Part shown: piece by piece, positions 1-44,286 of the stretch
Layout: the number at the start of each line of letters is the position of its first letter
Position numbering within the stretch: the first letter of the stretch is position 1
IMG/VR virus record: IMGVR_UViG_3300022904_000001
Length of the DNA: 44,286 nt
DNA from: a virus
Reading direction: 5' to 3' (one strand)
Notes under the pieces: generated by a model
Database searches by the model: none
What the model was told of the DNA's origin: nothing
The model's input: only the letters and a program-made list of their open reading frames with translations
Translations under genes and position numbers: made by a program

Positions 1-127
1 CTGCAACGGCCAGGGCGGCATCAACACCGGCAACGTCTGACCTGACCACCCAGAAGGGCCCGGAGAGGATTCCTCTCCGGGCCCTTCTGGGCATCCCCTC
101 ACGCCTTCAACGCAAGCATGCCCTCCC
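1..127. repeat. 127-bp terminal overlap, exact copy of 44160..44286 (circular contig closure)
   Basis: Read end to end; both copies are identical. The length is typical of an assembler k-mer overlap. Unique genome length is therefore 44159 bp. Confidence 0.9.
49..91. terminator. Bidirectional intrinsic-terminator-like hairpin (21-bp perfect arms)
   Basis: Arms cccagaagggcccggagagga / t / tcctctccgggcccttctggg. Lies between the convergent 44065..44199(+) gene and the 99..1916(-) gene. Same element as 44208..44250. Confidence 0.75.
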
Positions 128-1916
128 GCCAGTGGTACAGCGCGCCCATGTCATACAGCCTGGCCTCCGTCTGGCCATACGGCTGGCCATCCGGTTTGGC
201 CAGCGGCTCCGGGAAGCCGGCCAGCGTGCTGGCCCGGCGCAGAGTGGCCAACGTGATGGCCATCGGCCCGTCCTGGCCAGGCAGATTGGCCAGCGCTTCG
301 GCCAGTGTGACCGCACTGGCCAGCGCCGGCCGGGATTGGCCAGTGGCCACCGATGTCCAGGACTGGCCAAGGATCGGGCCAGTGGCCATGTCCAGGCCAG
401 AGACGATGGCCAGCGCTTCGGCCTCCGACAACCAGGGGACACGGAAGATCTCGAACTCGTCCGCTCTGGCCACTCCCCACACACCGCGCTCGCGCGACGT
501 GCAGGCCACGTAGTCCATCGTGTCCACCAACATCTTCCAGAGCTTGCGATCCCAGCGCGCGATGAAGCGGCCACCCTGGAAGCTCTCCCGGATGTCACCG
601 CCGTTGCCGCCGAAGATCGATGCGGACGCGCGCTGCGCCGCGACGATCACGTGCATCTTCAATTCGCGGCCCATGCACACGCTCTCCTGCATGGCCACGA
701 TGGCCGGCGACTGGACAGGCGGGTCCAGATCGGCCACCTCGAACGGTGCATCATCGGCCTGCGCCTGCTTGGCCGCGAGCATGATCTCTTTGCGCAGGCC
801 GCGCCAATACCTGATCAGCTTTTTGGCCTGGACGTTGGCCTCTTCGACCATGATGATCACGCGACGCTGGCCGACGAGCTCCTCCTCCGGCAGCTCGATG
901 CGTCGCTTGATCTCCTCGCCGATGGCCATCCACGTCTCATGCAGGTCGGCATCGCGGTACGCGTAGATCACTTGGTCTTTGCTGAGCTTGCCGCCACCCG
1001 CCCATCGCCAGTGCGAGAAGCGCTTCGGATCCAGGATGATTCCGCCGTCACCCTTCTCGATCCGCTGCACCATGAAGACGCGGGCAAGTACCGTCTTGCC
1101 GGTGCCCGCGGCGCCGGACATGAGGAAGTGGGGAGAGTCTTCGACCATGCTGACCTTGACGAGGTGGCCTTGCGCCTTGCGTCCGACGATCACCTCGTCA
1201 TCCGCACATTCCTCGATGGCCTTACGCAGGCTGGCGAAGGTCACCTCCCCGGGCGGCAGCGGCGCGGAGGAGAGGTCGACGCAGACGTTCGTGCCTGCCT
1301 CGCTCCACTCCCCGCGTACGGGCGCGGGGATGCCGAGCCGAGCGCCGACGTTCTCGGTGAGGGCTGCCTTGGATCGCGGATTCAGGGGCACGTGCACGGG
1401 CAGATGCACGCGCACTGTGCCTTGCGCTTCCTTGCCCCAGTTGGGAGGAAGCTCGATCGCCTCGCGGCCGGCGCGTTTGGTGTAGCGGCCACCGGTGAGC
1501 GAGAACAGCACGCGCGCCGCGGGATCGACGTACTCGCGGTTCAGCCGGCCGCGGCGCAGCAGATGAACAAATGATCTGGCAACCCACCACATCGCAATCA
1601 GCCAGGTAGCAAGAGCCCAGGCGACGGCGATCTTCCAGCCGGCCAGAGGCAGCAGGGCCAGCGGCACGGTCAGGGCAGCGTGCCGGCGCGCGAGACGCTG
1701 CCAGATCGGACCGCTCAGCGTCATGTACGGGCGAGCGCGGTAGTCGATCGTGGCGCGGTGCAGGAAGGTGGCGTTATCGCCGGGGCCGCGGAGCTGCTGG
1801 CCGGTGATGAGGTACCGGCCGAGGATGCGCAGCGGGAGCGGGACACGCGCGTGCTCGCCACGCCAGGAGATCAGTGGGGCCGAATTTTGAGGCACCTGAT
1901 CGACTCTAGCGCACAT
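99..1916 (-). CDS. FtsK/SpoIIIE-family DNA translocase, TraB-like architecture
   Basis: 605-aa ORF. N-terminal hydrophobic helices (LTVPLALLPLAGWKIAVAWALATWLIAMWWVA), Walker A GAAGTGKT, Walker B-like VIIMVEEAN, and a low-complexity C-terminal tail. Confidence 0.85.
   Translation of the reverse strand: MCARVDQVPQNSAPLISWRGEHARVPLPLRILGRYLITGQQLRGPGDNATFLHRATIDYRARPYMTLSGPIWQRLARRHAALTVPLALLPLAGWKIAVAWALATWLIAMWWVARSFVHLLRRGRLNREYVDPAARVLFSLTGGRYTKRAGREAIELPPNWGKEAQGTVRVHLPVHVPLNPRSKAALTENVGARLGIPAPVRGEWSEAGTNVCVDLSSAPLPPGEVTFASLRKAIEECADDEVIVGRKAQGHLVKVSMVEDSPHFLMSGAAGTGKTVLARVFMVQRIEKGDGGIILDPKRFSHWRWAGGGKLSKDQVIYAYRDADLHETWMAIGEEIKRRIELPEEELVGQRRVIIMVEEANVQAKKLIRYWRGLRKEIMLAAKQAQADDAPFEVADLDPPVQSPAIVAMQESVCMGRELKMHVIVAAQRASASIFGGNGGDIRESFQGGRFIARWDRKLWKMLVDTMDYVACTSRERGVWGVARADEFEIFRVPWLSEAEALAIVSGLDMATGPILGQSWTSVATGQSRPALASAVTLAEALANLPGQDGPMAITLATLRRASTLAGFPEPLAKPDGQPYGQTEARLYDMGALYHWREGMLALKA
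172..472. repeat. TGGCCA hexamer array 1 (14 copies in 301 bp) inside the 3' end of the translocase gene
   Basis: Copies start at 172,184,197,245,257,274,287,317,337,344,364,383,407,467. There are also several GGCCAG near-copies. The 17-mer tggccagcgcttcggcc is duplicated at 287 and 407. Confidence 0.9.
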
Positions 1917-1935
1917 GTGACCAATACGTCACATG
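1914..1935. promoter_or_regulatory. Operator-like inverted repeat in the divergent translocase / 1988-operon control region
   Basis: CATGTGAC-caatac-GTCACATG (8-bp perfect arms). A third half-site, gtcacacg, starts near 1960. The repeat overlaps the annotated translocase start codon. Confidence 0.45.
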
Positions 1936-1987
1936 ACCTTTCGGACCTATACCCTATTCGTCACACGTTGCCGTACGATCAGGGTCC

Positions 1988-2185
1988 ATGGACGCAAATA
2001 TGCAAGTTGCACGCGAGCACCTGGCAGAGGGGGAGCGCCTACTGAAGCGCAGCGCCAGGCCGGGCGGGAGCGATGCCGAAGACGCCCGGCTCGCGACCAT
2101 GGCTACGGCCCACTTCATGGCCTCGATGGCCGTGACGAACATCCTGCTTGCCGATCCGCCGGAGGGGCCCGATGTCACCTACTGA
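1988..2185 (+). CDS. hypothetical protein (65 aa)
   Basis: ORF track. First gene of a plus-strand cassette between two minus-strand blocks. Confidence 0.55.
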   Translation: MDANMQVAREHLAEGERLLKRSARPGGSDAEDARLATMATAHFMASMAVTNILLADPPEGPDVTY

Positions 2186-2342
2186 GCGCTCCACGTCCTG
2201 GCGGGACACGCGCCCGATGAACTGGGCACGGACGGCCAACCGGCTCCGCAAGGCGGCACAGGAACTGCGCGAACACGGCTTCAGCGTGGCTGAGCCAGCC
2301 GACTTCGACACTCCGCCAGAACGACGTATTGCGTCCACGTGA
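2172..2342 (+). CDS. hypothetical protein (56 aa; alternative start 2148)
   Basis: ORF 2148..2342. The internal ATG at 2172 gives a shorter overlap with the upstream gene. Confidence 0.45.
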   Translation: MSPTERSTSWRDTRPMNWARTANRLRKAAQELREHGFSVAEPADFDTPPERRIAST

Positions 2343-2346
2343 TTCG

Positions 2347-2361
2347 TCTGCCATAGTAGAG
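2347..2361 (+). promoter_or_regulatory. Member of conserved promoter motif family (tctgcCATAGTagag)
   Basis: -10 CATAGT at 2352-2357. The flanks (ttcgtctgc, agag) match the copy at 43790. Leadered; lies upstream of 2438. Confidence 0.55.
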
Positions 2362-2437
2362 ACAACATCGGCCGTGGCGGGCTGAGGCAACATCAACTCC
2401 CCGCTGCGGCCGGTCCATCTACGCGCAGGGAGTCACC

Positions 2438-2908
2438 GTGCTCGCCAAGTACAAGCGGCGCAAGCCGGGTGTCTACCTCTACCGGACGTTCCGGCACATG
2501 CGACCGGGCACGGAGTGGGGATACGCCGGCAAGAGCCGCAACCTGGACGCACGAGCGCTCTGCCACGCCGGCGCCTGCCACCACGTGGACTGCCTTGAGA
2601 AGTCCTGGCATGACCTGATCGTCTTCCGCTGGACACTGCGACTCCCGTGGTGGCTCGGCTGGGACTGGATCACGCTGTCGATCGAGACGCTGCTCATCCT
2701 GGTCACAGGCCCTCGCTACAACTGGCAGAAGAATCCGTGGTCGCACAAGGTCGGCCCGCGCGGCCAGGCGCAGCAGCGCGCGCAGCGTGACCTCTACCCG
2801 CGCGTGCAGAGCGCCTACCGCAAGACGACGCTCGCCTACAACCTGATCAGCATGCTCGGAATCATCATCATTTTGGTAGGAATTGGAGGCTACGTATGGA
2901 CGCGGTGA
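2438..2908 (+). CDS. GIY-YIG-like nuclease domain protein with C-terminal transmembrane helix
   Basis: GTG start. GVYLYR..(13)..GYAGKSRNLDAR, then SIETLLILVTGPRYNWQKN, which resembles the UvrC-type E..LI....P.YN motif. C-terminal hydrophobic segment LISMLGIIIILVGIGGYVW. Confidence 0.5.
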   Translation: MLAKYKRRKPGVYLYRTFRHMRPGTEWGYAGKSRNLDARALCHAGACHHVDCLEKSWHDLIVFRWTLRLPWWLGWDWITLSIETLLILVTGPRYNWQKNPWSHKVGPRGQAQQRAQRDLYPRVQSAYRKTTLAYNLISMLGIIIILVGIGGYVWTR

Positions 2909-3129
2909 AAGTGATCGACGAGGGATACACCGTCTCGGGCCTGCCGGACGGAGACACGGTCCGCGTCCGGTGGACGATCTCCGCGACGTCATACACGGAG
3001 ATCGTCATCACGGAGCATCACGGCCAGACACGCTCCTTCGACCTCGACGGCTTCAGGGATTATGTCGACGGTCTGAAGGTCGCACTCGACTACGCCGAAA
3101 ATACGCAGGGAAGGAACGCCAGGGCATGA
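2896..3129 (+). CDS. hypothetical protein (77 aa)
   Basis: ORF track. GGAGG sits 6 nt upstream of the ATG. Confidence 0.6.
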   Translation: MDAVKVIDEGYTVSGLPDGDTVRVRWTISATSYTEIVITEHHGQTRSFDLDGFRDYVDGLKVALDYAENTQGRNARA

Positions 3130-3611
3130 GCGCCCCCGACAAGACGTTGGTCATGCGCCCCGGCGCGCTCGTGGTCCGCACGCCGGCCGCGGCGCCCGCC
3201 CGGCCCACCCGCGTCTACAGCGCCGGCTACCACCAGAAGCACGTACTCATGGCGGACATCGCGCGCATGGAGCAGGCAGGCGAGATCGAGCGCCTGCGCC
3301 GCAAGCCGCTCTGGAATCAGGACGTTCAGCTCTGGGAGATCCCCGTGCGCGTCCTGCGCGAGCCGCGCAGGCGGATGTCCGCGCGCCGCAAGGCGGCCAT
3401 CATCGCCGGCATCGTGGTCGCGTTCCTGGCCGGCATGTTCGCGGCCGGCTGGTGGCTGCTTACCGCGCTCAACACGGCAGCGTTCCTGACCTTCGCCGGC
3501 GCCGTGCTCGCCGGCCTCGTGCTCCTGATGCTTGCCGGCCGGCGTTCAAGCGGGGGTGGAACGGTGACGGCGACCGCGGTAGCCGTGGCGTCGGTGACGG
3601 TGCGCCGATGA
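3126..3611 (+). CDS. membrane protein (161 aa), 2-3 C-terminal TM helices
   Basis: ATGA overlap with the upstream stop. Hydrophobic segments IIAGIVVAFLAGMFAAGWWLL and FLTFAGAVLAGLVLLMLAG. Confidence 0.6.
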   Translation: MSAPDKTLVMRPGALVVRTPAAAPARPTRVYSAGYHQKHVLMADIARMEQAGEIERLRRKPLWNQDVQLWEIPVRVLREPRRRMSARRKAAIIAGIVVAFLAGMFAAGWWLLTALNTAAFLTFAGAVLAGLVLLMLAGRRSSGGGTVTATAVAVASVTVRR

Positions 3612-3633
3612 CGATCGATTGGGATTAGACGTA

Positions 3634-3677
3634 GAAGAAGGGGCCCTCCCGCATCCACCGGGGAGGGCCCCTTCTTC
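3634..3677. terminator. Bidirectional terminator hairpin (17-bp arms)
   Basis: gaagaaggggccctccc / 10-nt loop / gggagggccccttcttc. Lies between the convergent genes ending at 3611(+) and 3713(-). Confidence 0.75.
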
Positions 3678-3712
3678 CGTGTCGGTCACCACGCCAACGT
3701 GCGCAGCGTAGC

Positions 3713-3955
3713 TCAGCGATTCTTCTTGAGCCAGGCTGTGAGCAGACCGGACACGCCGGCCGCAGCGGCGACCGCGGTGCCGGCCCACCAGCCGGACCAC
3801 GTCGAAGTGTCCAAGTCGGTGAGCCAGGCGAGTACGCCGGTTGCGCCGACCGTCAACGCCCACTGGACGGCGATGCCGACCTTGGACTCCTTGGCCAGTG
3901 CGTGTGAGCCGTCACCGTTCGGGCCCTGGTTGATCGGGTTACCCATGGTCATCAC
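3713..3955 (-). CDS. putative holin / small membrane protein (80 aa)
   Basis: Two hydrophobic segments and a basic C-terminus (LKKNR). Last gene of the lysis cassette. Confidence 0.5.
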   Translation of the reverse strand: MMTMGNPINQGPNGDGSHALAKESKVGIAVQWALTVGATGVLAWLTDLDTSTWSGWWAGTAVAAAAGVSGLLTAWLKKNR

Positions 3956-4281
3956 CTCTCGTAACAGCGATACGTCACGGCCAGATCATGCCATGCCTTG
4001 GCCGCTGCTTTGCCGACCTCGCTCTCGGCCTCACTGAAGACGCGCTCCTGCGCCAGGAACACGCCGCACAGCCCGCGCCGATTAACCTCTGCCAACTGCT
4101 GCGCCTTTACGTCGGCCTCCGCCTGCGCTCGCCTGTCGTTCTCGATCGCGTTCTGCGTGAGGTTGAGGTTGACCACCACGGACAGTGCCGCGCTGGCCGC
4201 GGTGAGACCGACCACCACTACCCAGGAGTACCAGCCGGGGTGACCGTGCTCGCGAAACCATCGCTTCAGCGGCACAGTCAC
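3952..4281 (-). CDS. membrane-anchored protein (109 aa), lysis cassette
   Basis: N-terminal TM segment (WYSWVVVVGLTAASAALSVVV), then a charged helical region. ATGA overlaps on both sides. Confidence 0.55.
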   Translation of the reverse strand: MTVPLKRWFREHGHPGWYSWVVVVGLTAASAALSVVVNLNLTQNAIENDRRAQAEADVKAQQLAEVNRRGLCGVFLAQERVFSEAESEVGKAAAKAWHDLAVTYRCYER

Positions 4282-4559
4282 TCAGCTCCCGAGGATGCGC
4301 CAGGCGATGATTCCGATGACGCCGGCAAGGGAGCCTCCGGCAGCGATGCGGCCGTAGAGGCTGCTCCGCCGGAGCGCGCCTGCCAGAGCTGCAACAGGCC
4401 GGGGGCGCCGATAAGTATTCCCGCCACGTACAGCGCCGTGTCGTTCGGATGGGGTGGCGGATCGAAGAACACGCCCGCCTGGCGGAACATGATCAGCCAC
4501 CCTCCCACCCATGCCACCGTGTCGCGCAGAAGCGTGGGCAGTCCAGGTCGCATGGTCAC
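4278..4559 (-). CDS. membrane protein (93 aa), lysis cassette
   Basis: Two hydrophobic segments. Follows the amidase gene. Confidence 0.5.
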   Translation of the reverse strand: MTMRPGLPTLLRDTVAWVGGWLIMFRQAGVFFDPPPHPNDTALYVAGILIGAPGLLQLWQARSGGAASTAASLPEAPLPASSESSPGASSGAE

Positions 4560-4603
4560 TCATGATCCACCTTACGGGGGAGAGGAAGTATCGGATCAGC
4601 AGC

Positions 4604-5473
4604 TCAGGAAGTCGGGTCTACCGGCTGGAGTTCCTTCAGCTCAGCCAGCAACTCCGCCGCCCGGGCGTCGATCTGCGCGGCCAGGATCTCGCGATCGTTA
4701 TCGTCCATCTGGACGTTCGCGAGGATCTTCTCTGCGGTGGCCTGCGTCTTCGCGACCGCGGCCAGAATCTGATTGCGGCGCGCGTCGGTGTACTGGATCC
4801 AGGTCTCCCACGGAAGGGAGCGCTCAGGATCGGCAGCGTCCTTGATCCTGCGAGCCATGAGCTGCTTGACCACCTCAGCAGCAACCTCGGAAGCGTCCAT
4901 GTCGTCGTCCTTGTCGTCGATGAAGCCCGCTTCCTTGCTCACCAAGGCAATGAAGCGGGACCACGGGAAAGACTTCCCGGGGTCGGTGTGCGTGCCGCCG
5001 TCCTGCGGGAACGCTTGCGTGATGTCCGCGTGACCGCAGAAGCCCTTCACGCCGGCAGCGACCTGCGCGGCGCTGAGCTTGCGGATCGGAATGTTCCACT
5101 TCCGCGCGTCCCGCGCTGCCTGCCTGGCCGCCTGCCGCAGAAGCGCGGCGTGGTACTCGTCGTCCCAGGTGCCGGCGCGCTTGACGGTAGTGCACAGCTC
5201 ATGGTGGATGCCGCGCTTGTTGCCCTGCGCGCGGGCGGTGTGCGCCTGATCCGCGGTGTGCACGCACTGAACAGTGGAGTTCGAGTCATGGAAGTAGTGC
5301 GCGCTCGTGCCGTCGGTGCGGCGCGCGTCGTACGCGGCGCCGTCTTCCGCGGATTCCGGCCGCGCGCTGCCCTCGGTCGTGTGGATGACCACCAGTTGGA
5401 CGGCGCTTCGGTTGGCGTTCGTCCAGGACTTCGGCGGGATCCAGAGGAGGTCCGGGTACTCGATGGACTTCAC
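4604..5473 (-). CDS. N-acetylmuramoyl-L-alanine amidase (amidase_2/PGRP-type) endolysin
   Basis: VVIHTTEG...SAHYF...GIHHE...CGHADI...THTDPG motifs, typical of the zinc amidase_2 fold. Position is after the tail genes. Confidence 0.8.
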   Translation of the reverse strand: MKSIEYPDLLWIPPKSWTNANRSAVQLVVIHTTEGSARPESAEDGAAYDARRTDGTSAHYFHDSNSTVQCVHTADQAHTARAQGNKRGIHHELCTTVKRAGTWDDEYHAALLRQAARQAARDARKWNIPIRKLSAAQVAAGVKGFCGHADITQAFPQDGGTHTDPGKSFPWSRFIALVSKEAGFIDDKDDDMDASEVAAEVVKQLMARRIKDAADPERSLPWETWIQYTDARRNQILAAVAKTQATAEKILANVQMDDNDREILAAQIDARAAELLAELKELQPVDPTS

Positions 5474-5610
5474 TGCATCAGCTCCGCGAGAGAGCCTGCG
5501 GCCAGGAAGGCGACGGCGAGCGCCAGCAGATTGACGCGAGAAGCGCTCACGAAAGCAGCCACCAGGCCGAGCACGACGGCAATCAGGTACAGGAATACGG
5601 CGATGGTCAT
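5470..5610 (-). CDS. small hydrophobic protein (46 aa), holin-like
   Basis: Internal ATG of ORF 5470..5679 with GGAAAGGAAG upstream. Almost entirely hydrophobic. ATGA overlap with the amidase start. Confidence 0.5.
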   Translation of the reverse strand: MTIAVFLYLIAVVLGLVAAFVSASRVNLLALAVAFLAAGSLAELMQ

Positions 5611-5641
5611 GAGTCTTCCTTTCCCCGTGCAGCGTACGGGA

Positions 5642-6127
5642 TCACGCGAGCGTGGGCGCCCACGAGAAATCAGCCGCATCGCCCACGCGGTAGACGTTCA
5701 GCGTGCACGGCGCCGTGCCGGACGCGCCGATGGATACCGTGTAGCCGGCCGTTCCGTTCATGGTCAGGCATAGCGCCGCGGCGACGGCGCTGCCGCCGAC
5801 CTGGAAGTAGCCGGTGTAGTGCGTGCCGTGCACGGCGCCGGTGGCGATCAGGGTGCGCCATCCGTCCAACTGCTGCCCGCCAGTGTTCGTCTTGCGCACC
5901 CGGAACAACGGCGAGTTGGTCCCGGTGGATACCGAGGCGGGACCGGTCGCGATGAACTTGTACGCCGTGTTCGCCTCGTAGGTGGCTGAGCCGATCGTCA
6001 GCACGGCAAGCTCGGTCGTGCCGACGGTAGGGCCGGCCGAGCCGGTGAGCGCGCCGCCGGCCACCCAGCGGACGCGGTCGTACTCGTCGAGGTCGGTGGG
6101 GTAGACGATGTCTCCGACGGCAACCAT
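5642..6127 (-). CDS. minor tail protein (161 aa)
   Basis: Start overlaps the upstream stop by 1 nt (TGATG). Gly/Thr-rich beta-type sequence. Last tail gene. Confidence 0.55.
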   Translation of the reverse strand: MVAVGDIVYPTDLDEYDRVRWVAGGALTGSAGPTVGTTELAVLTIGSATYEANTAYKFIATGPASVSTGTNSPLFRVRKTNTGGQQLDGWRTLIATGAVHGTHYTGYFQVGGSAVAAALCLTMNGTAGYTVSIGASGTAPCTLNVYRVGDAADFSWAPTLA

Positions 6128-8946
6128 CAGGGCCTCGCTCTCATGCCCCATCGGGCGGGTAGGAATATCTGGATCGGCTCGCCGGCGTCGAGCGACTTCA
6201 CGATCCCGTTCACGCTGCGCGTGACCGTGGCCGTCTGGTCATACGGGCCGGATCCGCTCACCGAGCCCATGCTGGTCACGGTGATCAGCTCACCGGCGAT
6301 GAGCACTGAGTACGGCTCGGCCGTGGTGCTCCAATGCTCCCGGACGTCCGAGGAGGAGAAGGTCAGGGGGGTGGCCGTCGAGTTGACACCGGTTTTCAGT
6401 GTCGTATATTTCGCGCCGTAACGCCGTGCAGACAGCCCGTAGACGCCGGTGAGGTAAGGCCCGTATGGCGTCAGGTTGAAGTCGATCGTGCGCGTGATGT
6501 TGGAGATCATCTCCGTGTAGCCGCGCACGATCTCCGTCGTCACCGTCGGCCCCCCGGCGTACACCGGCAGGTTCGACAGGATGAACGGCCGGCCGAGATC
6601 CAGCCAGGCAGCATCGTCGACGGTCACCTCGGAGCGGTGCAGTTCGAGCGTGGCTACCGAGAACCGGAGTTCGTCCCACGTCCCCAGGAGCACCTCGCGC
6701 TGTGCAAGAGGGATGAGTTGTCTATCCTCGCTCGCGTTGCGCGGGATGGAGACGTCGAACAGGCCAACGCCGTCGGGATCGTCCTCCCTCGGGTTGACGT
6801 TGTTCGGGCCTTCCTCCTTGACCCATCGGCCGAAGGAGCCGTCAGCGCGCGTGATCGTCACGTCGTTGCGGATGTCCCGGTTCTCCCGCGGTCGCAGCGA
6901 GCCGGAGAAGACGTGAGCCGCGTAGTCCAGCGTGGGCCCGGAGCGGTTGAGCAGGGAGTAGTACGAACGGATCGCGAGACCGAGCTTGTCCCGCGGCGCG
7001 TGCAGGATGCCGCCGTCGATGTCCGCGCACTCCTGGAACAGGTCCATCGGGAACAGCAATCCCTGCGCCCCCATCGTCGGCGTCTGATCCTCACCGTCGA
7101 TGGAGTCCGGACCGATCCACCAGAACGGGATACCTAGCTCGGCGGCCAGCCGCATGGCGCGGTCGCGGGCGTTCTCGCCGACGTAGCCGTTCGTGCTCAT
7201 GGTGAAGTCGGCGCCGGTGAATTCGAGATCTTCGCGCGAGAGCGCGACGTGGGCGATCTGGAGGTCGCTCTTGCCGGTGAACGGCCAGGAGATCCAGGAC
7301 GAAGCGCGCCCGGACGTGCCGGCGAACGATCCCGTCATGCCGTACAGTACCGGCGCGCCGACCGCGTACCAGCCCCACTCGAAGTTGACGTTTTGGTCCA
7401 TGAGTAGCCGCATGGCGATCCACTGATTCGGCTCGGCGCCGGCCCCGAACGATGCGTTCGAGAAGAACAGCGAGGTGCCGTTACGGTCGAACAGCTCCAT
7501 GGAGTAGTTCGTGGTGGAGACGTTGAAGGTCGCCTTGTAGACGGTGCCGCCCCGGTAGTAGATGGAGAAGATCTCCCGGTTGGCCGCGGGGATGGCATCG
7601 AACTTGAAGTAGAACAGCGCGAAACTCTGCGCGCTCACCGCGCCGGTCGTGACGGCCACGCCGGACGCGTACCCGTCATCGTCGGTGAAGCCGAGCGCGC
7701 CGGCCGAGCCGGGCAGATCAGGCGCGGTGCCGAACGCCGCGGACTTCATGTAGCCGGTCTTGCCGACATAGGCACCGATCGTGGTGGCGCCCAGGTCGCT
7801 CTCCATCGGCCAGTACCCATCCATGGCATACCGGGTGAGGTTGCGATAGATCGGCGAGCGCAGCGGCTTCTGGCCGGACATCAGGCGCTCAGCCACCGAG
7901 GATGCGCTGATGTTGACTACGACGTCCGTGCCGGTCGTGTCCCACTCTGAGGGAAACTCGGGGATTTCACCATGAAACCGGTAGTCCGCGTCGGTGATCT
8001 CCGCGCTCGCCGCGAGGGCCCAGGTATTCGGCGAGGCGAGGCCGTCGGACCAGGAGGTGGTACCGGACGCCTGCGCCGTCGCGTCCATCCGTGCGACCAC
8101 CGTGCCGGCGATGCCGTTGCGCAGCTCGAACGAATAGATCCTGCCCGTGAACGGATCGGCGTTGAAGGAGGTGGCGAAGATGCCACGACCTCCGGCGTTA
8201 CCGGTCGTGCCGACTTCAAGCGGCGCGTTCGAGGCGAAGATGCTGGTGGTACCGGTGGTGCCGGTGATCGTGGAGCCGAGCTGCGTCCAGGTGCCGTTGA
8301 TCGAGGTGGACGTGTAGAAGGTGAGCGCGTACTGGCCGGCGCCGTTGTTGACGTCCAGCGTTGCGCGGAACGCCTGCCGGCCGCGGCCGGCGATGGTGGC
8401 TGTACTGCGCTGCACGATGCGGCCGCTCACTGCGCCGTTCGTGGACCAGATGAGCATCAGGTAGCCGTGCTGGTCCGTGCAGAAGGCCCATGCTCGCTGA
8501 TCCACGCTGATGACGTACTTGCCGGCCAGGACGTGGCCGAGCCGGCCGTACCAGTCGTCCGCCTCAGCGTCGATGCGGATATCGATGTCACCGGTGATAT
8601 CGAGGCTGGCCTTGTCCGCGGTCCACGCGCGGGCCCCGTCGTAGTCGCGGGTGCCCGGTGTGTTCGTATCGGTGAGCCGCAGGCTGGTCCCGGCCTGCGT
8701 GATCGAACACCGGTATGGCGTGTAGAGGCCAAGGAGGCGGTAGTACGGGGACAGCGGGTTGCGGTTGGAGTAGCGGCCGTCCAGGTTGTCCAGGTAGAAG
8801 GAGGCGACGTCAGAGGCGATGTTCGCCTGCTCCGCCGAGGAGCCGCGGGTGATCCGGACGTCGCGACCGAGGCCACGCGTGTCGGAGGTGACCGCGGTCC
8901 ATGCACCATCGATCTTGATCTCTTGCTTGATCGCCTGAAGCGCCAT
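6127..8946 (-). CDS. large minor tail / tail-tip protein (939 aa)
   Basis: Directly follows the tape measure gene (TGATG overlap). Its size and position match a fused distal-tail/tip protein. The upstream 62 codons of the ORF track overlap the tape measure gene. Confidence 0.75.
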   Translation of the reverse strand: MALQAIKQEIKIDGAWTAVTSDTRGLGRDVRITRGSSAEQANIASDVASFYLDNLDGRYSNRNPLSPYYRLLGLYTPYRCSITQAGTSLRLTDTNTPGTRDYDGARAWTADKASLDITGDIDIRIDAEADDWYGRLGHVLAGKYVISVDQRAWAFCTDQHGYLMLIWSTNGAVSGRIVQRSTATIAGRGRQAFRATLDVNNGAGQYALTFYTSTSINGTWTQLGSTITGTTGTTSIFASNAPLEVGTTGNAGGRGIFATSFNADPFTGRIYSFELRNGIAGTVVARMDATAQASGTTSWSDGLASPNTWALAASAEITDADYRFHGEIPEFPSEWDTTGTDVVVNISASSVAERLMSGQKPLRSPIYRNLTRYAMDGYWPMESDLGATTIGAYVGKTGYMKSAAFGTAPDLPGSAGALGFTDDDGYASGVAVTTGAVSAQSFALFYFKFDAIPAANREIFSIYYRGGTVYKATFNVSTTNYSMELFDRNGTSLFFSNASFGAGAEPNQWIAMRLLMDQNVNFEWGWYAVGAPVLYGMTGSFAGTSGRASSWISWPFTGKSDLQIAHVALSREDLEFTGADFTMSTNGYVGENARDRAMRLAAELGIPFWWIGPDSIDGEDQTPTMGAQGLLFPMDLFQECADIDGGILHAPRDKLGLAIRSYYSLLNRSGPTLDYAAHVFSGSLRPRENRDIRNDVTITRADGSFGRWVKEEGPNNVNPREDDPDGVGLFDVSIPRNASEDRQLIPLAQREVLLGTWDELRFSVATLELHRSEVTVDDAAWLDLGRPFILSNLPVYAGGPTVTTEIVRGYTEMISNITRTIDFNLTPYGPYLTGVYGLSARRYGAKYTTLKTGVNSTATPLTFSSSDVREHWSTTAEPYSVLIAGELITVTSMGSVSGSGPYDQTATVTRSVNGIVKSLDAGEPIQIFLPARWGMRARP

Positions 8947-10574
8947 CAGTGCGGCCGTCCCAGCGCGGCCTGAACGCTGCCGCCGAAGCGGTGATTCACG
9001 ATCTCGCGTTGCGGGTCCAGGAGCTGCTCGGCCAAGATCCGGCCGTCCAGCATGAGGCGGAACAGGAGCGGCTGCCCGCCGAGGCGATCCGCGGCGCGCT
9101 GCGCAAACCGCATGGAATCGGGATTGGACCACACGCGACCACCCGGCGCGATCTGAGCGAGTTCCGGTCCGTGCTCACCGACCCAGGTGAGCCCGTTGCG
9201 GACGCCACCGGATGCCGCGCCGGAGATGCCGCCGGCGGCGCGGCGGGAGAGGATCTTGCCCACGCCCACAGCAGCGGTCCCTACGGTCGTATAGACCTGG
9301 CGAATCCGAACCGTCACGTCCACGTCATCAATGGACTTGAGTTCGGCGTTGACCTTCTTGCTGAACTCGGCGAACTTCTGCCGGGCAGAGTGCAGCTTGC
9401 CGCCGATGCCGGGGATCCAGCCGAACGCTTCGTCAGCGCCGGCCAGGAGGAGCTGAAAGAACTTCATGAACACGGTCATCAGGCCGACGATGACCGGCCG
9501 GACCACGGAGTACATGCTGGTGAGCGCGGCGATGAGCTGACCCACGAAGCGGATGCCGTGCTGGAGCAGATTCAGGAAGTCGTTCCAGAACAGGTTGGCG
9601 TCATCGCCCTGGCTGCCGATCGTGTCGAACATATCCGTCAGCGCCTGGCCGATGCCGGGCAGCTCATCGGCCAAGGTCTCCACCAGTGGCTCGCTGGCCT
9701 TGGCGAAGCGCTCCAGCCCGGGGATCAGGTTCTGCAGAAAGCCGGTCAGGCCCTGACTGCCGAGCTTGTCCGCGGCCGGCGCCAGCGCCGCGCCGATCCG
9801 GTCGGATGCGCTGGCCGCCTGATCGGCGACGTTGTTCATACCGTCGAAGAGCTTCTGCGTGGGCAGCTCGAACCACTCGCCGTAGTCCTTACCGATGTCC
9901 TTGAAGCGCTGCTTGAGATCCTTCAGTCCCTCTTTGAGCTTCGGATCGTTCTTGATCGCCAAGGAGAATCCGGCGCCGATCGCACCGGTACCGAACGAGG
10001 TGAGCAGGACCGAGGAGATCGCAGCGCCCAACGTGGGCAGCAGCACGGTGACGAGTCCGCCGACGGTGAACGCCTTGGCGATGATGGTCAACGCGTCGCC
10101 GGAGAAGAACGAGGTGAAGCCCGCGCCGAGCGCTCCGGTGATCTTGTCCTGGATGTTCTTGCCGATCTCACCCAGACGGCCCATCAGCGACTTCTTGTCC
10201 ACGTCCACATCGACCTGCACGCGCTCACGGCCACCGAGCCCGCCACTGCGCGAGGAGGATTCCGACGATGAGCCTCCGGCGAACCGGCCGCGGGAGTCGC
10301 GTAGCCGGCCGTTGACGTCGCGGGTGAGACGCTCGGTCACGCGCTCGGAGATGCGCCGGCTCACCGAGTCGCCGATGGAGTCACCCATCCGGGCAATATC
10401 ACCGCCGGAGTTGGCCGCCTCCCGCTGCACCCCCTCACGCATCGAGCGGCTGAAGTTGGTGGAGACGTCCTCTCCCATCTCACCGCCAAGATTGCGCGCG
10501 TCCTGGCGAATCTGCGCGAAGACGGCGCGCGTGTCGTTGCGCGCCTTGACGATGATCAAGACTTCATTCGGCAT
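8946..10574 (-). CDS. tape measure protein (542 aa)
   Basis: Lies downstream of the G/GT chaperones. Helical with a Gly-rich hydrophobic core (GAGFSLAI..., GGLVTVLLPTLGAAISSVLL). Confidence 0.8.
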   Translation of the reverse strand: MPNEVLIIVKARNDTRAVFAQIRQDARNLGGEMGEDVSTNFSRSMREGVQREAANSGGDIARMGDSIGDSVSRRISERVTERLTRDVNGRLRDSRGRFAGGSSSESSSRSGGLGGRERVQVDVDVDKKSLMGRLGEIGKNIQDKITGALGAGFTSFFSGDALTIIAKAFTVGGLVTVLLPTLGAAISSVLLTSFGTGAIGAGFSLAIKNDPKLKEGLKDLKQRFKDIGKDYGEWFELPTQKLFDGMNNVADQAASASDRIGAALAPAADKLGSQGLTGFLQNLIPGLERFAKASEPLVETLADELPGIGQALTDMFDTIGSQGDDANLFWNDFLNLLQHGIRFVGQLIAALTSMYSVVRPVIVGLMTVFMKFFQLLLAGADEAFGWIPGIGGKLHSARQKFAEFSKKVNAELKSIDDVDVTVRIRQVYTTVGTAAVGVGKILSRRAAGGISGAASGGVRNGLTWVGEHGPELAQIAPGGRVWSNPDSMRFAQRAADRLGGQPLLFRLMLDGRILAEQLLDPQREIVNHRFGGSVQAALGRPH

Positions 10575-11132
10575 CGTCGGTCACCTCCTCTCCCTTACCG
10601 AGCCTGATGATCTCCAGTAGCCGCAATCCGCTGGCGTCCATGGCGAGGATCTCTTCCGGCAACTTGTTCCACCGGTCGCAGAGGGCGATCACCGTCTCCG
10701 CGTGGCTAAGTTCGATGGGCTTCTCTACGCGACTGCCATCGGCAGCAATGCCTCCGGGAACGGTTCGCCAGAGGTGGAGTCTTTTCCCAGGTCACGGTCA
10801 CCCTTGACGCTCATGATCACGTCTACCCAGGTGAGCACGAGGTCCAGCGCGACGTCCGCGTCCAGCATGAGCAAACCGTCGACGGTCGGAGGGATCTCCG
10901 TGCCGTCCTCGTCCGCCAGGTCCCACGACTCGATCCGGTCGGTGAAGACGGTGAGGAGGTCGCGCACGCGGCTGAGCACGGCGCCGCCGCCGGTGCGCGC
11001 CAATTCGGCCTCCTCGCCGACCTCCATGAGCGTGCCGAGGCTGGCCGATCGGCAACGCACGGTGGCGCCGAAGAGGTCGTGGCCCTCTTCGAACTGGAGC
11101 GTGAGGATCTTCCGCTTGACGATGAAGGCCAT
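10564..11132 (-). CDS. tail assembly chaperone, -1 frameshift (GT-like) product
   Basis: After GGGAAAA, the -1 frame stays open for 73 codons (..EKPIELSHAETVIALCDRWNKLPEEILAMDASGLRLLEIIRLGKGEEVTDDAE). It ends at TGA 10564-10566. Frame arithmetic was checked. Confidence 0.7.
10725..11132 (-). CDS. tail assembly chaperone (G-like, 135 aa)
   Basis: Internal ATG (MAFIVKRK...) of ORF 10725..11339. Acidic. Lies immediately upstream of the tape measure gene. Confidence 0.7.
   Translation of the reverse strand: MAFIVKRKILTLQFEEGHDLFGATVRCRSASLGTLMEVGEEAELARTGGGAVLSRVRDLLTVFTDRIESWDLADEDGTEIPPTVDGLLMLDADVALDLVLTWVDVIMSVKGDRDLGKDSTSGEPFPEALLPMAVA
10782..10788 (-). promoter_or_regulatory. -1 programmed ribosomal frameshift slippery heptamer G_GGA_AAA
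   Basis: Minus-strand gggaaaa is in X_XXY_YYZ phase relative to the chaperone frame (11132-10787=345). The site is analogous to lambda G/GT GGGAAAG. Confidence 0.7.
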
Positions 11133-11136
11133 GGGG

Positions 11137-11550
11137 TTACGACCAAGCAGGGACGGTGCCATCGGCCAGGGAGCCGGGGGCCGTCCAGACCAGCGAGCCG
11201 TCCTGCGCACGCGTGAGCTGATAGTCGGTGAACAGGACTTCGTTCGCGAGCGTCTGGCCGGAGATCGCGATCGACATGGTCCGCGCCACGCTCGTGCTCG
11301 GGACGGTCTTGAGGACGGCGTGGCTCTTGCCGGCTGCATCGTTGAACACGCCGTTCAGCGTGGTCGAGAAGTCTGCCAGGAGGAGGAGCCGCTCGATGGC
11401 GCTCTTGTCGATGCCGGTGACGTCCTGCACGGCGCGTGGCGTGGAGAAGTTGAAGTTGGTGACGTCGTTCTTGATGTCCTGCACGGAGCCCGAGGAGTCA
11501 TCCACGCTGAGCGTGGTCCACCCGAGGCCGGTTTCTTTGCTCATGATCAA
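11137..11550 (-). CDS. tail-tube-like protein, short paralog (137 aa)
   Basis: Aligns by eye with the N-terminal half of 12290..13021: SKETGLG / SKQSGLG, FNDAAGKSHAVLKTVPS / FNDAAGQAHPVLSALPT, TRAQDGSL / TRAEDGSL. Confidence 0.65.
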   Translation of the reverse strand: MIMSKETGLGWTTLSVDDSSGSVQDIKNDVTNFNFSTPRAVQDVTGIDKSAIERLLLLADFSTTLNGVFNDAAGKSHAVLKTVPSTSVARTMSIAISGQTLANEVLFTDYQLTRAQDGSLVWTAPGSLADGTVPAWS

Positions 11551-11742
11551 CTACCCTTCCTTCTCGGCCGCGGCCGGCTTGTCATTGAAGTGGATCTTAA
11601 GCGTCAGCGTCGACGTACCGTCGTTGGCGCGTTCAAGCGTGTAGCCGTAGACGATGGCTGGGTCTATGCCGGCCTCTACCAGATGAGCCATCACCATTGC
11701 GTCCATCTGGCTGCCGCCGAAATAGACAACCTTCTTGGTCAT
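11551..11742 (-). CDS. hypothetical protein (63 aa)
   Basis: ORF track. Good coding appearance. Lies within the tail module. Confidence 0.6.
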   Translation of the reverse strand: MTKKVVYFGGSQMDAMVMAHLVEAGIDPAIVYGYTLERANDGTSTLTLKIHFNDKPAAAEKEG

Positions 11743-11745
11743 GGC

Positions 11746-12195
11746 TTACCCCCGCGCCTGTCGATCTTTGATCATGATGAGGTGCTCGCCGAGATCATCG
11801 CGCCAGTCTTCCGCGCGCGCGTGCACGCGGCGGTCGCCGGCCGGATTCCCGCGGTAGTCACCCCCGCGGACGATGAACAGGGGCTGCCGGCCGAGCGGCG
11901 CTTGGTGCTCGGACGCGCGCCAGCAGGGTTGGCCAGGCGCGAACATGAACTCGCGCTCCGCCGAGTCGATGCCGGTCGTCTCCTTGAACCGACGCCGGTG
12001 GCTGCCGGCGATGATGTAGTCCGCCTCCGGCGATCCCCACGGCACGCGCGTGACCCAGCCGTTGAGGAAGGCGGGGCAGTTAATCTCTTCGCAGGTCGCC
12101 TTGCGCCAATGCGTGGCGAGCGGCTGCCGAACCGCGTACGTCTTGTAGGCATGAACGGGGCCCTGCGGCGCGATCGGCCGGAACGGTTCAGGCAT
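11746..12195 (-). CDS. hypothetical Cys-containing protein (149 aa)
   Basis: Internal ATG (MPEPFRPIA...) overlaps the upstream stop by 1 nt. Contains ATCEEINCPAF. Confidence 0.6.
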   Translation of the reverse strand: MPEPFRPIAPQGPVHAYKTYAVRQPLATHWRKATCEEINCPAFLNGWVTRVPWGSPEADYIIAGSHRRRFKETTGIDSAEREFMFAPGQPCWRASEHQAPLGRQPLFIVRGGDYRGNPAGDRRVHARAEDWRDDLGEHLIMIKDRQARG

Positions 12196-12290
12196 CAGCG
12201 CATCACGTCCCGGAAGTACCACGCGAGCCAGCCGAACACGCCCGCTGCCCCGATAATTCCGCCTATGACCATGCCGATCATGATCTTCAT
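12195..12290 (-). CDS. 31-aa single-pass membrane peptide
   Basis: MKIMIGMVIGGIIGAAGVFGWLAWYFRDVMR. TGATG overlaps with both neighbours. Below the ORF-track size cutoff. Confidence 0.45.
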   Translation of the reverse strand: MKIMIGMVIGGIIGAAGVFGWLAWYFRDVMR

Positions 12291-13021
12291 CAGTAGCTCA
12301 CCGCGGTCTGGTGTCGGGTGAAGGCAACCATGAACTGCGCGTTCGTGAACGTCCCCGAGGTGATCGCCCGGACGTAGCGGCGCACGGTGCCGGTGATCGC
12401 CAACCGCTGCGCGCCGCGCGTGGTCGCCGCGGTGAACGCGCCACCGGTGATGTTGGCCCACGAGGAGTTGTCGGCGGAGTCCTGCAAAGTCACCGTTACT
12501 GAGGTGCCGGTGACCGAGCGGACGTGCAGATAGGCGGAGCCGCCGAACGAGGAGGAGGCGGTGCCGTCGAAAGACGCGCCGTTGGTCGCTGCCGTGTCGG
12601 TGCGCACGCCGGCGGTGAGCTGCTCTCCCCACTCCAGCGGCAGCCCGCCCGTGGACTGCATGGAGGAGTTCATGGTGAGCGAGCCGTCTTCGGCACGCGT
12701 GGGGTCGTAGCCGATCTGGAGTGAGAGCAGGCTCGCTGCCGGCGAGCCGATCCCGGAGCCACGCAGGTAAGTGGCGATGCGGTCCGCAGTGGGCAGCGCG
12801 GAGAGCACGGGGTGCGCCTGGCCGGCTGCATCGTTGAAGTAGGAGGTGAACTCGATCGCGCCGGCCAGGATGCCGCCGGCGCGTTCCATGGCGAGCTTGT
12901 CGATCGCCGTCATGTCGACCGGTGTGTTGCCGCCGCCGATGCGGCTGAGGCTGCCGATGTCTCCGGACAGCACGTATCCGTCGATCAGGAGCTGATCACC
13001 GAGTCCGCTCTGCTTGCTCAC
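12290..13021 (-). CDS. major tail (tube) protein candidate (243 aa)
   Basis: The GTG at 13021 forms a GTGA overlap with the upstream stop. Position is after the head-tail joining genes. Long paralog of 11137..11550. Confidence 0.65.
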   Translation of the reverse strand: MSKQSGLGDQLLIDGYVLSGDIGSLSRIGGGNTPVDMTAIDKLAMERAGGILAGAIEFTSYFNDAAGQAHPVLSALPTADRIATYLRGSGIGSPAASLLSLQIGYDPTRAEDGSLTMNSSMQSTGGLPLEWGEQLTAGVRTDTAATNGASFDGTASSSFGGSAYLHVRSVTGTSVTVTLQDSADNSSWANITGGAFTAATTRGAQRLAITGTVRRYVRAITSGTFTNAQFMVAFTRHQTAVSY

Positions 13022-13482
13022 GGCGCCTGTACCCACGCATTCTCAATGATCATCGGAAGATTGATCGTCATCACCCGGTACATCGCACCTTCCTTGCCAC
13101 CGATCTGGACGTAGCCGGCTTCCGCGCTCAGGTTCTGCCCACCCTGGCCGAGGAGGTCGATCGCCATGGCGAGGCCATCCAGGGTGAAGTCCGCGGAGTA
13201 GCGCGTCATCAGATCGTCCACGGCTTCCATGATCTTCGGATCGATCATGTCTTGCGGTTCGCCGATCATGTTCGTGTAGATGCGCACGTTGAGCACGACA
13301 TACGCGGTGGTCACGGCCAGGCCGGAGTAGGACGGCGCAGGCCCGACGCTGGCCACCCAGACCGCGGCGTAGATGTCGGTGCCGGGTGGCGACTTCGGCT
13401 CGTGCTGGTTGACGAAGCTGAAGCGCCCGCTGGCCATGGCGTGACTGGCCACGGACTCGACGAGATCAAGGGAATTGATCAT
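13018..13482 (-). CDS. head-tail joining / tail terminator-like protein (154 aa)
   Basis: Internal ATG (MINSLDLV...) with ATGA overlap. Called from synteny between the gp10-like gene and the tube gene. Confidence 0.5.
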   Translation of the reverse strand: MINSLDLVESVASHAMASGRFSFVNQHEPKSPPGTDIYAAVWVASVGPAPSYSGLAVTTAYVVLNVRIYTNMIGEPQDMIDPKIMEAVDDLMTRYSADFTLDGLAMAIDLLGQGGQNLSAEAGYVQIGGKEGAMYRVMTINLPMIIENAWVQAP

Positions 13483-13859
13483 CCGTTCAGCACCTTCACG
13501 ATGTCCGAGATGACCGGATCCACGATGAACGCCACCGACTTCCTGTCGTTCATGGACTGTGTGGTCTGTCGGAAGTGGAAGTAACCCTTGAAGCGGGTGC
13601 TCCGGTTGCGGCTCCCCACGCCTTCCAGCCAGGGGCCATAGATCACTCCCTGATCGGTGACCACGTGGTAATCCGCGCGAGGCTTGTCGATCACGCGCGT
13701 CCAGTAGTACGGGGTGGGGTGCCGGAAGTAGCCGTGCATCTTGATCTGAAGGCGCCAGTGCGCGGCAGCGGCGAGACGCTTCTCCAGAAGGTTGCAGCCG
13801 GAATCGACGATGTTGTCGGCGTGCGAGCTGAAGAACGGTCCTCGGACAGTAGTAGCCAT
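13479..13859 (-). CDS. HK97 gp10-like head-tail joining protein (126 aa)
   Basis: HGYFRHPTPYYWTRV...VIYGPWLEG resembles the gp10-family signature. Supported by synteny. Confidence 0.55.
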   Translation of the reverse strand: MATTVRGPFFSSHADNIVDSGCNLLEKRLAAAAHWRLQIKMHGYFRHPTPYYWTRVIDKPRADYHVVTDQGVIYGPWLEGVGSRNRSTRFKGYFHFRQTTQSMNDRKSVAFIVDPVISDIVKVLNG

Positions 13860-14893
13860 CAGATCGCCCGGCCTCGCGCCTTGCGGCCGTAAGCGGCGTA
13901 CACGCGATCGGCCAGCGCCTGCACACCGCGGCCGGCAGCCTCGCGTTGGTTGTCCGCCGAGCCGACGACGCGACCGTAGCCGCTCGAACCCTGTTCGAGC
14001 GCGGTGATGGCGTACGCCATAGTCAGTTCCTCCACGAGCGACGGCGCGCGCAATAGGTAGATCTGCGTATCTCCGGCGTGCGCTGCGGGTGTGCTGCCGA
14101 GGATGCCGCGGGTGACGGTGAGACTGCGCGGCGCCCAGACCTGCGCGCCGATCTCGTGCGCGGCGAGCACTGAGCCGTTCTGGCCGCGGGTGACGATGAG
14201 CGTGTCCCCGAGGATGTGTTCCACGAACATCGTTTCGCCATCGATGATGATCTGCTCACCGAGCTCGATGGCGTCACCGTCATTCACGGTCACTGTGCTC
14301 TGCCCTTTGTTCGCGGCCAGAGCAGCAGTCAGCGCGACGCCGGTATCCACCGAGCGCTCACCGGTGACCAGCAGGCGCTCGTCTTCGATGAGCAGGAGGC
14401 TGCCGGCGCTGGCGTACTCCGACGTGGACGCTTGCAGCGTGGTGGCGGAGTCGGTGATCGAGCCGGCGAGGTCCGGGCCGGCCTCCTGGCGCACTGGGTA
14501 GTGATAGGTGCCAGTGATCGCGATGGCCTCTTGCCAGGTCTGATCGGATTCCCAGCCGACCGATCCGGACCAGCGGACGTCCAGGCGCGTGTACGGCGGT
14601 CCCGAGGACGGGCGGAGCACGTAGTCGTCCGCGGTCATGGCTGATGCGCCAGAGGTGATCGCGTCCACCTCTGCCAATTCGTTCTCGCCGAGGAAGAGTG
14701 TGTCTGTCTCGGGGACGTCGAACAGCCGCGTTCCGGTCCACGGGTAGAAGCGCCGGTGGCAGAGAGCTTCGACGTCCCGGGAGGCTTGCAAGATCTTTTC
14801 GTCGATGCGCTTGTTCAGGCGCACGGAGTCGGCATAGCCCAACTCGCGCTGCACGGCACGACGCGTGCAGTACGGGATTTCGATCTCGGTCAT
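13859..14893 (-). CDS. head-tail connector (gp6-like N-terminal domain) with C-terminal extension (344 aa)
   Basis: Start at MTEIEIPYC. The N-terminal roughly 110 aa resemble a phage gp6-like adaptor. Supported by synteny. Confidence 0.5.
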   Translation of the reverse strand: MTEIEIPYCTRRAVQRELGYADSVRLNKRIDEKILQASRDVEALCHRRFYPWTGTRLFDVPETDTLFLGENELAEVDAITSGASAMTADDYVLRPSSGPPYTRLDVRWSGSVGWESDQTWQEAIAITGTYHYPVRQEAGPDLAGSITDSATTLQASTSEYASAGSLLLIEDERLLVTGERSVDTGVALTAALAANKGQSTVTVNDGDAIELGEQIIIDGETMFVEHILGDTLIVTRGQNGSVLAAHEIGAQVWAPRSLTVTRGILGSTPAAHAGDTQIYLLRAPSLVEELTMAYAITALEQGSSGYGRVVGSADNQREAAGRGVQALADRVYAAYGRKARGRAI

Positions 14894-14994
14894 GCTCGCG
14901 GCTGCTTTCTGCGCGGGACCTCTGGCTATGCGGTTGTTCGATCTCGGCCTGATCTTAGACCAGGACGGCCGCGGCTCTTTGCACTGATCACACA

Positions 14995-15011
14995 TCTGAT
15001 ATAGTTGAGGT
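14995..15011 (+). promoter_or_regulatory. Conserved promoter motif, leaderless (tctgaTATAGTtgaggtATG)
   Basis: -10 at 15000-15005. The ATG at 15012 lies exactly 6 nt downstream. Confidence 0.6.
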
Positions 15012-15302
15012 ATGACTCAGCCGTTGAAGCCGTGCGGCACCGATGCCGCCTACAAGCGCCACCTCAAACGCCGCGAGCGCGCCTGCACACCGTGCCGGCG
15101 AGCGCATGCGCTCGCGACAGCTCTACAGAAGGATCCGGACTGGAAGCCGAAGGAGATCCCCGCCTGCGGCACCGTCCGCGCCTACAAGCGCCATCTGCGC
15201 CACGGCGAGGTGACCGATCGAGAGTGCTGCGACGCGTGGGCCGAGGACAAGCGAGACCGGGACCGCGAGCGTCGCCGGCAGCGCCGCCTTCAGACGGTGT
15301 GA
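15012..15302 (+). CDS. tandem Cys-motif (zinc-ribbon-like) basic protein, 96 aa, antisense to the late operon
   Basis: Two repeats: CGT.AAYKRHLKRRERACTPC and CGTVRAYKRHLRHGEVTDRECC. Arg-rich tail. The 3' end overlaps 15290..16228 convergently by 13 nt. Confidence 0.65.
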   Translation: MTQPLKPCGTDAAYKRHLKRRERACTPCRRAHALATALQKDPDWKPKEIPACGTVRAYKRHLRHGEVTDRECCDAWAEDKRDRDRERRRQRRLQTV

Positions 15303-16228
15303 CCACCGAACTTGCAATGCCGGCCGCGAGGTGTCAGCTCAAGCGGCCAGCCGTGCTCCGGGCAGTCCAGCGGGTTGGCCTCACGCGCGAGGTTGCGCGC
15401 GTGGTCGGCGCGTGCCTCGTGAACGATGCCGCGCAGGGACTCCCACGATCCGCCCGTGTCCGGCGGTGCGTAGGTCGCGCCGCCCAGCGTGAGCGGGCCG
15501 AGCGCGATCGGGACAGCCAGACCGCCCGCGGTGATCGCGAGGTCGTCCGGAGGGCCCGCCAGCGTGGGAGCGCCGAGCGCGATCGGGAGGCTGAGGCTAC
15601 CAATACTCAGCGCCAGGGTCTGGCTGAGCGTGGGAGCGCCGAGTGCGATCGGAACAGCGAGTCCACCAGTACTCAGCGCCAGAGTCTGACTGAGTACTGG
15701 TCCGCCGAGCGCGATCGGAACGGCGAGCCCGCCGGCGGAAATGCTCCCGCCGCCCACCTCGTCGGCCTCGAAGACCACATCGGCGAAATACGAGGCTCCG
15801 TTGCCGGACTCGATCGTGGCGAACTGGTTGGACACGGGCGTGATGGCAAGCCATCCGTTGTCCGTCCCGGCGGTGAGGTTGCCCGATATCTTCGGCCAGG
15901 GGTAACTCGTGGTGGCCACGTAGCGTTCAGGGATGAAGATCGAGACCTGATATTCGACGCCACCGGTGACCGCCACGCTGAGCGCGTTGGAGACCTGCCA
16001 ACCGGAACTCGTCACGGGGAACGAGGCACTACCCAATGACGCCTGGTCCGAGACACGGTAGATGCCCACCGTGTAGCCGGATCCCGCGGCGTCAGGAAAG
16101 AAGTACCTGCCGGCCGTGATGGTGCCGGAGACGGCGGGCGTGAAGTTCGTGGCAAGACAGTACGTCGCCGAGTCGGTGAGGTTGTTCAGTGCCGGCGTCT
16201 CGGTGCCGAAGAGGTTTTCGGCGACCAT
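15290..16228 (-). CDS. DUF4082-like N-terminal domain protein with internal 21-aa tandem repeats (312 aa)
   Basis: N-terminus ..ATNFTPAVSGTITAGRYFFP..GYTVGIYRV..SGWQV..VEYQVS. Repeats are S.GGLAVPIALG.P.LSQTLAL. C-terminus CPEHGWPL...RHCKFGGH. Confidence 0.6.
   Translation of the reverse strand: MVAENLFGTETPALNNLTDSATYCLATNFTPAVSGTITAGRYFFPDAAGSGYTVGIYRVSDQASLGSASFPVTSSGWQVSNALSVAVTGGVEYQVSIFIPERYVATTSYPWPKISGNLTAGTDNGWLAITPVSNQFATIESGNGASYFADVVFEADEVGGGSISAGGLAVPIALGGPVLSQTLALSTGGLAVPIALGAPTLSQTLALSIGSLSLPIALGAPTLAGPPDDLAITAGGLAVPIALGPLTLGGATYAPPDTGGSWESLRGIVHEARADHARNLAREANPLDCPEHGWPLELTPRGRHCKFGGHTV
15479..15745. repeat. About four tandem, roughly 63-bp coding repeats
   Basis: Correspond to aa 162-250 of the 312-aa protein. 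The DNA units (..ggagcgccgagcgcgatcgg..actcagcgccag.gtctg.ctgag..) are visibly reiterated. Confidence 0.8.
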
Positions 16229-16231
16229 CGG

Positions 16232-16651
16232 CTAGCCGACCTTGAGGATCTTGTTTGTGCCGTTGGAGAAGGCCACGCTCACGTCACCGGTGCCTGGCTG
16301 GATCACGGACGAGTCGTACCAGGCGATCACGCGCTGAGCGCTCGACGCGACGTCCGCGCCGCCGGTAACGGCGCTCGCCTGGAACAGGAGCAGACCGTGG
16401 TTGCTCGCGCTGGCTACGGCTGTGATCGTCGGGTCCGCGGCATCGAATACGCCACCGGTGACGCTCTTGGAGGTCAGCGCGGCGGACGTCCCGTTCAGGG
16501 TGCCGCCCGCGCCGGTGACGTCGGAGACGAACTTGTGCGAGGCAGAGAAGGTGTAGCCGCGAACGAGTGCGCACTTGATCACCGCAGTGTCAAGATCAAT
16601 CGTGCCGTCGATGAAGCCTTCGGCGGCGGGAGTGAAGTACGCGTCGGTCAC
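16232..16651 (-). CDS. hypothetical structural-module protein (139 aa)
   Basis: ORF track. Ala/Gly/Thr-rich beta-type sequence. Confidence 0.6.
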   Translation of the reverse strand: MTDAYFTPAAEGFIDGTIDLDTAVIKCALVRGYTFSASHKFVSDVTGAGGTLNGTSAALTSKSVTGGVFDAADPTITAVASASNHGLLLFQASAVTGGADVASSAQRVIAWYDSSVIQPGTGDVSVAFSNGTNKILKVG

Positions 16652-16663
16652 GGCTACCTGCCC

Positions 16664-17026
16664 TTAGTTCTTGTCGGTGTTCTTGACCGAGGAGAGCGTG
16701 CCCTTGCGCGGCGCCGGCTTGCGACCGGTGTCGTTGCCGGAGTCGAGCGCGGTCGGCTTGGACTTTTCGTCCGCGCGCTCGGCCGTCTCGGCCTGCTTCG
16801 GCTGCTCACCGTCGCCGGCCTCGTGCGCCGTCTCGCGATGTGTGGTGGTCGGGTTGTCCTCGCCGCGCTCGTCGGCCGTCTGCTTGCCGTCGGTCTCGAT
16901 GGTCGGGCGCGTGTCCTCGTAGCGCGGCGCGTCCGAGTCCGGATCGGCCTCGTTCGTGACCTCACCGTTGTGCGCGATGATCGCGCCGTCCGGGTAGCTC
17001 GCACCGTAGTTGCTGCTCTTCGGCAT
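16664..17026 (-). CDS. acidic, disordered protein (120 aa)
   Basis: ORF track. Asp/Glu/Thr/Pro-rich. Confidence 0.55.
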   Translation of the reverse strand: MPKSSNYGASYPDGAIIAHNGEVTNEADPDSDAPRYEDTRPTIETDGKQTADERGEDNPTTTHRETAHEAGDGEQPKQAETAERADEKSKPTALDSGNDTGRKPAPRKGTLSSVKNTDKN

Positions 17027-17044
17027 CTGCCTACTCCTTGGTAA

Positions 17045-17075
17045 CCGGGGATCCTGCCTTCAACAGGATCCCCGG
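17045..17075 (-). terminator. Hairpin (12-bp arms, 7-nt loop)
   Basis: ccggggatcctg / ccttcaa / caggatccccgg. Lies between 17079 (stop) and 17026 (start). Confidence 0.6.
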
Positions 17076-17078
17076 TGA

Positions 17079-17549
17079 TCAGGCCGCGGAAACCGAAGCT
17101 CCGGTGTCCAGCGGAACGTACGTGAGCGACCACTTCACCGAGCCGGTGTTCGTGGCGGCGCAGTTGAGCAGGATCGCGCCGGGCTTCAGCAGGAGAGGTC
17201 GCGCCAGCATCTTGTCCGAAGACACGAAGTTCAGCGCGTCCTGCATGGCCGTGGCCGGTGTGCCGGTGATCGAGTACATCGTGCCGACCGCATCGGCGGT
17301 GATGTCCAGGGTGGCGCAGAGATCCTGCGTCGCGCCGGCGTCCGTGGGGTCGAACTGAAGCTTGGTCGCGTCCGCCTGCGTCTGGATGACCGTGGTCACC
17401 TCGCCGACGATCGACGTGATGAGCACGCGGCCGGTAGCGATCGTGAACAGCGATGCGGTCGTGGTGGCTGGCAGCGCCGCGGTAGCGCGCTCGACCTTCG
17501 TGCCCATGATGCCGGCCAGGAAAGAGGCGGCGCCCTGAAGATTGGTCAT
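17079..17549 (-). CDS. hypothetical head-module protein (156 aa)
   Basis: Internal ATG (MTNLQGAASF...) with ATGA overlap to 17546..17983. Confidence 0.6.
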   Translation of the reverse strand: MTNLQGAASFLAGIMGTKVERATAALPATTTASLFTIATGRVLITSIVGEVTTVIQTQADATKLQFDPTDAGATQDLCATLDITADAVGTMYSITGTPATAMQDALNFVSSDKMLARPLLLKPGAILLNCAATNTGSVKWSLTYVPLDTGASVSAA

Positions 17550-17983
17550 GCGACCACGCTCGACAGGTTCTGCGGCGCACGCTGGATGGACAGATCGTGC
17601 AGGATGGCGGTCACCACGCCGGCGCCGTCCACGGTGCACTTGACGTAGGGCTTGAGGTCGGGGCACTTCATGGCCGAGATCTCCACGGCCACGGTGTCCT
17701 CGGTGCCGTCCGCCTTCGTGAACGTCTCGGACGCCGGACTCACCGCGGTCCGGTGCCAGACACCGGAGGCAGTGTCGTTGCTCTTGCCGTAGTAGTGATC
17801 GACCACGTCCGGCGTGACCGCACCGGTGCCGGCTGCATCGGACGCGAACGTGATGGTGACGACCGATGCGCCGTCCACTTCGTGCACGACGAACGTCACG
17901 CCGGATGCGTTCTTCAGGTTGACGTAGACGTCGTCCGCGGGGGAGACGACGTCGTACAGCCGACCCAGACCTTCGGAGTACAT
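17546..17983 (-). CDS. hypothetical head-module protein (145 aa)
   Basis: ORF track. First gene after the capsid-gene hairpin. Confidence 0.6.
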   Translation of the reverse strand: MYSEGLGRLYDVVSPADDVYVNLKNASGVTFVVHEVDGASVVTITFASDAAGTGAVTPDVVDHYYGKSNDTASGVWHRTAVSPASETFTKADGTEDTVAVEISAMKCPDLKPYVKCTVDGAGVVTAILHDLSIQRAPQNLSSVVA

Positions 17984-18061
17984 GGATCCTTCTCTCTGTC
18001 CGGGGTTTGAATGCCGGACGAGTTCGCCCTACTCCCCGGCCGGGGTGCGGGTCTAGAGACA

Positions 18062-18099
18062 TCCCGCCCGAGTGCCACGGGGGTAGCTCTCGGGCGGGA
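18062..18099 (-). terminator. Hairpin after the capsid gene (11-bp arms)
   Basis: tcccgcccgag / 16-nt loop / ctcgggcggga. Confidence 0.55.
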
Positions 18100-18117
18100 C
18101 CTCGATCAGCTTACGCG

Positions 18118-19476
18118 CTAGGAGCGCGTCTGGAGCTGCACGAACGGGCTCAGCGTCGGACCGTTGTTGGCCGGCGTGATGGCGTTCAGGATCGCGGGCC
18201 GGCCGTCGTTGCGCTGGATCGCGCGCAGCGTGGTCTGGTCCGAGGTGAACTTGACGTGCGCGGAGGTCTCGATCGAGAGTTCCTCGCGGTCGCCGATGTA
18301 GTAGAAGCCGAGGTCCACGAGGTTGACGTCACCCTTCGTGCCGAGCACGGCGGGTGCCTTCTCGCTCATGATCACCGGAAGACCGAGGAGCGTGAGCTGC
18401 GGCCGGTTGTGCGCGTCCATCAGCCAGACGGCCGAACCGCCGGTGCCGACGTTGAGCGCCATCGTGGCGAGTTCGGTGAAGGCGTCGGGGGTGACGATCC
18501 AGACGGCACGCGCGAGCGACTGCGGCAGCATCCGCGCGTACATGTCGATCGCGTTTTCCCAGATGAACGAGGCCGCGGGCTGACCGGAGCGCTTGTTGAT
18601 CACGGTCAGGGCCGGGTTGTTCGCGTTCAGTACGCCGAGCGGCTCGCCGGCGCCGGTGCCGCGCAGGTAGTCCCAATCCTCGTACCAGCCGAACGCCGGG
18701 GGCAGGGCCTGGCGCAACCAGGCGAGCAGGGCACCACCGGTGTCCTTGATCGTCTCGTTCGTGAGGTAGGCCAGCGCGGTTTGCTTCGTGGCGTCGAGCT
18801 TGATCCGGCCGAACTTCGCCTGCGACTCGACGAACTCTTCGCCCTCCTCGGTGCGATAGACGACGATGCCGCCGAAGACCGAGGAGACGTTCGAGGTCGC
18901 GTCCACCGTGGGGAAGCTGAGCGTGTTCGTGCCCATGGGGATGACCACGGCGCGCGGCCGGACGATGGCCGTCTCCAGCGAGAGCGAGACGATCTCGGTG
19001 CGGAACTCCTCCGGGACGAGGAAGCCGCCGTCGGACGGCACCTTCTCCTGGTAGGCGTTCAGGACGGCGAGCTTCTCGTCCAGCGTCTTGCCGTTGGCCA
19101 GGCGCGCGTTACCTTCCAGGCGCCGGTGCCAGATCGTTTGGACGAACTCGCCCATGTCGTCGAACTTGCCGTTCAGGCCGGCGCCCTTGGCCTGCCGGTT
19201 GCCCTGCGAACGTGCGCCGAGAGCCAGCCGCGCGTTCTTGATCTCGGCGTTGCCGGCGCCGCGCTCCTTCAGCATCTCCGTCAGGGACGCCTGCATCTCC
19301 GACTGGATCATCTTCTGGATCTCGGCAGTGTCCGAGGTCTGCGCCTGCACGTAGGCGTTCAGGTTGTTCTTGAACGTGCCGTCGTTCATGGCGTCGGCGT
19401 ACTTCTGCGGCGTGTCGAGTCCGTTGATGAACTCTTCCCACTCCGCCGAAGTCTTCGCGAGCACGGGTGCGGTCAT
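18118..19476 (-). CDS. major capsid protein, HK97 fold family (452 aa)
   Basis: The ATG at 19476 forms an ATGA overlap with the protease stop. Contains ..VPSDGGFLVPEEF..IVRPRA..LSFPT... Position is directly after the prohead protease. Confidence 0.85.
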   Translation of the reverse strand: MTAPVLAKTSAEWEEFINGLDTPQKYADAMNDGTFKNNLNAYVQAQTSDTAEIQKMIQSEMQASLTEMLKERGAGNAEIKNARLALGARSQGNRQAKGAGLNGKFDDMGEFVQTIWHRRLEGNARLANGKTLDEKLAVLNAYQEKVPSDGGFLVPEEFRTEIVSLSLETAIVRPRAVVIPMGTNTLSFPTVDATSNVSSVFGGIVVYRTEEGEEFVESQAKFGRIKLDATKQTALAYLTNETIKDTGGALLAWLRQALPPAFGWYEDWDYLRGTGAGEPLGVLNANNPALTVINKRSGQPAASFIWENAIDMYARMLPQSLARAVWIVTPDAFTELATMALNVGTGGSAVWLMDAHNRPQLTLLGLPVIMSEKAPAVLGTKGDVNLVDLGFYYIGDREELSIETSAHVKFTSDQTTLRAIQRNDGRPAILNAITPANNGPTLSPFVQLQTRS

Positions 19477-20303
19477 GCGAAGAGTCCTTTCATCGACTCG
19501 AATACCTTGCTGTGATCCCACGGGAATTCGGGGGATTCGTCCTTGACCTCGGGGACGCGGTGCGCGTTGACGAAAGCGCGAGCGCGATCACTGAGCGCAT
19601 GATCCCACCCGGCGAGCCGCGCGGCTACCTCTTCGTCCTCGTCGGCCTCCTCGCCCTTCGTGAGCTGCACGAGTTCGTGGACGAGGCCGGCTTCCATGGC
19701 CTCCTGGCCGGTGTACCAGAAGCCGTCCTCGCCGTTCTCGGTCATCTTGGCGCGCCAGAATGCGGGATCCTCGCCGGCACTCTCCGCGTACATGTCGGCG
19801 ATGTTGTCGGACACCTTGTCCAGCAGATCGGCTGCATCGCGGTGCGTGTTGCCGTTGCCGTAGGTGAACGTCATCGCATCGTGGATCATGACGAACCCGT
19901 TGCGCGCGGCGTGGATCCGGTCGCCGGCCAGCATGATGAACGAGGCCGCGGAAGCGGCAAGGCCGTCCACGTAGACACTGACGATGCCGGAGTGACGCGC
20001 GAGCAGGGTGTGGATCGCGATGCCCTGGAAGACGTCACCGCCGCCGGAGTTGATCCGTACGTTGACCGGGCCGGGGCCGGCCTCCTTCAGCGCCGCCGCG
20101 ACGTCGGACGCGGTGATGCCGTCCATCCACATACTGGCTCCGATCGAGCCGTAGATCATAATCTCGGCCGGTACCTGCGCGCTGACGCGCTCGTGCACGG
20201 CCAGGCCGGGCACGTCGTCGATGCTGCGCTGGACGCTCGCGCGCATGGCGAAGTCGACGGCCGGCTGTAGGCCGGTGAGAATCTCGCGGCGCCGCTTGTT
20301 CAT
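19473..20303 (-). CDS. ClpP-like (S14) prohead/capsid maturation protease
   Basis: IMIYGSIG...VRINSGGGDVFQGIAIHTLL...VDGLAASAASFIMLAGD... Confidence 0.8.
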   Translation of the reverse strand: MNKRRREILTGLQPAVDFAMRASVQRSIDDVPGLAVHERVSAQVPAEIMIYGSIGASMWMDGITASDVAAALKEAGPGPVNVRINSGGGDVFQGIAIHTLLARHSGIVSVYVDGLAASAASFIMLAGDRIHAARNGFVMIHDAMTFTYGNGNTHRDAADLLDKVSDNIADMYAESAGEDPAFWRAKMTENGEDGFWYTGQEAMEAGLVHELVQLTKGEEADEDEEVAARLAGWDHALSDRARAFVNAHRVPEVKDESPEFPWDHSKVFESMKGLFA

Positions 20304-20315
20304 CAGAGAGGATCC

Positions 20316-20768
20316 TTACGGCGCGTCGTAGTAGTAAATCGAGTTCGCGGCGTTCGAGAAGTTCGTGGGGTAGTGCGGCACCCAGGGATCCCATGTGGTG
20401 GTGTTCGACAGGTCCGTGTCGTACCAGGGCGAGTTGATCAGATCGAGCGACAGTACCGGCGCACCCTGACAATTGTCGTTCGGATAGATCGTCACGTAGC
20501 TCGCGTCGTTCGCGCTCATGTTGTTGATCAGGCTCGATGCGCGATTCTTGAAGTTCGCGTCGAAGTTCAGGCAGTCGCCCGGCTGGCTGAGGATGTTGGC
20601 CGGCTGATACGCCCGATAGCCCATCCCCGCGGTGCCGAAGTTGGTCGGATCATAGAGGCAGATGAACGCAGCGCCGCAGTTGTTCGGCGGAATGGCCTGT
20701 GCGGGAGCGGCGATGCCGAACAGGGCGAGCAGGCTCACGGCCAGCAGCGCCAGGAAGCGTTTGATCAT
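20316..20768 (-). CDS. secreted Cys-containing protein, peptidase-inhibitor I36-like / beta-gamma-crystallin-like (150 aa)
   Basis: Signal peptide MIKRFLALLAVSLLALFGIAAPAQA. Contains C..FICLYDPTNFGT...NRASSLINN...VTIYPNDNCQG. Visibly lower GC and GC3 than its neighbours. Confidence 0.6.
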   Translation of the reverse strand: MIKRFLALLAVSLLALFGIAAPAQAIPPNNCGAAFICLYDPTNFGTAGMGYRAYQPANILSQPGDCLNFDANFKNRASSLINNMSANDASYVTIYPNDNCQGAPVLSLDLINSPWYDTDLSNTTTWDPWVPHYPTNFSNAANSIYYYDAP

Positions 20769-20941
20769 CGGGATACCTCGATCGTAGGCATGGGCTTGTG
20801 TTCGATGCGAAGATCACCGGGCACGCATGCTCGGTCCGCCAGGGTGTGGTGCGCAGGGTCGACGCCCTCGCGGGCGTATACGACGATGCCGTCCGCGCCG
20901 GGATAGACGGCGATCCGCGTGTAGCAGTGCTGACACCTCAT
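20765..20941 (-). CDS. small Cys protein (58 aa)
   Basis: MRCQHCYTRIAV.... ATGA overlaps on both sides. Confidence 0.5.
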   Translation of the reverse strand: MRCQHCYTRIAVYPGADGIVVYAREGVDPAHHTLADRACVPGDLRIEHKPMPTIEVSR

Positions 20942-21150
20942 GACTGCCTCCGCCGGATCACCTTGCAGCGGCACTTGTTGCCGAATTGCCGGCCGATGCA
21001 TTTGATGTAGCCGCTGCCGCCGGGGTAGTCCGCGTACGCTGATGAGCGGTTGCGGTACAGCTTGTTCTTGTTGTCGAGGCACTTCTCGCAGGTATTGCCG
21101 TCGATGTGCGCCTTGACCTTCCAGCGCATGGCCATCTCGATGACGTTCAT
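20938..21150 (-). CDS. small protein resembling the C-terminal CxxC...CRC motif of MuF/SPP1 gp7-type head morphogenesis proteins (70 aa)
   Basis: ..GNTCEKCLDN...YIKCIGRQFGNKCRCKV. ATGA overlap. Confidence 0.4.
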   Translation of the reverse strand: MNVIEMAMRWKVKAHIDGNTCEKCLDNKNKLYRNRSSAYADYPGGSGYIKCIGRQFGNKCRCKVIRRRQS

Positions 21151-21281
21151 GAGATCACCCCGCGCTTCTTCAGACGTCGGATCAGGTCTTCCGCCTGCGG
21201 CAAGGGCACCTTGCGGTCGAGCTCGACGCGGCATGCCAAGCACTCGACCACCACACCGGGCTCACGACTCCACCACCTCAC
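21147..21281 (-). CDS. micro-protein (44 aa), paralog of 21278..21448
   Basis: GTGA overlap. VVVECLACRV...RRLKKRGVIS compared with VMINCPLCGG...NLLRQGRVIS. Confidence 0.45.
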   Translation of the reverse strand: MRWWSREPGVVVECLACRVELDRKVPLPQAEDLIRRLKKRGVIS

Positions 21282-21448
21282 GAGATCACCCGACCCTGAC
21301 GCAGGAGGTTGTGCACCGTGCGCCGGCCAGGCGCGAGCGGCACGAACTCCGCGTGCTCGCCGTCGCGCGGGTGCCGCCCGCCGCACAGCGGGCAGTTGAT
21401 CATCACCGGCTGAATGATGTTCGGCTCGGTGGACTCGCGCTCAGGCAT
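21278..21448 (-). CDS. micro-protein (56 aa) with CPLC motif
   Basis: The ATG at 21448 overlaps the portal stop by 8 nt. Confidence 0.5.
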   Translation of the reverse strand: MPERESTEPNIIQPVMINCPLCGGRHPRDGEHAEFVPLAPGRRTVHNLLRQGRVIS

Positions 21449-22724
21449 CGTCGGCTCCTGGCTCACCGGGCACACCCCCTGCCGGCACCGTGACGATCTT
21501 CGGTTCGGGCTTCGGCGCCATCTTCAGCCGCGGGATGCCGACGAAGTCGGCAGCCTCGTCGGGATCAGCGCCCGCGTCCACCAGCGTCTTCCACGCGGTG
21601 GTCTTCGTGGTCATGGTCGCGTTGTCGGACTCCTGGTCCGGCGGCACCGGCGACTCGTAGTCGAACTCCACGGGGATCTTCGACGCCGCGAGGCCGGGGT
21701 AGAACTGTGGCAGGAGGTCGAAGTTGACCGCGGCCTTCAGCCGGTCGAGGCGGGGCACGGTCAGCGTTTCGGCCATGAGCGCCAGTGATGCGGTAGCGGT
21801 CGCGCGGTTGACATCGTCCACGTCACCGAGGCCGAACTTCGGGAAGCCGTACGCGTCGAGGATGGACTGCTTCGTCCAGCCGCGGGTCTCCACGAACTGC
21901 ATGTCCTTCTGGGTGTAGGTGAGCGGCACGAACTTCGCGTTTTCAAGCACGGCCACGCGGCCGGCGTTCGCGATGCCCTTGTGCTGCTGCTCCCAGCGTT
22001 CGACCATTTCGTCGAACTCGGTATCGGTGAGCTTGGTCGGGACTTCCACGATGCCGCCCGGGGAGGCGGAGTTGCGGAAGAAGTTGGCTGCCCACTGGCC
22101 TTGCATCTGGTCCTGGTTGAGGTCGGTACTCAGCGAGGGGATGGGCGACTCGCCGCGGTAGATGTCCAGCGGCGCCGGGGTGCGGACCATGATCACATCT
22201 TCACGGCGCAGCGGCACTTTCTCGCCGTCGGGCGCGGTGTAGATATAGCCGGCGATGAACTCGGCGTTGCTCTCGACGGCGCTCATCCGGTCCGGGCGCA
22301 CGGGCCACATCTCGATCGGGGTGCCGCCGGTGAGCCGGCTACGCACGAGTACCCACCAGGCCTCGCCGGCGAGGTCGAGGTGCTGCTGGCCGATCTCGCG
22401 GAACTCCTGACCGGGCATGAACGCGTTCGGCTGTGACCAGACCATGAGCGCGGCGTGGCGGGTGATCTCGGTGCGGTCTTCGGCGAGGCCGGACGGCGCC
22501 TTCTGCCAGAGCTTCCATTCCACGCGCGAGGTCATGGAGGCGAGTTTGCTGACGACCCCGTGCAGGGTGCCGATCTCGGAGTACATGCTGAGCTGCTCGG
22601 CGCGACCGCGGGCGCCGCGGGAGGTGCCGATGCCGACGCTCATGAGTCCGGAGCGCCAGCGCGAGATGTAGGGGACGGGCGGAGCTTCGTTGGCGATACC
22701 GCCAAGCAGGCTCCGCAGGCTCAT
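21441..22724 (-). CDS. portal protein, HK97 family (427 aa)
   Basis: Start MSLRSLLGG (ATGA overlap with 22721). Contains ..AANFFRNSASPGGIVEVP..WEQQHKG..GRVAVLENAKF.. Confidence 0.85.
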   Translation of the reverse strand: MSLRSLLGGIANEAPPVPYISRWRSGLMSVGIGTSRGARGRAEQLSMYSEIGTLHGVVSKLASMTSRVEWKLWQKAPSGLAEDRTEITRHAALMVWSQPNAFMPGQEFREIGQQHLDLAGEAWWVLVRSRLTGGTPIEMWPVRPDRMSAVESNAEFIAGYIYTAPDGEKVPLRREDVIMVRTPAPLDIYRGESPIPSLSTDLNQDQMQGQWAANFFRNSASPGGIVEVPTKLTDTEFDEMVERWEQQHKGIANAGRVAVLENAKFVPLTYTQKDMQFVETRGWTKQSILDAYGFPKFGLGDVDDVNRATATASLALMAETLTVPRLDRLKAAVNFDLLPQFYPGLAASKIPVEFDYESPVPPDQESDNATMTTKTTAWKTLVDAGADPDEAADFVGIPRLKMAPKPEPKIVTVPAGGVPGEPGADDA

Positions 22725-23005
22725 CGACGTCTCGCTTCCAGGAAGAACAGGGCGAGTCCGGCCATGGCCCACCCCGCGATGGCGCTCAGCATAGTCGCAG
22801 CGATCACGAAAGCGGAGCATCCGGCTAGCACGAGCGTGTGACGCGTGGCAAAGGTTGTCAGGACAAGTAGAAGCCGGTGGATGGGCGCGAGGTTGACCCG
22901 CTTCACCCAGCGCCAGAGCAGGCGCACGGCGCGCCGCTTCGTGCGCGGCACCTGCATGGACTGATCCCGTGCGGCGAGGAGGTCGAAGAGGGTGGTTGTG
23001 GTCAT
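22721..23005 (-). CDS. membrane protein (94 aa)
   Basis: Two hydrophobic helices. ATGA overlaps. Confidence 0.6.
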   Translation of the reverse strand: MTTTTLFDLLAARDQSMQVPRTKRRAVRLLWRWVKRVNLAPIHRLLLVLTTFATRHTLVLAGCSAFVIAATMLSAIAGWAMAGLALFFLEARRR

Positions 23006-23184
23006 GCTTCCTCAAGCCCGGGAGTCCAGACCTCACTGCCTTCAGGGACATCCTTTGCGTGACGCTCGTTGGGCAGCACGCTGCCCGTGGCATGGTTGTA
23101 ATCGCACCTCGGGCAGACGAGGATCCCGCCGGGGAACAGGCCACGGCGCCTGCCACAGCAGCACGACACGGTGAACATCTTCAC
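23002..23184 (-). CDS. Cys-rich small protein (60 aa)
   Basis: SCCCG...VCPRCDYNH. ATGA overlaps. Confidence 0.5.
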   Translation of the reverse strand: MKMFTVSCCCGRRRGLFPGGILVCPRCDYNHATGSVLPNERHAKDVPEGSEVWTPGLEEA

Positions 23185-23375
23185 GCCGGCCGCACCGCGA
23201 TTACCTGATCCACACCGTCGACGATCAAGAGCTTGATCGAATCATCAAGCTGAGACCGGATCTCCTGCTTGAGATTCTCGATCTCGAAGTCGCTGAGCCG
23301 GCGCGAGGTGCGCAAAATCAGCGTGTCTCCTGGCTTGACGATGCCGGCCTCCGGGAATTCCATGAAGCACAGCAT
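23181..23375 (-). CDS. hypothetical protein (64 aa; alternative start 23363)
   Basis: ORF track. No clear RBS found. Confidence 0.45.
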   Translation of the reverse strand: MLCFMEFPEAGIVKPGDTLILRTSRRLSDFEIENLKQEIRSQLDDSIKLLIVDGVDQVIAVRPA

Positions 23376-23392
23376 AAGGGCAGGAGGCAGTC

Positions 23393-23566
23393 ATGGTCAG
23401 TGATCGAGGTGGGCGCGCGGGATACGTCGTGCGTTCGAGGCAGAACGTCTACCGAGCGCTCCGGCGCCAGGGCAAGAGCAAGAGCATGTCCGCCAGGATC
23501 GCGAACGCCGGCCGCACGAAGATGGGCCGGACGCGGATGGCGCGCAAGGCGGCGCGCTCGCGCTGA
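23393..23566 (+). CDS. highly basic 57-aa protein on the opposite strand of the late block
   Basis: AGGAGG sits 6 nt upstream of the ATG. High GC3. MVSDRGGRAGYVVRSRQNVYRALRRQGKSKSMSARIANAGRTKMGRTRMARKAARSR. Below the ORF-track cutoff. Confidence 0.55.
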   Translation: MVSDRGGRAGYVVRSRQNVYRALRRQGKSKSMSARIANAGRTKMGRTRMARKAARSR

Positions 23567-23572
23567 ACATGG

Positions 23573-23646
23573 AGCAACCGCTAGGCCACGAGTCGCGCTC
23601 TCCTTGTCCGCGGTGAGGTAGCTACGTGCTCGGTCTAGCGGTTGCT
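23573..23646. repeat. 12-bp perfect inverted repeat with 50-nt spacer
   Basis: agcaaccgctag (23573-23584) and ctagcggttgct (23635-23646). Lies in the 285-bp gap downstream of terL. Confidence 0.7.
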
Positions 23647-23660
23647 GCGTTCAGGATAGG

Positions 23661-25028
23661 TCAACTCTTCATGAACCGCACGCGCGGGCGCGGCTGGACG
23701 TCGATCTCCATCAGCGCATAGCGCATCTGGTCCATGCCATCGTCCTCGTCCTTCATGGGCTCGTCCTTGCCCTTGTCGTTCCAGACGTAGCCGGGAATCT
23801 CCGCGACCGTGGAGGTCGGCTTCTTGGCTTCCTCCGCTTCGAGGTCGCGCACGATCCCGGCGTCGCGGAAGAACTTCAGGCGCGCACGGCCGCGGGCGTC
23901 GGGGCGGAAGCGTGAGGCTGTGACCTGAAGGCCATCCTTCACGCTCTTGTTCGCCGGCCGGGTGGGCTGGCCGATGTGGCGTTCAAGTGTGGCCCGGTCC
24001 TCAGCATCGTGATCGCAGATGATGATGGATGGGCGCTTGGCCTGCCAGCCGGTGACCGGCTCGCCATCGTACGGCAGGATGTGCCCGGTCTCCGGATCGA
24101 CCGGCCCCCAGCCGCAATGCGCACGGATCATGCGCGCGTGGTCCTCCACGAGGACTTTCGTCTTGTGGATCTCGTTGACCAGGATCGCCTCACCGTCTGG
24201 GGCGACCGCCCAATCTCCCCAGACGAACGGGTGCACGAATCCGAAGTCCACACTCCAGATGCGGCGCCAGTCCTCGGGGATCTCGAACCGGTCGACCACG
24301 TGCAGCGCCGGGTTGAAGTCTTCGTAGATGACACCTTCGGCTGCTGCCCAGATGCCCTTGCGCAGGCGCAGGTAGCGCACGCCGGTGAGCGAGTCGAGCT
24401 TCTCCATGTAGTTGCGGCCGGCCTCGGTCGCGGTGCCGTCCTCGTTGAAATACCGCGGGTTGTCCTCGTGACGCGAGTGCAGCATGAGCGTCTTGCCAGC
24501 CTCGCAGCGCAGCTTCAGCCAGTGCGTGGGCTCCTGCGGATTGCAGTCCATGATGATCTGCGAGAAGGAGATGGCGCCGTTGCGCAGGCGGGACACGCAA
24601 GCTTCGAGATCCTCGACCTCGATCTCAGTGGCTTCCTGGATGTAGATCACGTCGTACTCGGTGGACATGACCTTCATCGGGTTGTCCATGCCGCCGATGG
24701 CGATGCGTGAACCGTTCGAGTAGCGGTAGCTCGGAGGCTCGCGGCGGTTGCCGCCGAAGAAGCTGACGGTGCCGTCCAGCAGCGCCTGCACGGCTACGTG
24801 CTTCTCGTACGTCTCGATGCCTGAGGTGGTGAGCGAGACGGCGGTCTTGCGCAGCATGAGCGCGCGCACGTTGGGCGTGAGCAGGCAGATGTAGTGCAGC
24901 TTCTCCAGCGCGGCGCGGCTCTTGCCGGTGCCGGCCGGGCCGGCGAGCAGTACTTCACCCCCGCGGTACCGCATGGCTTCTGCTGCGGCGCCCCGGGGGC
25001 GGAAGTGGTGGACGAGGGCGGTGGTCAC
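23661..25028 (-). CDS. terminase large subunit (455 aa)
   Basis: Walker A GPAGTGKS. Contains ..VIYIQEATE... A C-terminal nuclease-type region follows. GTG start overlaps the upstream stop (GTGA). Confidence 0.85.
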   Translation of the reverse strand: MTTALVHHFRPRGAAAEAMRYRGGEVLLAGPAGTGKSRAALEKLHYICLLTPNVRALMLRKTAVSLTTSGIETYEKHVAVQALLDGTVSFFGGNRREPPSYRYSNGSRIAIGGMDNPMKVMSTEYDVIYIQEATEIEVEDLEACVSRLRNGAISFSQIIMDCNPQEPTHWLKLRCEAGKTLMLHSRHEDNPRYFNEDGTATEAGRNYMEKLDSLTGVRYLRLRKGIWAAAEGVIYEDFNPALHVVDRFEIPEDWRRIWSVDFGFVHPFVWGDWAVAPDGEAILVNEIHKTKVLVEDHARMIRAHCGWGPVDPETGHILPYDGEPVTGWQAKRPSIIICDHDAEDRATLERHIGQPTRPANKSVKDGLQVTASRFRPDARGRARLKFFRDAGIVRDLEAEEAKKPTSTVAEIPGYVWNDKGKDEPMKDEDDGMDQMRYALMEIDVQPRPRVRFMKS

Positions 25029-25186
25029 GCCTTGACGGTAATCGGCGTCGCGCTCTTGCAGTATGCGATGTACTCCGTGCTGGTCATACGGCGCCGGACC
25101 TTGCGCATGAGGATCATGCGGTCAACCCAATGCGCGACAGGGAAGGCCACGTTCTGGACACTGAGTAGAGCCATTCGATCAATCAT
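25025..25186 (-). CDS. 53-aa protein, leaderless, between terS and terL
   Basis: MIDRMALLSVQNVAFPVAHWVDRMILMRKVRRRMTSTEYIAYCKSATPITVKA. The promoter motif lies 6 nt upstream. Below the ORF-track cutoff. Confidence 0.5.
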   Translation of the reverse strand: MIDRMALLSVQNVAFPVAHWVDRMILMRKVRRRMTSTEYIAYCKSATPITVKA

Positions 25187-25203
25187 GCCTCTACTATAGC
25201 AGA
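25187..25203 (-). promoter_or_regulatory. Conserved promoter motif, leaderless (tctgcTATAGTagaggcATG)
   Basis: -10 is the reverse complement of 25193-25198. ATG at 25186. Confidence 0.6.
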
Positions 25204-25211
25204 CCTATGGC

Positions 25212-25718
25212 CTACTGCAAGTCCTCGGCCGAGAAACCTTCGATGCGGTACGTCGTGGTCGTGTTCATGTCGCCGGTCACCTGCAAGCGCGTCGGGAGCT
25301 GGCCCATCTCCTCGGCGGCCTGCTTGAGCACCTGAGCAGCCGCGCGCACGTCCACCTCATGCACGATGACCTCGGTCGTCTCGCCGGTATCGTCCTCGAC
25401 CGTCTCGCGGATGATCTTGCCGTTCGGTGCCACCTTCGGCGTGGGCGTACGCGCTACCTCGAACAGCTCTTCCAGTGCGCGCAGGCGTTCCGCCTTCTGC
25501 GCGATCAGGATGCCGGCGAACTCGTTCTCCGCATCGGCGCGCAGCGCGTTGATGGCCTCGGCCTCGCGCTGCTTGAACTGCGTGATCGCGCCCTCGGTGA
25601 CGCCGTAGCGCTCAGCCAGCTCCTTCTGCGTGACGTTCTCCAGCGCCAGCGCGCGGATCAGGCCATTGCGCTTCAAGCCGCCGAGCTTGCTGCGGTCGCG
25701 CTTCGTGGCCCCGCTCAT
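25212..25718 (-). CDS. terminase small subunit with N-terminal HTH (168 aa)
   Basis: NVTQKELAERYGVTEGAITQFKQRE. Position is upstream of terL. Confidence 0.7.
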   Translation of the reverse strand: MSGATKRDRSKLGGLKRNGLIRALALENVTQKELAERYGVTEGAITQFKQREAEAINALRADAENEFAGILIAQKAERLRALEELFEVARTPTPKVAPNGKIIRETVEDDTGETTEVIVHEVDVRAAAQVLKQAAEEMGQLPTRLQVTGDMNTTTTYRIEGFSAEDLQ

Positions 25719-26155
25719 CGCTCCGCCTCAAAGACGCACGAAGCTGACCACCTGGCACGGCACCGGACGCAAAACGGGTCCTCAGTCTCGCCAATACGCC
25801 AGACGTGATCGCACTCCAGTTCCTGCACCGGAAGTGCAGGTTTAGGAAGCTCTTTATCCACAGCCTGTGGATAACTTTCCCGAGCACGCGGCTGGCCAGG
25901 ACCGTAATTGCCCAAAGACGCGCACTCATGCATCAGCGCGCCCGGTTCCCGACGCAAGGAGCCGAGCGGGTAGCCATGAGGGCACCGCTCAGGCTGTGGA
26001 TAAACCTGCGGAACATGCCCGCGGCAGGACTCCTCCGGCCAGCGACACGGCACGGGATGCTCAGGCGCGTCCGGGCCGAACTGCCACGTCGGGCGCTCGG
26101 AAACAGGCCACCGCGTGCGCGCATCGAAGACCAACCTGACCTCGCTACTAGCCAC
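25715..26155 (-). CDS. Cys-rich hypothetical protein (146 aa), atypical codon usage
   Basis: ATGA overlap with the terS start. Many T-ending codons. Carries the three DnaA-box-like repeats. Coding status is uncertain. Confidence 0.4.
   Translation of the reverse strand: MASSEVRLVFDARTRWPVSERPTWQFGPDAPEHPVPCRWPEESCRGHVPQVYPQPERCPHGYPLGSLRREPGALMHECASLGNYGPGQPRARESYPQAVDKELPKPALPVQELECDHVWRIGETEDPFCVRCRARWSASCVFEAER
25854..25874. promoter_or_regulatory. Perfect palindrome of two DnaA-box-type 9-mers TTATCCACA-gcc-TGTGGATAA
   Basis: Read directly from the sequence. TTATCCACA is the classical DnaA box consensus. Confidence 0.6.
25990..26004. promoter_or_regulatory. Third copy of the 15-bp unit CAGGCTGTGGATAAA
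   Basis: Matches the reverse complement of 25851-25865 (caggctgtggataaa) and 25861-25875 (cagcctgtggataac). Confidence 0.6.
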
Positions 26156-26318
26156 CGAAGCCTCCCGAGATCGCGACCGGGATGAGGATCACGAGCACGA
26201 CGATAGCCGCGAGCTTGATCAGGGCCCACCAGCGTGCGCGACGGCCGTACCTCTCGGCACGCGCACGCCCGTACTCATCGGCGCCGGAGTGCCAGGCGCG
26301 CTCGAAGAAGTCAGGCAT
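26148..26318 (-). CDS. 56-aa tail-anchored membrane protein
   Basis: MPDFFERAWHSGADEYGRARAERYGRRARWWALIKLAAIVVLVILIPVAISGGFGG. The ATG directly follows the upstream TAG. Confidence 0.5.
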   Translation of the reverse strand: MPDFFERAWHSGADEYGRARAERYGRRARWWALIKLAAIVVLVILIPVAISGGFGG

Positions 26319-26537
26319 CTACCGTCCCTCCCCTTGCGCGATGAGCCGCGGAATGAAGATGACTCCGTGGCCGAGCACGAGAGCGGCCAGGAACGACAGC
26401 ACGCCGGCAGCGAACTGGCCGGTGAGGGTGAACCAGTAACCCCAGATCAGGAACCAGAAGGCGAGCACGGACGTGGCTCCTGCGGCGACCGCCACCGTGG
26501 CGCGAGCGGTCCGAGGCAATTGCGTCGGCTGGGTCAT
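26319..26537 (-). CDS. membrane protein (72 aa, 2 TM)
   Basis: ORF track. Hydrophobic segments. Confidence 0.6.
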   Translation of the reverse strand: MTQPTQLPRTARATVAVAAGATSVLAFWFLIWGYWFTLTGQFAAGVLSFLAALVLGHGVIFIPRLIAQGEGR

Positions 26538-26926
26538 CGAATGGCCTCCTTGAACGCTCCCAGCGTGGCATGGCGCCGGAAGAAGTGCTCATCACTCCAC
26601 GTCCAGAACGATGTCCAGTCATCATCGGTGCGCACGGCCACCGCGGACTGCTTGCCGCGCTGCAACCGCATGGCCCACAGCGTCTTGGTCTTGGCGCTCG
26701 GGGTGCCACGGATCGAGTGCGGGGTGTGCCCGATGGACTGCCACGGACCAGCGACCTTCCAGCCGAGAAGGTCCGCCTCCACGGCCAGGGTCGCGACCGG
26801 ATCGGGTGGTGAGGCGATCGGCTCATCGCGGGAGGTGAGTGCGGGCGCCGGGAACGGACTGCGCGCCGCGGGCGCGGGCGCTTCGCCGACCGGCGGGAAC
26901 GGGTAATGCCTGATTTCGAGCATCAC
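26534..26926 (-). CDS. hypothetical protein (130 aa)
   Basis: ORF track. ATGA overlaps. Confidence 0.6.
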   Translation of the reverse strand: MMLEIRHYPFPPVGEAPAPAARSPFPAPALTSRDEPIASPPDPVATLAVEADLLGWKVAGPWQSIGHTPHSIRGTPSAKTKTLWAMRLQRGKQSAVAVRTDDDWTSFWTWSDEHFFRRHATLGAFKEAIR

Positions 26927-27372
26927 GGGTGATACACCATGCCTTGGATGGCACTGTCCGGATCACCGAGCTCGATGGCCGCGAAGACGGCCTGTGCCGG
27001 CGAAGCCTCAAGGAAATGCACGGCACGCGTCAGGGCTGCCTGATCCAGCCAGCCGATGATCCGGTTGCAGGTCCGGTCTCCGCCGGAACAGAGCAGGCCG
27101 CGGACGGCTTGCGGGCGGAAGCCGAGCACGTGATTGTGATCAATGCCGAGCCGGCGCGCACCAGTGCCCTTCGGATCGTCCGGATGCTTGCCGCGCGCTT
27201 TCTGGCAGATGTAGCAACGGCCGAGCTGCGCGAGGTAGAGGCCACGGTACATCTGCGGCGTGACGCCGTACGTGGTGAATGCGTGCCGGTAGAACGTGCG
27301 CCACTCCCGCGCCACCGGCGCGAGCATGCCGGCCGGTGGCGTCCAGGAGGTGACCGGATCTTCCCTGGTCAT
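26923..27372 (-). CDS. recombination endonuclease VII family protein
   Basis: GRCYICQK...LGIDHNHVLG...VRGLLCSGGDRTCN matches the C.iC...DHdH...RGlLC..CN signature. Confidence 0.75.
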   Translation of the reverse strand: MTREDPVTSWTPPAGMLAPVAREWRTFYRHAFTTYGVTPQMYRGLYLAQLGRCYICQKARGKHPDDPKGTGARRLGIDHNHVLGFRPQAVRGLLCSGGDRTCNRIIGWLDQAALTRAVHFLEASPAQAVFAAIELGDPDSAIQGMVYHP

Positions 27373-27722
27373 CGTTCAGCGATGGTGTAGAAGGTCCGGT
27401 TCCTGCTGGCGTTGAACGAGACCACCTTGACGGTTCCGTCCTTGAGTTCCACCTCCCGCTGCACGGTGGTGGGCACCTTGCGATGGCTGACGGCCAGGAA
27501 GCCGTCATGCGCCATCCGGTGCATGTGCGCAAGCACGCTGTTGGGCGCGAGCTCGAAGCGCTCGCCGGCCTCGACCGCAAGCTCGATCGCCTCGCGCGGC
27601 TCGGTGTGGCTGAGCTGATCCCACACGTGCTGCCAGGCGCGTGCGACCTTGCCGCCCTTGTTGCCGTTGTTGCCCACCTTGGGCAGGGGCGCTTCGCCGT
27701 TCGGCCTGTCTTTCACATTCAT
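27369..27722 (-). CDS. putative winged-helix DNA-binding protein (117 aa), leaderless
   Basis: Start MNVKDRPNG at 27722. Contains ..NSVLAHMHRMAHDGFLAVSHRK.. The promoter motif lies 6 nt upstream. Confidence 0.45.
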   Translation of the reverse strand: MNVKDRPNGEAPLPKVGNNGNKGGKVARAWQHVWDQLSHTEPREAIELAVEAGERFELAPNSVLAHMHRMAHDGFLAVSHRKVPTTVQREVELKDGTVKVVSFNASRNRTFYTIAER

Positions 27723-27740
27723 TACTCTACTATGCCTCAG
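27723..27740 (-). promoter_or_regulatory. Conserved promoter motif variant, leaderless (gaggCATAGTagagtaATG)
   Basis: -10 is the reverse complement of 27729-27734. Confidence 0.5.
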
Positions 27741-28245
27741 TAAGGCAGGAAAAGCAATCCACCACGTCACGGTTATCGACCATGCGGTAGCGCTTCAGGC
27801 CCTGCGGAGGGTTGCAGGCGGGCCGCTCCCCTGCCCGGAGGTGCACCGGCGCCGGCAGGACCCGCACGCGCACGATGGAGGGCGCCACGTGCCTGCTGAC
27901 GGCAACCACGAGGCCGGTCCGGATCGCCTCATGGACGATCTTCGCGAGGCCGGTCCGCCGCAGTGGTGAGCCGGCCGGCGCCGTCCAACCGGTATGGCCG
28001 CCCTGAACGACCTCAGTACCCATCTCCAAGGCGCGTATGAGGCGACTGATCTCCAGATCGGTGACGCCGTTCTCGAACGGCGCGCTGTCCGGCTGGATGT
28101 GTGCCACGGCGCGCTCCACGGCGCGTGTAGGGGTCTCGGAATCGGCCAGGCGAGCGCGGCACGCCGGCAGGTGCCGCGCGACGTTGCCGACCTCGCGCGT
28201 GCAGGAAGGGCAGGTACCGGCCTGCGGTCCGTATGGGTGCATCAT
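27730..28245 (-). CDS. hypothetical protein with N-terminal CxxC...C motif (171 aa), leaderless
   Basis: MMHPYGPQAGTCPSCTREVGNVARHLPAC.... The promoter motif lies 6 nt upstream. Confidence 0.6.
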   Translation of the reverse strand: MMHPYGPQAGTCPSCTREVGNVARHLPACRARLADSETPTRAVERAVAHIQPDSAPFENGVTDLEISRLIRALEMGTEVVQGGHTGWTAPAGSPLRRTGLAKIVHEAIRTGLVVAVSRHVAPSIVRVRVLPAPVHLRAGERPACNPPQGLKRYRMVDNRDVVDCFSCLTEA

Positions 28246-28262
28246 AGCTCAACTATAGCAGA
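28246..28262 (-). promoter_or_regulatory. Conserved promoter motif, leaderless (tctgcTATAGTtgagctATG)
   Basis: -10 is the reverse complement of 28252-28257. ATG at 28245. Confidence 0.6.
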
Positions 28263-28269
28263 CGGGCCG

Positions 28270-28550
28270 TAGATGTGCAGGATCGGCCAGGGGAGCCTGC
28301 ACATGATGTTTTCCCTGCTCAGGGGCCGTTTTTCGAGCAAGTGTGCAGGGTTGTGCAGGGTATTTCCCTACTCGGTTCTTACATTGAGAAAACCCCTTAC
28401 TCCCTGGAGCCCTTTTATATATACGTACTTTTACCTTGCACATCTTGCACAAGAGAGTAAATAAGGGGGGTGAGCTGCAAAAACGGGTGTGCAGGGTACC
28501 GATCGGTACCCTGCACACACCCTGCACCGCAGGCCAGACCCTGCACACCT
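28270..28550. promoter_or_regulatory. Origin-of-replication-like region: at least 8 TGTGCAGG(G) iterons, an AT-rich patch and a 32-bp perfect palindrome
   Basis: Iterons at 28275, 28296(rc), 28341, 28351, 28487-28518 (palindrome gtgtgcagggtaccga|tcggtaccctgcacac), 28520(rc) and 28539(rc). AT-rich segment cccttttatatatacgtacttttacc at about 28410-28436. No credible ORF. Confidence 0.6.
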
Positions 28551-28551
28551 C

Positions 28552-30888
28552 TCAAATGGCGTCTGACCCGATGCCGTGCAAGACGGTCACGAACTTCCCC
28601 TCACTGCGTGTCCGCTTTGAGGTGAGGCCGTCCACCTTCTGCCGAAGATCCCGACTAAAGATCTCTTTGGTAGTCGTGTCCCTTGTGCGGCCTTCGCCCT
28701 CGCACCAGTTCCGGTATTTGAGGTATAGGTGATCAAGGTCAATCGCCTGTTTCGGATCGACCGTGCACCAGTCCTCGATGAAGGCGCCGATCGGGTCCGC
28801 GAGCCGGCGCGTAGCCTCCGCCTCGCCGCGCCCGCTCTCAGGCTGAGTGAAGCGACCGCGCTCATCGAGCCGGTCGAGTCCGTCCAGGGCCCAGTTCAGG
28901 ATGCCGCTCAATTCCCCCATCAGCTTCTCGGTCAGGGCAGTGTCCTCGCGGCCGTAGAACGACTGCTTGAACGCGACGTAGAGCATGCGGTCAACCAAAG
29001 CGCCGGACCGGTCGGAGAAGGTGGGCGTGTCGTTGCTCATGAGCATGAAGCGCACCCCGAGGCGGCCCTTCCATGCGGCCTTGTTCTTGCGGTGAACCGT
29101 GACGTGGTCCTCGCCCGAGATCTCCAGCATCACCTGGACGGCATCACCGATATTGCGCGAGTGCCAGCGCACATCCGAAGCCACGGCCAATGCGGAGCCC
29201 ACGAACGGCTCAAGGCCGAAGGTGCCGCCGATAAGGCCGAGGTTGAGTCCGGAGACATTGTCCTTGCCCACCAAGGCCGTCAGGACACGGGCGATCGTGC
29301 CCTTGCCGGAACGCTTCTTGCCGATCAGGGCAGCCATCTTCTGCTGATCCGTGCGGCCGCTCAGGACGTACCCGAACCACTCTCCGAGGAAGTCCTGCGC
29401 CTGGCCGTCGTCCGGGAGCACCTGATCAAGGAAGCCCTGCCAGTTCGGGCACCGTGCATCAGGGTTGTAGTCGAACGGCAGGCTGAACAGATTGAAGCGG
29501 CGCGGCGTGTGCGCCAGCAACTCCCGCCGGACCACGACACCGTTGGCCGCGGCCAGGGCTCGATCCTCCTCGCCGAGATGCTGCAACTCCGCCACGGCGA
29601 GCGCATCCATGACGTTCGCGATCTTCTGCTTCGTGGGAGCCCACGGGTTACGCTCCGGCGCATCCCCCGCCTTCTTGGCCGCGGTCAGGTAAACGGCGTC
29701 GCCGGTCTGCTGATACAGCCAGCGCCGGACGATCGGGTCCGGCTCCACCTCCCAGTGCGCGCCTGTCCACCGATAGAAATCGTCCTGCCACCACATCAGG
29801 TGCGGCACACCGTCACTAGCAGGGATCAGCGTCTTCAGTGCACGCGCGACCTTGAGCGGTTGCCCTGGGGGCGCGAGGATCGCCAGGCCGGGAGTCTCGT
29901 CCGCCTGCAACCGGGCAGGCTCGACGATCTCGGCCATCCACTGGCCCTGCCGTTCGGCATCCGCACGCGACCGCTCGATCGTGCTCAGCGTGTCCTCGTC
30001 GAGGACGTCCCAGCCTTCCGCCGGCCAGCGCTCGCGCCCGAGTCGCGACACCTCGGCCCGGACGTCACCGGCCTCGATCACCGCGCTGTAGTGCCAGCTC
30101 TCGAACGCCAGGTCCCGGACAGCGTTATTGCGGTTGCCCTGGACGAACTTCTCACCGAAGCGCGCGCAGGCGCGCCGCCATGCGTCTCGGACTTGCTCCT
30201 CGGTCATCAGGTGATCCGAGACGGCATCGTCGAAGAGGTCATCGTCGACCGCGACCGCGGGCATCTTCAGCGAGCGCAGGAACGCGACCCATTCCGCGGG
30301 GAGCTGGGGGACCTCCTGTGTGGCGACGGGGACCTTGCACCGCTCGCCGGCCTCGTTGTACCAGAGGTACTCGTTGCCGCTCGGGTGGATGCTCGGTGCC
30401 ACGATCGCGTACCGGTGCCCGTAGTGGAGTAGATCGAGCTTGTCTCCGTAGCGCTCGCGGAGAACGCCCTCGATCCGGGAAAGATCAAGATCGGTAGGAA
30501 TGCGGTAGAAACGGTGCCGGCGTGCGCTGTCCGCGCCGTGACTGGTGGAGTAGGGCCCCGCCGGCAGGGCTACGCCCACCTGCTGCTCCACCTGGCCGAG
30601 GACGTCGGCTCCCTCCAACCCGTCGATATCGAACGCGATAAGGAACTTCGGTAGTCGAATCGCGATGTTGAGGTTTCCGCGCTGGCCGGACCAGACGGTG
30701 AGCTGATCGTGACCGACCTTCTTGCCCTCGCGACCGGTGTAGCCGGCCGGAACAGGCTTCTTCTGCTTCGGCGCGGTGCCGACCGGGATGGGATTTTCCC
30801 AGCCGCGCCGCCAATAGACCTGCGCTCCTCTGGCGTAAGGAGCGGCCAAACCACTACCACTGGTAGGATTCGTCAAGACAGTCTCCAT
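28552..30888 (-). CDS. bifunctional primase-polymerase (Prim-Pol) fused to a D5/P4-type SF3 helicase (778 aa)
   Basis: N-terminus ..IAFDIDG..STSHG..RHRFYRIP..YAIVAPSIHPSGNEYLW. C-terminal P-loop GKKRSGKGT within ..EWFGYVLSG.. Confidence 0.8.
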   Translation of the reverse strand: METVLTNPTSGSGLAAPYARGAQVYWRRGWENPIPVGTAPKQKKPVPAGYTGREGKKVGHDQLTVWSGQRGNLNIAIRLPKFLIAFDIDGLEGADVLGQVEQQVGVALPAGPYSTSHGADSARRHRFYRIPTDLDLSRIEGVLRERYGDKLDLLHYGHRYAIVAPSIHPSGNEYLWYNEAGERCKVPVATQEVPQLPAEWVAFLRSLKMPAVAVDDDLFDDAVSDHLMTEEQVRDAWRRACARFGEKFVQGNRNNAVRDLAFESWHYSAVIEAGDVRAEVSRLGRERWPAEGWDVLDEDTLSTIERSRADAERQGQWMAEIVEPARLQADETPGLAILAPPGQPLKVARALKTLIPASDGVPHLMWWQDDFYRWTGAHWEVEPDPIVRRWLYQQTGDAVYLTAAKKAGDAPERNPWAPTKQKIANVMDALAVAELQHLGEEDRALAAANGVVVRRELLAHTPRRFNLFSLPFDYNPDARCPNWQGFLDQVLPDDGQAQDFLGEWFGYVLSGRTDQQKMAALIGKKRSGKGTIARVLTALVGKDNVSGLNLGLIGGTFGLEPFVGSALAVASDVRWHSRNIGDAVQVMLEISGEDHVTVHRKNKAAWKGRLGVRFMLMSNDTPTFSDRSGALVDRMLYVAFKQSFYGREDTALTEKLMGELSGILNWALDGLDRLDERGRFTQPESGRGEAEATRRLADPIGAFIEDWCTVDPKQAIDLDHLYLKYRNWCEGEGRTRDTTTKEIFSRDLRQKVDGLTSKRTRSEGKFVTVLHGIGSDAI

Positions 30889-30900
30889 ATGTAGTTGATT

Positions 30901-30931
30901 CGGCCCCCGGGATGTCCGTCCACGGGGGCCG
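30901..30931 (-). terminator. Hairpin (9-bp GC arms)
   Basis: cggcccccg / 13 nt / cgggggccg. Lies between 30964 (stop) and 30888 (start). Confidence 0.45.
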
Positions 30932-30963
30932 AGCGCTGTTCAGGGGTGCCTCAGGGTACGCCG

Positions 30964-31230
30964 TCACTTGTTCAAACCAAGATCATCGCAGCGCTGGATG
31001 ACTGCCCTCTGGAGCGTTACCAATTGCTCATACGACATTCCGTCCAGCGCCGACCATCCGTGCTCGTGCATCTCATCGATCCAGCGCAGTTGCTTGTTCC
31101 GTGTGCGTGCTGCACGTGCGGCCGATGGATCGGGCCGCCATGGGCGCGCGGCTTCGATGAATTGTTCGATCCGCGCAATCTCTTGTCGCGCATCCTCTGT
31201 GAGCTGAAACCCGAATGGATCATTTGTCAT
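30964..31230 (-). CDS. hypothetical protein (88 aa), leaderless
   Basis: ORF track. A degenerate promoter motif lies 6 nt upstream. Confidence 0.6.
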   Translation of the reverse strand: MTNDPFGFQLTEDARQEIARIEQFIEAARPWRPDPSAARAARTRNKQLRWIDEMHEHGWSALDGMSYEQLVTLQRAVIQRCDDLGLNK

Positions 31231-31247
31231 GCCTGCATGCTATCAGA
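31231..31247 (-). promoter_or_regulatory. Degenerate promoter motif (tctgaTAGCATgcaggcATG)
   Basis: -10 TAGCAT is the reverse complement of 31237-31242. Flanked by the inverted repeat atcaga..tctgat. Confidence 0.4.
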
Positions 31248-31282
31248 TTCCACTTCTGATAACAGATGCTCAGGCTACGCCG

Positions 31283-31561
31283 CTAGTAGCCCCACATGTC
31301 GTCACGCGGCGCACGCCCGTTGTGCCAGTGCCGCCGCGCCGTCTGGCCGGAGCGATAGTCGTCACCCCATTCGCAGGCGTAGGTGATGACCTTCTCGTCC
31401 GGCTCGTTGTGCCTGCGCCGGTTGATCAGGAAAGCGACCCAGCGGGCATGCCACCAGGATCGGTAGGCGACCTTCATGCGGCGCTTGCGGCGCCGGGCCG
31501 ATCCGGGCGTGCCGTAGCCGTGCTCTTTCGTCCATCGCGAGGACGGACTATTACCGGTCAT
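31283..31561 (-). CDS. basic Trp/Arg-rich hypothetical protein (92 aa)
   Basis: ORF track. ATGA overlap upstream. Confidence 0.5.
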   Translation of the reverse strand: MTGNSPSSRWTKEHGYGTPGSARRRKRRMKVAYRSWWHARWVAFLINRRRHNEPDEKVITYACEWGDDYRSGQTARRHWHNGRAPRDDMWGY

Positions 31562-31761
31562 GCCTGCGGAGGCAGTTTCGGTTCACCGAGCGGCACCCGC
31601 TTCAGTTCCCCGGTAGCCCAATTCAGGCGGTAGTACAGGCCGGTCCCGGCTTTCCGGAAAAACCACCACGGCGAGTCAGCCCAACCGTAATCAGGCTCGA
31701 CGCCGGTCCATGCGCGGATGAGCCGGAGCTTCTTGCGGCTGAGCCGCCCATCGGCACTCAT
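31558..31761 (-). CDS. hypothetical protein (67 aa)
   Basis: Internal ATG (MSADGRLSRKK...) with ATGA overlap to the helicase stop. Confidence 0.5.
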   Translation of the reverse strand: MSADGRLSRKKLRLIRAWTGVEPDYGWADSPWWFFRKAGTGLYYRLNWATGELKRVPLGEPKLPPQA

Positions 31762-33203
31762 GCCTGCGTGCTCGCGACGGTGACGCTCTCGCTCGCCCGG
31801 GAGACGGCGGTGTACATCCAGCGGCGCCGATCGGCCGGCGTGTCGCGGGTCATCTGATGCGTCTGGTCCACCACGTACACCGAGGGCCACTCGCTGCCCT
31901 GCGCCTTGTGGCAGGTGATGGCGTTGGCGAACGCGAACAGGGCCCGCTTGCCGCGGTAGGCGCGCAGGTCCGTCTTCGCCTCCGCCTCGGCGATCATGCC
32001 CTGAAAACCATCGGCATAGGCGGAGACGGTGCGCTCGCGGCCTTCGTCATCGCGGACGTGCAGGTCCCAATCCTCGCCGTCACGGATTGATTCGAGCACC
32101 TCGAACTGCTGGCCGTTAAGCACGCCGGCATCACGGTTGTTGACCAGGCACATGATGCGGTCGCCGGCCACAGGGACGCCCACTGCACGCCCGAGCTTGG
32201 CCCGGATCTTCTCGATCAGGTTCCATCGGGTGCTGTTCTTCCACACGATGATCTGGTCCGCCTGCATGGCCGCATCGAGGTTCACCTTCACCTTCGGCCA
32301 GTCCATGCCCTTGCGGATGTCCGTGCACAGCGCATAGACCGGCGATTCCAGTGCCTGGCGGTGCACCTCGGTCAGCCGGAAGTCCGGCTCCCGCCGGGTG
32401 TAGTGGCCGCCGCCCTCGACCGGGGGGAGCTGCGCCTTGTCGCCGAGCACGAGCACGGGCACGCCGAAGCTCTCGATGTCCAGGGCCATCTTCTCGTTGA
32501 CCATGGACACCTCGTCCAGCACGATCAGGTCGGCGTCGGCCCACGGGGAGTCAGGATTCAGCTCGAATCCCGGGCGCCGGATCTGCGCTTCGAGTTCCAG
32601 CGCTCGCCGCTCGATCACCGCAAGGTCATCCAGGCTTATGCCGCTCAGCGTGGCTCGTGCAATCTGATCCTGAGCCTCGCGCAGCTCTGCCCGAGCCTCG
32701 TAGTTGTCCATCGGCGTGTAGATCGCGGAGTGGATCGTGGTGGCCGGTACGCCTTTCTTGCGCAACACGTGAGCGGCCTTGCCCGTATAGGCGCCGAAGA
32801 CCACTCCAGACCGAGCGCCGACAGCCGCGCCCACGTGCTTCGCCAAGGTCGTCTTGCCGGTGCCGGCCGGGCCGGTGAGGAAGAACGGCACATCACGCAC
32901 GCGGCCGTCCAGGAACCATCCCTGAATGGCGTCGAGGGCGCTCTGCTGCTGGTCCGAAAGTGTGACCGGGGCCACCGGGGGATTACCGGCCGGTATGGAC
33001 ATAGGAGTACGTAGAACCGCGAGATCGAGCACTGGCAGGGAGTCGTACTCCTCTTCCGTGGGCGTCAGCGGCACATCAGGGAGCAGCTCCAGTCGATCCG
33101 GCCGCACCTTGGGCTTCAGCCGGTCGCCGCACTTGCAGACCCCCTGATCCGGCTTGACTTCCGCGCGGCAGCCCAGGCAGAACAGGCCCGTTCCGATCTT
33201 CAT
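31758..33203 (-). CDS. RecD/Dda-like SF1B DNA helicase with N-terminal zinc ribbon (481 aa)
   Basis: CLGC...CKCG, then LTGPAGTGKTT, LIVLDEVSMV, LVLGDKAQLPPV, CHKAQGSEW. The ATG at 33203 overlaps the upstream stop (ATGA). Confidence 0.8.
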   Translation of the reverse strand: MKIGTGLFCLGCRAEVKPDQGVCKCGDRLKPKVRPDRLELLPDVPLTPTEEEYDSLPVLDLAVLRTPMSIPAGNPPVAPVTLSDQQQSALDAIQGWFLDGRVRDVPFFLTGPAGTGKTTLAKHVGAAVGARSGVVFGAYTGKAAHVLRKKGVPATTIHSAIYTPMDNYEARAELREAQDQIARATLSGISLDDLAVIERRALELEAQIRRPGFELNPDSPWADADLIVLDEVSMVNEKMALDIESFGVPVLVLGDKAQLPPVEGGGHYTRREPDFRLTEVHRQALESPVYALCTDIRKGMDWPKVKVNLDAAMQADQIIVWKNSTRWNLIEKIRAKLGRAVGVPVAGDRIMCLVNNRDAGVLNGQQFEVLESIRDGEDWDLHVRDDEGRERTVSAYADGFQGMIAEAEAKTDLRAYRGKRALFAFANAITCHKAQGSEWPSVYVVDQTHQMTRDTPADRRRWMYTAVSRASESVTVASTQA

Positions 33204-33520
33204 GCCGACTCCTCCCTGGTGCCGTACGCGTCGCGAATGTCGCTCAGAGACCATGGCACATGTCCCGTGCCATGCCCGGTGATCATGTAGTAGCTGCCAT
33301 CGCGGCCACGAGCCCACCCGTCGCCCTCGCCATCGACCACCAACGCTGGTCCGCGGTCGATCAGCTCCCAACCGTCCGCCTTCATGGCCGGCGAGCACAG
33401 TGACCACCCCTCGCCACGGAGCAGGTCTGCCGCTTCCTGGATCTTGCGTTCGCGGGCGCGCTCCAGGCGGGCGCGCGTGGCCTCCGCGGTTTGCGCTCGC
33501 CTTTTCTCGATCGGTGTCAT
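33200..33520 (-). CDS. hypothetical protein (106 aa), leaderless first gene of the leftward operon
   Basis: The promoter motif lies 6 nt upstream of the ATG at 33520. Confidence 0.6.
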   Translation of the reverse strand: MTPIEKRRAQTAEATRARLERARERKIQEAADLLRGEGWSLCSPAMKADGWELIDRGPALVVDGEGDGWARGRDGSYYMITGHGTGHVPWSLSDIRDAYGTREESA

Positions 33521-33537
33521 GGATCTACTATATCAGA
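33521..33537 (-). promoter_or_regulatory. Conserved promoter motif, leaderless (tctgaTATAGTagatccATG)
   Basis: -10 is the reverse complement of 33527-33532. Confidence 0.6.
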
Positions 33538-33566
33538 CGTCAAACGTCGGACGCACGACGTTGACG
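33538..33566. promoter_or_regulatory. Operator-like near-perfect inverted repeat between divergent promoters
   Basis: cgtcaaacgtcg / gacgca / cgacgttgacg (11 of 12 bp, with a 1-nt bulge). Confidence 0.45.
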
Positions 33567-33594
33567 AAAAGAGTATCTCTGCTATAGTTGATCC
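33561..33594 (+). promoter_or_regulatory. Rightward promoter: -35 TTGACG, 16-nt spacer, ctgcTATAGT, leaderless ATG at 33595
   Basis: -35 at 33561-33566 and -10 at 33583-33588, followed by a 6-nt spacer and the ATG. Confidence 0.65.
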
Positions 33595-33870
33595 ATGAGG
33601 CAGACGAAGACCAGCGCGCTGACGGTCGTGAAGGCCACCAGCCAGGCGCGGCGCTACGTGGACAAGTTGATGCCGGGCGTCATCGCCACGGTCGAGAGCA
33701 AGCTCTCGCACGACCTGACCACGGACACCCCGACCGTGATCACGACGATTACCTTCCCGCGCACGCACCACAACCGGATGGGCCTGAAGCTCGCGCTCGG
33801 CACCCTGGACGGCGTGCGCAAGGTGGACGGCCTCGAATTCGGCCGGATCACGGTCGAGAGGAGTCGATGA
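33595..33870 (+). CDS. hypothetical protein (91 aa)
   Basis: ORF track. Leaderless. Confidence 0.6.
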   Translation: MRQTKTSALTVVKATSQARRYVDKLMPGVIATVESKLSHDLTTDTPTVITTITFPRTHHNRMGLKLALGTLDGVRKVDGLEFGRITVERSR

Positions 33871-34100
33871 TGCCGACGTTCAGCGTGCACATGACGATGG
33901 CTGTCAGCACGACCGTCACAGTCGAGGCCGGCAGTGTGGAAGAAGCGCTGGAGACGGTCTACGACAGCCCTGACATGCCCGGCTCGATCACTCTCGGCGC
34001 GTTCGGTCCGGCCAGCGTGGACGAGGCTGGCGAGTGGGAACCGGTCGTGATCTACCAGGACGGCAATTACAACGTGCCTGTCTGGCAAGACCGGTCATGA
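33867..34100 (+). CDS. hypothetical acidic protein (77 aa)
   Basis: ATGA overlap. MMPTFSVHMTMAVS... Confidence 0.55.
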   Translation: MMPTFSVHMTMAVSTTVTVEAGSVEEALETVYDSPDMPGSITLGAFGPASVDEAGEWEPVVIYQDGNYNVPVWQDRS

Positions 34101-34468
34101 CGCCGCAGGAACGTGCGGTGATCGAAGCTGCGCGCGCATGGCGCAGGCGGACCAGGGTCGATCCACGCGCGGACGCTCTCTTTTTCGAGGCCATCGATGC
34201 GCTCGACACCCCGGACGCCGAACAGTCGATCTCCTGGCGCGAGCTGGCTGAAGGTGACCATCTCAAGAGCGCCAAGACGGGCGTCTTCTGGGAGGTCATC
34301 TCTGTGCACGCCATGCGGGACGGGTACAAGATCGGCATCAGGCTCGGCGGCAAGCGCGCCCTGATCACCCGGCCGACGCTGGCCGAACCGGAGGCTATCG
34401 TCCGCCGCGGCCAGACCGGGCGCGCCGTGGACATGTTCGTGAACGTCTTCTCCAGCGGAGGTAAGTGA
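34097..34468 (+). CDS. hypothetical protein (123 aa)
   Basis: ATGA overlap. MTPQERAVIEAARAW... Confidence 0.55.
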   Translation: MTPQERAVIEAARAWRRRTRVDPRADALFFEAIDALDTPDAEQSISWRELAEGDHLKSAKTGVFWEVISVHAMRDGYKIGIRLGGKRALITRPTLAEPEAIVRRGQTGRAVDMFVNVFSSGGK

Positions 34469-34469
34469 A

Positions 34470-34661
34470 ATGGAGAATCGCCTTTCCAAGACGCAGATCG
34501 AGTGCCTGAAGTATCTGTACGTACACCCCGGCGCAACGTACGACACCATCCCTTTCCGGGACTCCACGTTCCGCGCTCTGGGTCGGCTCGGAATGGTGCA
34601 CAACGGCGCCATGATGCCGATCATCAGCAAGGCCGGCCTGCTCGCGATCGGCAAGTCATGA
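34470..34661 (+). CDS. small winged-helix-like protein (63 aa)
   Basis: ..TQIECLKYLYVHPGATYDTI..FRALGRLGMV.. Confidence 0.45.
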   Translation: MENRLSKTQIECLKYLYVHPGATYDTIPFRDSTFRALGRLGMVHNGAMMPIISKAGLLAIGKS

Positions 34662-34792
34662 CCGAGACGATCTGTCCGTCCTGCCGGCACCCGCGGCGCG
34701 TGCATTCCAAGAACGGCTGTGAGGATTGGGATCCGAAGACCGGCCCCTGCAAGTGCAAGAAGAAGTACATGGAATTGGGGCCGCGAGGATGA
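34658..34792 (+). CDS. Cys-rich micro-protein (44 aa)
   Basis: ATGA overlap. CPSC...GCEDW...CKCKKK. Confidence 0.45.
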   Translation: MTETICPSCRHPRRVHSKNGCEDWDPKTGPCKCKKKYMELGPRG

Positions 34793-34968
34793 CCATCGCG
34801 AACAAGCAACGCCGCGCCCGCCGATGGGCACGCTACGTCAACCACTATGGCCACATCCCCATGGTGACCATAGGTGGATGGGGCGCCATCAGTGCCATGA
34901 ACTACGGCCGGATTCGCGGCGAGTACTACCACGTCCGACGTCAGGCGAAGAGGAGGTTTGGATCATGA
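34789..34968 (+). CDS. basic micro-protein (59 aa)
   Basis: ATGA overlaps on both sides. Confidence 0.45.
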   Translation: MTIANKQRRARRWARYVNHYGHIPMVTIGGWGAISAMNYGRIRGEYYHVRRQAKRRFGS

Positions 34969-36902
34969 GCATCCAACTGCGTCAATACCAACTCGACGCA
35001 CTCGACGCCGAGGCCGAACACCGGCGCGAGCACCCCGAGGAGACGCGCCTGGCCATCGTGCTACCCACCGGCGCCGGCAAGACCATCACCTTCGCCGAGC
35101 GGGCGCGGCGCTTCCTGGAAGAAACGCGCAAGCCCGGCGGGCCGTGGTCCATGGCGCACCGTGTCCTGATCCTTGTGCACACCGATGAGTTGACCCAGCA
35201 GGCGTACGCCAAGGTCAAGCTCGTGGTCGGCTGGAACGAGGTGACCGGCGCACGAAAGACCGTCGGCATCGTCAAGGCCGAACGCGACGAGGTGGATGCA
35301 GACATCGTCATCGGCAGCGTGCAGACGCTGGCCAACCCAGCGCGCCGGGAGCGCATCACCGACGTCGGTCTCGTGATCGTGGACGAGTGCCACCACGCGA
35401 CCGCGGCCAGCTACCAGGCGATCATGCGGCACTTCGGGTGCATGATCGCCGGTCCCGAAACGGGCAAGCGTGCAAGCAATGTCTGCATCTGCCCTATCCT
35501 GCCGCGGCATCACGAGGGAGCTTGTCCTCAGGGCGCACTCACCCCCGCGCTCGGCTTCACAGCCACGTTGGAGCGCGGCGACGGCCAGGGGCTCGGTGAG
35601 ATCTGGCAGGACGTGGCCTACTCGCGCGACGTCTCGTGGGGGGTGCGTAAGGGCTTCCTGGTCAACCCGGTCGGCTACCGGCTGGAGATCGAGCCGGGAG
35701 TCTTCCGCGCTCGTCACTCCGGTGACGTGCATGAGATCGCGGACCGCATTTTCTCCACCAATCCGGCCGATCAGGATGCGCAGCTCGTCGAGGGGCTGGC
35801 GCCTGAGAGGATCGTGGAGAAGTGGCTTCAGCTCGCGGCCGGCCTCTGTGACGAGTGCCTGGAAGCGGTAGACGCGCTCAACGCGCCGGCCATGCCGTCC
35901 TACTGCCCGAACGGCTGCCTCGGCAAGGCACGCCCCACGGTCGCCTTCATGCCGCTGGTCCGGTCTGCCCGCATGCTCGCGCTGTGCTTCAACGATGCCG
36001 GCATCCGGGCCGACGTGATTCACGGCGACATGCCGTCATGGCAGCGGCGCGAGGCACTCGCGGCCTACGAGGCTGGTGAGATCCAAGTCCTGGTCAACGC
36101 CATGGTGCTTACGGAGGGGTGGGACTCGCCGCGCACGAAGTGCGTGATCGTCGGGCGCCCGACGAAGAGCCGCTCCCTGTTCGTCCAGATGGCCGGTCGC
36201 GGCCTGCGCCCGGTGCCCGGCGTCCCAGTGGAGGAGCAGGACTGCATCCTCATCACCGTCGCGGACGCGACCACCGACCTGTGCAGCGTGGCAGACCTCT
36301 CCGATCGGCCGTTGGACCGCAAGGCCGAAGGCTCCCTGGTGGCGATGGAGGACCAGTGGAACATCGGCAAGGAGCTGGACGAGGCCAACCGGCAGAAGCT
36401 TTGGACAGGCCACGTCGATCCGGTCGAGTTCGATCCGCTGGTCAAGCGCTCCAGCAAGGTCTGGCGCGCCACCGAGCACGGCACGCCGTTCCTGCCGATC
36501 AGCATCGATCGCGAGTACGTCTTCATCGTGGGCACGTCGGTGTTCGTCTACGAGGAGCACTCGGTGCCGATGAAGACGCACCGGCACCGGCGCGTTCGTC
36601 GCCTCCACAATGATCTTCCCGATCTCGAACTGGCCCTGACCATCGCCGAGCAGGAAGCCGAGGAGCGCGGCGGAGACATCGGCCGGCTCATCGCCGATCG
36701 CAACCGGCCGTGGCGCAAACAGGTGCCGAGCCAGGAGCTTCAGGAGTACGCGCAGCGTCTCGGGCTCGGGCCGCAGGTGGCCGCGATCCTGGCGAGCAAG
36801 GCAGGCGGCAAGGGCGGAAAGGTGTCGGACCTGATCGCCAAGACGGTAGCTACCAGGGCACTGGAGCCTATGGTTCAGAAGATCAAGGAGGCGACGAAGT
36901 GA
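34965..36902 (+). CDS. SF2 DEAD/DEAH-box (DExH) helicase (645 aa)
   Basis: LPTGAGKT (motif I), VIVDECHHAT (II), GFTATLERG (III) and C-terminal ..VGRPTKSRSLFVQMAGRGLR (VI). Confidence 0.8.
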   Translation: MSIQLRQYQLDALDAEAEHRREHPEETRLAIVLPTGAGKTITFAERARRFLEETRKPGGPWSMAHRVLILVHTDELTQQAYAKVKLVVGWNEVTGARKTVGIVKAERDEVDADIVIGSVQTLANPARRERITDVGLVIVDECHHATAASYQAIMRHFGCMIAGPETGKRASNVCICPILPRHHEGACPQGALTPALGFTATLERGDGQGLGEIWQDVAYSRDVSWGVRKGFLVNPVGYRLEIEPGVFRARHSGDVHEIADRIFSTNPADQDAQLVEGLAPERIVEKWLQLAAGLCDECLEAVDALNAPAMPSYCPNGCLGKARPTVAFMPLVRSARMLALCFNDAGIRADVIHGDMPSWQRREALAAYEAGEIQVLVNAMVLTEGWDSPRTKCVIVGRPTKSRSLFVQMAGRGLRPVPGVPVEEQDCILITVADATTDLCSVADLSDRPLDRKAEGSLVAMEDQWNIGKELDEANRQKLWTGHVDPVEFDPLVKRSSKVWRATEHGTPFLPISIDREYVFIVGTSVFVYEEHSVPMKTHRHRRVRRLHNDLPDLELALTIAEQEAEERGGDIGRLIADRNRPWRKQVPSQELQEYAQRLGLGPQVAAILASKAGGKGGKVSDLIAKTVATRALEPMVQKIKEATK

Positions 36903-37078
36903 GCGGCAGCATGTATGTCAACGGCTCTGACCAGGACGCGCAACTGATCATCAACCAGGACGGATGTGCGGACGATGAGGTGCGCCTGGCGATCTTGAAC
37001 CATGACGAGGGCGAGGCTGCTTACCTCATCGTGGAAAAGGCTGAGCTGTTGAAGCGGATCAAGGAGGCCACGAAGTGA
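36899..37078 (+). CDS. hypothetical acidic protein (59 aa; alternative ATG 36911)
   Basis: GTGA overlap with AAGGAGG 7 nt upstream. Ends ..IKEATK, as does the helicase. Confidence 0.45.
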   Translation: MSGSMYVNGSDQDAQLIINQDGCADDEVRLAILNHDEGEAAYLIVEKAELLKRIKEATK

Positions 37079-37194
37079 GCGAGGGAGTCTGCGGCAGGTG
37101 CGCCGGCGCTGGCAAGGTTGACGCCTACAACTCGACATCCAAGAAGATCGAGACGAAGACCTGCCCCGTCTGCAAGGGCAGTGGTAGGCGATGA
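37075..37194 (+). CDS. 39-aa DnaJ-CR-type zinc-finger micro-protein (2x CxxCxGxG)
   Basis: VSEGVCGRCAGAGKVDAYNSTSKKIETKTCPVCKGSGRR. GTGA start with AAGGAGG upstream. Below the ORF-track cutoff. Confidence 0.5.
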   Translation: MSEGVCGRCAGAGKVDAYNSTSKKIETKTCPVCKGSGRR

Positions 37195-37454
37195 CGCCGG
37201 CTCACTGCTACATCTGCAACGGTGATCACGCTCCGGACGACGCGTGTGTGCGTCCGGAGCGGGCACCCGCCACTGACCTCTTCGACGATGCCGGCCAGGA
37301 GAGCGCATCCCCGTTCGGTCCGGTCTTCGCGGCCACGTTCGAGTCCGAGGACGCGTGCTGTGGCGAGGGCATCCTGCCCGGCGAAGACATCCGCGCGGAC
37401 GGCCAGGGCGGATGGATCCACGCGGACGACGGTTGCGAGAGGATGGCCTCGTGA
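37191..37454 (+). CDS. Cys-containing acidic protein (87 aa)
   Basis: ORF track. ATGA overlap. Confidence 0.55.
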   Translation: MTPAHCYICNGDHAPDDACVRPERAPATDLFDDAGQESASPFGPVFAATFESEDACCGEGILPGEDIRADGQGGWIHADDGCERMAS

Positions 37455-37570
37455 AGTGCCGGTGTGGCCGTCCGGTCAACAAGCAGGGTCACAGGTGCTG
37501 CGCGATGTGCTGGCTCGGGTACGGCACGCACTCCAAGCTGTGCCGCAAGAGGAACGGGGGAACGCCGTGA
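37451..37570 (+). CDS. Cys-rich micro-protein (39 aa)
   Basis: GTGA overlap. VKCRCGRPVNKQGHRCCAMCW... Confidence 0.4.
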   Translation: MKCRCGRPVNKQGHRCCAMCWLGYGTHSKLCRKRNGGTP

Positions 37571-37734
37571 ACCTCAGGACCATCATCGTCAACAACAGGG
37601 ACTGCGCCTGTTGTCACTGCGATGCACAGGAGCGAGCGCGTGTGCTCGCCGAGAGGTGCGGTTGCCGGATATCGCGTACCCATCTCGGTGTGGCCATCGC
37701 GCAGATCGAGGTCGAACGAGAGGCTAAGAAGTGA
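37567..37734 (+). CDS. Cys-rich micro-protein (55 aa)
   Basis: GTGA overlap. ..DCACCHCDAQ...CGC.. Confidence 0.4.
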   Translation: MNLRTIIVNNRDCACCHCDAQERARVLAERCGCRISRTHLGVAIAQIEVEREAKK

Positions 37735-37925
37735 CCGAGAGCAGATACGGCAAGGCATTCGATCAAGTGGCGGACGAATGGGCACGGCTTGAGGACGAGC
37801 ATGACCGAATGCACCCGGACCGGTCCGACTGTGGTGGAGTCGGGGCCTGCCCGATGATGGCAGCCGCGGTGGACAACCAGCACACCATGATCAACATCCT
37901 GAATGAACGGCGGAAGCGCGCGTGA
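37731..37925 (+). CDS. hypothetical protein (64 aa)
   Basis: ORF track. GTGA overlap. Confidence 0.5.
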   Translation: MTESRYGKAFDQVADEWARLEDEHDRMHPDRSDCGGVGACPMMAAAVDNQHTMINILNERRKRA

Positions 37926-38884
37926 CCGACCTTGATCTGTTCGACGACGTTCCGCCGGAGCCGGAGTACCGCGTCCAGGCCGGCCGCTACCGCTTCCCGC
38001 CACCGCCGGGCGTGACGCCGAATCCCCGCGGCTGGATGCGTGCGAGCAACCTTGCCGGCGCGTTCAGCGATCAGCGCGCCTTGCAGCTCTGGCTGGAGAA
38101 GCGCACGCTGCTCGGTCTGCTGGCTGATGATGGGGTGATCTTCGATGAACTCGCTGCCATCCCGGACGGCCGGCTCACCGACGAGCTGATCCAGGAGTTC
38201 GCCGAGAAGGCGCGTACCGCGGCCGGCGCGGTCGGTGCGCGCCACGGCACGGCGCGGCACGAGATGCTTCAGCACTACCTGGAGACGGGCGAGGTCGCCG
38301 GCCATCGGCGCATGCGCTTCCAGCTCGAAGAGCTGATCGAGGTCATGGAGCAGCACGAGTTGGACTTCGTCCCCGGTTGGTCCGAGCGCGCTGTCTGGCA
38401 TTCGATCGCGGGCGGCACGATGGGCCGCATGGACGGCCGGGTGCTGTGCCGGCGCACCGGCCAGACAGGCGTGATCGACCTGAAGACACAGCGCCGCTTC
38501 TGGACGTATCAGGAGATCTGCGCGCAGCAGTGGACCTATGACTCCGCCGAGTGGGCGTGGGAGGGTCCGGAAGGTCCGGGCGGTCGATGGGTGCCGTATC
38601 AGAAGCCTGAACTGATCAAGGGGAAGTACGTCACTCCGGACCGCAACAGCCTCATCGGCCGGCCGGGCGGCATGTGCGAAGGCAAGCGCGTGGCGATCAT
38701 CGCGCACATGCCGTCCACGGGTGGCCCGGTCGAGCTGCACGAGGTCGATCTGGAGTACGGCGCGCAGGTGGCCGCGGTCGCCGCGGCGAACACGGAGCTG
38801 CGTAGCCGCGGCAAGAGCGTGGCGAAAGGTCGCGGCGTCGGGGGCTTGCGGCCCATGCTTTCCTCAGCTATAGTAGAGGCATAG
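37922..38884 (+). CDS. PD-(D/E)XK family (RecB/Cas4-like) nuclease (320 aa)
   Basis: ..GTARHEMLQHY.., GRMDGRV.., GVIDLKTQ.., QEICAQQWTY (D / D-x-K / Q..Y motif order). Confidence 0.6.
   Translation: MTDLDLFDDVPPEPEYRVQAGRYRFPPPPGVTPNPRGWMRASNLAGAFSDQRALQLWLEKRTLLGLLADDGVIFDELAAIPDGRLTDELIQEFAEKARTAAGAVGARHGTARHEMLQHYLETGEVAGHRRMRFQLEELIEVMEQHELDFVPGWSERAVWHSIAGGTMGRMDGRVLCRRTGQTGVIDLKTQRRFWTYQEICAQQWTYDSAEWAWEGPEGPGGRWVPYQKPELIKGKYVTPDRNSLIGRPGGMCEGKRVAIIAHMPSTGGPVELHEVDLEYGAQVAAVAAANTELRSRGKSVAKGRGVGGLRPMLSSAIVEA
38864..38880 (+). promoter_or_regulatory. Conserved promoter motif overlapping the nuclease stop codon (tcagcTATAGTagaggc)
   Basis: -10 at 38869-38874. No ATG follows. Predicted transcription start near 38881. 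Confidence 0.55.
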
Positions 38885-39273
38885 GACGGAGTTGCCGGTA
38901 CGACCTCCCAATGTCTGAACCGGAGCAAGGCCCTGGAACATCGAAGACGTCCGCCAGGTAGCTGTTCAATTGGTCTGGTGGAATGCAGGTCAAGTCCTCT
39001 CGGAGCGGAGGGGCGCCGGCCACGGGAGTCCTGTCGGGAACCGTGCGGTCAGCGAGCGACAGGGGCGCCGATCCCGTAATGCCGGCTTGCCGGCGTGCCG
39101 GACGGACGCTCGGGAGCCAGACCCGACGGCGTGCGGTTGGTCACCGTCGGTGGTCGGTGGTTCGATCCCATCGGGGACCGCGAGGGGGTGGCAGCGTGAC
39201 AGCATTCTTTTGCCGATCGGGTCACCCCCTCACTCACAAGAACAAGATCAAGCGGAAGAGGACACACAAGCGC
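38881..39273 (+). ncRNA. Candidate structured leader / ncRNA (about 390 nt) with a tRNA-like T-arm
   Basis: In-frame GC3 is about 71%, against about 88% in the downstream gene. Contains the T-arm-like ggtgg-TTCGATC-ccatc (39156-39172), the hairpins gccgg-cttg-ccggc (39081-39094) and cctgtcg..cgacagg, and the 9-bp stem gagggggtg..caccccctc (39182-39230). Confidence 0.3.
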
Positions 39274-39849
39274 ATGACGGACAACACGAACGCCACCGAA
39301 GATCTCGAACTCTACGACGACGCGAAAGCGGAGTTCCCCTCGAAGTACGACCTGAAGGATCGCCTGGTGGCGATTTGGGTCACCGGCAAGGAAGGCTCCC
39401 GCGCCGGCCAGGAGGGGAAGACCTACCCGTGGATCGAGACGATCACCCTCGTACTCGACGATCCCGAAGGCAAGACCGGCTGGGACGGCATGGTCAAGAA
39501 CGAGCACGGGGACATGGTCGAGACCCTTGTGCCACCCGTCGAGGACGAGGGCCCGGCGCGACTGGACAACTTCCAGTGGTCCGCGACCGGCATCGTGACG
39601 CGGCTTCAGCCGCGGCTAAAGCTGAAGGACAAGAAGACGGACGCTCCGATCTACCGGCCGATGATCGGCCGGATCAACGAGCGCAGGTCCACGGTCCGTG
39701 GTCGCAACAACCCGTGGTCCATCGCGGAGAAGACGCCGGAAGACTTGGCGACCATCCAGAAGTACGCGGACAAGATCCGGGCGATCACGGCCGAGGTGAA
39801 GGCCACCCGCGAGGGCGGCAGCACCTCGGACACGAACGACTTCGAGTAG
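39274..39849 (+). CDS. hypothetical protein (191 aa)
   Basis: Start at the internal ATG (MTDNTNATEDLELYDD...) of ORF 38983..39849. High GC3 from this point on. Confidence 0.65.
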   Translation: MTDNTNATEDLELYDDAKAEFPSKYDLKDRLVAIWVTGKEGSRAGQEGKTYPWIETITLVLDDPEGKTGWDGMVKNEHGDMVETLVPPVEDEGPARLDNFQWSATGIVTRLQPRLKLKDKKTDAPIYRPMIGRINERRSTVRGRNNPWSIAEKTPEDLATIQKYADKIRAITAEVKATREGGSTSDTNDFE

Positions 39850-40004
39850 GTCTTTCCAGGGCAGCGCTTTCCCTCCGTAAGGCGCCGATCCGCGTCGTTG
39901 CTCCGGGCGTGCCCGATACGGAGCACTCTGCGAGGCTCGGACTGCCGCCATGGTCCGGGCCTCGCGCTCATTGACGGACATCTAATTGTTAAGAAGGTTA
40001 ACAG

Positions 40005-40220
40005 ATGCAGCATGTTCTTCTGAGTTTTGATGGAGTCGCTGTCGGCCTGATCGAGGGATTGACTCGAGCCCTGACCCCTCCGCCGAACGAGTATGAGCAG
40101 GCTCGCGACGCGGACGGTGATCTGCTCTGGATCGATGACCGCGGCTTTACGCAGTACACCGTCTCCGGCAAGGCGACGCCAAGAGATGGCTGGCGCCCGC
40201 TCTACGTCAAAAAAGGCTGA
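40005..40220 (+). CDS. hypothetical protein (71 aa)
   Basis: ORF track. GAAGG RBS lies in a low-GC patch. Confidence 0.55.
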   Translation: MQHVLLSFDGVAVGLIEGLTRALTPPPNEYEQARDADGDLLWIDDRGFTQYTVSGKATPRDGWRPLYVKKG

Positions 40221-40221
40221 C

Positions 40222-40428
40222 ATGAGTAGCTACCAGGAGATCGAGCGTCACTCGCTCGGCATCGGCACGGAAGCGCTCTATGTGGCAGACGAGACGAATC
40301 ATGCGCAGTGGATCTCGGACGACTTCGTCGAGAAGTTCGGCGGACAGGAGCCGGACATCCCGGTCATGATGGCTTGCGACACCTGCGGTGATCAGCACCA
40401 ATGGAGAAAGGTCTACGTGAAGGCATGA
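40222..40428 (+). CDS. hypothetical protein (68 aa) with C-terminal CDTCGD motif
   Basis: Internal ATG of ORF 40093..40428. Confidence 0.5.
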   Translation: MSSYQEIERHSLGIGTEALYVADETNHAQWISDDFVEKFGGQEPDIPVMMACDTCGDQHQWRKVYVKA

Positions 40429-41231
40429 GCCCACACTGGGAAGACAAGATCGAGTCGGCTCGCTGGGAGGCCGGTAAGCCCGTGCGCGCTATCCGCTCCC
40501 TGGCCGATCTGCGGCCGGGGGACATCATGTTCGGCCCTATCGGCGGCATCGTGCCCGGCCTGTTCCCGGTCGGCGCCGGTCAGGCGCTGCTGGGTGAGGT
40601 CTTCCGCTCCGGCGTCATGTCGTCCCGGCACGTCGGGGTGGTGGTGGAAGCGGCGGAGCGGCGAGGCGAGTCGCCGGCCGAGGCGGCATCCATGATTGTC
40701 CCCGATCTCCAGTGGGTGACCACGCGCGACGATCGACTGATCATGAAGGGTCCTCGCCTCGTCCAGGCCATGCCCCACGGCGCCGAAGAGATCGAGCTGA
40801 CTGAGGCAGCGCACTGGACGGACCGCCACGCGTACGTGCGCATCCCCGAGGACTACCCCGGGCAGGGCAGCGACGCCGCGGCCATCGCGCGCCTGTTCGT
40901 CTCGGAGCGGGTGCCGTACTCCTTCCTCTCCTACGCCGCGCTCATCGCCTGGAAGTGGGGGTGGAAGGCGGAGCGGCTGGAGCGGTGGATCGATCGGCGC
41001 CGGCCGACCGTTGCGCCCTTCCCCCGCCCCCCTTTCGCGCTCGCAGGGAAGACCGTAGGTGCGCAGCTCCCCTGCGAGGCCATCTGCTCCGTGCTCGCGG
41101 ATCAGGCGTGGTCGCTGGCCGGCAAACGGGTCATGGAGGGTGTGCCGCACCAGGCGGTGACGCCCGGCGCCATGGCCGCGCGGCTGTTCGCCATGCAGGG
41201 CATCGAGTGGGGTGGGAAGGGGTTTCTGTGA
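40425..41231 (+). CDS. permuted papain-fold (NlpC/P60 superfamily, YiiX/C92-like) hydrolase (268 aa)
   Basis: LRPGDIMFGP...SRHVGVVVEA...VPYSFLSY...EAICSVLADQAW. The His-before-Cys order matches the permuted family. Confidence 0.5.
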   Translation: MSPHWEDKIESARWEAGKPVRAIRSLADLRPGDIMFGPIGGIVPGLFPVGAGQALLGEVFRSGVMSSRHVGVVVEAAERRGESPAEAASMIVPDLQWVTTRDDRLIMKGPRLVQAMPHGAEEIELTEAAHWTDRHAYVRIPEDYPGQGSDAAAIARLFVSERVPYSFLSYAALIAWKWGWKAERLERWIDRRRPTVAPFPRPPFALAGKTVGAQLPCEAICSVLADQAWSLAGKRVMEGVPHQAVTPGAMAARLFAMQGIEWGGKGFL

Positions 41232-41359
41232 CCCTCTGGCTCCTACTGGCTGTGCTCGGCATGGCCTGCCTGCTGGTCACGCTGGCGCTCGTGGTCGAGC
41301 TTGAGGATGCCGGGACGGTGCCGGTGGAGCCGGCGCGGCATCGCATGATCGAAAGCTAG
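41228..41359 (+). CDS. 43-aa membrane peptide
   Basis: GTGA overlap. VTLWLLLAVLGMACLLVTLALVV... Confidence 0.45.
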   Translation: MTLWLLLAVLGMACLLVTLALVVELEDAGTVPVEPARHRMIES

Positions 41360-41448
41360 GATGCACGATCGCAGGCCTCGGAGCTTCATCGCCCGGGGCC
41401 TGTCGCTTGCGCTGGAATTGAAACGTGTCAAACGTGGGCAAAAAGGAA

Positions 41449-41466
41449 GGGCCCCTCGCGGGGCCC
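41449..41466. terminator. GC hairpin with tetraloop (gggcccc-tcgc-ggggccc)
   Basis: Lies between convergent 41359(+) and 41474(-). Confidence 0.55.
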
Positions 41467-41473
41467 CGCTCCC

Positions 41474-41641
41474 TCAGCTCGCCGGCTGGATGAAGTACTC
41501 CGGCCGCGGCTCACCCTCCCGCTCGCCACCTTCCTCGAAGTCGCTGAGGAGGTAGCTCATCTCCCGCTCCATCTTGGCCTTGCTGCCCTCGTCGATGATC
41601 TCAAGGCCGTCGCCCTCGTCGATCGCCAGTTGGTATGTCAT
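41474..41641 (-). CDS. strongly acidic 55-aa protein (net charge about -10)
   Basis: MTYQLAIDEGDGLEIIDEGSKAKMEREMSYLLSDFEEGGEREGEPRPEYFIQPAS. Has its own promoter motif and a GGGAGGGG RBS. Confidence 0.55.
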   Translation of the reverse strand: MTYQLAIDEGDGLEIIDEGSKAKMEREMSYLLSDFEEGGEREGEPRPEYFIQPAS

Positions 41642-41660
41642 CTCCGGCCCCTCCCTCTCG

Positions 41661-41684
41661 CTTATATGTCTACTATAGCAGAGG
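41661..41684 (-). promoter_or_regulatory. Conserved promoter motif, long form (cctctgcTATAGTagacatataag)
   Basis: -10 is the reverse complement of 41672-41677. Leadered. Confidence 0.6.
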
Positions 41685-41686
41685 AA

Positions 41687-41710
41687 GGGAGGGGGTCGCA
41701 ACCCCCTCCC
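41687..41710. terminator. Hairpin gggagggggt-cgca-accccctccc
   Basis: 10-bp perfect stem with a tetraloop. Separates the two monocistronic minus-strand units. Confidence 0.65.
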
Positions 41711-41720
41711 CCGAGATTCC

Positions 41721-41891
41721 TCAGGCCTTGTTCGCCCGGACCCAATCGGAGCCGTGGGCCGGCGTCTTGCTCGCCTCGATGTCTGCCTGCATCCGGGCGC
41801 GGGTGCTGTTGACCTGGCTCTCCGGCACCGCCCGGGTCACCCGGACCTTGTCGCCGTCGTTCGCCACTCGCTCGACCTTGAAGAGGCCCAT
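41721..41891 (-). CDS. 56-aa hypothetical protein
   Basis: MGLFKVERVANDGDKVRVTRAVPESQVNSTRARMQADIEASKTPAHGSDWVRANKA. Has its own promoter motif. Below the ORF-track cutoff. Confidence 0.5.
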   Translation of the reverse strand: MGLFKVERVANDGDKVRVTRAVPESQVNSTRARMQADIEASKTPAHGSDWVRANKA

Positions 41892-41919
41892 TTCCGTCTC
41901 CTTCGTTCGTTCCCGCTTG

Positions 41920-41943
41920 CTTATATATCTACTATAGCAGAGG
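41920..41943 (-). promoter_or_regulatory. Conserved promoter motif, long form (cctctgcTATAGTagatatataag)
   Basis: -10 is the reverse complement of 41931-41936. Confidence 0.6.
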
Positions 41944-41980
41944 AAAGGAGGGGCCGCAACCCCTTGCGCAGAATCTTTCC

Positions 41981-41997
41981 TCTGCTATAGTAGAGGC
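41981..41997 (+). promoter_or_regulatory. Conserved promoter motif, leaderless (tctgcTATAGTagaggcATG)
   Basis: -10 at 41986-41991. ATG at 41998. Confidence 0.6.
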
Positions 41998-42177
41998 ATG
42001 GACAAGGTGAGCGACGACCTCAAGCCGATGTTCGGCGTCTGGTACCGCAACACCGAGCATCCCTGGATGCTCGGCAAGGTCACCGGCGTGGGGCTGGACT
42101 ACGTCGAGGTGACGGCGACCGACGGCATCGGCACCTGCACGCACGAAGAGTTCGCACAGATGTGGGAGTTGATCTAG
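41998..42177 (+). CDS. 59-aa hypothetical protein, leaderless
   Basis: MDKVSDDLKPMFGVWYRNTEHPWMLGKVTGVGLDYVEVTATDGIGTCTHEEFAQMWELI. Below the ORF-track cutoff. Confidence 0.5.
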   Translation: MDKVSDDLKPMFGVWYRNTEHPWMLGKVTGVGLDYVEVTATDGIGTCTHEEFAQMWELI

Positions 42178-42390
42178 ATGGCAAAGCTGATGCTGATCGG
42201 CTCAGTCGCCCAGGTCGAGTTGACCAGCGACTCGCTCGAAGGTCAGGTATTCGCCACCTGCGTGATACATCCCGCCTTCAGGCGGGAGTACGGCGGACTC
42301 TGCTCCTGGGCAGCGCGCTATGACGACATGAACGACGCGACCGGGTACGCCGCGGATCACGCGGACACAGGAAGGCAGGATGCATCGTGA
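42178..42390 (+). CDS. hypothetical protein (70 aa)
   Basis: ORF track. The ATG directly follows the upstream TAG. Confidence 0.55.
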   Translation: MAKLMLIGSVAQVELTSDSLEGQVFATCVIHPAFRREYGGLCSWAARYDDMNDATGYAADHADTGRQDAS

Positions 42391-42611
42391 CCACGGTCTA
42401 CTTAGCGATCATCGCCCCCGACAACCAGGGGCCGACAGTCCTCGGCGTGTTCAGCACGCTCGAAGCGGCCCAAGCAGCACACCAGACGCCCGGCGAGTGG
42501 GAGTACTCCCGCGTGTATGGCCAGTGGTGGCAGTGCAACTACCCCAGTGGTGTCGGTCACAACGACAACGAGGTCCACCCGCTCGAACTGGACGAAAGGA
42601 CGCAACCGTGA
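42387..42611 (+). CDS. hypothetical protein (74 aa)
   Basis: ORF track. GTGA overlaps on both sides. Confidence 0.55.
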   Translation: MTTVYLAIIAPDNQGPTVLGVFSTLEAAQAAHQTPGEWEYSRVYGQWWQCNYPSGVGHNDNEVHPLELDERTQP

Positions 42612-43504
42612 GCACGCTCGGATCCCTCTGGACAGGCGCCGTCGCCTACGTCTCGCTCGGCGTGGGCGCCGGCCTGTCCATGGCTGGCAACCTGGCGGAC
42701 ACCTACCGCACCCGCGGCGCCGGCCAGGTGGACGCGCTGGACAAGATCCTCGCACTCGCCTGGCCGGCGCTGGTCATCCTGGCCATCGAGATGTTCGTGT
42801 CCGAGCGGTGGAAGCGCTCGACCATGTTCCAGATCTGGCGATGGACCGGCTGTCTGGCCATCGGCTCGATGGCCATGGTGGCCAGTTGGACACACCTGCA
42901 CGACCTGTTGGCCAGTCGTGGCCAGTTGGCCGTCGTGGCCATCCTCGGACCGCTGGCCATCGACGGCATGGCCATCATGGCCACCGGCCTGATTCTGTCC
43001 ACCCGTGGGCAGTCTGGCCAACTGGCCACGGCGCCGGCCAGTGCGCCTACGGTTGGCCAAGCGCTGGCCAACAAGGACATGGCCACGCTGGCCAACTGGC
43101 CAGCGGAGGTGGCCACGCTGGACGCGATCGTGCAGGCCGAAGCGCTCATCCGTGGCCAGGAGCTGGCCAAGCAGATGGCCAGTCCGCAGGAGCCGACGTT
43201 TGAGGCTGGCCAGTTGGCCGATGACCTGGACGCGTGGGAGTGCGGGGTGGATGCGGCGATTCATGACGCCGGCCAGGAGCTGGCCAGGCAGGCGGAGGCC
43301 GTGGCCAACGGGCACCTTGCCGAGGACCCGCCTGTGGTGCCCGCGGTGCCTCCGGCGGCGGCGCTGCTGATCCAGGAGTGCTTGGCCAAGCAGGATGCCA
43401 AGAGCGCTATCGATGCGCTGGTAGCTGCTGAGCACGGTGTCTCGCCGCGGCAGGCGAGGCGGTGGCGGACGGAGGTTGCGCGCACGCTCCCTCCTCTGCT
43501 ATAG
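42608..43504 (+). CDS. DUF2637-like polytopic membrane protein with low-complexity linker and C-terminal HTH-like end (298 aa)
   Basis: GTGA start. Four hydrophobic segments. ..ASWTHLHDLLA...LGPLAIDGMAIMATGLIL resembles the DUF2637 S-x-x-H...PL.vDG signature. C-terminus ..HGVSPRQARRWR.. Confidence 0.45.
   Translation: MSTLGSLWTGAVAYVSLGVGAGLSMAGNLADTYRTRGAGQVDALDKILALAWPALVILAIEMFVSERWKRSTMFQIWRWTGCLAIGSMAMVASWTHLHDLLASRGQLAVVAILGPLAIDGMAIMATGLILSTRGQSGQLATAPASAPTVGQALANKDMATLANWPAEVATLDAIVQAEALIRGQELAKQMASPQEPTFEAGQLADDLDAWECGVDAAIHDAGQELARQAEAVANGHLAEDPPVVPAVPPAAALLIQECLAKQDAKSAIDALVAAEHGVSPRQARRWRTEVARTLPPLL
42780..43388. repeat. TGGCCA hexamer array 2 (25 copies in 609 bp) inside the DUF2637-like gene
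   Basis: Copies start at 42780,42855,42870,42879,42909,42919,42936,42954,42969,42978,43015,43023,43054,43065,43080,43089,43097,43110,43153,43164,43176,43207,43281,43302,43383. Confidence 0.9.
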
Positions 43505-43516
43505 TAGAGATATAAG
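43495..43516 (+). promoter_or_regulatory. Conserved promoter motif, long form (tctgcTATAGTagagatataag), overlapping the stop of 42608..43504
   Basis: -10 at 43500-43505. Confidence 0.6.
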
Positions 43517-43536
43517 GAACGAGCGAGGGAGCGGAC

Positions 43537-43719
43537 ATGGCGGACCAGAAGTACCCCCACGACCTGACGATCAGCGAGCTGCGCAGCGACCTGGAGCGGG
43601 CGCAGACGGCACTCACGGAAGCGCTCGGCGCCGGCAACCGGACCATTGCTCACAACCAAGTGAACAGCATCATCGAGATCCAGCGGATGATCGAAGACCT
43701 TAGGGGCGAGAAGGCCTGA
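43537..43719 (+). CDS. hypothetical helical protein (60 aa)
   Basis: ORF track. GGGAG RBS. Confidence 0.55.
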   Translation: MADQKYPHDLTISELRSDLERAQTALTEALGAGNRTIAHNQVNSIIEIQRMIEDLRGEKA

Positions 43720-43740
43720 ACCTTAGGCTGCCAGGGAAAA

Positions 43741-43774
43741 CAAGGGGGTCCACGCTTAAGCGTGGACCCCCTTG
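43741..43774. terminator. Hairpin with 15-bp perfect arms and TTAA loop
   Basis: caagggggtccacgc-ttaa-gcgtggacccccttg. Confidence 0.7.
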
Positions 43775-43789
43775 TCGTGCCATGGTTCG

Positions 43790-43806
43790 TCTGCTATAGT
43801 AGACAC
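43790..43806 (+). promoter_or_regulatory. Conserved promoter motif, leaderless (tctgcTATAGTagacacATG)
   Basis: -10 at 43795-43800. ATG at 43807. Confidence 0.6.
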
Positions 43807-43998
43807 ATGATGAACAACGGAGACAGCGGCAGTCAGTATTCCGAGAAGGCGCTCAAGCGGCGCCAGCAGCAGGCCATCGCGCAGGACATGAAGCGGCGCG
43901 GAGGCAACCCCGTTACCGTGTCCGACCTGCGGCAGCGGCACAGCGTCGGCAACCGGCCGGGGACCGGCTTCCTGAGCACGCTCCTGCATCACGGCTAG
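43807..43998 (+). CDS. hypothetical basic protein (63 aa), leaderless
   Basis: Internal ATG (MMNNGDSGS...) of ORF 43762..43998. Confidence 0.55.
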   Translation: MMNNGDSGSQYSEKALKRRQQQAIAQDMKRRGGNPVTVSDLRQRHSVGNRPGTGFLSTLLHHG

Positions 43999-44008
43999 GT
44001 CTTCACTC

Positions 44009-44052
44009 CTGATTGTTGATCTGCTATACTAGAAGTAGCGATCAACGATCAG
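44009..44052 (+). promoter_or_regulatory. Promoter motif (ctgcTATACT) bracketed by a 13-bp inverted repeat (operator-like)
   Basis: ctgattgttgatc (44009-44021) and gatcaacgatcag (44040-44052), matching 12 of 13. -10 at 44025-44030. Confidence 0.5.
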
Positions 44053-44064
44053 CAGGAGGTCACC

Positions 44065-44199
44065 ATGCTCACCCGCTTCGTCCGCTTCGTCCTCAGCGCC
44101 TGGAAGGCCTGCGAGACCTGCAAGGGTTCCGGCCAGCACAACGGCAAGAAGTGCCCAGCCTGCAACGGCCAGGGCGGCATCAACACCGGCAACGTCTGA
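44065..44199 (+). CDS. 44-aa DnaJ-CR-type zinc-finger micro-protein (2x CxxCxGxG)
   Basis: MLTRFVRFVLSAWKACETCKGSGQHNGKKCPACNGQGGINTGNV. AGGAGG RBS. The 3' end is also present at 1..40. Confidence 0.5.
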   Translation: MLTRFVRFVLSAWKACETCKGSGQHNGKKCPACNGQGGINTGNV

Positions 44200-44286
44200 C
44201 CTGACCACCCAGAAGGGCCCGGAGAGGATTCCTCTCCGGGCCCTTCTGGGCATCCCCTCACGCCTTCAACGCAAGCATGCCCTCCC
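44160..44286. repeat. Second copy of the 127-bp closure overlap
   Basis: Identical to 1..127. Includes the terminator copy at 44208..44250. Confidence 0.9.

Follow-up and report, generated by a model that had tools for sequence, protein, structure and literature searches.

The DNA analysed here (the window, 44,286 nt) comes from a tailed soil phage. Among the proteins it encodes are a terminase, a portal protein, a major capsid protein, tail proteins and a lysin. Because bases 1–127 are identical to bases 44160–44286, the window represents a circular assembly of 44,159 bp. Two convergent genes, A (99–1916, minus strand) and B (42608–43504, plus strand), face each other in this circle. Both encode membrane proteins, and their ends contain 39 copies of the hexamer TGGCCA.

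The convergent gene pair and the interval between its arrays

Gene A encodes a 605-aa protein predicted to be a Tra/FtsK-like membrane DNA translocase (AF2 model, pLDDT 80). Long helices (aa 69–92 and 94–141; 1494–1712, minus strand) include a hydrophobic anchor at approximately aa 80–115, within which the Kyte-Doolittle plot places a hydrophobic segment at aa 80–102, the predicted N-terminal membrane anchor. The motor follows at aa ~165–506 (399–1424, minus strand), with the Walker A sequence GAAGTGKT. The FtsK-like assignment made in the initial annotation is borne out by its fold: Foldseek matched the motor to TcpA (E 6e-14), the FtsK motor (E 4e-12) and EccC, a PDB profile search returned TcpA (1.9e-6) and TrwB, and homologs are found on actinomycete plasmids. 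The Pfam FtsK_SpoIIIE match of gene A itself lies below threshold; some of its homologs, including a plasmid homolog, pass. More than 170 metagenomic homologs were identified. The motor is strongly conserved, Walker A and many other motor residues being invariant. Membership in a defence system was rejected, the PADLOC match being at the level of the P-loop only.

The C-terminal part had been described as a low-complexity tail. It consists instead of a short linker (aa ~507–535; 312–398, minus strand) with a disordered stretch (pLDDT <50 at aa 523–533), followed by a conserved, confidently folded 70-aa domain (aa 536–605; 102–311, minus strand; domain model pLDDT 92). The linker varies in length between homologs, and the family alignment has indels there. 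The terminal domain is winged-helix-like and is the candidate DNA reader. Its best fold matches, which are weak (E 0.08–4, best probability 0.96, TMq 0.50–0.57), are to DNA-binding domains of the MerR/CarH/excisionase type, and it has no Pfam match.

Gene B encodes a 298-aa putative membrane protein of the DUF2637 family, in which a long low-complexity linker precedes an HTH-like motif, GVSPRQARRW, at the C-terminus. Its score against the DUF2637 model (PF10935) is 20.5 bits, under the cut-off of 22.8, and most of its homologs (40–57% identity) carry PF10935. Hydrophobic segments were found in the protein, and the HTH matches are weak. The convergent arrangement of A and B is kept in nearly all loci that extend far enough.

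Three small plus-strand ORFs lie between the arrays, encoding 60 aa (43537–43719), 78 aa (43762–43998) and 44 aa (44066–44200). The first two are also present in strain L059 and have no family match. The third contains CXXCXGXG twice and reads as a zinc ribbon; the identical L059 gene is weakly annotated as DnaJ_CXXCXGXG, and a similar ORF lies between genes A and B in the related genome L001. A perfect G+C-rich hairpin at 44210–44248 (also 51–89, no strand assigned), located between the convergent gene ends, is likely, judging from the sequence, to be a bidirectional terminator; a consensus terminator scan did not flag it. A second putative G+C-rich hairpin (43741–43774, no strand assigned) lies 3' of the 60-aa ORF.

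Selection for the DNA word within coding sequence

Array 1 (172–472, no strand assigned) contains 14 exact copies of TGGCCA within the last ~125 codons (375 bp) of gene A, exactly the number first reported. Array 2 (42780–43388, likewise unstranded) contains 25 exact copies within gene B. Given the circular assembly, the two arrays are neighbours, ~940 bp apart. The whole window has 55 copies, compared with 12.9±3.6 in dinucleotide shuffles (largest value 21), and 39 of the 55 are packed into ~2 kb. The 16 copies outside the arrays, close to the ~15 of the earlier manual estimate, compare with ~13 expected for the whole window, i.e. the word is neither avoided nor enriched elsewhere. At this outside rate, the 301 bp of array 1 would be expected to hold ~0.11 copies (Poisson P(≥14) = 7e-25).

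TGGCCA is its own reverse complement. No consensus longer than the hexamer was found, and in GGACA-class relatives the sole additional feature is a bias toward T, C or A at position −1. The words are densely and irregularly spaced (6–18 bp) with a mod-3 bias due to codons alone, and helical phasing was rejected. A simple tandem repeat was also rejected, since Tandem Repeats Finder reports only small local repeats of 2–3 units. With respect to an RNA element, there was no Rfam match at the gathering threshold and no tRNA, and the mixed orientation of the words in relatives also argues against an RNA motif. GC skew was uninformative as a pointer to an origin or terminus. The GGCCAG near-copies mentioned in the initial annotation do exist (43 GGCCAG/CTGGCC versus 4.1 expected), but most of them overlap TGGCCA itself, and one-mismatch variants of the hexamer are not clearly enriched. 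Likewise, the 17-mer tggccagcgcttcggcc does occur at 287 and 407, but its two copies fall in two different conserved helices of the gene A product (alignment and AF2 model), which argues against a recent duplication and hence against the suggested growth of the array by this route.

Array 1 uses the two codon phases originally noted, xTG-GCC-Axx (9 copies) and xxT-GGC-CAx (5 copies; 11 and 5 in the whole of gene A), and the two genes together use three. The word is spelled at 14/14 encodable sites in the gene-A tail and 25/28 in gene B, compared with 8/131 in the other genes, and the density of encodable sites is itself ~10 times higher in the gene-A tail and gene B (11–13 per 100 aa versus 1.1 elsewhere). 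Synonymous shuffles, proposed earlier as a check, do not reproduce the observed density: for the gene-A tail, resampling with genome codon usage gave 2.3±1.3 copies (maximum 7 in 2000 runs) and permutation of the gene's own codons gave 5.2±1.4 (maximum 10), against 14 observed, while resampling of gene B gave 4.7±1.9 against 25. Synonymous nulls also fail in 12 related genomes (z 3.7–10.5), making 13 with the window. Rare codons are recruited to spell the word in array 1 (CTT, ACT, CCT, GAT and TAT before GGC; AGT, AAT, AAA, CAA and TTG), and in both genes words fill synonymous positions even in conserved transmembrane and winged-helix segments.

A comparison with L001, whose gene A is 79% identical, extends this to the amino acids: TGGCCA lies opposite TGGACA/TGTCCA at 8 homologous positions, and Ala-to-Asp changes at homologous codons turn one word into the other. 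Selection on the arrays thus works at the DNA level, and the word overrides codon and even amino-acid choice. The initial idea that the DNA word constrains the protein, rather than the reverse, is directly demonstrated by the synonymous nulls, the use of encodable sites and these codon changes.

Homologous loci in phages and plasmids

Dozens of related metagenomic phages carry such arrays. When homologous genes are compared, the arrays are retained in the same two genes down to ~43% protein identity. The dominant word depends on the lineage (TGGCCA, TGGACA, CGGACA or GGACA), with one word per genome across both genes. TGGACA and CGGACA relatives mix both orientations inside each array. The gap between the arrays varies among relatives from ~110 bp to 1.4 kb, and the linkers are prone to indels: a 99%-identical strain has 6 and 34 additional amino acids in the gene-B linker, and L001 carries a 42-bp tandem repeat in four copies.

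With the word-encoding codons set aside, no alignment column distinguishes the TGGCCA class from the GGACA class, either in gene A (21 genomes) or in gene B (16 genomes), in a search based on small numbers and confounded by phylogeny. Nearly identical putative recognition helices accompany different words. Restriction avoidance was rejected as the driver of word switching, as GGACA-class loci show no shortage of TGGCCA outside their arrays.

No close relatives were found among cultured phages; the only match was the Dagobah ATPase (28% identity), which has no anchor, no winged helix and no arrays. A search of 185,579 species genomes detected no prophage, plasmid or AICE copies of the clade, the single hit being a mis-binned 1.2-kb contig. 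Among ~35 phage proteins scanned, there were no matches to integrases, partition proteins or repressors, no methyltransferase, and no ParA/ParB or equivalent pair by the repeats.

Homologs of gene A are present on 48 actinomycete plasmids (24–33% identity, best E down to 1e-32), the 43 best-scoring of these 48 records showing 27–33% identity with E values of 1e-23 to 1e-32. They include a protein of pFRL6 annotated as 'Tra protein' and one of pRL2-11. BLASTP aligned residues 72–524 of gene A with a Streptomyces plasmid DUF87/FtsK protein (29% identity, E 3e-36), and the C-terminal motif of gene A was present in 7/7 plasmid Tra-like proteins checked. The plasmid genes often have a DUF2637 gene as partner: in pPR2 and pFRL6, partner genes annotated as DUF2637 neighbour tra, and the pPR2 partner passes the Pfam model.

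Several of these plasmids have arrays of their own. In pFRL6, all six copies of GGACCCAG (6/6) lie in the linker-coding 3' part of tra, and 16 of the 25 copies of GCAAC lie between the DUF2637 gene and tra. In a plasmid of S. goshikiensis, CGGAAC is concentrated in the linker of the partner gene and the spacer before tra (33/37 copies), while in pPR2 every copy of GACCGGAC (7/7) falls within 160 bp downstream of tra. The metagenomic locus L050 has 13 of 15 copies of CGCTCC in the partner's linker. Of the seven plasmid loci examined, L066 and L067 showed no clear array, and L064 had only a weak cluster away from tra.

Possible functions of the arrays

The TraB/TraA proteins of Streptomyces plasmids bind 5–9 bp repeats in the clt locus through a C-terminal winged helix (PMC4447253, PMC3583192), and in pWTY27 clt begins inside the 3' end of traA, whose product has transmembrane helices at residues 68–90 and 102–124 (PMC3583192). 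The analogy with TraB/clt drawn in the initial annotation gains support from the plasmids with homologs, several of which carry short-word arrays beside or inside tra or its DUF2637 partner. As in pSVH1, pWTY27, pJV1 and pIJ101, the phage locus combines a predicted membrane-anchored FtsK-like dsDNA translocase, whose C-terminal domain is a candidate winged helix by weak fold matches, with clustered, element-specific short repeats at or inside the 3' end of tra, and gene B would be the counterpart of the partner membrane Spd proteins. The phage differs in being a 44-kb tailed phage and not a conjugative plasmid or AICE, in having 39 copies compared with 3–9 repeats of 5–9 bp in characterised clt sites, and in using a 6-bp palindrome (or, in relatives, 5–6-mers in both orientations) where clt repeats are direct. 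Furthermore, nearly all phage copies are within coding sequence and are divided between two convergent genes, and no TraR/Kor-type regulator was identified in the phage.

The reading we favour, and hold to be more likely than not, is that the TGGCCA arrays together form a clt-like cis-acting site by which the DNA of a tailed phage is loaded or tethered. That gene A and/or gene B read the words, that DNA is translocated, and what biological purpose this has, we infer. In such a scheme the arrays would offer closely packed short binding words to two membrane-anchored, DNA-handling proteins of the phage itself. One would be gene A, a Tra/FtsK-type hexameric dsDNA translocase with a winged-helix domain on a flexible linker; the other would be gene B, a membrane protein of the DUF2637 family whose HTH-like end sits on a long linker. 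Binding to a single site is expected to be weak because each site is short, but with many irregularly spaced sites the phage genome could be captured at the membrane by multivalent binding. The motor might then load and pump the captured DNA, the arrays marking the phage genome as its cargo. The most plausible route would be through a septum or from one hyphal cell to another in a filamentous actinomycete host, as TraB/clt and the Spd proteins achieve for Streptomyces plasmids. The words would have been placed in the least constrained coding space (linkers and 3' ends), where they dictate codons and some residues.

FtsK is loaded at short DNA words recognised by its gamma domain, a C-terminal winged helix. 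FtsK-KOPS and SpoIIIE-SRS thus resemble the phage locus in having an FtsK-fold motor and short words, although reading by gene A is putative. KOPS and SRS, however, are polar 8-mers distributed chromosome-wide and oriented toward dif, whereas in the phage the words stay within ~2 kb and are palindromes or, in relatives, run in both orientations; the C-terminal domain of gene A also resembles the MerR/excisionase type and not FtsK gamma.

The arrays might instead be a centromere or membrane-tether site without transport, at which gene A, gene B or another protein would hold or partition phage DNA at the membrane, whether replicating DNA or a plasmid-like carrier state; we regard this as unlikely, although it survives best among the alternatives. 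Comparable systems are the heptad arrays bound by the omega protein, parS arrays, and spdA2/sps of pIJ101. Dense, irregular, orientation-free words suit coating or bridging better than polar loading. The products of both array genes are membrane proteins whose predicted HTH-like ends sit on flexible linkers, and avoidance of incompatibility would yield lineage-specific words. SpdA2 binds a palindrome within its own gene and affects plasmid stability, not transfer (PMC4170104). Like the phage arrays, sps is palindromic, repeated and embedded in coding sequence, that of a gene of the transfer or spread region, where it imposes the peptide motif SRDD/E (PMC4170104); unlike them, it is a 12-bp palindrome in 1–3 copies, read by the small protein of the same gene. 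The absence of ParA/ParB-type, integrase and repressor genes from the scanned proteins, and of prophage or plasmid copies from the species genomes, weighs against a tether, and the intact, strongly conserved FtsK-type motor of gene A points to active pumping.

Because no residue of gene A or gene B covaries with the word, the reader may be another protein, or specificity may lie elsewhere. A function for the words as sites of a host factor or a different phage protein, for example as replication-origin iterons or in nucleoid organisation, with their location in genes A and B reflecting merely tolerant coding space, appears somewhat less probable still than a tether. TGTCCA is the core of the actinobacterial DnaA box TTGTCCACA. 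TGGCCA itself, however, is not a DnaA box, and the L001 flanks, TGTCCAA[A/G], do not fit one; a WhiA (GACAC) site was rejected on its flanks as well. Word classes could track host taxa, and Streptomyces plasmids do have iteron-type origins with 7–8 bp repeats (PMC3583192), but the phage arrays lie 15–18 kb from the primase/helicase genes, and in unrelated plasmids with unrelated words the arrays follow the Tra-like/DUF2637 pair and not rep genes.

It is very improbable that the arrays have no DNA-binding function and either arose as a side effect of repetitive low-complexity protein sequence, of slippage or of biased repair, or serve as targets of modification or restriction. TGGCCA is a typical type II restriction site (MscI/BalI), and the indel-prone linkers described above are what slippage might leave. 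The words nevertheless occupy synonymous positions of conserved segments in three codon phases and two genes, survive synonymous nulls in 13 genomes and form only small local tandem repeats; the hexamer is neither avoided nor enriched elsewhere. The modification target considered in the initial annotation is without support, no methyltransferase having been found among the scanned proteins.

The hexamers of P1 pac are Dam sites, 4+3 in number, beside the pacase genes; MerR-like winged helices and repeated short sites are common among small terminases. A pac-type packaging signal, with hexamer clusters flanking a terminase cleavage site, was also considered at the outset and shares with P1 the two clusters around a central region (here ~940 bp), but it is the least credible reading. 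TerS (25212–25718) and TerL (23661–25028) are encoded ~23 kb away. In the nearest relatives by TerL, cultured phages that infect Thermobifida and Streptomyces, the genome record begins no more than ~3 kb from the terminase gene, and in Dagobah the terminal repeats are 1.2 kb long. The distance between the arrays also varies among relatives, and terminase-less plasmids have equivalent arrays beside homologous tra genes.

For the favoured clt-like site, a role in conjugation-type transfer is not obvious, because the replicon is a tailed phage with no integrase, partition or repressor match among the ~35 proteins scanned and no prophage copy found in the species genomes. A bolder and more doubtful proposal is that this widespread, uncultured clade of ~44-kb soil actinophages took over a Streptomyces-type dsDNA conjugation/spreading module to move naked genomes without virions from one hyphal compartment to the next or into neighbouring cells. 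The captured module would comprise the Tra translocase, the DUF2637 partner and an enlarged clt written into coding sequence, with the lineage-specific words serving as private address labels. A relevant comparison is the Streptomyces plasmid-phage pZL12, ~90 kb in size. According to later papers, this element has the life cycle of a phage and is also transferred by tra-dependent conjugation (Zhong et al. 2010, cited in PMC3583192 and PMC4487206). It carries ParAB genes (PMC4487206) and, unlike the phage studied here, has a plasmid prophage state. pZL12 was absent from the 48 plasmid records matching gene A, and no array of this kind was found described for it in the literature examined.

FtsK-like genes have repeatedly been noted, without explanation, in Streptomyces phages (PMC13587820; bioRxiv 10.1101/2024.02.16.580700). 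For one large phage clade, such a gene is now linked to a concrete cis element and to the mechanism of plasmid TraB/clt, so that a protein otherwise only hypothetical becomes part of a testable system for DNA transport or tethering. Whatever their function, the arrays show very clearly how a DNA signal can override protein coding, as seen in the use of 100% of the encodable sites in the gene-A tail, the tolerance of rare codons and the Ala-to-Asp changes that accompany a change of word, and they offer a natural series of word switches for studying the evolution of protein-DNA specificity. If phage DNA is indeed pumped between cells or compartments, this would constitute a virion-independent route of spread, a second path for a bacterial virus, and a direct evolutionary bridge between actinomycete conjugation and phages.

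The TGGCCA arrays and selection on the hexamer

A recount of TGGCCA in the window reproduced exactly the 14 copies at 172-472 reported in the initial annotation (array 1), and a second cluster of 25 further copies was identified at 42780-43388 (array 2). The whole window contains 55 copies, compared to 12.9±3.6 expected from dinucleotide shuffles, and 16 of these lie in the remaining 42 kb. At this outside-array rate, 0.11 copies would be expected in 301 bp (Poisson P(≥14) = 7e-25). The flanks of the copies in the window share no consensus outside the hexamer itself, and its one-mismatch variants are not clearly enriched there. Three copies within less than 100 bp (13350, 13431 and 13446), distant from both arrays, are improbable by chance given the 16 background copies; the effect is small.

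Gene A (99-1916, minus strand) encodes a 605-aa Tra/FtsK-like membrane DNA translocase and holds array 1 at its 3' end; array 2 lies inside gene B (42608-43504, plus strand), which encodes a 298-aa membrane protein assigned at the family level to DUF2637. In gene A the hexamer is found in two codon phases, where at least two had been noticed, and in gene B in three. It is spelled by rare codons: T-ending codons before GGC, as well as AGT, AAT, AAA, CAA and TTG. Synonymous-codon resampling, proposed in the initial annotation, yielded far fewer copies than observed: 2.3±1.3 (maximum 7, 2000 runs) versus 14 in the gene A tail, and 4.7±1.9 (maximum 11) versus 25 in gene B. Tripeptides able to spell TGGCCA do so in 14 of 14 cases in the gene A tail and 25 of 28 in the array-bearing part of gene B, compared to 8 of 131 across the remaining genes. 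They are also 10 times denser in the array regions than elsewhere, and therefore the amino acid sequence has been bent too. The resampling and the complete tripeptide usage in the gene A tail back the earlier claim that the DNA word constrains the protein: the target of selection is the DNA, not the protein. An origin of the arrays as a coding or mutational by-product was ruled out by the synonymous tests.

The phage, the locus and the encoded proteins

Positions 1-127 of the window are identical to 44160-44286, and the assembly is therefore circular (44,159 bp), with the arrays ∼940 bp apart. This repeat has the appearance of a k-mer overlap left when a metagenome contig is circularised, not of a biological terminal repeat. 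The replicon is a tailed phage encoding a large terminase (TerL), portal, major capsid and tail proteins, primase/helicase, Dda-like helicase, exonuclease, endonuclease VII, amidase lysin and a small-terminase-like HTH protein. Among the ∼35 phage proteins scanned, none was detected from an integrase, ParAB or repressor family, and no close cultured relative was found. The nearest matches of TerL are in Thermobifida phage P1312 (50.6%) and in Streptomyces phages, and this sequence kinship suggests a filamentous actinomycete host.

Genes A and B are convergent, with three small ORFs and two G+C-rich hairpins between them. A 44-aa ORF between the arrays carries two CXXCXGXG motifs (DnaJ-type zinc ribbon) and is found at 44066-44200 in the window, 5081-5215 in L059 (a strain ∼99% identical) and ∼7913-8050 in the metagenomic relative L001. 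A CTGCTATAGTAGA-like motif (extended -10, TGnTATAGT) has 19 matches at ∼13 places, versus 0.09 expected in the window (2348, 25190(-), 28249(-), 33524(-), 33579, 38865, 41669(-), 41928(-), 41982, 43496, 43791 and 44021). The sites examined (2348, 43496, 43791 and 44021) lie directly upstream of small ORFs; the motif probably represents a promoter type of the phage itself, with three sites driving the small ORFs between the arrays. Three of the 15 genomic GTCACA copies are crowded into 50 bp where gene A begins (1916-1965, divergent intergenic region), the first overlapping its ATG and the other two upstream, and form a possible operator of the translocase gene. In the tail-gene region, ORF 15290-16228 contains a 66-bp tandem repeat (15561-15727; 2.5 copies, 82% identity).

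In the AF2 model of the gene A protein (mean pLDDT 80), long helices (69-141) that include a hydrophobic stretch (80-102) precede a RecA-like motor; a disordered segment (523-533) and a compact domain at the C-terminus follow. Foldseek matched the motor to TcpA (6e-14), FtsK (4e-12) and EccC, in agreement with a PDB-sequence profile search. The tail, initially described as low-complexity, is instead a linker followed by a real folded domain: modelled alone, the last 76 residues reach pLDDT 92. This domain is closest to MerR/CarH/excisionase-type winged helices, a weak match (E 0.08). Of the 14 words of array 1, seven fall in the stretch that encodes this domain; the linker accounts for five more and the end of the motor for two. 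The gene B protein has hydrophobic segments, a long linker of low complexity and, at its C-terminus, a conserved motif, GVSxRxARRW, with weak HTH matches.

Word switching in phage relatives and word arrays in plasmids

More than 170 metagenomic homologs of the translocase were identified, and 56 loci were fetched for comparison. The convergent gene pair is kept across the family loci, and arrays are present in both of its genes at identities as low as ∼43%. TGGCCA is the word of most of these genomes; others use TTGGACA (L001), CGGACA (L005, L017, L018), plain GGACA (L019), A/TGGACA (L035) or mixed words (L003, L010, L044). In each genome the word is common to both genes, and it differs between lineages. 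Its excess holds against synonymous resampling in 13 of 13 genomes tested (z 3.7-10.5), words other than TGGCCA having been picked post hoc from the data. Between the window and L001 (79% identity in gene A), TGGCCA stands opposite TGGACA or TGTCCA at eight homologous gene A positions, with amino acid changes such as LAI to LDI and LAN to LDM.

In L059, gene A is the same at every base, and two insertions, of 6 and 34 residues, lengthen the gene B linker (3501-4520 versus window 42608-43504), the 6-residue one bringing additional TGGCCA words. The linker that bears the array thus changes faster than any other part of the locus. The gene B homolog of L001, the closest relative with a switched word, contains at 8441-8600 four tandem copies of a 42-bp (14-aa) unit, each dense with TGGACA/TGTCCA, which shows that unit duplication in the linker can enlarge arrays. 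L002, also metagenomic, carries three TGGCCA arrays, the additional one made up of 11 copies across 130 bp (4296-4425) in the 5' portion of the translocase gene.

Gene A also has homologs on plasmids of actinomycetes (48 plasmids, 45 from Streptomyces), annotated as DUF87, FtsK, pRL2-11 or 'Tra protein'. Identity is 27-33% in the 43 best-scoring records (E 1e-23 to 1e-32); in the five weakest, the match is confined to part of the motor. BLASTP against one plasmid homolog gave E 3e-36 over residues 72-524, and all seven plasmid proteins checked share the C-terminal domain (TLxxLRxAxxxDPxFP...LY..EL.RW). A DUF2637 gene adjoins the homolog in pPR2 and pFRL6, and the next downstream gene in pFRL6 is annotated 'conjugal transfer protein'.

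Several of these plasmids, as well as one metagenomic element, pair Tra-like with DUF2637-like genes and contain dense arrays of other short words. In pFRL6 (L063), all six locus copies of GGACCCAG cluster in the linker-coding 3' part of tra (5148-5266), and 16 of 25 copies of GCAAC in the interval between the DUF2637 gene and tra (2901-3500). An 18-kb S. goshikiensis plasmid (L061, 4023-4671) has 33 of 37 CGGAAC copies, in both orientations, in the partner-gene linker and the spacer before tra, imposing an 'EVP' repeat on the linker. The seven copies of GACCGGAC in pPR2 (L062, 7180-7336) all cluster in a 160-bp stretch downstream of tra, and in L050, a distant metagenomic element, 13 of 15 CGCTCC copies lie in the partner's linker (4085-4311). 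These arrays, unannotated in the gene tables, are candidate clt sites. No clear array was found in plasmid loci L066 and L067, and L064 has a weak word cluster only, not near tra.

A probable clt-like site in a tailed phage

The Tra translocase and clt principle is already known. In TraB and TraA, a C-terminal winged helix binds element-specific clt repeats of 5-9 bp, and the clt of pWTY27 starts within the traA 3' end (PMC4447253, PMC3583192). Two transmembrane helices of the pWTY27 TraA lie near the positions predicted for gene A (PMC3583192), and SpdA2 of pIJ101 binds a palindrome within its own gene (PMC4170104). By analogy, we consider it somewhat probable that the arrays constitute an enlarged clt-like site. 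They would act as a multivalent pad through which a membrane complex of the gene A and gene B proteins captures the genome of the phage, and the gene A motor would then move the DNA. The words are densely and irregularly spaced (median ∼12 bp) and free in orientation, which fits sites that bind weakly and independently and are read by flexibly tethered domains. Coupling of transcription, translation and membrane insertion might land the two putative DNA-binding ends on their own genes.

A tether or centromere working without transport is a considerably less probable reading, and a different binder, or origin iterons, slightly less probable again; in neither gene A nor gene B was a residue found that tracks the word. 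The arrays are unlikely to be a pac site, since the terminase genes lie ∼23 kb from the arrays and equivalent arrays occur on plasmids without terminase.

A plasmid-phage of Streptomyces with tra genes, pZL12, has already been described (Zhong et al. 2010, as cited in PMC3583192 and PMC4487206), and FtsK-like genes in Streptomyces phages are mentioned without explanation in the literature examined (PMC13587820; bioRxiv 10.1101/2024.02.16.580700). What is new here is the carrier, a large clade of ∼44-kb tailed phages with no lysogeny or plasmid-maintenance genes detected, together with the 39 copies that make up the site, the palindromic hexamer as word, the embedding of nearly all copies in two coding sequences, and the lineage-to-lineage word switching with matching amino acid changes. 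Given the plasmid systems and the likely hyphal host, the proposed clt-like site may serve spread across septa or between cells, as opposed to mere tethering or partition.

Follow-up and report, generated by a model that had tools for sequence, protein, structure and literature searches.

TGGCCA arrays in the translocase and DUF2637 genes of a tailed phage suggest a Tra/clt-like module

A circular tailed-phage genome was found to carry some 39 copies of the hexamer TGGCCA in two arrays, one within a gene for an FtsK/Tra-family membrane dsDNA translocase and the other within a gene for a DUF2637-family membrane protein with a small C-terminal helix-turn-helix (HTH). These arrays look functional and are maintained by selection at the DNA level. 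The best explanation, to which we give roughly an even chance, is that the phage carries a plasmid-derived Tra/clt-like module in which the arrays are a putative cis recognition locus for membrane DNA transport.

The window, that is, the whole stretch of 44,286 nt that we analysed, is a circular assembly: its last 127 bases repeat its first (Table 1), so that the circle measures 44,159 bp, the position of the cut is arbitrary and the two arrays are neighbours. Genes for a major head protein, portal, TerL (23661-25028), ClpP-type protease, tape measure, amidase, primase-polymerase and helicases were found, together with a probable TerS gene (25212-25718), and the element is a tailed phage. Integrase, ParA/ParB and repressor families were not detected in any ORF scanned, in agreement with the first-pass annotation, which had seen no integrase, repressor or partition genes, and the window is apparently a non-integrating actinophage. 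A search of the phage for a GntR TraR/KorA-type regulator found none.

Table 1. Features of the array-bearing region (positions in the window)
Feature	Position	Strand	Basis or remark
Array 1, 14 TGGCCA	172..472	.	inside 3' end of translocase gene, aa ~482-582
Array 2, 25 TGGCCA	42780..43388	.	inside DUF2637-HTH gene, residues 58-261 of 298 aa
Terminal redundancy of assembly	44160..44286	.	127 bp identical to 1-127
FtsK/Tra-family membrane dsDNA translocase, 605 aa	99..1916	-	AF2 model, Foldseek and homology
Translocase C-terminal domain, aa 535-605	102..314	-	domain model, pLDDT >90 over aa 40-110 of fragment
DUF2637-family membrane protein, 298 aa	42608..43504	+	PF10935 sub-threshold, homologues above cut-off
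Promoter-like 13-mer CTGCTATAGTAGA (extended -10, TGnTATAGT)	43496..43508	+	upstream of micro-gene 1
Further CTGCTATAGTAGA copies	43791-43803, 44021-44033		ahead of micro-genes 2 and 3
Micro-gene 1, 60 aa	43537..43719	+	GC3 = 0.87
Perfect hairpin, 18-bp stem	43740..43775	+	after micro-gene 1; -36.3 kcal/mol, z = -6.9
Micro-gene 2, 63 aa	43807..43998	+	homologue in relative L006
Micro-gene 3, 44 aa, CxxC...CxxC zinc-ribbon-like	44065..44199	+	phrog_3931; homologue in relative L006
Perfect hairpin, 21-bp stem	44208..44250	.	z = -7.4 and -8.6 on two strands

Two hexamer arrays inside coding sequence

The window contains 55 copies of TGGCCA, whereas dinucleotide shuffles give 12.9 +/- 3.6 (maximum 21). 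The two arrays reported in the first-pass annotation were borne out, array 1 (172-472) having 14 copies and array 2 (42780-43388) 25; outside them 16 sites remain, where about 13 are expected for the whole window, so that the hexamer is neither enriched nor avoided outside the arrays. Their proximity on the circle was also correct, but the gap between them is 942 bp (43389..44159 plus 1..171) rather than 1.07 kb; the annotation's own equivalence of 172 with 44331 yields the 942-bp figure. The arrays had further been described as bracketing a junction segment; they are not extragenic, and array 1 codes for residues of the translocase and array 2 for residues of the DUF2637 protein. The span of array 1 encodes the end of the motor, the linker and the C-terminal domain of the translocase, and array 2 covers the conserved transmembrane (TM)-coding part and the variable linker of the DUF2637-HTH gene.

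The sites of array 1 fall in two reading frames and those of array 2 in three, and their spacing shows a 3-nt periodicity. We resampled codons with the exact protein sequence fixed and genome codon usage applied (2000 resamples per segment). Array 1 contains 14 sites against 2.3 +/- 1.3 expected, the TM part of array 2 contains 10 against 2.3, and the remainder of array 2 contains 15 against 2.4; 0/2000 resamples reached the observed count in any of the three segments, while control genes treated in the same way had 5 sites against 7.7 expected. The multiple reading frames and the excess over codon resampling thus point to selection on the DNA itself. In a comparison by eye, the flanks of the sites do not fit the Streptomyces DnaA box or the WhiA GACAC motif.

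The array-bearing genes and their surroundings

The translocase comprises N-terminal hydrophobic helices (aa ~69-141), a motor domain, a disordered linker and a C-terminal winged-helix-like domain, and its motor carries a Walker A motif (GAAGTGKT, aa 268-275), a Walker B motif (IMVEE) and an AAQR motif. A Foldseek search of the PDB with the AF2 model (pLDDT 80) matched TcpA (6o1w, E = 3e-14) and the FtsK motor (6t8g/2ius, E = 5e-12 to 1e-11), and also EccC. Residues G273, K274, E358, E359, Q428 and R429 of the Walker A, Walker B and AxQR motifs are invariant in 36 homologues. The ATPase as modelled is an FtsK/TcpA motor fold, which upholds the earlier description of an FtsK/TraB-like translocase. 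Alignment of the motor with pIJ101 Tra by hhalign gave a probability of 92%, and tblastn found Tra/DUF87 homologues, annotated 'Tra protein', 'FtsK' or 'DUF87', in 48 actinomycete plasmids; among cellular proteins, the Tra proteins of actinomycete plasmids are its closest homologues, at ~28% identity over 63-80% of the protein. Foldseek found no significant structural match for the C-terminal domain. Its top non-significant matches were MerR-type DNA-binding domains (CarH-DNA, probability 0.82), and the other neighbours at this level were the small domain of a viral DNA-packaging motor (7lw0/7lwr), RacA-DNA and excisionase. The predicted domain looks winged-helix/MerR-Xis-like, non-significantly so, and is one candidate reader of the hexamers.

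The DUF2637 label holds at the level of the family, many members of which carry PF10935 (the L027 homologue scores 23.7 bits), whereas the window protein itself, at 20.5 bits, falls below the 22.8-bit cut-off. This protein consists of hydrophobic helices (aa 1-135; four by eye, three segments flagged by a hydropathy scan), a hypervariable linker (aa ~136-255) and a simple C-terminal HTH (GVSPRQARRWR, aa ~270-290) with weak matches to HTH_Tnp_1, HTH_23 and HTH_28 (E = 0.01-0.03). In an alignment of its homologues the N-terminus and the C-terminal motif are conserved, while the middle is rich in indels. The HTH is the second candidate reader. No match to the DUF2637-HTH protein was found in 50,697 deposited phage genomes.

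The translocase and DUF2637-HTH genes are convergent, and the segment between them agrees in several respects with what had been described. Each of the three micro-genes is preceded by its own copy of CTGCTATAGTAGA (43496, 43791 and 44021), in keeping with separate promoters; this 13-mer has 19 strand-matches in the genome against 0.09 expected, and a promoter scan flagged 43772-43800 and 44002-44030. Both hairpins are perfect, and the rightward genes and the translocase gene converge at the second, which is probably a bidirectional terminator. Micro-gene 1 matched no Pfam or PHROG family, and micro-gene 3 gave a sub-threshold match to DnaJ_CXXCXGXG (E = 4e-6, 27.4 bits against a 32.7-bit cut-off). 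The number of small genes at the junction ranges from 0 to 4 in relatives, and these genes are unrelated; by this comparison its content is accessory, and the conserved unit is the pair of array-bearing genes, not the junction segment.

Other neighbours had been assigned to a Tra-like set. The putative hydrolase at 40401-41231, presented as a papain-fold wall hydrolase of this set, has no Pfam, NCBIfam or PDB sequence match; one homologue is named 'NlpC family hydrolase' by one source, and homologues occur in ordinary integrated Actinoplanes prophages. It is best taken as a general phage gene, and its membership of a Tra set was not supported. As for the small membrane proteins, TM-like segments are indeed present (products of 2438-2908, 3126-3611 and 3952-4281), but membership of a Spd/Tra set was not supported, with no similarity to Spd proteins detected.

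Conservation of the arrays and plasmid counterparts

Non-conservation of the arrays had been named as one refutation of the first-pass proposal, but both are kept in 24 of 27 diverged non-redundant relatives, including phages whose translocase is just 27% identical and whose array lies at the 5' end of the translocase gene. The position in that gene varies (3' end, 5' end or both), and what lies between the two arrays in several relatives is the motor-coding sequence of the translocase gene, not an intergenic junction. In every relative, however, the arrays are found nowhere but in the Tra/DUF2637 gene pair, whatever the location of that pair, and a given locus has one motif class in both of its arrays. 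In some lineages TGGCCA is replaced, partly at homologous sites, by [T/C]GGACA, which is not a palindrome and occurs in both orientations. Pooling the variants gives the core GG[A/C]CA, with enrichment only for NGG[A/C]CA variants. Between the window and relative L001, TGGCCA changes to TGGACA/TGTCCA at homologous sites in 4/14 (P = 1e-3) and 6/25 (P = 2e-5) cases. Amino acids are recoded to suit the motif, as in ALANL to ALDML, with A to D and Q to R changes where the motif changes, and the DNA word persists although the DUF2637 linker is hypervariable in protein sequence and has indels.

DUF2637 genes adjoin tra in plasmids pFRL6, pFRL3 and pPR2, and in an SCP2* fragment a DUF2637 gene lies near a GntR regulator gene. 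Short-repeat arrays were found at comparable positions in four of six plasmids examined, the other two having none above background. They comprise six copies of GGACCCAG in the 3' end of pFRL6 tra, seven of GACCGGAC downstream of pPR2 tra, 19 of CGGAACC in a Streptomyces goshikiensis plasmid, where they occupy the 3' half of the membrane-protein gene upstream of tra and the 5' end of tra itself, and an array between the DUF2637 gene and tra of pFRL3. The pairs of these five plasmids resemble that of the phage in the adjacent DUF2637 gene, the variable linker and the small C-terminal helical domain, and the C-terminal sequence pattern of the phage translocase also ends the Tra proteins of pFRL6, pPR2 and the S. 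goshikiensis plasmid. The plasmid genes differ in being co-oriented, with DUF2637 upstream, whereas the phage genes converge, and the putative plasmid repeats are 7-8-mers, mostly in one orientation.

In FtsK/KOPS and SpoIIIE/SRS, the C-terminal winged-helix domain of an FtsK-family motor reads a short DNA word. The motor fold matches that of the phage translocase, but KOPS and SRS are 8 bp long, non-palindromic, chromosome-wide and strand-skewed for direction, while the phage word is localised and palindromic or bidirectional, without polarity. In the Streptomyces TraB/clt systems (pSVH1, pIJ101, pJV1 and pWTY27), the C-terminal wHTH of TraB reads the clt locus, a set of 5-9-bp repeats that lie at the 3' end of tra or overlap it (PMC3583192, PMC4447253). 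Common to these systems and the phage are a membrane-anchored FtsK-family dsDNA pump (hexameric in TraB), a C-terminal domain that binds DNA in TraB and putatively does so in the phage, and short repeats at, overlapping or beside the 3' end of tra (PMC3583192, PMC4447253). The two N-terminal hydrophobic helices of pWTY27 TraA (68-90 and 102-124) occupy nearly the same positions as those of the phage translocase. However, a tailed phage takes the place of the plasmid or AICE as carrier, no GntR-type TraR/KorA was found, and the motif is 6 bp (5-bp core) against 7-9 bp for clt, has ~39 copies in two arrays against 3-9 in one clt locus, is palindromic or in both orientations where clt consists of direct repeats, and forms part of the protein-coding sequence of both genes. 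The C-terminal domains also differ, that of the phage looking MerR/Xis-like and that of pIJ101 Tra giving a weak, sub-threshold MarR_2 match.

SpdA2, a protein of the pIJ101 transfer region, binds a short palindrome within its own gene; like the phage arrays this site, sps, lies in coding sequence, and it stems from a recurring amino-acid motif and was shown to be removable by synonymous substitutions (PMC4170104). Unlike the arrays, sps is a 12-bp palindrome in 2-3 copies whose phenotype is segregational stability rather than transfer, and SpdA2 is a small soluble protein with no similarity detected to the phage module proteins. FtsK-like genes without an assigned role are reported from Streptomyces and Thermobifida phages (PMC4569894; bioRxiv 10.1101/2024.02.16.580700), and for the SpdB2 homologues of actinophages a part in the spread of phage DNA has been suggested (PMC4447253); repeat arrays associated with these genes are not described in those reports. 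The only translocase match among deposited phages was in Streptomyces phage Dagobah (27.7% identity), whose 309-aa protein lacks the membrane and C-terminal domains and which has no TGGCCA array.

Competing explanations and a model for the module

A membrane tether or centromere, with the arrays bound by the DUF2637-HTH protein and phage DNA anchored to the membrane so as to organise replication, segregation or packaging, would leave the translocase accessory or without a role in site recognition and involve no intercellular transport; we regard it as unlikely. Precedents for it are the membrane protein p16.7 of phi29, whose C-terminal domain binds DNA and which organises membrane-associated replication, and RacA together with its clusters of ram sites; RacA-DNA is among the non-significant fold neighbours of the translocase C-terminal domain. 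In its favour, the DUF2637-HTH protein is the better conserved of the two partners in the extended family (46% identity for its N-terminal domain, against 27% for the translocase), TGGCCA persists with it, CGGACA-type arrays go with one DUF2637 clade but two translocase types, and the array position in the translocase gene is not fixed. However, this covariation is partly trivial, as clade and internal array are co-inherited, the retention in every relative of an FtsK-family pump with invariant catalytic residues speaks for active transport of DNA, the homologous modules of plasmids consist of transfer genes, and no ParA-like motor was detected. We consider it quite improbable that the arrays bind a conserved host protein (nucleoid-associated, segregation or methylation-dependent) that is recruited or titrated, their location in these genes being incidental. 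The same word in phages with translocases of so low an identity and the lack of clean covariation of either phage DNA-binding domain with motif class would suit such a factor, as would the 6-bp palindrome, a form typical of methyltransferase or restriction targets. Yet the arrays are limited to this gene pair in every relative, whichever end of the translocase gene carries one, the hexamer is at background elsewhere, and the switches to [T/C]GGACA fit a co-evolving phage reader better.

The remaining proposals fare worse. That the clusters flank a pac/cos site or protect genome ends (P1 pac-like or Chi-like) is very improbable: two palindromic-hexamer clusters 0.94 kb apart around a convergent, terminator-rich junction do recall the P1 pac site, with TGATCA-type hexamers on either side of the cut inside a gene, but the TerL and probable TerS genes lie ~18 kb away, several relatives have motor-coding sequence between their arrays, the junction content is not conserved, and homologous plasmid modules with arrays package nothing. 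There is likewise very little to be expected of origin or terminus iterons, although the repeats are dense and short, phage origins with such repeats can lie inside genes (lambda O, for example), and the arrays flank the convergence point of two transcription arms; they travel with Tra/DUF2637 genes, not replication genes, no replication initiator is adjacent, and a cluster of CCTGCACA directly beside the primase-polymerase gene (28274-28547; 7 exact and ~4 near copies, both orientations) is more origin-like. Least credible, to the point of near dismissal, is the absence of any DNA-level function, the hexamers being a by-product of Leu/Met/Val-Ala-rich and Gly-Gln-rich protein sequence with GC-rich codons, or of a protein repeat. 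Read as xTG-GCC-Axx, the hexamer does specify L/M/V-A-x through preferred codons, such residue pairs abound in the membrane-helix region, and the spacing is 3-nt periodic, but the resampling result (10-15 sites per segment where 2.3-2.4 are expected) contradicts this view, as do the use of two or three frames, the retention of the word in a hypervariable linker and the amino acid changes that accompany changes of motif.

The Tra/clt-like reading draws on the fold and homology of the translocase, the plasmid Tra + DUF2637 synteny, the plasmid arrays, the DNA-level selection on the motif, its switching between lineages and the array conservation, and on this comparative evidence the core idea of the first-pass annotation, a translocase with a cis site, stands. 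Counted against this reading are the motif, shorter and more numerous than clt repeats and palindromic or in both orientations, and also the missing GntR TraR/KorA, the two plasmids without an array and the non-significant C-terminal fold; the same motif with very different translocases could instead indicate a conserved host factor. Motif class does not covary cleanly with either candidate reader. The translocase helices SLEGLRTAAKRP (L016) and TLEGLRTAAKRP (L005) are one residue apart between a TGGCCA phage and a CGGACA phage, and a DUF2637 'RRWL' variant accompanies CGGACA in five loci (two translocase types, one DUF2637 clade), with an exception in L084, where RRWL occurs together with TGGCCA. 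We infer hexamer binding by a module protein, and likewise which protein this is and the direction and purpose of transport.

In the Tra/clt-like model, the arrays would serve the module as a recognition locus acting in cis, the functional counterpart of the clt/TRS repeats of Streptomyces plasmids. Many low-information sites would allow multivalent binding to an oligomeric membrane-bound machine through DNA-binding domains on flexible linkers, that is, the translocase winged helix, the DUF2637 HTH or both. Such binding would designate the phage genome as the substrate and recruit it to the membrane pump, which would move double-stranded phage DNA across a membrane or septum; in a mycelial actinomycete host the DNA would most likely pass from one hyphal compartment to another, or into adjacent cells or spore compartments. 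The specific functions proposed earlier, intramycelial spread, segregation or terminus processing, stay conjectural. The carriers form a family of soil tailed phages with a DNA pump of the plasmid-conjugation type and a partner membrane protein, a module of FtsK/Tra translocase and four-helix DUF2637 protein with a small HTH whose ancestry would lie in plasmid conjugation. About 40 selection-maintained copies of a six-letter word packed into both genes suggest that with them the phage tags its own DNA for membrane-bound transport.

Hexamer arrays within two genes

TGGCCA occurs 55 times in the window, against 12.9 ± 3.6 expected and a maximum of 21 in 100 shuffles. Apart from the copies in two arrays (see the table), the remaining 16 are close to chance for the rest of the genome. 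The first-pass annotation had these arrays bracketing a junction; the arrays proved real, but rather than being intergenic they lie inside the two flanking genes, array 1 at the 3' end of the gene for a 605-aa FtsK/Tra-family translocase and array 2 across most of the gene for a 298-aa DUF2637-HTH protein. The hexamers are read in the frames xTG-GCC-Axx (Leu/Met/Val-Ala), T-GGC-CAx (Gly-Gln) and, once, TGG-CCA. When the protein sequences were held fixed and every codon was redrawn from the genome's own usage in 2000 resamples, the expectation was 2.3 ± 1.3 sites for the 3' end of the translocase gene, 2.3 for the membrane-helix part of the DUF2637-HTH gene and 2.4 for the rest of that gene, against 14, 10 and 15 observed. 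The observed array counts were reached in none of the 2000 resamples, while 17 control genes held 5 sites against 7.7 expected. Among homologues, moreover, the DNA word persists even in the hypervariable, indel-rich middle of the DUF2637-HTH protein. A pure coding artefact, whether of protein repeats or of codon bias, is therefore excluded, and the arrays are under selection at the DNA level, a selection that skews synonymous codon choice five-fold and brings about Ala-to-Asp replacements even inside conserved domains. Whatever their function, they are a clear example of a cis-element code overlaid on protein-coding sequence.

Principal features of the window
Feature	Position	Strand	Remark
Identical terminal bases	1-127 and 44160-44286		
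Translocase gene	99-1916	-	605 aa
Array 1	172-472		14 TGGCCA
156-aa protein gene	2438-2908	+	C-terminal membrane helix
Major head protein	18118-19521		profile search
Portal	21441-23156		profile search
Large terminase	23661-25028		profile search
Probable small terminase	25212-25718		profile search
CCTGCACA 8-mer cluster	28274-28547	both	7 exact and about 4 one-mismatch copies
Primase-polymerase	28552-30888	-	profile search
Putative wall hydrolase	40401-41231		
Small conserved gene	42178-42390	+	ends ...YAADHADTGRQDA
DUF2637-HTH gene	42608-43504	+	298 aa
Array 2	42780-43388		25 TGGCCA
Hairpin	43740-43775		perfect
Hairpin	44208-44250		perfect; where rightward meets leftward genes
CTGCTATAGTAGA sites	2348, 25190, 28249, 33524, 33579, 38865, 41669, 41928, 41982, 43496, 43791, 44021		13-mer

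The gene pair and its setting

Sequence profiles touched only the P-loop of the translocase, and Pfam FtsK_SpoIIIE gave a sub-threshold 15.8 bits, with E ≤ 0.01 in 19 of 36 relatives. The fold of its AlphaFold model (pLDDT 80) matched, by Foldseek, the pCW3 coupling protein TcpA (E = 3e-14) and DNA-bound FtsK motor domains (E = 5e-12), EccC/EssC also being among the matches. The residue pairs G273/K274 of Walker A, E358/E359 of Walker B and Q428/R429 of the AAQR motif do not vary among 36 homologues. These fold matches and residues bear out the earlier call of an FtsK/TraB-like translocase, its motor being RecA-like, of the FtsK type and equipped with both Walker motifs and the (A/T)QR motif. 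Two long hydrophobic helices are predicted before the motor (aa 69-92 and 94-141, with a hydropathy segment at aa 80-98), and the N-terminus is predicted to be membrane-associated. After the motor, the model has a disordered linker and then a confident, conserved 70-residue C-terminal domain, whose nearest folds are MerR-type winged helices (CarH on DNA), RacA on DNA, an excisionase and the small domain of a viral DNA-packaging motor (7lw0/7lwr). The fold search with the isolated domain returned no significant match, the best being a MerR-type winged helix (E = 0.34).

The partner protein has a hydrophobic N-terminus (four helices by eye, three segments by hydropathy scan), a variable linker and a conserved C-terminal ...GVSxR(T/Q)ARRWR motif, which gave weak transposase-type HTH matches. 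Its description as DUF2637-like stood for the family more than for the window protein, which scored 20.5 bits against PF10935, below the 22.8-bit gathering threshold, whereas most homologues carry a precomputed PF10935 match; the homologue in the distant relative L027 scored 23.7 bits, and the pFRL6, pPR2 and SCP2* proteins 33-113 bits. Comparison of pIJ101 SpdB with the phage DUF2637 profile gave an hhalign probability of 0.3%; with no DUF2637 match of its own, SpdB was rejected as a member of the family. Upstream of the DUF2637-HTH gene lies a small conserved gene (42178-42390), and a similar gene is found immediately upstream in the relatives L001, L004 and L006; it is possibly a third component of the module.

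The distance between the arrays, previously put at 1.07 kb, is 942 bp on the circle. Other elements of the earlier description were confirmed: each of the three small ORFs is preceded by a copy of the 13-mer CTGCTATAGTAGA, agreeing with separately promoted micro-genes, and of the two strong hairpins, both perfect, one lies exactly at the convergence point of transcription. CTGCTATAGTAGA is an extended -10-like element (TGnTATAGT) at about 13 genome sites, always oriented with the downstream gene (19 strand-matches in the genome against 0.09 expected), and is probably the main promoter element of the phage. Its translation (LCYSR...) also appears at ORF starts in relatives. Since 0-4 unrelated small genes separate the translocase and DUF2637-HTH genes among relatives, the junction is accessory and the gene pair is the unit.

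The remaining flanking genes fit the Tra-like set less well. A wall hydrolase had been counted in that set; the 40401-41231 protein had no family or PDB match, one homologue being named an NlpC family hydrolase by one source. Homologues of the protein, 58-59% identical, belong to prophages integrated in Actinoplanes ianthinogenes and A. philippinensis (L085 10001-10777; L086 10001-10666). These prophages lack a Tra module and encode an HTH_3 repressor and a tyrosine integrase close by, and in A. ianthinogenes the homologue follows large, unannotated (likely tail) genes. The protein is thus best taken as a general phage wall hydrolase that provides no evidence for a Tra set; its Actinoplanes homologues hint that the clade infects Micromonosporaceae-like actinomycetes. 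As for the proposed cassette of small membrane proteins, several proteins in 1988-4281 do have hydrophobic segments, but no relation to Spd was detectable. One of them, the 156-aa protein, is encoded divergently from the adjoining translocase gene, and its counterpart in L027 (3304-3762, minus strand) is likewise divergent beside the translocase gene. A GIY-YIG reading of this protein, whose N-terminus (PGVYLYRT...WGYAGKS) looks alike by eye, had no profile, PDB or BLAST support and was dropped.

By profile searches of its ORFs, the window is a tailed phage, with a GC content of 65.7%. Its exactly repeated ends indicate a 44,159-bp circular assembly with an arbitrary cut and contiguous ends. 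Further matches were a ClpP-type protease, a tape measure protein, an N-acetylmuramoyl-L-alanine amidase and two helicases, with endonuclease VII, an exonuclease and a major tail protein among 50 further ORFs scanned. In agreement with the first-pass annotation, these scans, including the 50 further ORFs, returned no integrase or repressor family and no ParA/ParB; nor did they return other plasmid-prophage partition genes (ParM/R, TubZ/R) or the GntR family (TraR/KorA-type kil-kor regulator). tRNA and Rfam scans of the window found nothing, and a nucleotide search with the junction against 50,697 phage genomes had no match. A genome-collection scan matched a 1.1-kb MAG fragment alone, so that no host could be assigned from it. 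The CCTGCACA cluster directly 3' of the primase-polymerase gene, beside a promoter-like 13-mer (28249-28261), is a plausible set of replication-origin iterons.

Relatives, plasmid kinship and rewriting of the word

Protein searches returned more than 160 homologues of each module protein, essentially all metagenomic and many on 41-46-kb contigs, and 38 non-redundant loci with the translocase 3' end came from scanning IMG/VR and the JGI metagenomes. The translocase gene converges on the DUF2637-HTH gene in all loci with enough flanking DNA. Absence of the arrays from relatives had been named beforehand as refuting a translocase-plus-cis-site system; both arrays are present in 24 of the 27 loci having at least 1.5 kb of downstream sequence. 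More distant phages carry arrays in both genes, the translocase array lying in the 5', membrane-helix-coding part; L027, with a translocase 27% identical, has 60 TGGCCA in 10.6 kb, and the translocases of L082, L083 and L084 are short (about 500 aa). In L002 both ends of the translocase gene bear arrays, the 5' one (4296-4425) being a third array of 11 TGGCCA in 130 bp. Among 50,697 deposited phage genomes the DUF2637-HTH protein had no match, and the sole translocase match was Streptomyces phage Dagobah, a short relative without arrays. Dagobah has a CTTTGCA/TGCAAAG cluster at 22-520 (6-7 copies in 500 bp), inside its 1187-bp terminal repeat, which is unrelated to the TGGCCA arrays.

The module is also homologous to plasmid transfer genes. 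tblastn with the translocase matched 48 actinomycete plasmids (45 from Streptomyces; also Planobispora, Nocardiopsis and Pseudonocardia) at about 28% identity over 63-80% of its length, in genes annotated as Tra protein, FtsK, DUF87 or pRL2-11. Plasmid Tra and phage translocase have in common the C-terminal pattern ...TL..LR.A...DP.FP.P....LY....L..W.RNR, and an alignment of the phage translocase profile to the motor of pIJ101 Tra had a probability of 92%. Of the 352 plasmids with DUF2637 genes, 331 are from Streptomyces; such genes lie just upstream of tra in pFRL6, pFRL3 and pPR2 and near a GntR regulator gene in a SCP2* fragment. An unbiased local k-mer scan found arrays in 4 of 6 plasmids: 6 like-oriented copies of GGACCCAG within the 3' part of tra in pFRL6, 7 copies of GACCGGAC just downstream of tra in pPR2, 19 copies of CGGAACC in an S. 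goshikiensis plasmid, spanning the 5' end of tra and the 3' half of the membrane-protein gene upstream of it, and, in pFRL3, a repeat cluster that separates the DUF2637 gene from tra. Window segments used as controls scored well below these, except for the CCTGCACA cluster. A second pFRL6 cluster, CGTTGC/GCAACG (about 8 + 7 copies), occupies the DUF2637-tra gap (L079 4011-4500).

The clt loci of Streptomyces Tra plasmids, cis recognition repeats of 5-9 bp in 3-9 copies, adjoin or overlap the tra 3' end, and TraB binds them with its C-terminal winged helix (PMC3583192, PMC4447253), and SpdA2, a transfer-region protein, binds a palindrome within its own gene (PMC4170104). Array 1, with 14 hexamers in the last 375 nt of the translocase gene, is clt-like, whereas in repeat length, number, orientation and coding location, and in the second array of 25 in the partner gene, the phage arrays are unlike described clt. 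The carrier also differs: Streptomyces TraB/Tra resides on conjugative plasmids or AICEs with a GntR-type regulator, and here on a tailed phage with no GntR match. New relative to known Tra/clt systems are the tailed-phage carrier, a much denser, shorter, bidirectional and gene-embedded cis code, and a word visibly rewritten between lineages; the literature searched yielded no account of this clade or of clt-like arrays in phages.

This rewriting is evident in the closest relative, L001, whose translocase is 79% identical and whose array region contains 28 copies of TGGACA/TGTCCA where 1.7 are expected. L005, L033, L034, L082 and L083 have CGGACA/TGTCCG and several loci are mixed, yet both arrays of a locus always have the same motif class. 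Pooled over 27 loci, TGGCCA is enriched 12-fold, TGGACA 6.5-fold, AGGACA 4.7-fold and CGGACA 3-fold, while NGG[G/T]CA hexamers are not (0.5-0.9-fold), which gives the core GG[A/C]CA. Between the window and L001, homologous TGGCCA sites have become TGGACA/TGTCCA at 4 of 14 positions (P = 1e-3) and 6 of 25 (P = 2e-5), with about 0.5 expected per array, recoding ALANL to ALDML, Leu-Ala to Leu-Asp and Tyr-Gly-Gln to Tyr-Gly-Arg. These comparisons fit individual functional sites that track a reader. In array 2 of L001 (8441-8600), a 42-bp tandem repeat of about 4 units (14 aa each) has four TGGACA/TGTCCA copies per unit, so arrays can grow by tandem duplication.

Several readings of the word were rejected. 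TGTCCA is the core of the DnaA box TTGTCCACA; neither in L001 (TGTCCAA, TGTCCAG) nor in the window do the flanking bases match its essential CACA end. GACAC, as for WhiA, is present in only some [T/C]GGACA lineages. Site spacing is irregular, with codon (3-nt) periodicity only and no 10.5-bp signal of helical phasing. The non-palindromic variants occur in both orientations inside one array, against KOPS-like polarity; KOPS/SRS are non-palindromic, genome-wide and strand-skewed, whereas here 39 of the 55 sites lie in two local arrays of a palindromic motif.

Candidate readers, rival functions and significance

As the likeliest mechanism, we propose that the phage harbours a plasmid-type Tra system with the arrays as its clt-equivalent. 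Through many weak sites, an oligomeric membrane machine would bind the phage genome multivalently and then drive ATP-dependent dsDNA translocation. On the reader, which we infer to bind the hexamers, the evidence is split. Analogy with TraB favours the putative winged helix of the translocase as a candidate; however, its recognition helix differs by one residue between L016 (TGGCCA) and L005 (CGGACA), which disfavours it, and motif class showed no clean covariation with this helix. Where TGGCCA is retained beside very dissimilar translocases, the DUF2637-HTH protein is the more conserved of the pair, and its HTH takes the RRWL form at each of the five CGGACA loci, which have translocases of two different types. 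This covariation is suggestive but confounded by phylogeny (the five loci share one DUF2637 clade), and it has one counter-example, L084. Alternatively, a conserved host factor may read the arrays.

The strongest rival to DNA transfer is a membrane-tethering or centromere function without intercellular transport. A packaging role for the arrays is unlikely, given both the 18 kb that separate them from the terminase genes and the way they are arranged in distant relatives; origin function is likewise unlikely in view of the separate iteron-like cluster beside the primase-polymerase gene. The most far-reaching form of the transfer reading we put forward tentatively and consider less likely than not: a widespread lytic tailed-phage clade of mycelial actinomycetes would use a captured conjugation pump, recognising about 40 self-marking hexamers within the pump genes, to move its naked dsDNA genome between compartments of hyphae or spores, or from one hypha to its neighbour.

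Of interest for plasmid biology is that tra adjoins a DUF2637 gene in several actinomycete plasmids, and that candidate clt-like arrays can lie inside or beside the DUF2637 gene. The lineage-specific rewriting of the phage word offers a natural system for reader-site co-evolution. Conjugation machinery acting on a phage genome has so far been mentioned in passing, for Spd-like genes on actinophages, and actinophage FtsK-like genes are already known, without an assigned role (PMC4569894; 10.1101/2024.02.16.580700). Should it work in the proposed way, the module would provide a concrete, testable example of conjugation machinery applied by a tailed phage to its own genome, and it would help to explain why FtsK-like genes are common in actinophages. 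Naked-genome transport, if true, would give these phages a virion-independent, conjugation-like route of spread or of spore entrapment.

Follow-up and report, generated by a model that had tools for sequence, protein, structure and literature searches.

Two dense arrays of the word TGGCCA in the genome of an uncultured actinobacterial phage are best explained as clt-like cis-acting protein-binding sites within a conjugation-derived translocation module. They are probably read by a membrane-anchored HTH domain that would tether the DNA. Weighing sequence comparisons and structural models, we put the probability of this reading at about 0.5. The window, the whole stretch of 44,286 nucleotides that was analysed, corresponds to a circular phage genome of 44,159 bp. 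Its two ends share a 127-bp overlap, and the arrays are therefore ~0.94 kb apart across the junction (Table 1).

Table 1. Positions in the window of the two arrays, the genes that carry them and the features lying between them
Feature	Coordinates	Strand	Description
Array 1	172..472	.	14 exact TGGCCA; 3' end of the translocase gene
Array 2	42780..43388	.	25 exact TGGCCA and a few TGGACA/TGTCCA variants; inside the membrane-protein gene
FtsK/TraB-like dsDNA translocase gene	99..1916	-	605 aa; convergent to the membrane-protein gene
Translocase C-terminal small domain (residues 534-605)	102..317	-	Confident AF2 segment; region over-written by array 1
DUF2637-like membrane-protein gene	42608 (GTG)..43504	+	298 aa; four TM helices, disordered linker, C-terminal HTH
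C-terminal three-helix HTH (residues 249-293)	43352..43486	+	Candidate word reader; AF2 model
Three small genes	43537..44199	+	60 aa, 43537-43719; ~63 aa, 43809-43998; 44-aa zinc-ribbon protein, 44065-44199
Perfect hairpin, 21-bp stem	44208..44250	.	Between two convergent genes; again at 49-91 via the terminal overlap

TGGCCA occurs 55 times in the window, compared with 12.9±3.6 (maximum 21) in dinucleotide shuffles. Once the two genes with their edges are set aside, ~13 of these copies remain in ~41 kb, which is the background level, and two further copies lie beyond array 1 in the translocase gene, at 692 and 923. The sequence-only reading had counted 25 exact copies in array 2, and this number is correct. 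With the protein held fixed and codons drawn according to genome usage, the membrane-protein gene is expected to contain 4.7±1.8 copies (maximum 11). Permutation of its own synonymous codons gives 8.1±2.1 (maximum 15) and shuffling of the codon order 1.1, and under each of the three nulls 0 of 2000 randomized genes reached 25. The 3'-terminal 393 nt of the translocase gene hold 14 copies, against expectations of 2.35, 5.2 and 0.45 under the same three nulls. The enrichment thus survives composition- and codon-matched controls, and every array-bearing gene tested in relatives likewise exceeds a conservative synonymous-permutation null. The arrays are under DNA-level selection.

The copies in array 2 lie in several codon phases, as had been noticed earlier. 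Nineteen read xTG.GCC.Axx (encoding LA, MA or VA), five xxT.GGC.CAx (GQ) and one TGG.CCA (WP), and the phase-2 sites require a T-ending codon, which is rare in a genome with a GC3 of ~85%. Ten sites fall in the part of the gene encoding the TM helices, 14 in the linker and one in the HTH domain. Their spacing is irregular (6-45 bp), with a 3-bp coding period only and no ~10.5-bp helical periodicity. No flank preference was found around TGGCCA in the array sites, and the word is therefore the bare hexamer. The extended context that the sequence-only reading described as common to both arrays is indeed present as AGCGCTGGCCAA at 43060 (+) and at 286 (-). We also considered known actinobacterial sites for the word and its variants. 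The Streptomyces DnaA box is TTGTCCACA; TGGACA/TGTCCA has only the 6-bp core in common with it, and TGGCCA and CGCGGACA, the prevailing words, do not match, so that a DnaA-box reading was rejected. An AdpA site (TGGCSNGWWY) was rejected because the flanks do not fit.

The translocase consists of long, TM-looking N-terminal helices (hydrophobic helices spanning residues 69-141), a RecA-type FtsK motor fold with the Walker A motif GAAGTGKT, and a small C-terminal domain. Its Pfam matches were sub-threshold only, and a Foldseek search with the AF2 model (pLDDT 83.9) returned TcpA (1.3e-13) and the FtsK motor (4e-12). By tblastn, the protein matched 48 plasmid records, 45 of them from Streptomyces, at 27-30% identity over 62-80% of its length (E to 1e-32); the matched proteins are Streptomyces plasmid Tra, FtsK-like and DUF87 proteins. 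Residues 534-605, for which there was no Pfam match, show an excisionase/MerR-like winged-helix pattern (VTLAEA...ITLATLRRA...GFPEP...ARLYD...W) that is kept across translocase subtypes. Array 1 occupies the last 125 codons of the gene, and relatives carry array sites over the same region of the protein. The closest cultured relative, Streptomyces phage Dagobah (portal 41% identity), proved uninformative: its 309-aa homologue matches the ATPase region only, and no word arrays lie nearby. Together with L089, a contig of a Streptomyces MAG, the portal similarity makes Streptomyces-like organisms the candidate hosts.

The membrane-protein gene overlaps its upstream neighbor by 4 bp. Its product scores 20.5 bits against PF10935 (DUF2637), under the cut-off of 22.8, and many homologues at 45-57% identity carry this domain. 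In the AF2 model, four TM helices (residues 3-36, 43-64, 72-104 and 108-136) are followed by a linker with pLDDT <50 and by a three-helix bundle with pLDDT ~96. Sequence and model together bear out the earlier description of array 2 as running from TM helices through a disordered, low-complexity linker. The bundle is predicted to be an HTH, as suggested by the AF2 model, by weak, sub-threshold Pfam matches to HTH_Tnp_1, HTH_23 and HTH_28, and by local Foldseek matches to MuA I-beta and homeodomains that are not significant (probability 0.85-0.89, E ~2). A Foldseek search with the whole model gave no significant match. The putative helix 3 has the sequence PRQARRWRTEVART, with the codon for Arg-287 at 43466-43468.

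The membrane-protein family is known from metagenomes only, since neither tblastn with the protein nor blastn with 42380-44286 found a match among plasmids and phages, and no cultured phage in that search carries the protein. Throughout the phage family its gene adjoins the translocase gene, and on plasmids pPR2 and pFRL6 a DUF2637 gene lies directly upstream of tra. By position and architecture, the membrane protein is a Spd-like (spread-protein-like) partner of the translocase. We have not equated SpdB2 with DUF2637, because SpdB of pIJ101 gave no Pfam match at E <= 0.01, PF10935 included.

We compared the module with its relatives, which are metagenomic and make up at least 168 and at least 171 protein clusters for the two proteins. 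For the sequence-only reading, related genomes with the genes but without the hexamers would have counted against its proposal. Instead, arrays are kept in both genes while site positions turn over; TGGCCA arrays occur in both genes down to ~51% translocase identity, and they also persist in phages whose translocase is only ~27% identical. They always lie in these two genes, with variable placement (tra 3' end, tra 5' part, and three arrays in locus L002), and in a few relatives TGGCCA is raised in the flanks too, up to ~2 per kb. In one sister lineage CGCGGACA replaces TGGCCA in both genes at once, and in both orientations; L044, for example, has an array of CGCGGACA. As a non-palindromic word that stands in both orientations within one gene, it suggests that the target is double-stranded DNA. 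Loci with ...RRWR in HTH helix 3 have TGGCCA in both genes, and loci with ...RRWL have CGGACA in both. Since the word changes to CGGACA in both genes together, a single DNA-level function for the two arrays, as proposed from the sequence alone, is supported, and so is a single reader. Of the roles suggested at that time, the context favors DNA transfer or spread and speaks against replication and packaging. The linker peptides follow the word: TGGCCA yields LA, MA, VA, GQ or WP, TGGACA yields LDT or VQ, and CGCGGACA yields ADT.

The reader is probably the HTH of the membrane protein, because the word tracks RRWR/RRWL in helix 3 and not the type of translocase or its putative wHTH. Both words are found on both translocase backgrounds. 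L005 and L062 combine a window-type translocase (61% identity) with RRWL, and in their tra 3' array CGGACA (9 copies) outnumbers TGGCCA (3). L042 and L053 have RRWR and 25-26 copies of TGGCCA in tra, with translocases only 26-27% identical. In a column scan of the membrane protein, five of seven class-separating columns fall in the HTH domain, and position 287 is the only column invariant in both classes (Arg vs Leu). The exceptions are L001, which has RRWR yet mostly TGGACA, partly via a 42-bp tandem repeat (x4); L049, L065 and L076, which have RRWR with weak arrays; and L051, with 27 sites in the membrane-protein gene and two in tra. In the tree of the membrane protein, RRWL/CGGACA has a single origin, and the array in that gene is physically linked to the HTH; independent support thus amounts to about one recombinant lineage (L005/L062) and one clade split. 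A comparison of translocase recognition-helix residues with the word was confounded, the helix codons themselves being array sites (LAT = cTGGCCAcc), and was replaced by the comparisons across translocase types. In structural terms, a monomeric three-helix HTH that reads ~6 bp would fit bare hexamers without flank preference at irregular spacing.

Two other candidate readers have to be weighed against the HTH. In the classical clt arrangement, the C-terminal winged helix of the translocase would read both arrays, and the membrane protein would be a passive carrier of array 2. The confidently modelled, winged-helix-like C-terminal domain would suit this role, the position of array 1 at the tra 3' end matches many clt loci as described in PMC3583192, which also names helix alpha-3 of the TraB wHTH as the element that recognizes the TRS (citing Vogelmann 2011), and a cluster of CTGGGTCC (x6) is placed alike inside the tra 3' end of pFRL6. 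The recognition helices, however, differ in L042 and L053, which nevertheless keep TGGCCA, whereas near-identical recognition helices go with TGGCCA in L028 and L069 and with CGGACA in L005. None of the ten discriminating columns of the translocase lies in residues 534-605, and the phage words are palindromic or stand in both orientations in 14-36 copies, as opposed to the 3-9 co-oriented repeats of published loci. We thus regard the translocase as an unlikely reader, though one to be taken seriously. Alternatively, the words may be bound by a host protein or another phage protein (nucleoid-associated, segregation or septal translocase system), and would then differ as hosts differ. A shared host factor could produce the same correlation between HTH and word, which might simply mark clade or host; the word persists even where the phage proteins have diverged widely, and actinobacteria are known to have small HTH proteins with recognition words of 4-6 bp (Gbn, GATC; PMC9239103). 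Against such a factor stand the background frequency of sites elsewhere in the window, the confinement of relatives' arrays to the same two genes apart from the few with raised flanks, the lack of conservation of the small genes between the arrays, and the concentration of class-discriminating residues in the membrane protein's HTH. We consider this explanation rather improbable.

The remaining alternatives concern the nature of the sites. Their use as iterons of a replication origin has a precedent in actinomycete elements, since the 8-bp repeats bound by RepAM of pMEA300 lie within the gene that encodes it (PMC2440964), and the two clusters do flank a stretch of ~0.9 kb. RepAM, however, is a replication initiator whose hairpin-forming 8-bp repeats lie at the nick site, whereas the phage has a separate origin candidate. 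At 28270-28550, ~11 (A)CC(C/T)TGCACA iterons in both orientations surround an AT-rich stretch, directly downstream of a PrimPol/D5 primase gene and in the lowest-GC kilobase. This region is the better candidate. Between the arrays, GC stays at 0.52-0.72 in 100-bp windows without a conspicuous long AT-rich unwinding element, and the arrays track the tra and DUF2637 genes rather than replication genes. We find an origin at the arrays very improbable. It is even harder to credit that the TGGCCA clusters (MscI/BalI sites) are methylation-sensitive switches or decoys in a restriction-modification setting, despite the word being a 6-bp palindrome without flank preference. In sister lineages the same places hold non-palindromic words, CGCGGACA and TGGACA; elsewhere in the genome TGGCCA is neither depleted nor over-represented; and Pfam scans of 38 window proteins found no methyltransferase or nuclease pair. 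GATC clusters at oriC are a methylation-sensitive system for comparison, and an analogy may be drawn with the pac site of P1, where hexamer repeats with Dam sites lie inside a coding region; the terminase genes of our phage, however, are ~20 kb from the arrays. The same scans found no ParA, ParB, ParM or integrase; a partition centromere (parS, parC, parH) would be expected to go with an operon for a ParA-type NTPase and a centromere-binding protein. Finally, the word might be a mere by-product of a low-complexity, Ala/Leu/Gly/Gln-rich protein or of slippage. The linkers are indeed of low complexity, and true tandem repeats occur in some relatives (the 42-bp repeat of L001; GQSVAS x4 in L011). 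Yet with the protein fixed the observed counts are 3-5 times the null, the sites occupy three codon phases including one that demands a rare codon, they extend over TM helices and, on the other strand, over the part of a second gene that encodes a folded and conserved domain, and the word changes in both genes together. This possibility can practically be set aside.

We return to the reading of the arrays as clt-like sites of a translocation module and compare it with known systems. The clt/TRS loci of pSVH1, pJV1, pWTY27 and pIJ101 are likewise clusters of short, element-specific words. They adjoin the 3' end of a tra gene of the FtsK-like type or run into it, and mark the DNA of the element for a dsDNA translocase. 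Array 1 has just this position, and array 2 lies in the convergent neighbor gene. Plasmids pPR2 (GACCGGAC x7) and pFRL6 have their own short-word clusters near tra, and this matches clt/TRS biology as published (PMC4170104, PMC3583192 and PMC4447253). Whereas clt/TRS loci consist of few, co-oriented direct repeats (7-9 bp, 3-9 copies), the phage family uses a 6-bp palindrome (14 and 25 copies in the window) or, with CGCGGACA, a word in both orientations. The phage arrays further differ in that the element is a phage genome and that a second array lies inside the neighboring membrane-protein gene. Published clt sites are read by the wHTH of the translocase and not by a Spd protein, and the DNA binding of SpdB2 is reported to be non-specific (PMC4170104); our comparisons instead point to the HTH of the membrane protein. 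Our literature search on DUF2637, phage-borne FtsK/SpdB2 and TGGCCA in Streptomyces or phages found no description of such arrays.

The sps sites of pIJ101 offer a parallel for the proposed reader. SpdA2, a spread-gene product, binds a short palindrome in its own coding sequence (Thoma et al. 2014, PMC4170104), as we propose for the phage protein, and in each system the DNA motif leaves its mark on the encoded protein sequence. However, the sps palindrome has 12 bp and occurs in 2-3 copies, and SpdA2 is small and soluble with a plasmid-stability phenotype, and we claim likeness here, not homology. SpdB2 of pSVH1, like the DUF2637 proteins, is a four-TM membrane protein encoded beside the translocase; it oligomerises, binds dsDNA and interacts with TraB, and homologues noted on actinophages have been proposed to help phage DNA spread (PMC4447253). 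In contrast to the phage protein proposed here, its DNA binding is reported to be non-specific, and word arrays are undescribed in spdB2. In FtsK-KOPS and SpoIIIE-SRS, short words guide a membrane-associated hexameric dsDNA pump with the same fold as the phage translocase, but KOPS and SRS are 8-bp, strongly polar, genome-wide and read by the gamma domain of the pump, whereas the phage words lack polarity and do not extend as arrays beyond two genes. In phage phi29, the membrane protein p16.7 has a homeodomain-like DNA-binding domain at its C terminus and attaches the phage DNA to the membrane. It differs in being non-sequence-specific and in serving replication, and it is not known to have word arrays or a translocase partner.

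A module of an FtsK/TraB-like pump and a DUF2637 membrane protein could work as follows. The membrane protein would insert into the membrane, and its long flexible linker would let the monomeric, homeodomain-like HTH bind any of ~40 irregular 6-bp words in its own gene and the adjoining translocase gene. Individually weak but numerous, the sites could combine with oligomerisation of the membrane protein to give strong, genome-specific tethering beside the translocase, which would then load on the tethered DNA and transport it, for instance through the septa of hyphae or into the compartments of spores. More tentatively, and with less confidence than the binding-site reading itself, we envisage that throughout a large family of uncultured actinobacterial phages a monomeric HTH reads dozens of 6-8-bp words that form a synonymously written, self-marking "address label" for capture and virion-free pumping of the genome between compartments or cells, with Arg-287 specifying TGGCCA and Leu-287 CGCGGACA.

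If this is correct, phages of mycelial actinobacteria would have adopted the machinery for dsDNA conjugation and spread of the Streptomyces type along with the cis-acting address that belongs to it, and a phage genome would have a concrete way, open to testing, to spread or segregate without virions. DUF2637/Spd-like partners, so far without a defined function, would acquire a sequence-specific DNA-reading role, and the pairing of R287/L287 with TGGCCA/CGCGGACA would represent a natural specificity switch, pointing to a simple and evolvable code. More generally, the arrays exemplify a regulatory DNA code layered over coding sequence, one so strong that it determines which amino acids make up a protein linker. 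They also suggest a rule for finding such modules in metagenomes, namely short-word arrays in tra and DUF2637 genes.

Three small genes lie between the arrays, each preceded by a promoter-like CTGCTATAGTAGA motif. They are poorly conserved among relatives and are therefore unlikely to encode the reader of the word. The perfect hairpin that follows them is probably a bidirectional terminator.

We compared the distribution of TGGCCA in the window with several null models. The 25 exact copies at 42780-43388 reported by a sequence-only reading were confirmed (array 2, in the gene for a DUF2637-like membrane protein), and with the 14 copies of array 1, at 172-472 in the last 125 codons of an FtsK/TraB-like translocase (tra) gene, they account for 39 of the 55 copies in the window, where dinucleotide-preserving shuffles give 12.9±3.6. 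Two further copies lie in the translocase gene beyond its cluster, and the word otherwise occurs at background frequency; the sole other local grouping, three copies within 100 bp in the tail-gene region, could be due to chance. In neither gene did any of 2000 replicates of each codon null attain the observed count. For the membrane-protein gene, 4.7±1.8 copies are expected with the protein fixed and genome codon usage, 8.1±2.1 with its own synonymous codons permuted, and 1.1 with codon order shuffled; the corresponding values for the last 393 nt of the translocase gene are 2.35, 5.2 and 0.45. Amino acids and codons alike are thus skewed in favour of TGGCCA. Array 2 uses all three codon phases (19, 5 and 1 sites), including xxT.GGC.CAx, which requires a codon ending in T although GC3 in this genome is ~85%. 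Its spacing is irregular (6-45 bp, median ~17) with the 3-bp coding period as the only periodicity, and no flank preference was found around the sites. The clustering is real and strongly non-random, and selection is acting on the array DNA.

Metagenomic homologues of the two proteins form at least 168 and at least 171 clusters, many on 41-46 kb contigs, and we examined ~60 loci of relatives. TGGCCA arrays recur in both genes, so the refuting condition set by the sequence-only reading, genes kept and hexamers lost, does not hold; in these relatives all array-bearing genes tested exceed the conservative synonymous-permutation null. Exact positions turn over, and even between proteins 84% identical indels have inserted stretches rich in the word; an array may lie at the tra 3' end or in the tra 5' part, or there may be three arrays. 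The linker-coding region of one relative, L001, holds a fourfold 42-bp tandem repeat that encodes SNDVQPSVQLDTPL, each unit containing TGGACA three times and TGTCCA once, and that of L011 a fourfold GQSVAS repeat; arrays are therefore able to grow by duplication. In a more distant phage group (L037, L039 and L040; translocase 31-34% identical), TGGCCA is absent from 9.8 kb in two loci; L037 has CGGACG/GGACGGA clusters in and beside its own DUF2637-like gene, and the other two have CGGACG/CGCGTC clusters inside the translocase-gene span. Several family contigs break in or near the module (the end of L047, the starts of L004, L011 and L082), and one terminates within the membrane-protein linker; hypervariable, repeat-rich arrays may interrupt assembly.

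The membrane protein has four TM helices (the DUF2637 match is sub-threshold; PF10935 is present in homologues), a disordered linker that differs greatly among relatives, and a very confidently modelled C-terminal three-helix bundle with PRQARRWRTEVART as helix 3. This bundle gives weak HTH_23 and HTH_Tnp matches, and Foldseek matches to MuA I-beta and homeodomains are local and non-significant. Sequence matches of the translocase are to Streptomyces plasmid Tra, FtsK-like and DUF87 proteins (27-30% identity, E down to 1e-32), and its AF2 model (pLDDT 83.9) aligns structurally with TcpA, a coupling protein (1e-13), and with FtsK motors (4e-12). Long hydrophobic helices form its N-terminus, and a small, confidently modelled domain with an excisionase-like winged-helix pattern its C-terminus. 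A DUF2637 gene adjoins the homologous tra gene on plasmids pPR2 and pFRL6, and every plasmid examined has a short-word cluster near tra, with a word particular to that plasmid: GACCGGAC seven times near tra in pPR2, CTGGGTCC six times within the tra 3' end in pFRL6. In a Streptomyces goshikiensis plasmid (L012, NZ_CP108772), a gene for a TM, linker and HTH protein lies immediately 5' of tra; the architecture is that of the phage, with another word (GGTTCCG). In published systems, TraB-type translocases bind short repeats in clt, a locus that commonly extends over the 3' end of tra (PMC3583192, PMC4447253), the SpdA2 protein binds a palindrome within its own gene (PMC4170104), and the TraB partner SpdB2 is a four-TM, DNA-binding protein (PMC4447253). 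Our feature is best filed as a variant of the clt theme of actinomycete conjugative elements, in which a protein's binding sites may lie within the gene that encodes it; new are the phage location, the dense 6-bp palindromic word, the coverage of two genes, and a likely reader that is a spread (Spd)-like membrane protein, not the pump.

Features of the window and of related loci
Feature	Position	Strand	Details
Membrane-protein gene	42608-43504	+	298 aa, carries array 2
Translocase gene	99-1916	-	605 aa, convergent with array 2 gene
TGGCCA trio	13350-13451		tail-gene region
Likely replication origin	28270-28550	both	~11 (A)CC(C/T)TGCACA iterons flanking AT-rich 28360-28470
CTGCTATAGTAGA examples	25190, 28249, 41669, 41928	-	
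CTGCTATAGTAGA examples	33579, 41982, 43496, 43791, 44021	+	
Perfect hairpin	44208-44250 (also 49-91)		21-bp stem, between the two convergent operons
Perfect palindrome	43740-43775		18 bp, 3' of 60-aa gene
44-aa protein	44065-44199		between the arrays
L012 TM-linker-HTH gene	4320-5528		
L012 word cluster	5022-5420		GGTTCCG ~19x, Pro/Val-rich linker
L001 linker repeat	8449-8600		42 bp x4
L011 membrane-protein gene	5312-6163		
L037 word clusters	6063-6681		

Some lineages carry TGGACA, one mismatch from TGGCCA, at the same places, and others CGGACA, extended to CGCGGACA; the latter occurs in both orientations, which points to double-stranded DNA as the probable target. Word identity is shared by both genes within a genome, which supports a putative single reader and, with it, the earlier proposal that the two arrays probably serve one DNA-level function. 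The word largely follows the end of helix 3 in the membrane-protein HTH. Nineteen loci with RRWR (RRLR in L069) carry TGGCCA, with 17-36 copies in the membrane-protein gene and, where the tra gene was found, 16-27 in tra (two in L051); 10 loci with RRWL carry CGGACA, with 14-26 and, again where tra was found, 8-15 copies. The RRWL state in this comparison arose once, the membrane-protein-gene array is physically linked to the HTH, and L001, L049, L065, L076 and L051 are exceptions. In an unbiased column scan, seven membrane-protein columns split the word classes, five of them in the HTH (251, 265, 269, 272 and 287), and position 287 (R versus L) is the only one invariant in both classes; none of the 10 class-splitting translocase columns falls in the C-terminal domain. 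A peptide proxy over 120 homologues agrees with the scan.

It is about an even bet (roughly 0.5) that the arrays are cis sites read by the membrane-anchored HTH of a conjugation-derived translocation module. Besides the selection on the DNA, the shared word of the two genes, the homology of the module and the architecture of the proteins are shown here, and binding, tethering and purpose are inferred. The HTH, on its flexible linker, would bind many bare hexamers in its own and the neighbouring gene; such multivalent contacts would hold phage DNA at the membrane, next to the FtsK-like pump, and the pump would then load on this DNA and move it. Spread across septa and segregation into spores are candidate purposes, among others. 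A classical clt, read by the winged helix of the translocase itself, appears unlikely, since it is contradicted by comparisons across translocase types: both words are found on both translocase backgrounds. in L005 and L062 the translocase is of the window type (61% identical to the window, 26% to the relative L016) and the membrane protein is RRWL and 64% identical to that of L016, and their tra 3' array holds nine CGGACA versus three TGGCCA; L042 and L053 pair a distant translocase with RRWR, and their tra genes hold 25-26 TGGCCA. Near-identical translocase recognition helices accompany different words in L028 and L069 versus L005. On these sequence comparisons the likely reader is the Spd-like membrane protein and not the pump.

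A host factor reading the words is somewhat less probable again than a classical clt. That the arrays form the replication origin is quite improbable, given the better candidate at 28270-28550, which is intergenic, directly 3' of the PrimPol/D5 primase gene and within the lowest-GC kilobase of the genome. A restriction-modification or methylation role for TGGCCA is a shade more improbable still: Pfam scans of the 38 window proteins tested, which found no integrase, ParA or methyltransferase, yielded no enzyme for it, and the words of sister lineages are non-palindromic. Least credible is a by-product of the protein sequence, which the codon nulls exclude in the window and in relatives.

The window is a tailed-phage genome, with genes for structure and packaging (capsid, portal, large terminase, Clp-type prohead protease), for lysis and recombination (amidase, endonuclease VII) and for replication (PrimPol/D5 primase, two helicases). 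Its ends share a 127-bp overlap and it therefore represents a circular 44,159-bp assembly, placing the arrays ~0.94 kb apart. The nearest cultured phage is Streptomyces phage Dagobah (41% portal identity), and the contig of one relative was binned to a Streptomyces MAG. About a dozen places 5' of genes carry a promoter-like motif, CTGCTATAGTAGA (extended -10, TGnTATAGT), which could act as a promoter or operator specific to the phage; it has 19 matches with up to two mismatches versus 0.09 expected, part of them one site counted on both strands, as the motif is near-palindromic. The hairpin and the 18-bp palindrome are probably terminators. The N-terminus of the 44-aa protein is hydrophobic; its CxxCxGxG zinc-ribbon resembles the DnaJ central domain and Anti-TRAP, and the protein is kept in a close relative (L014).
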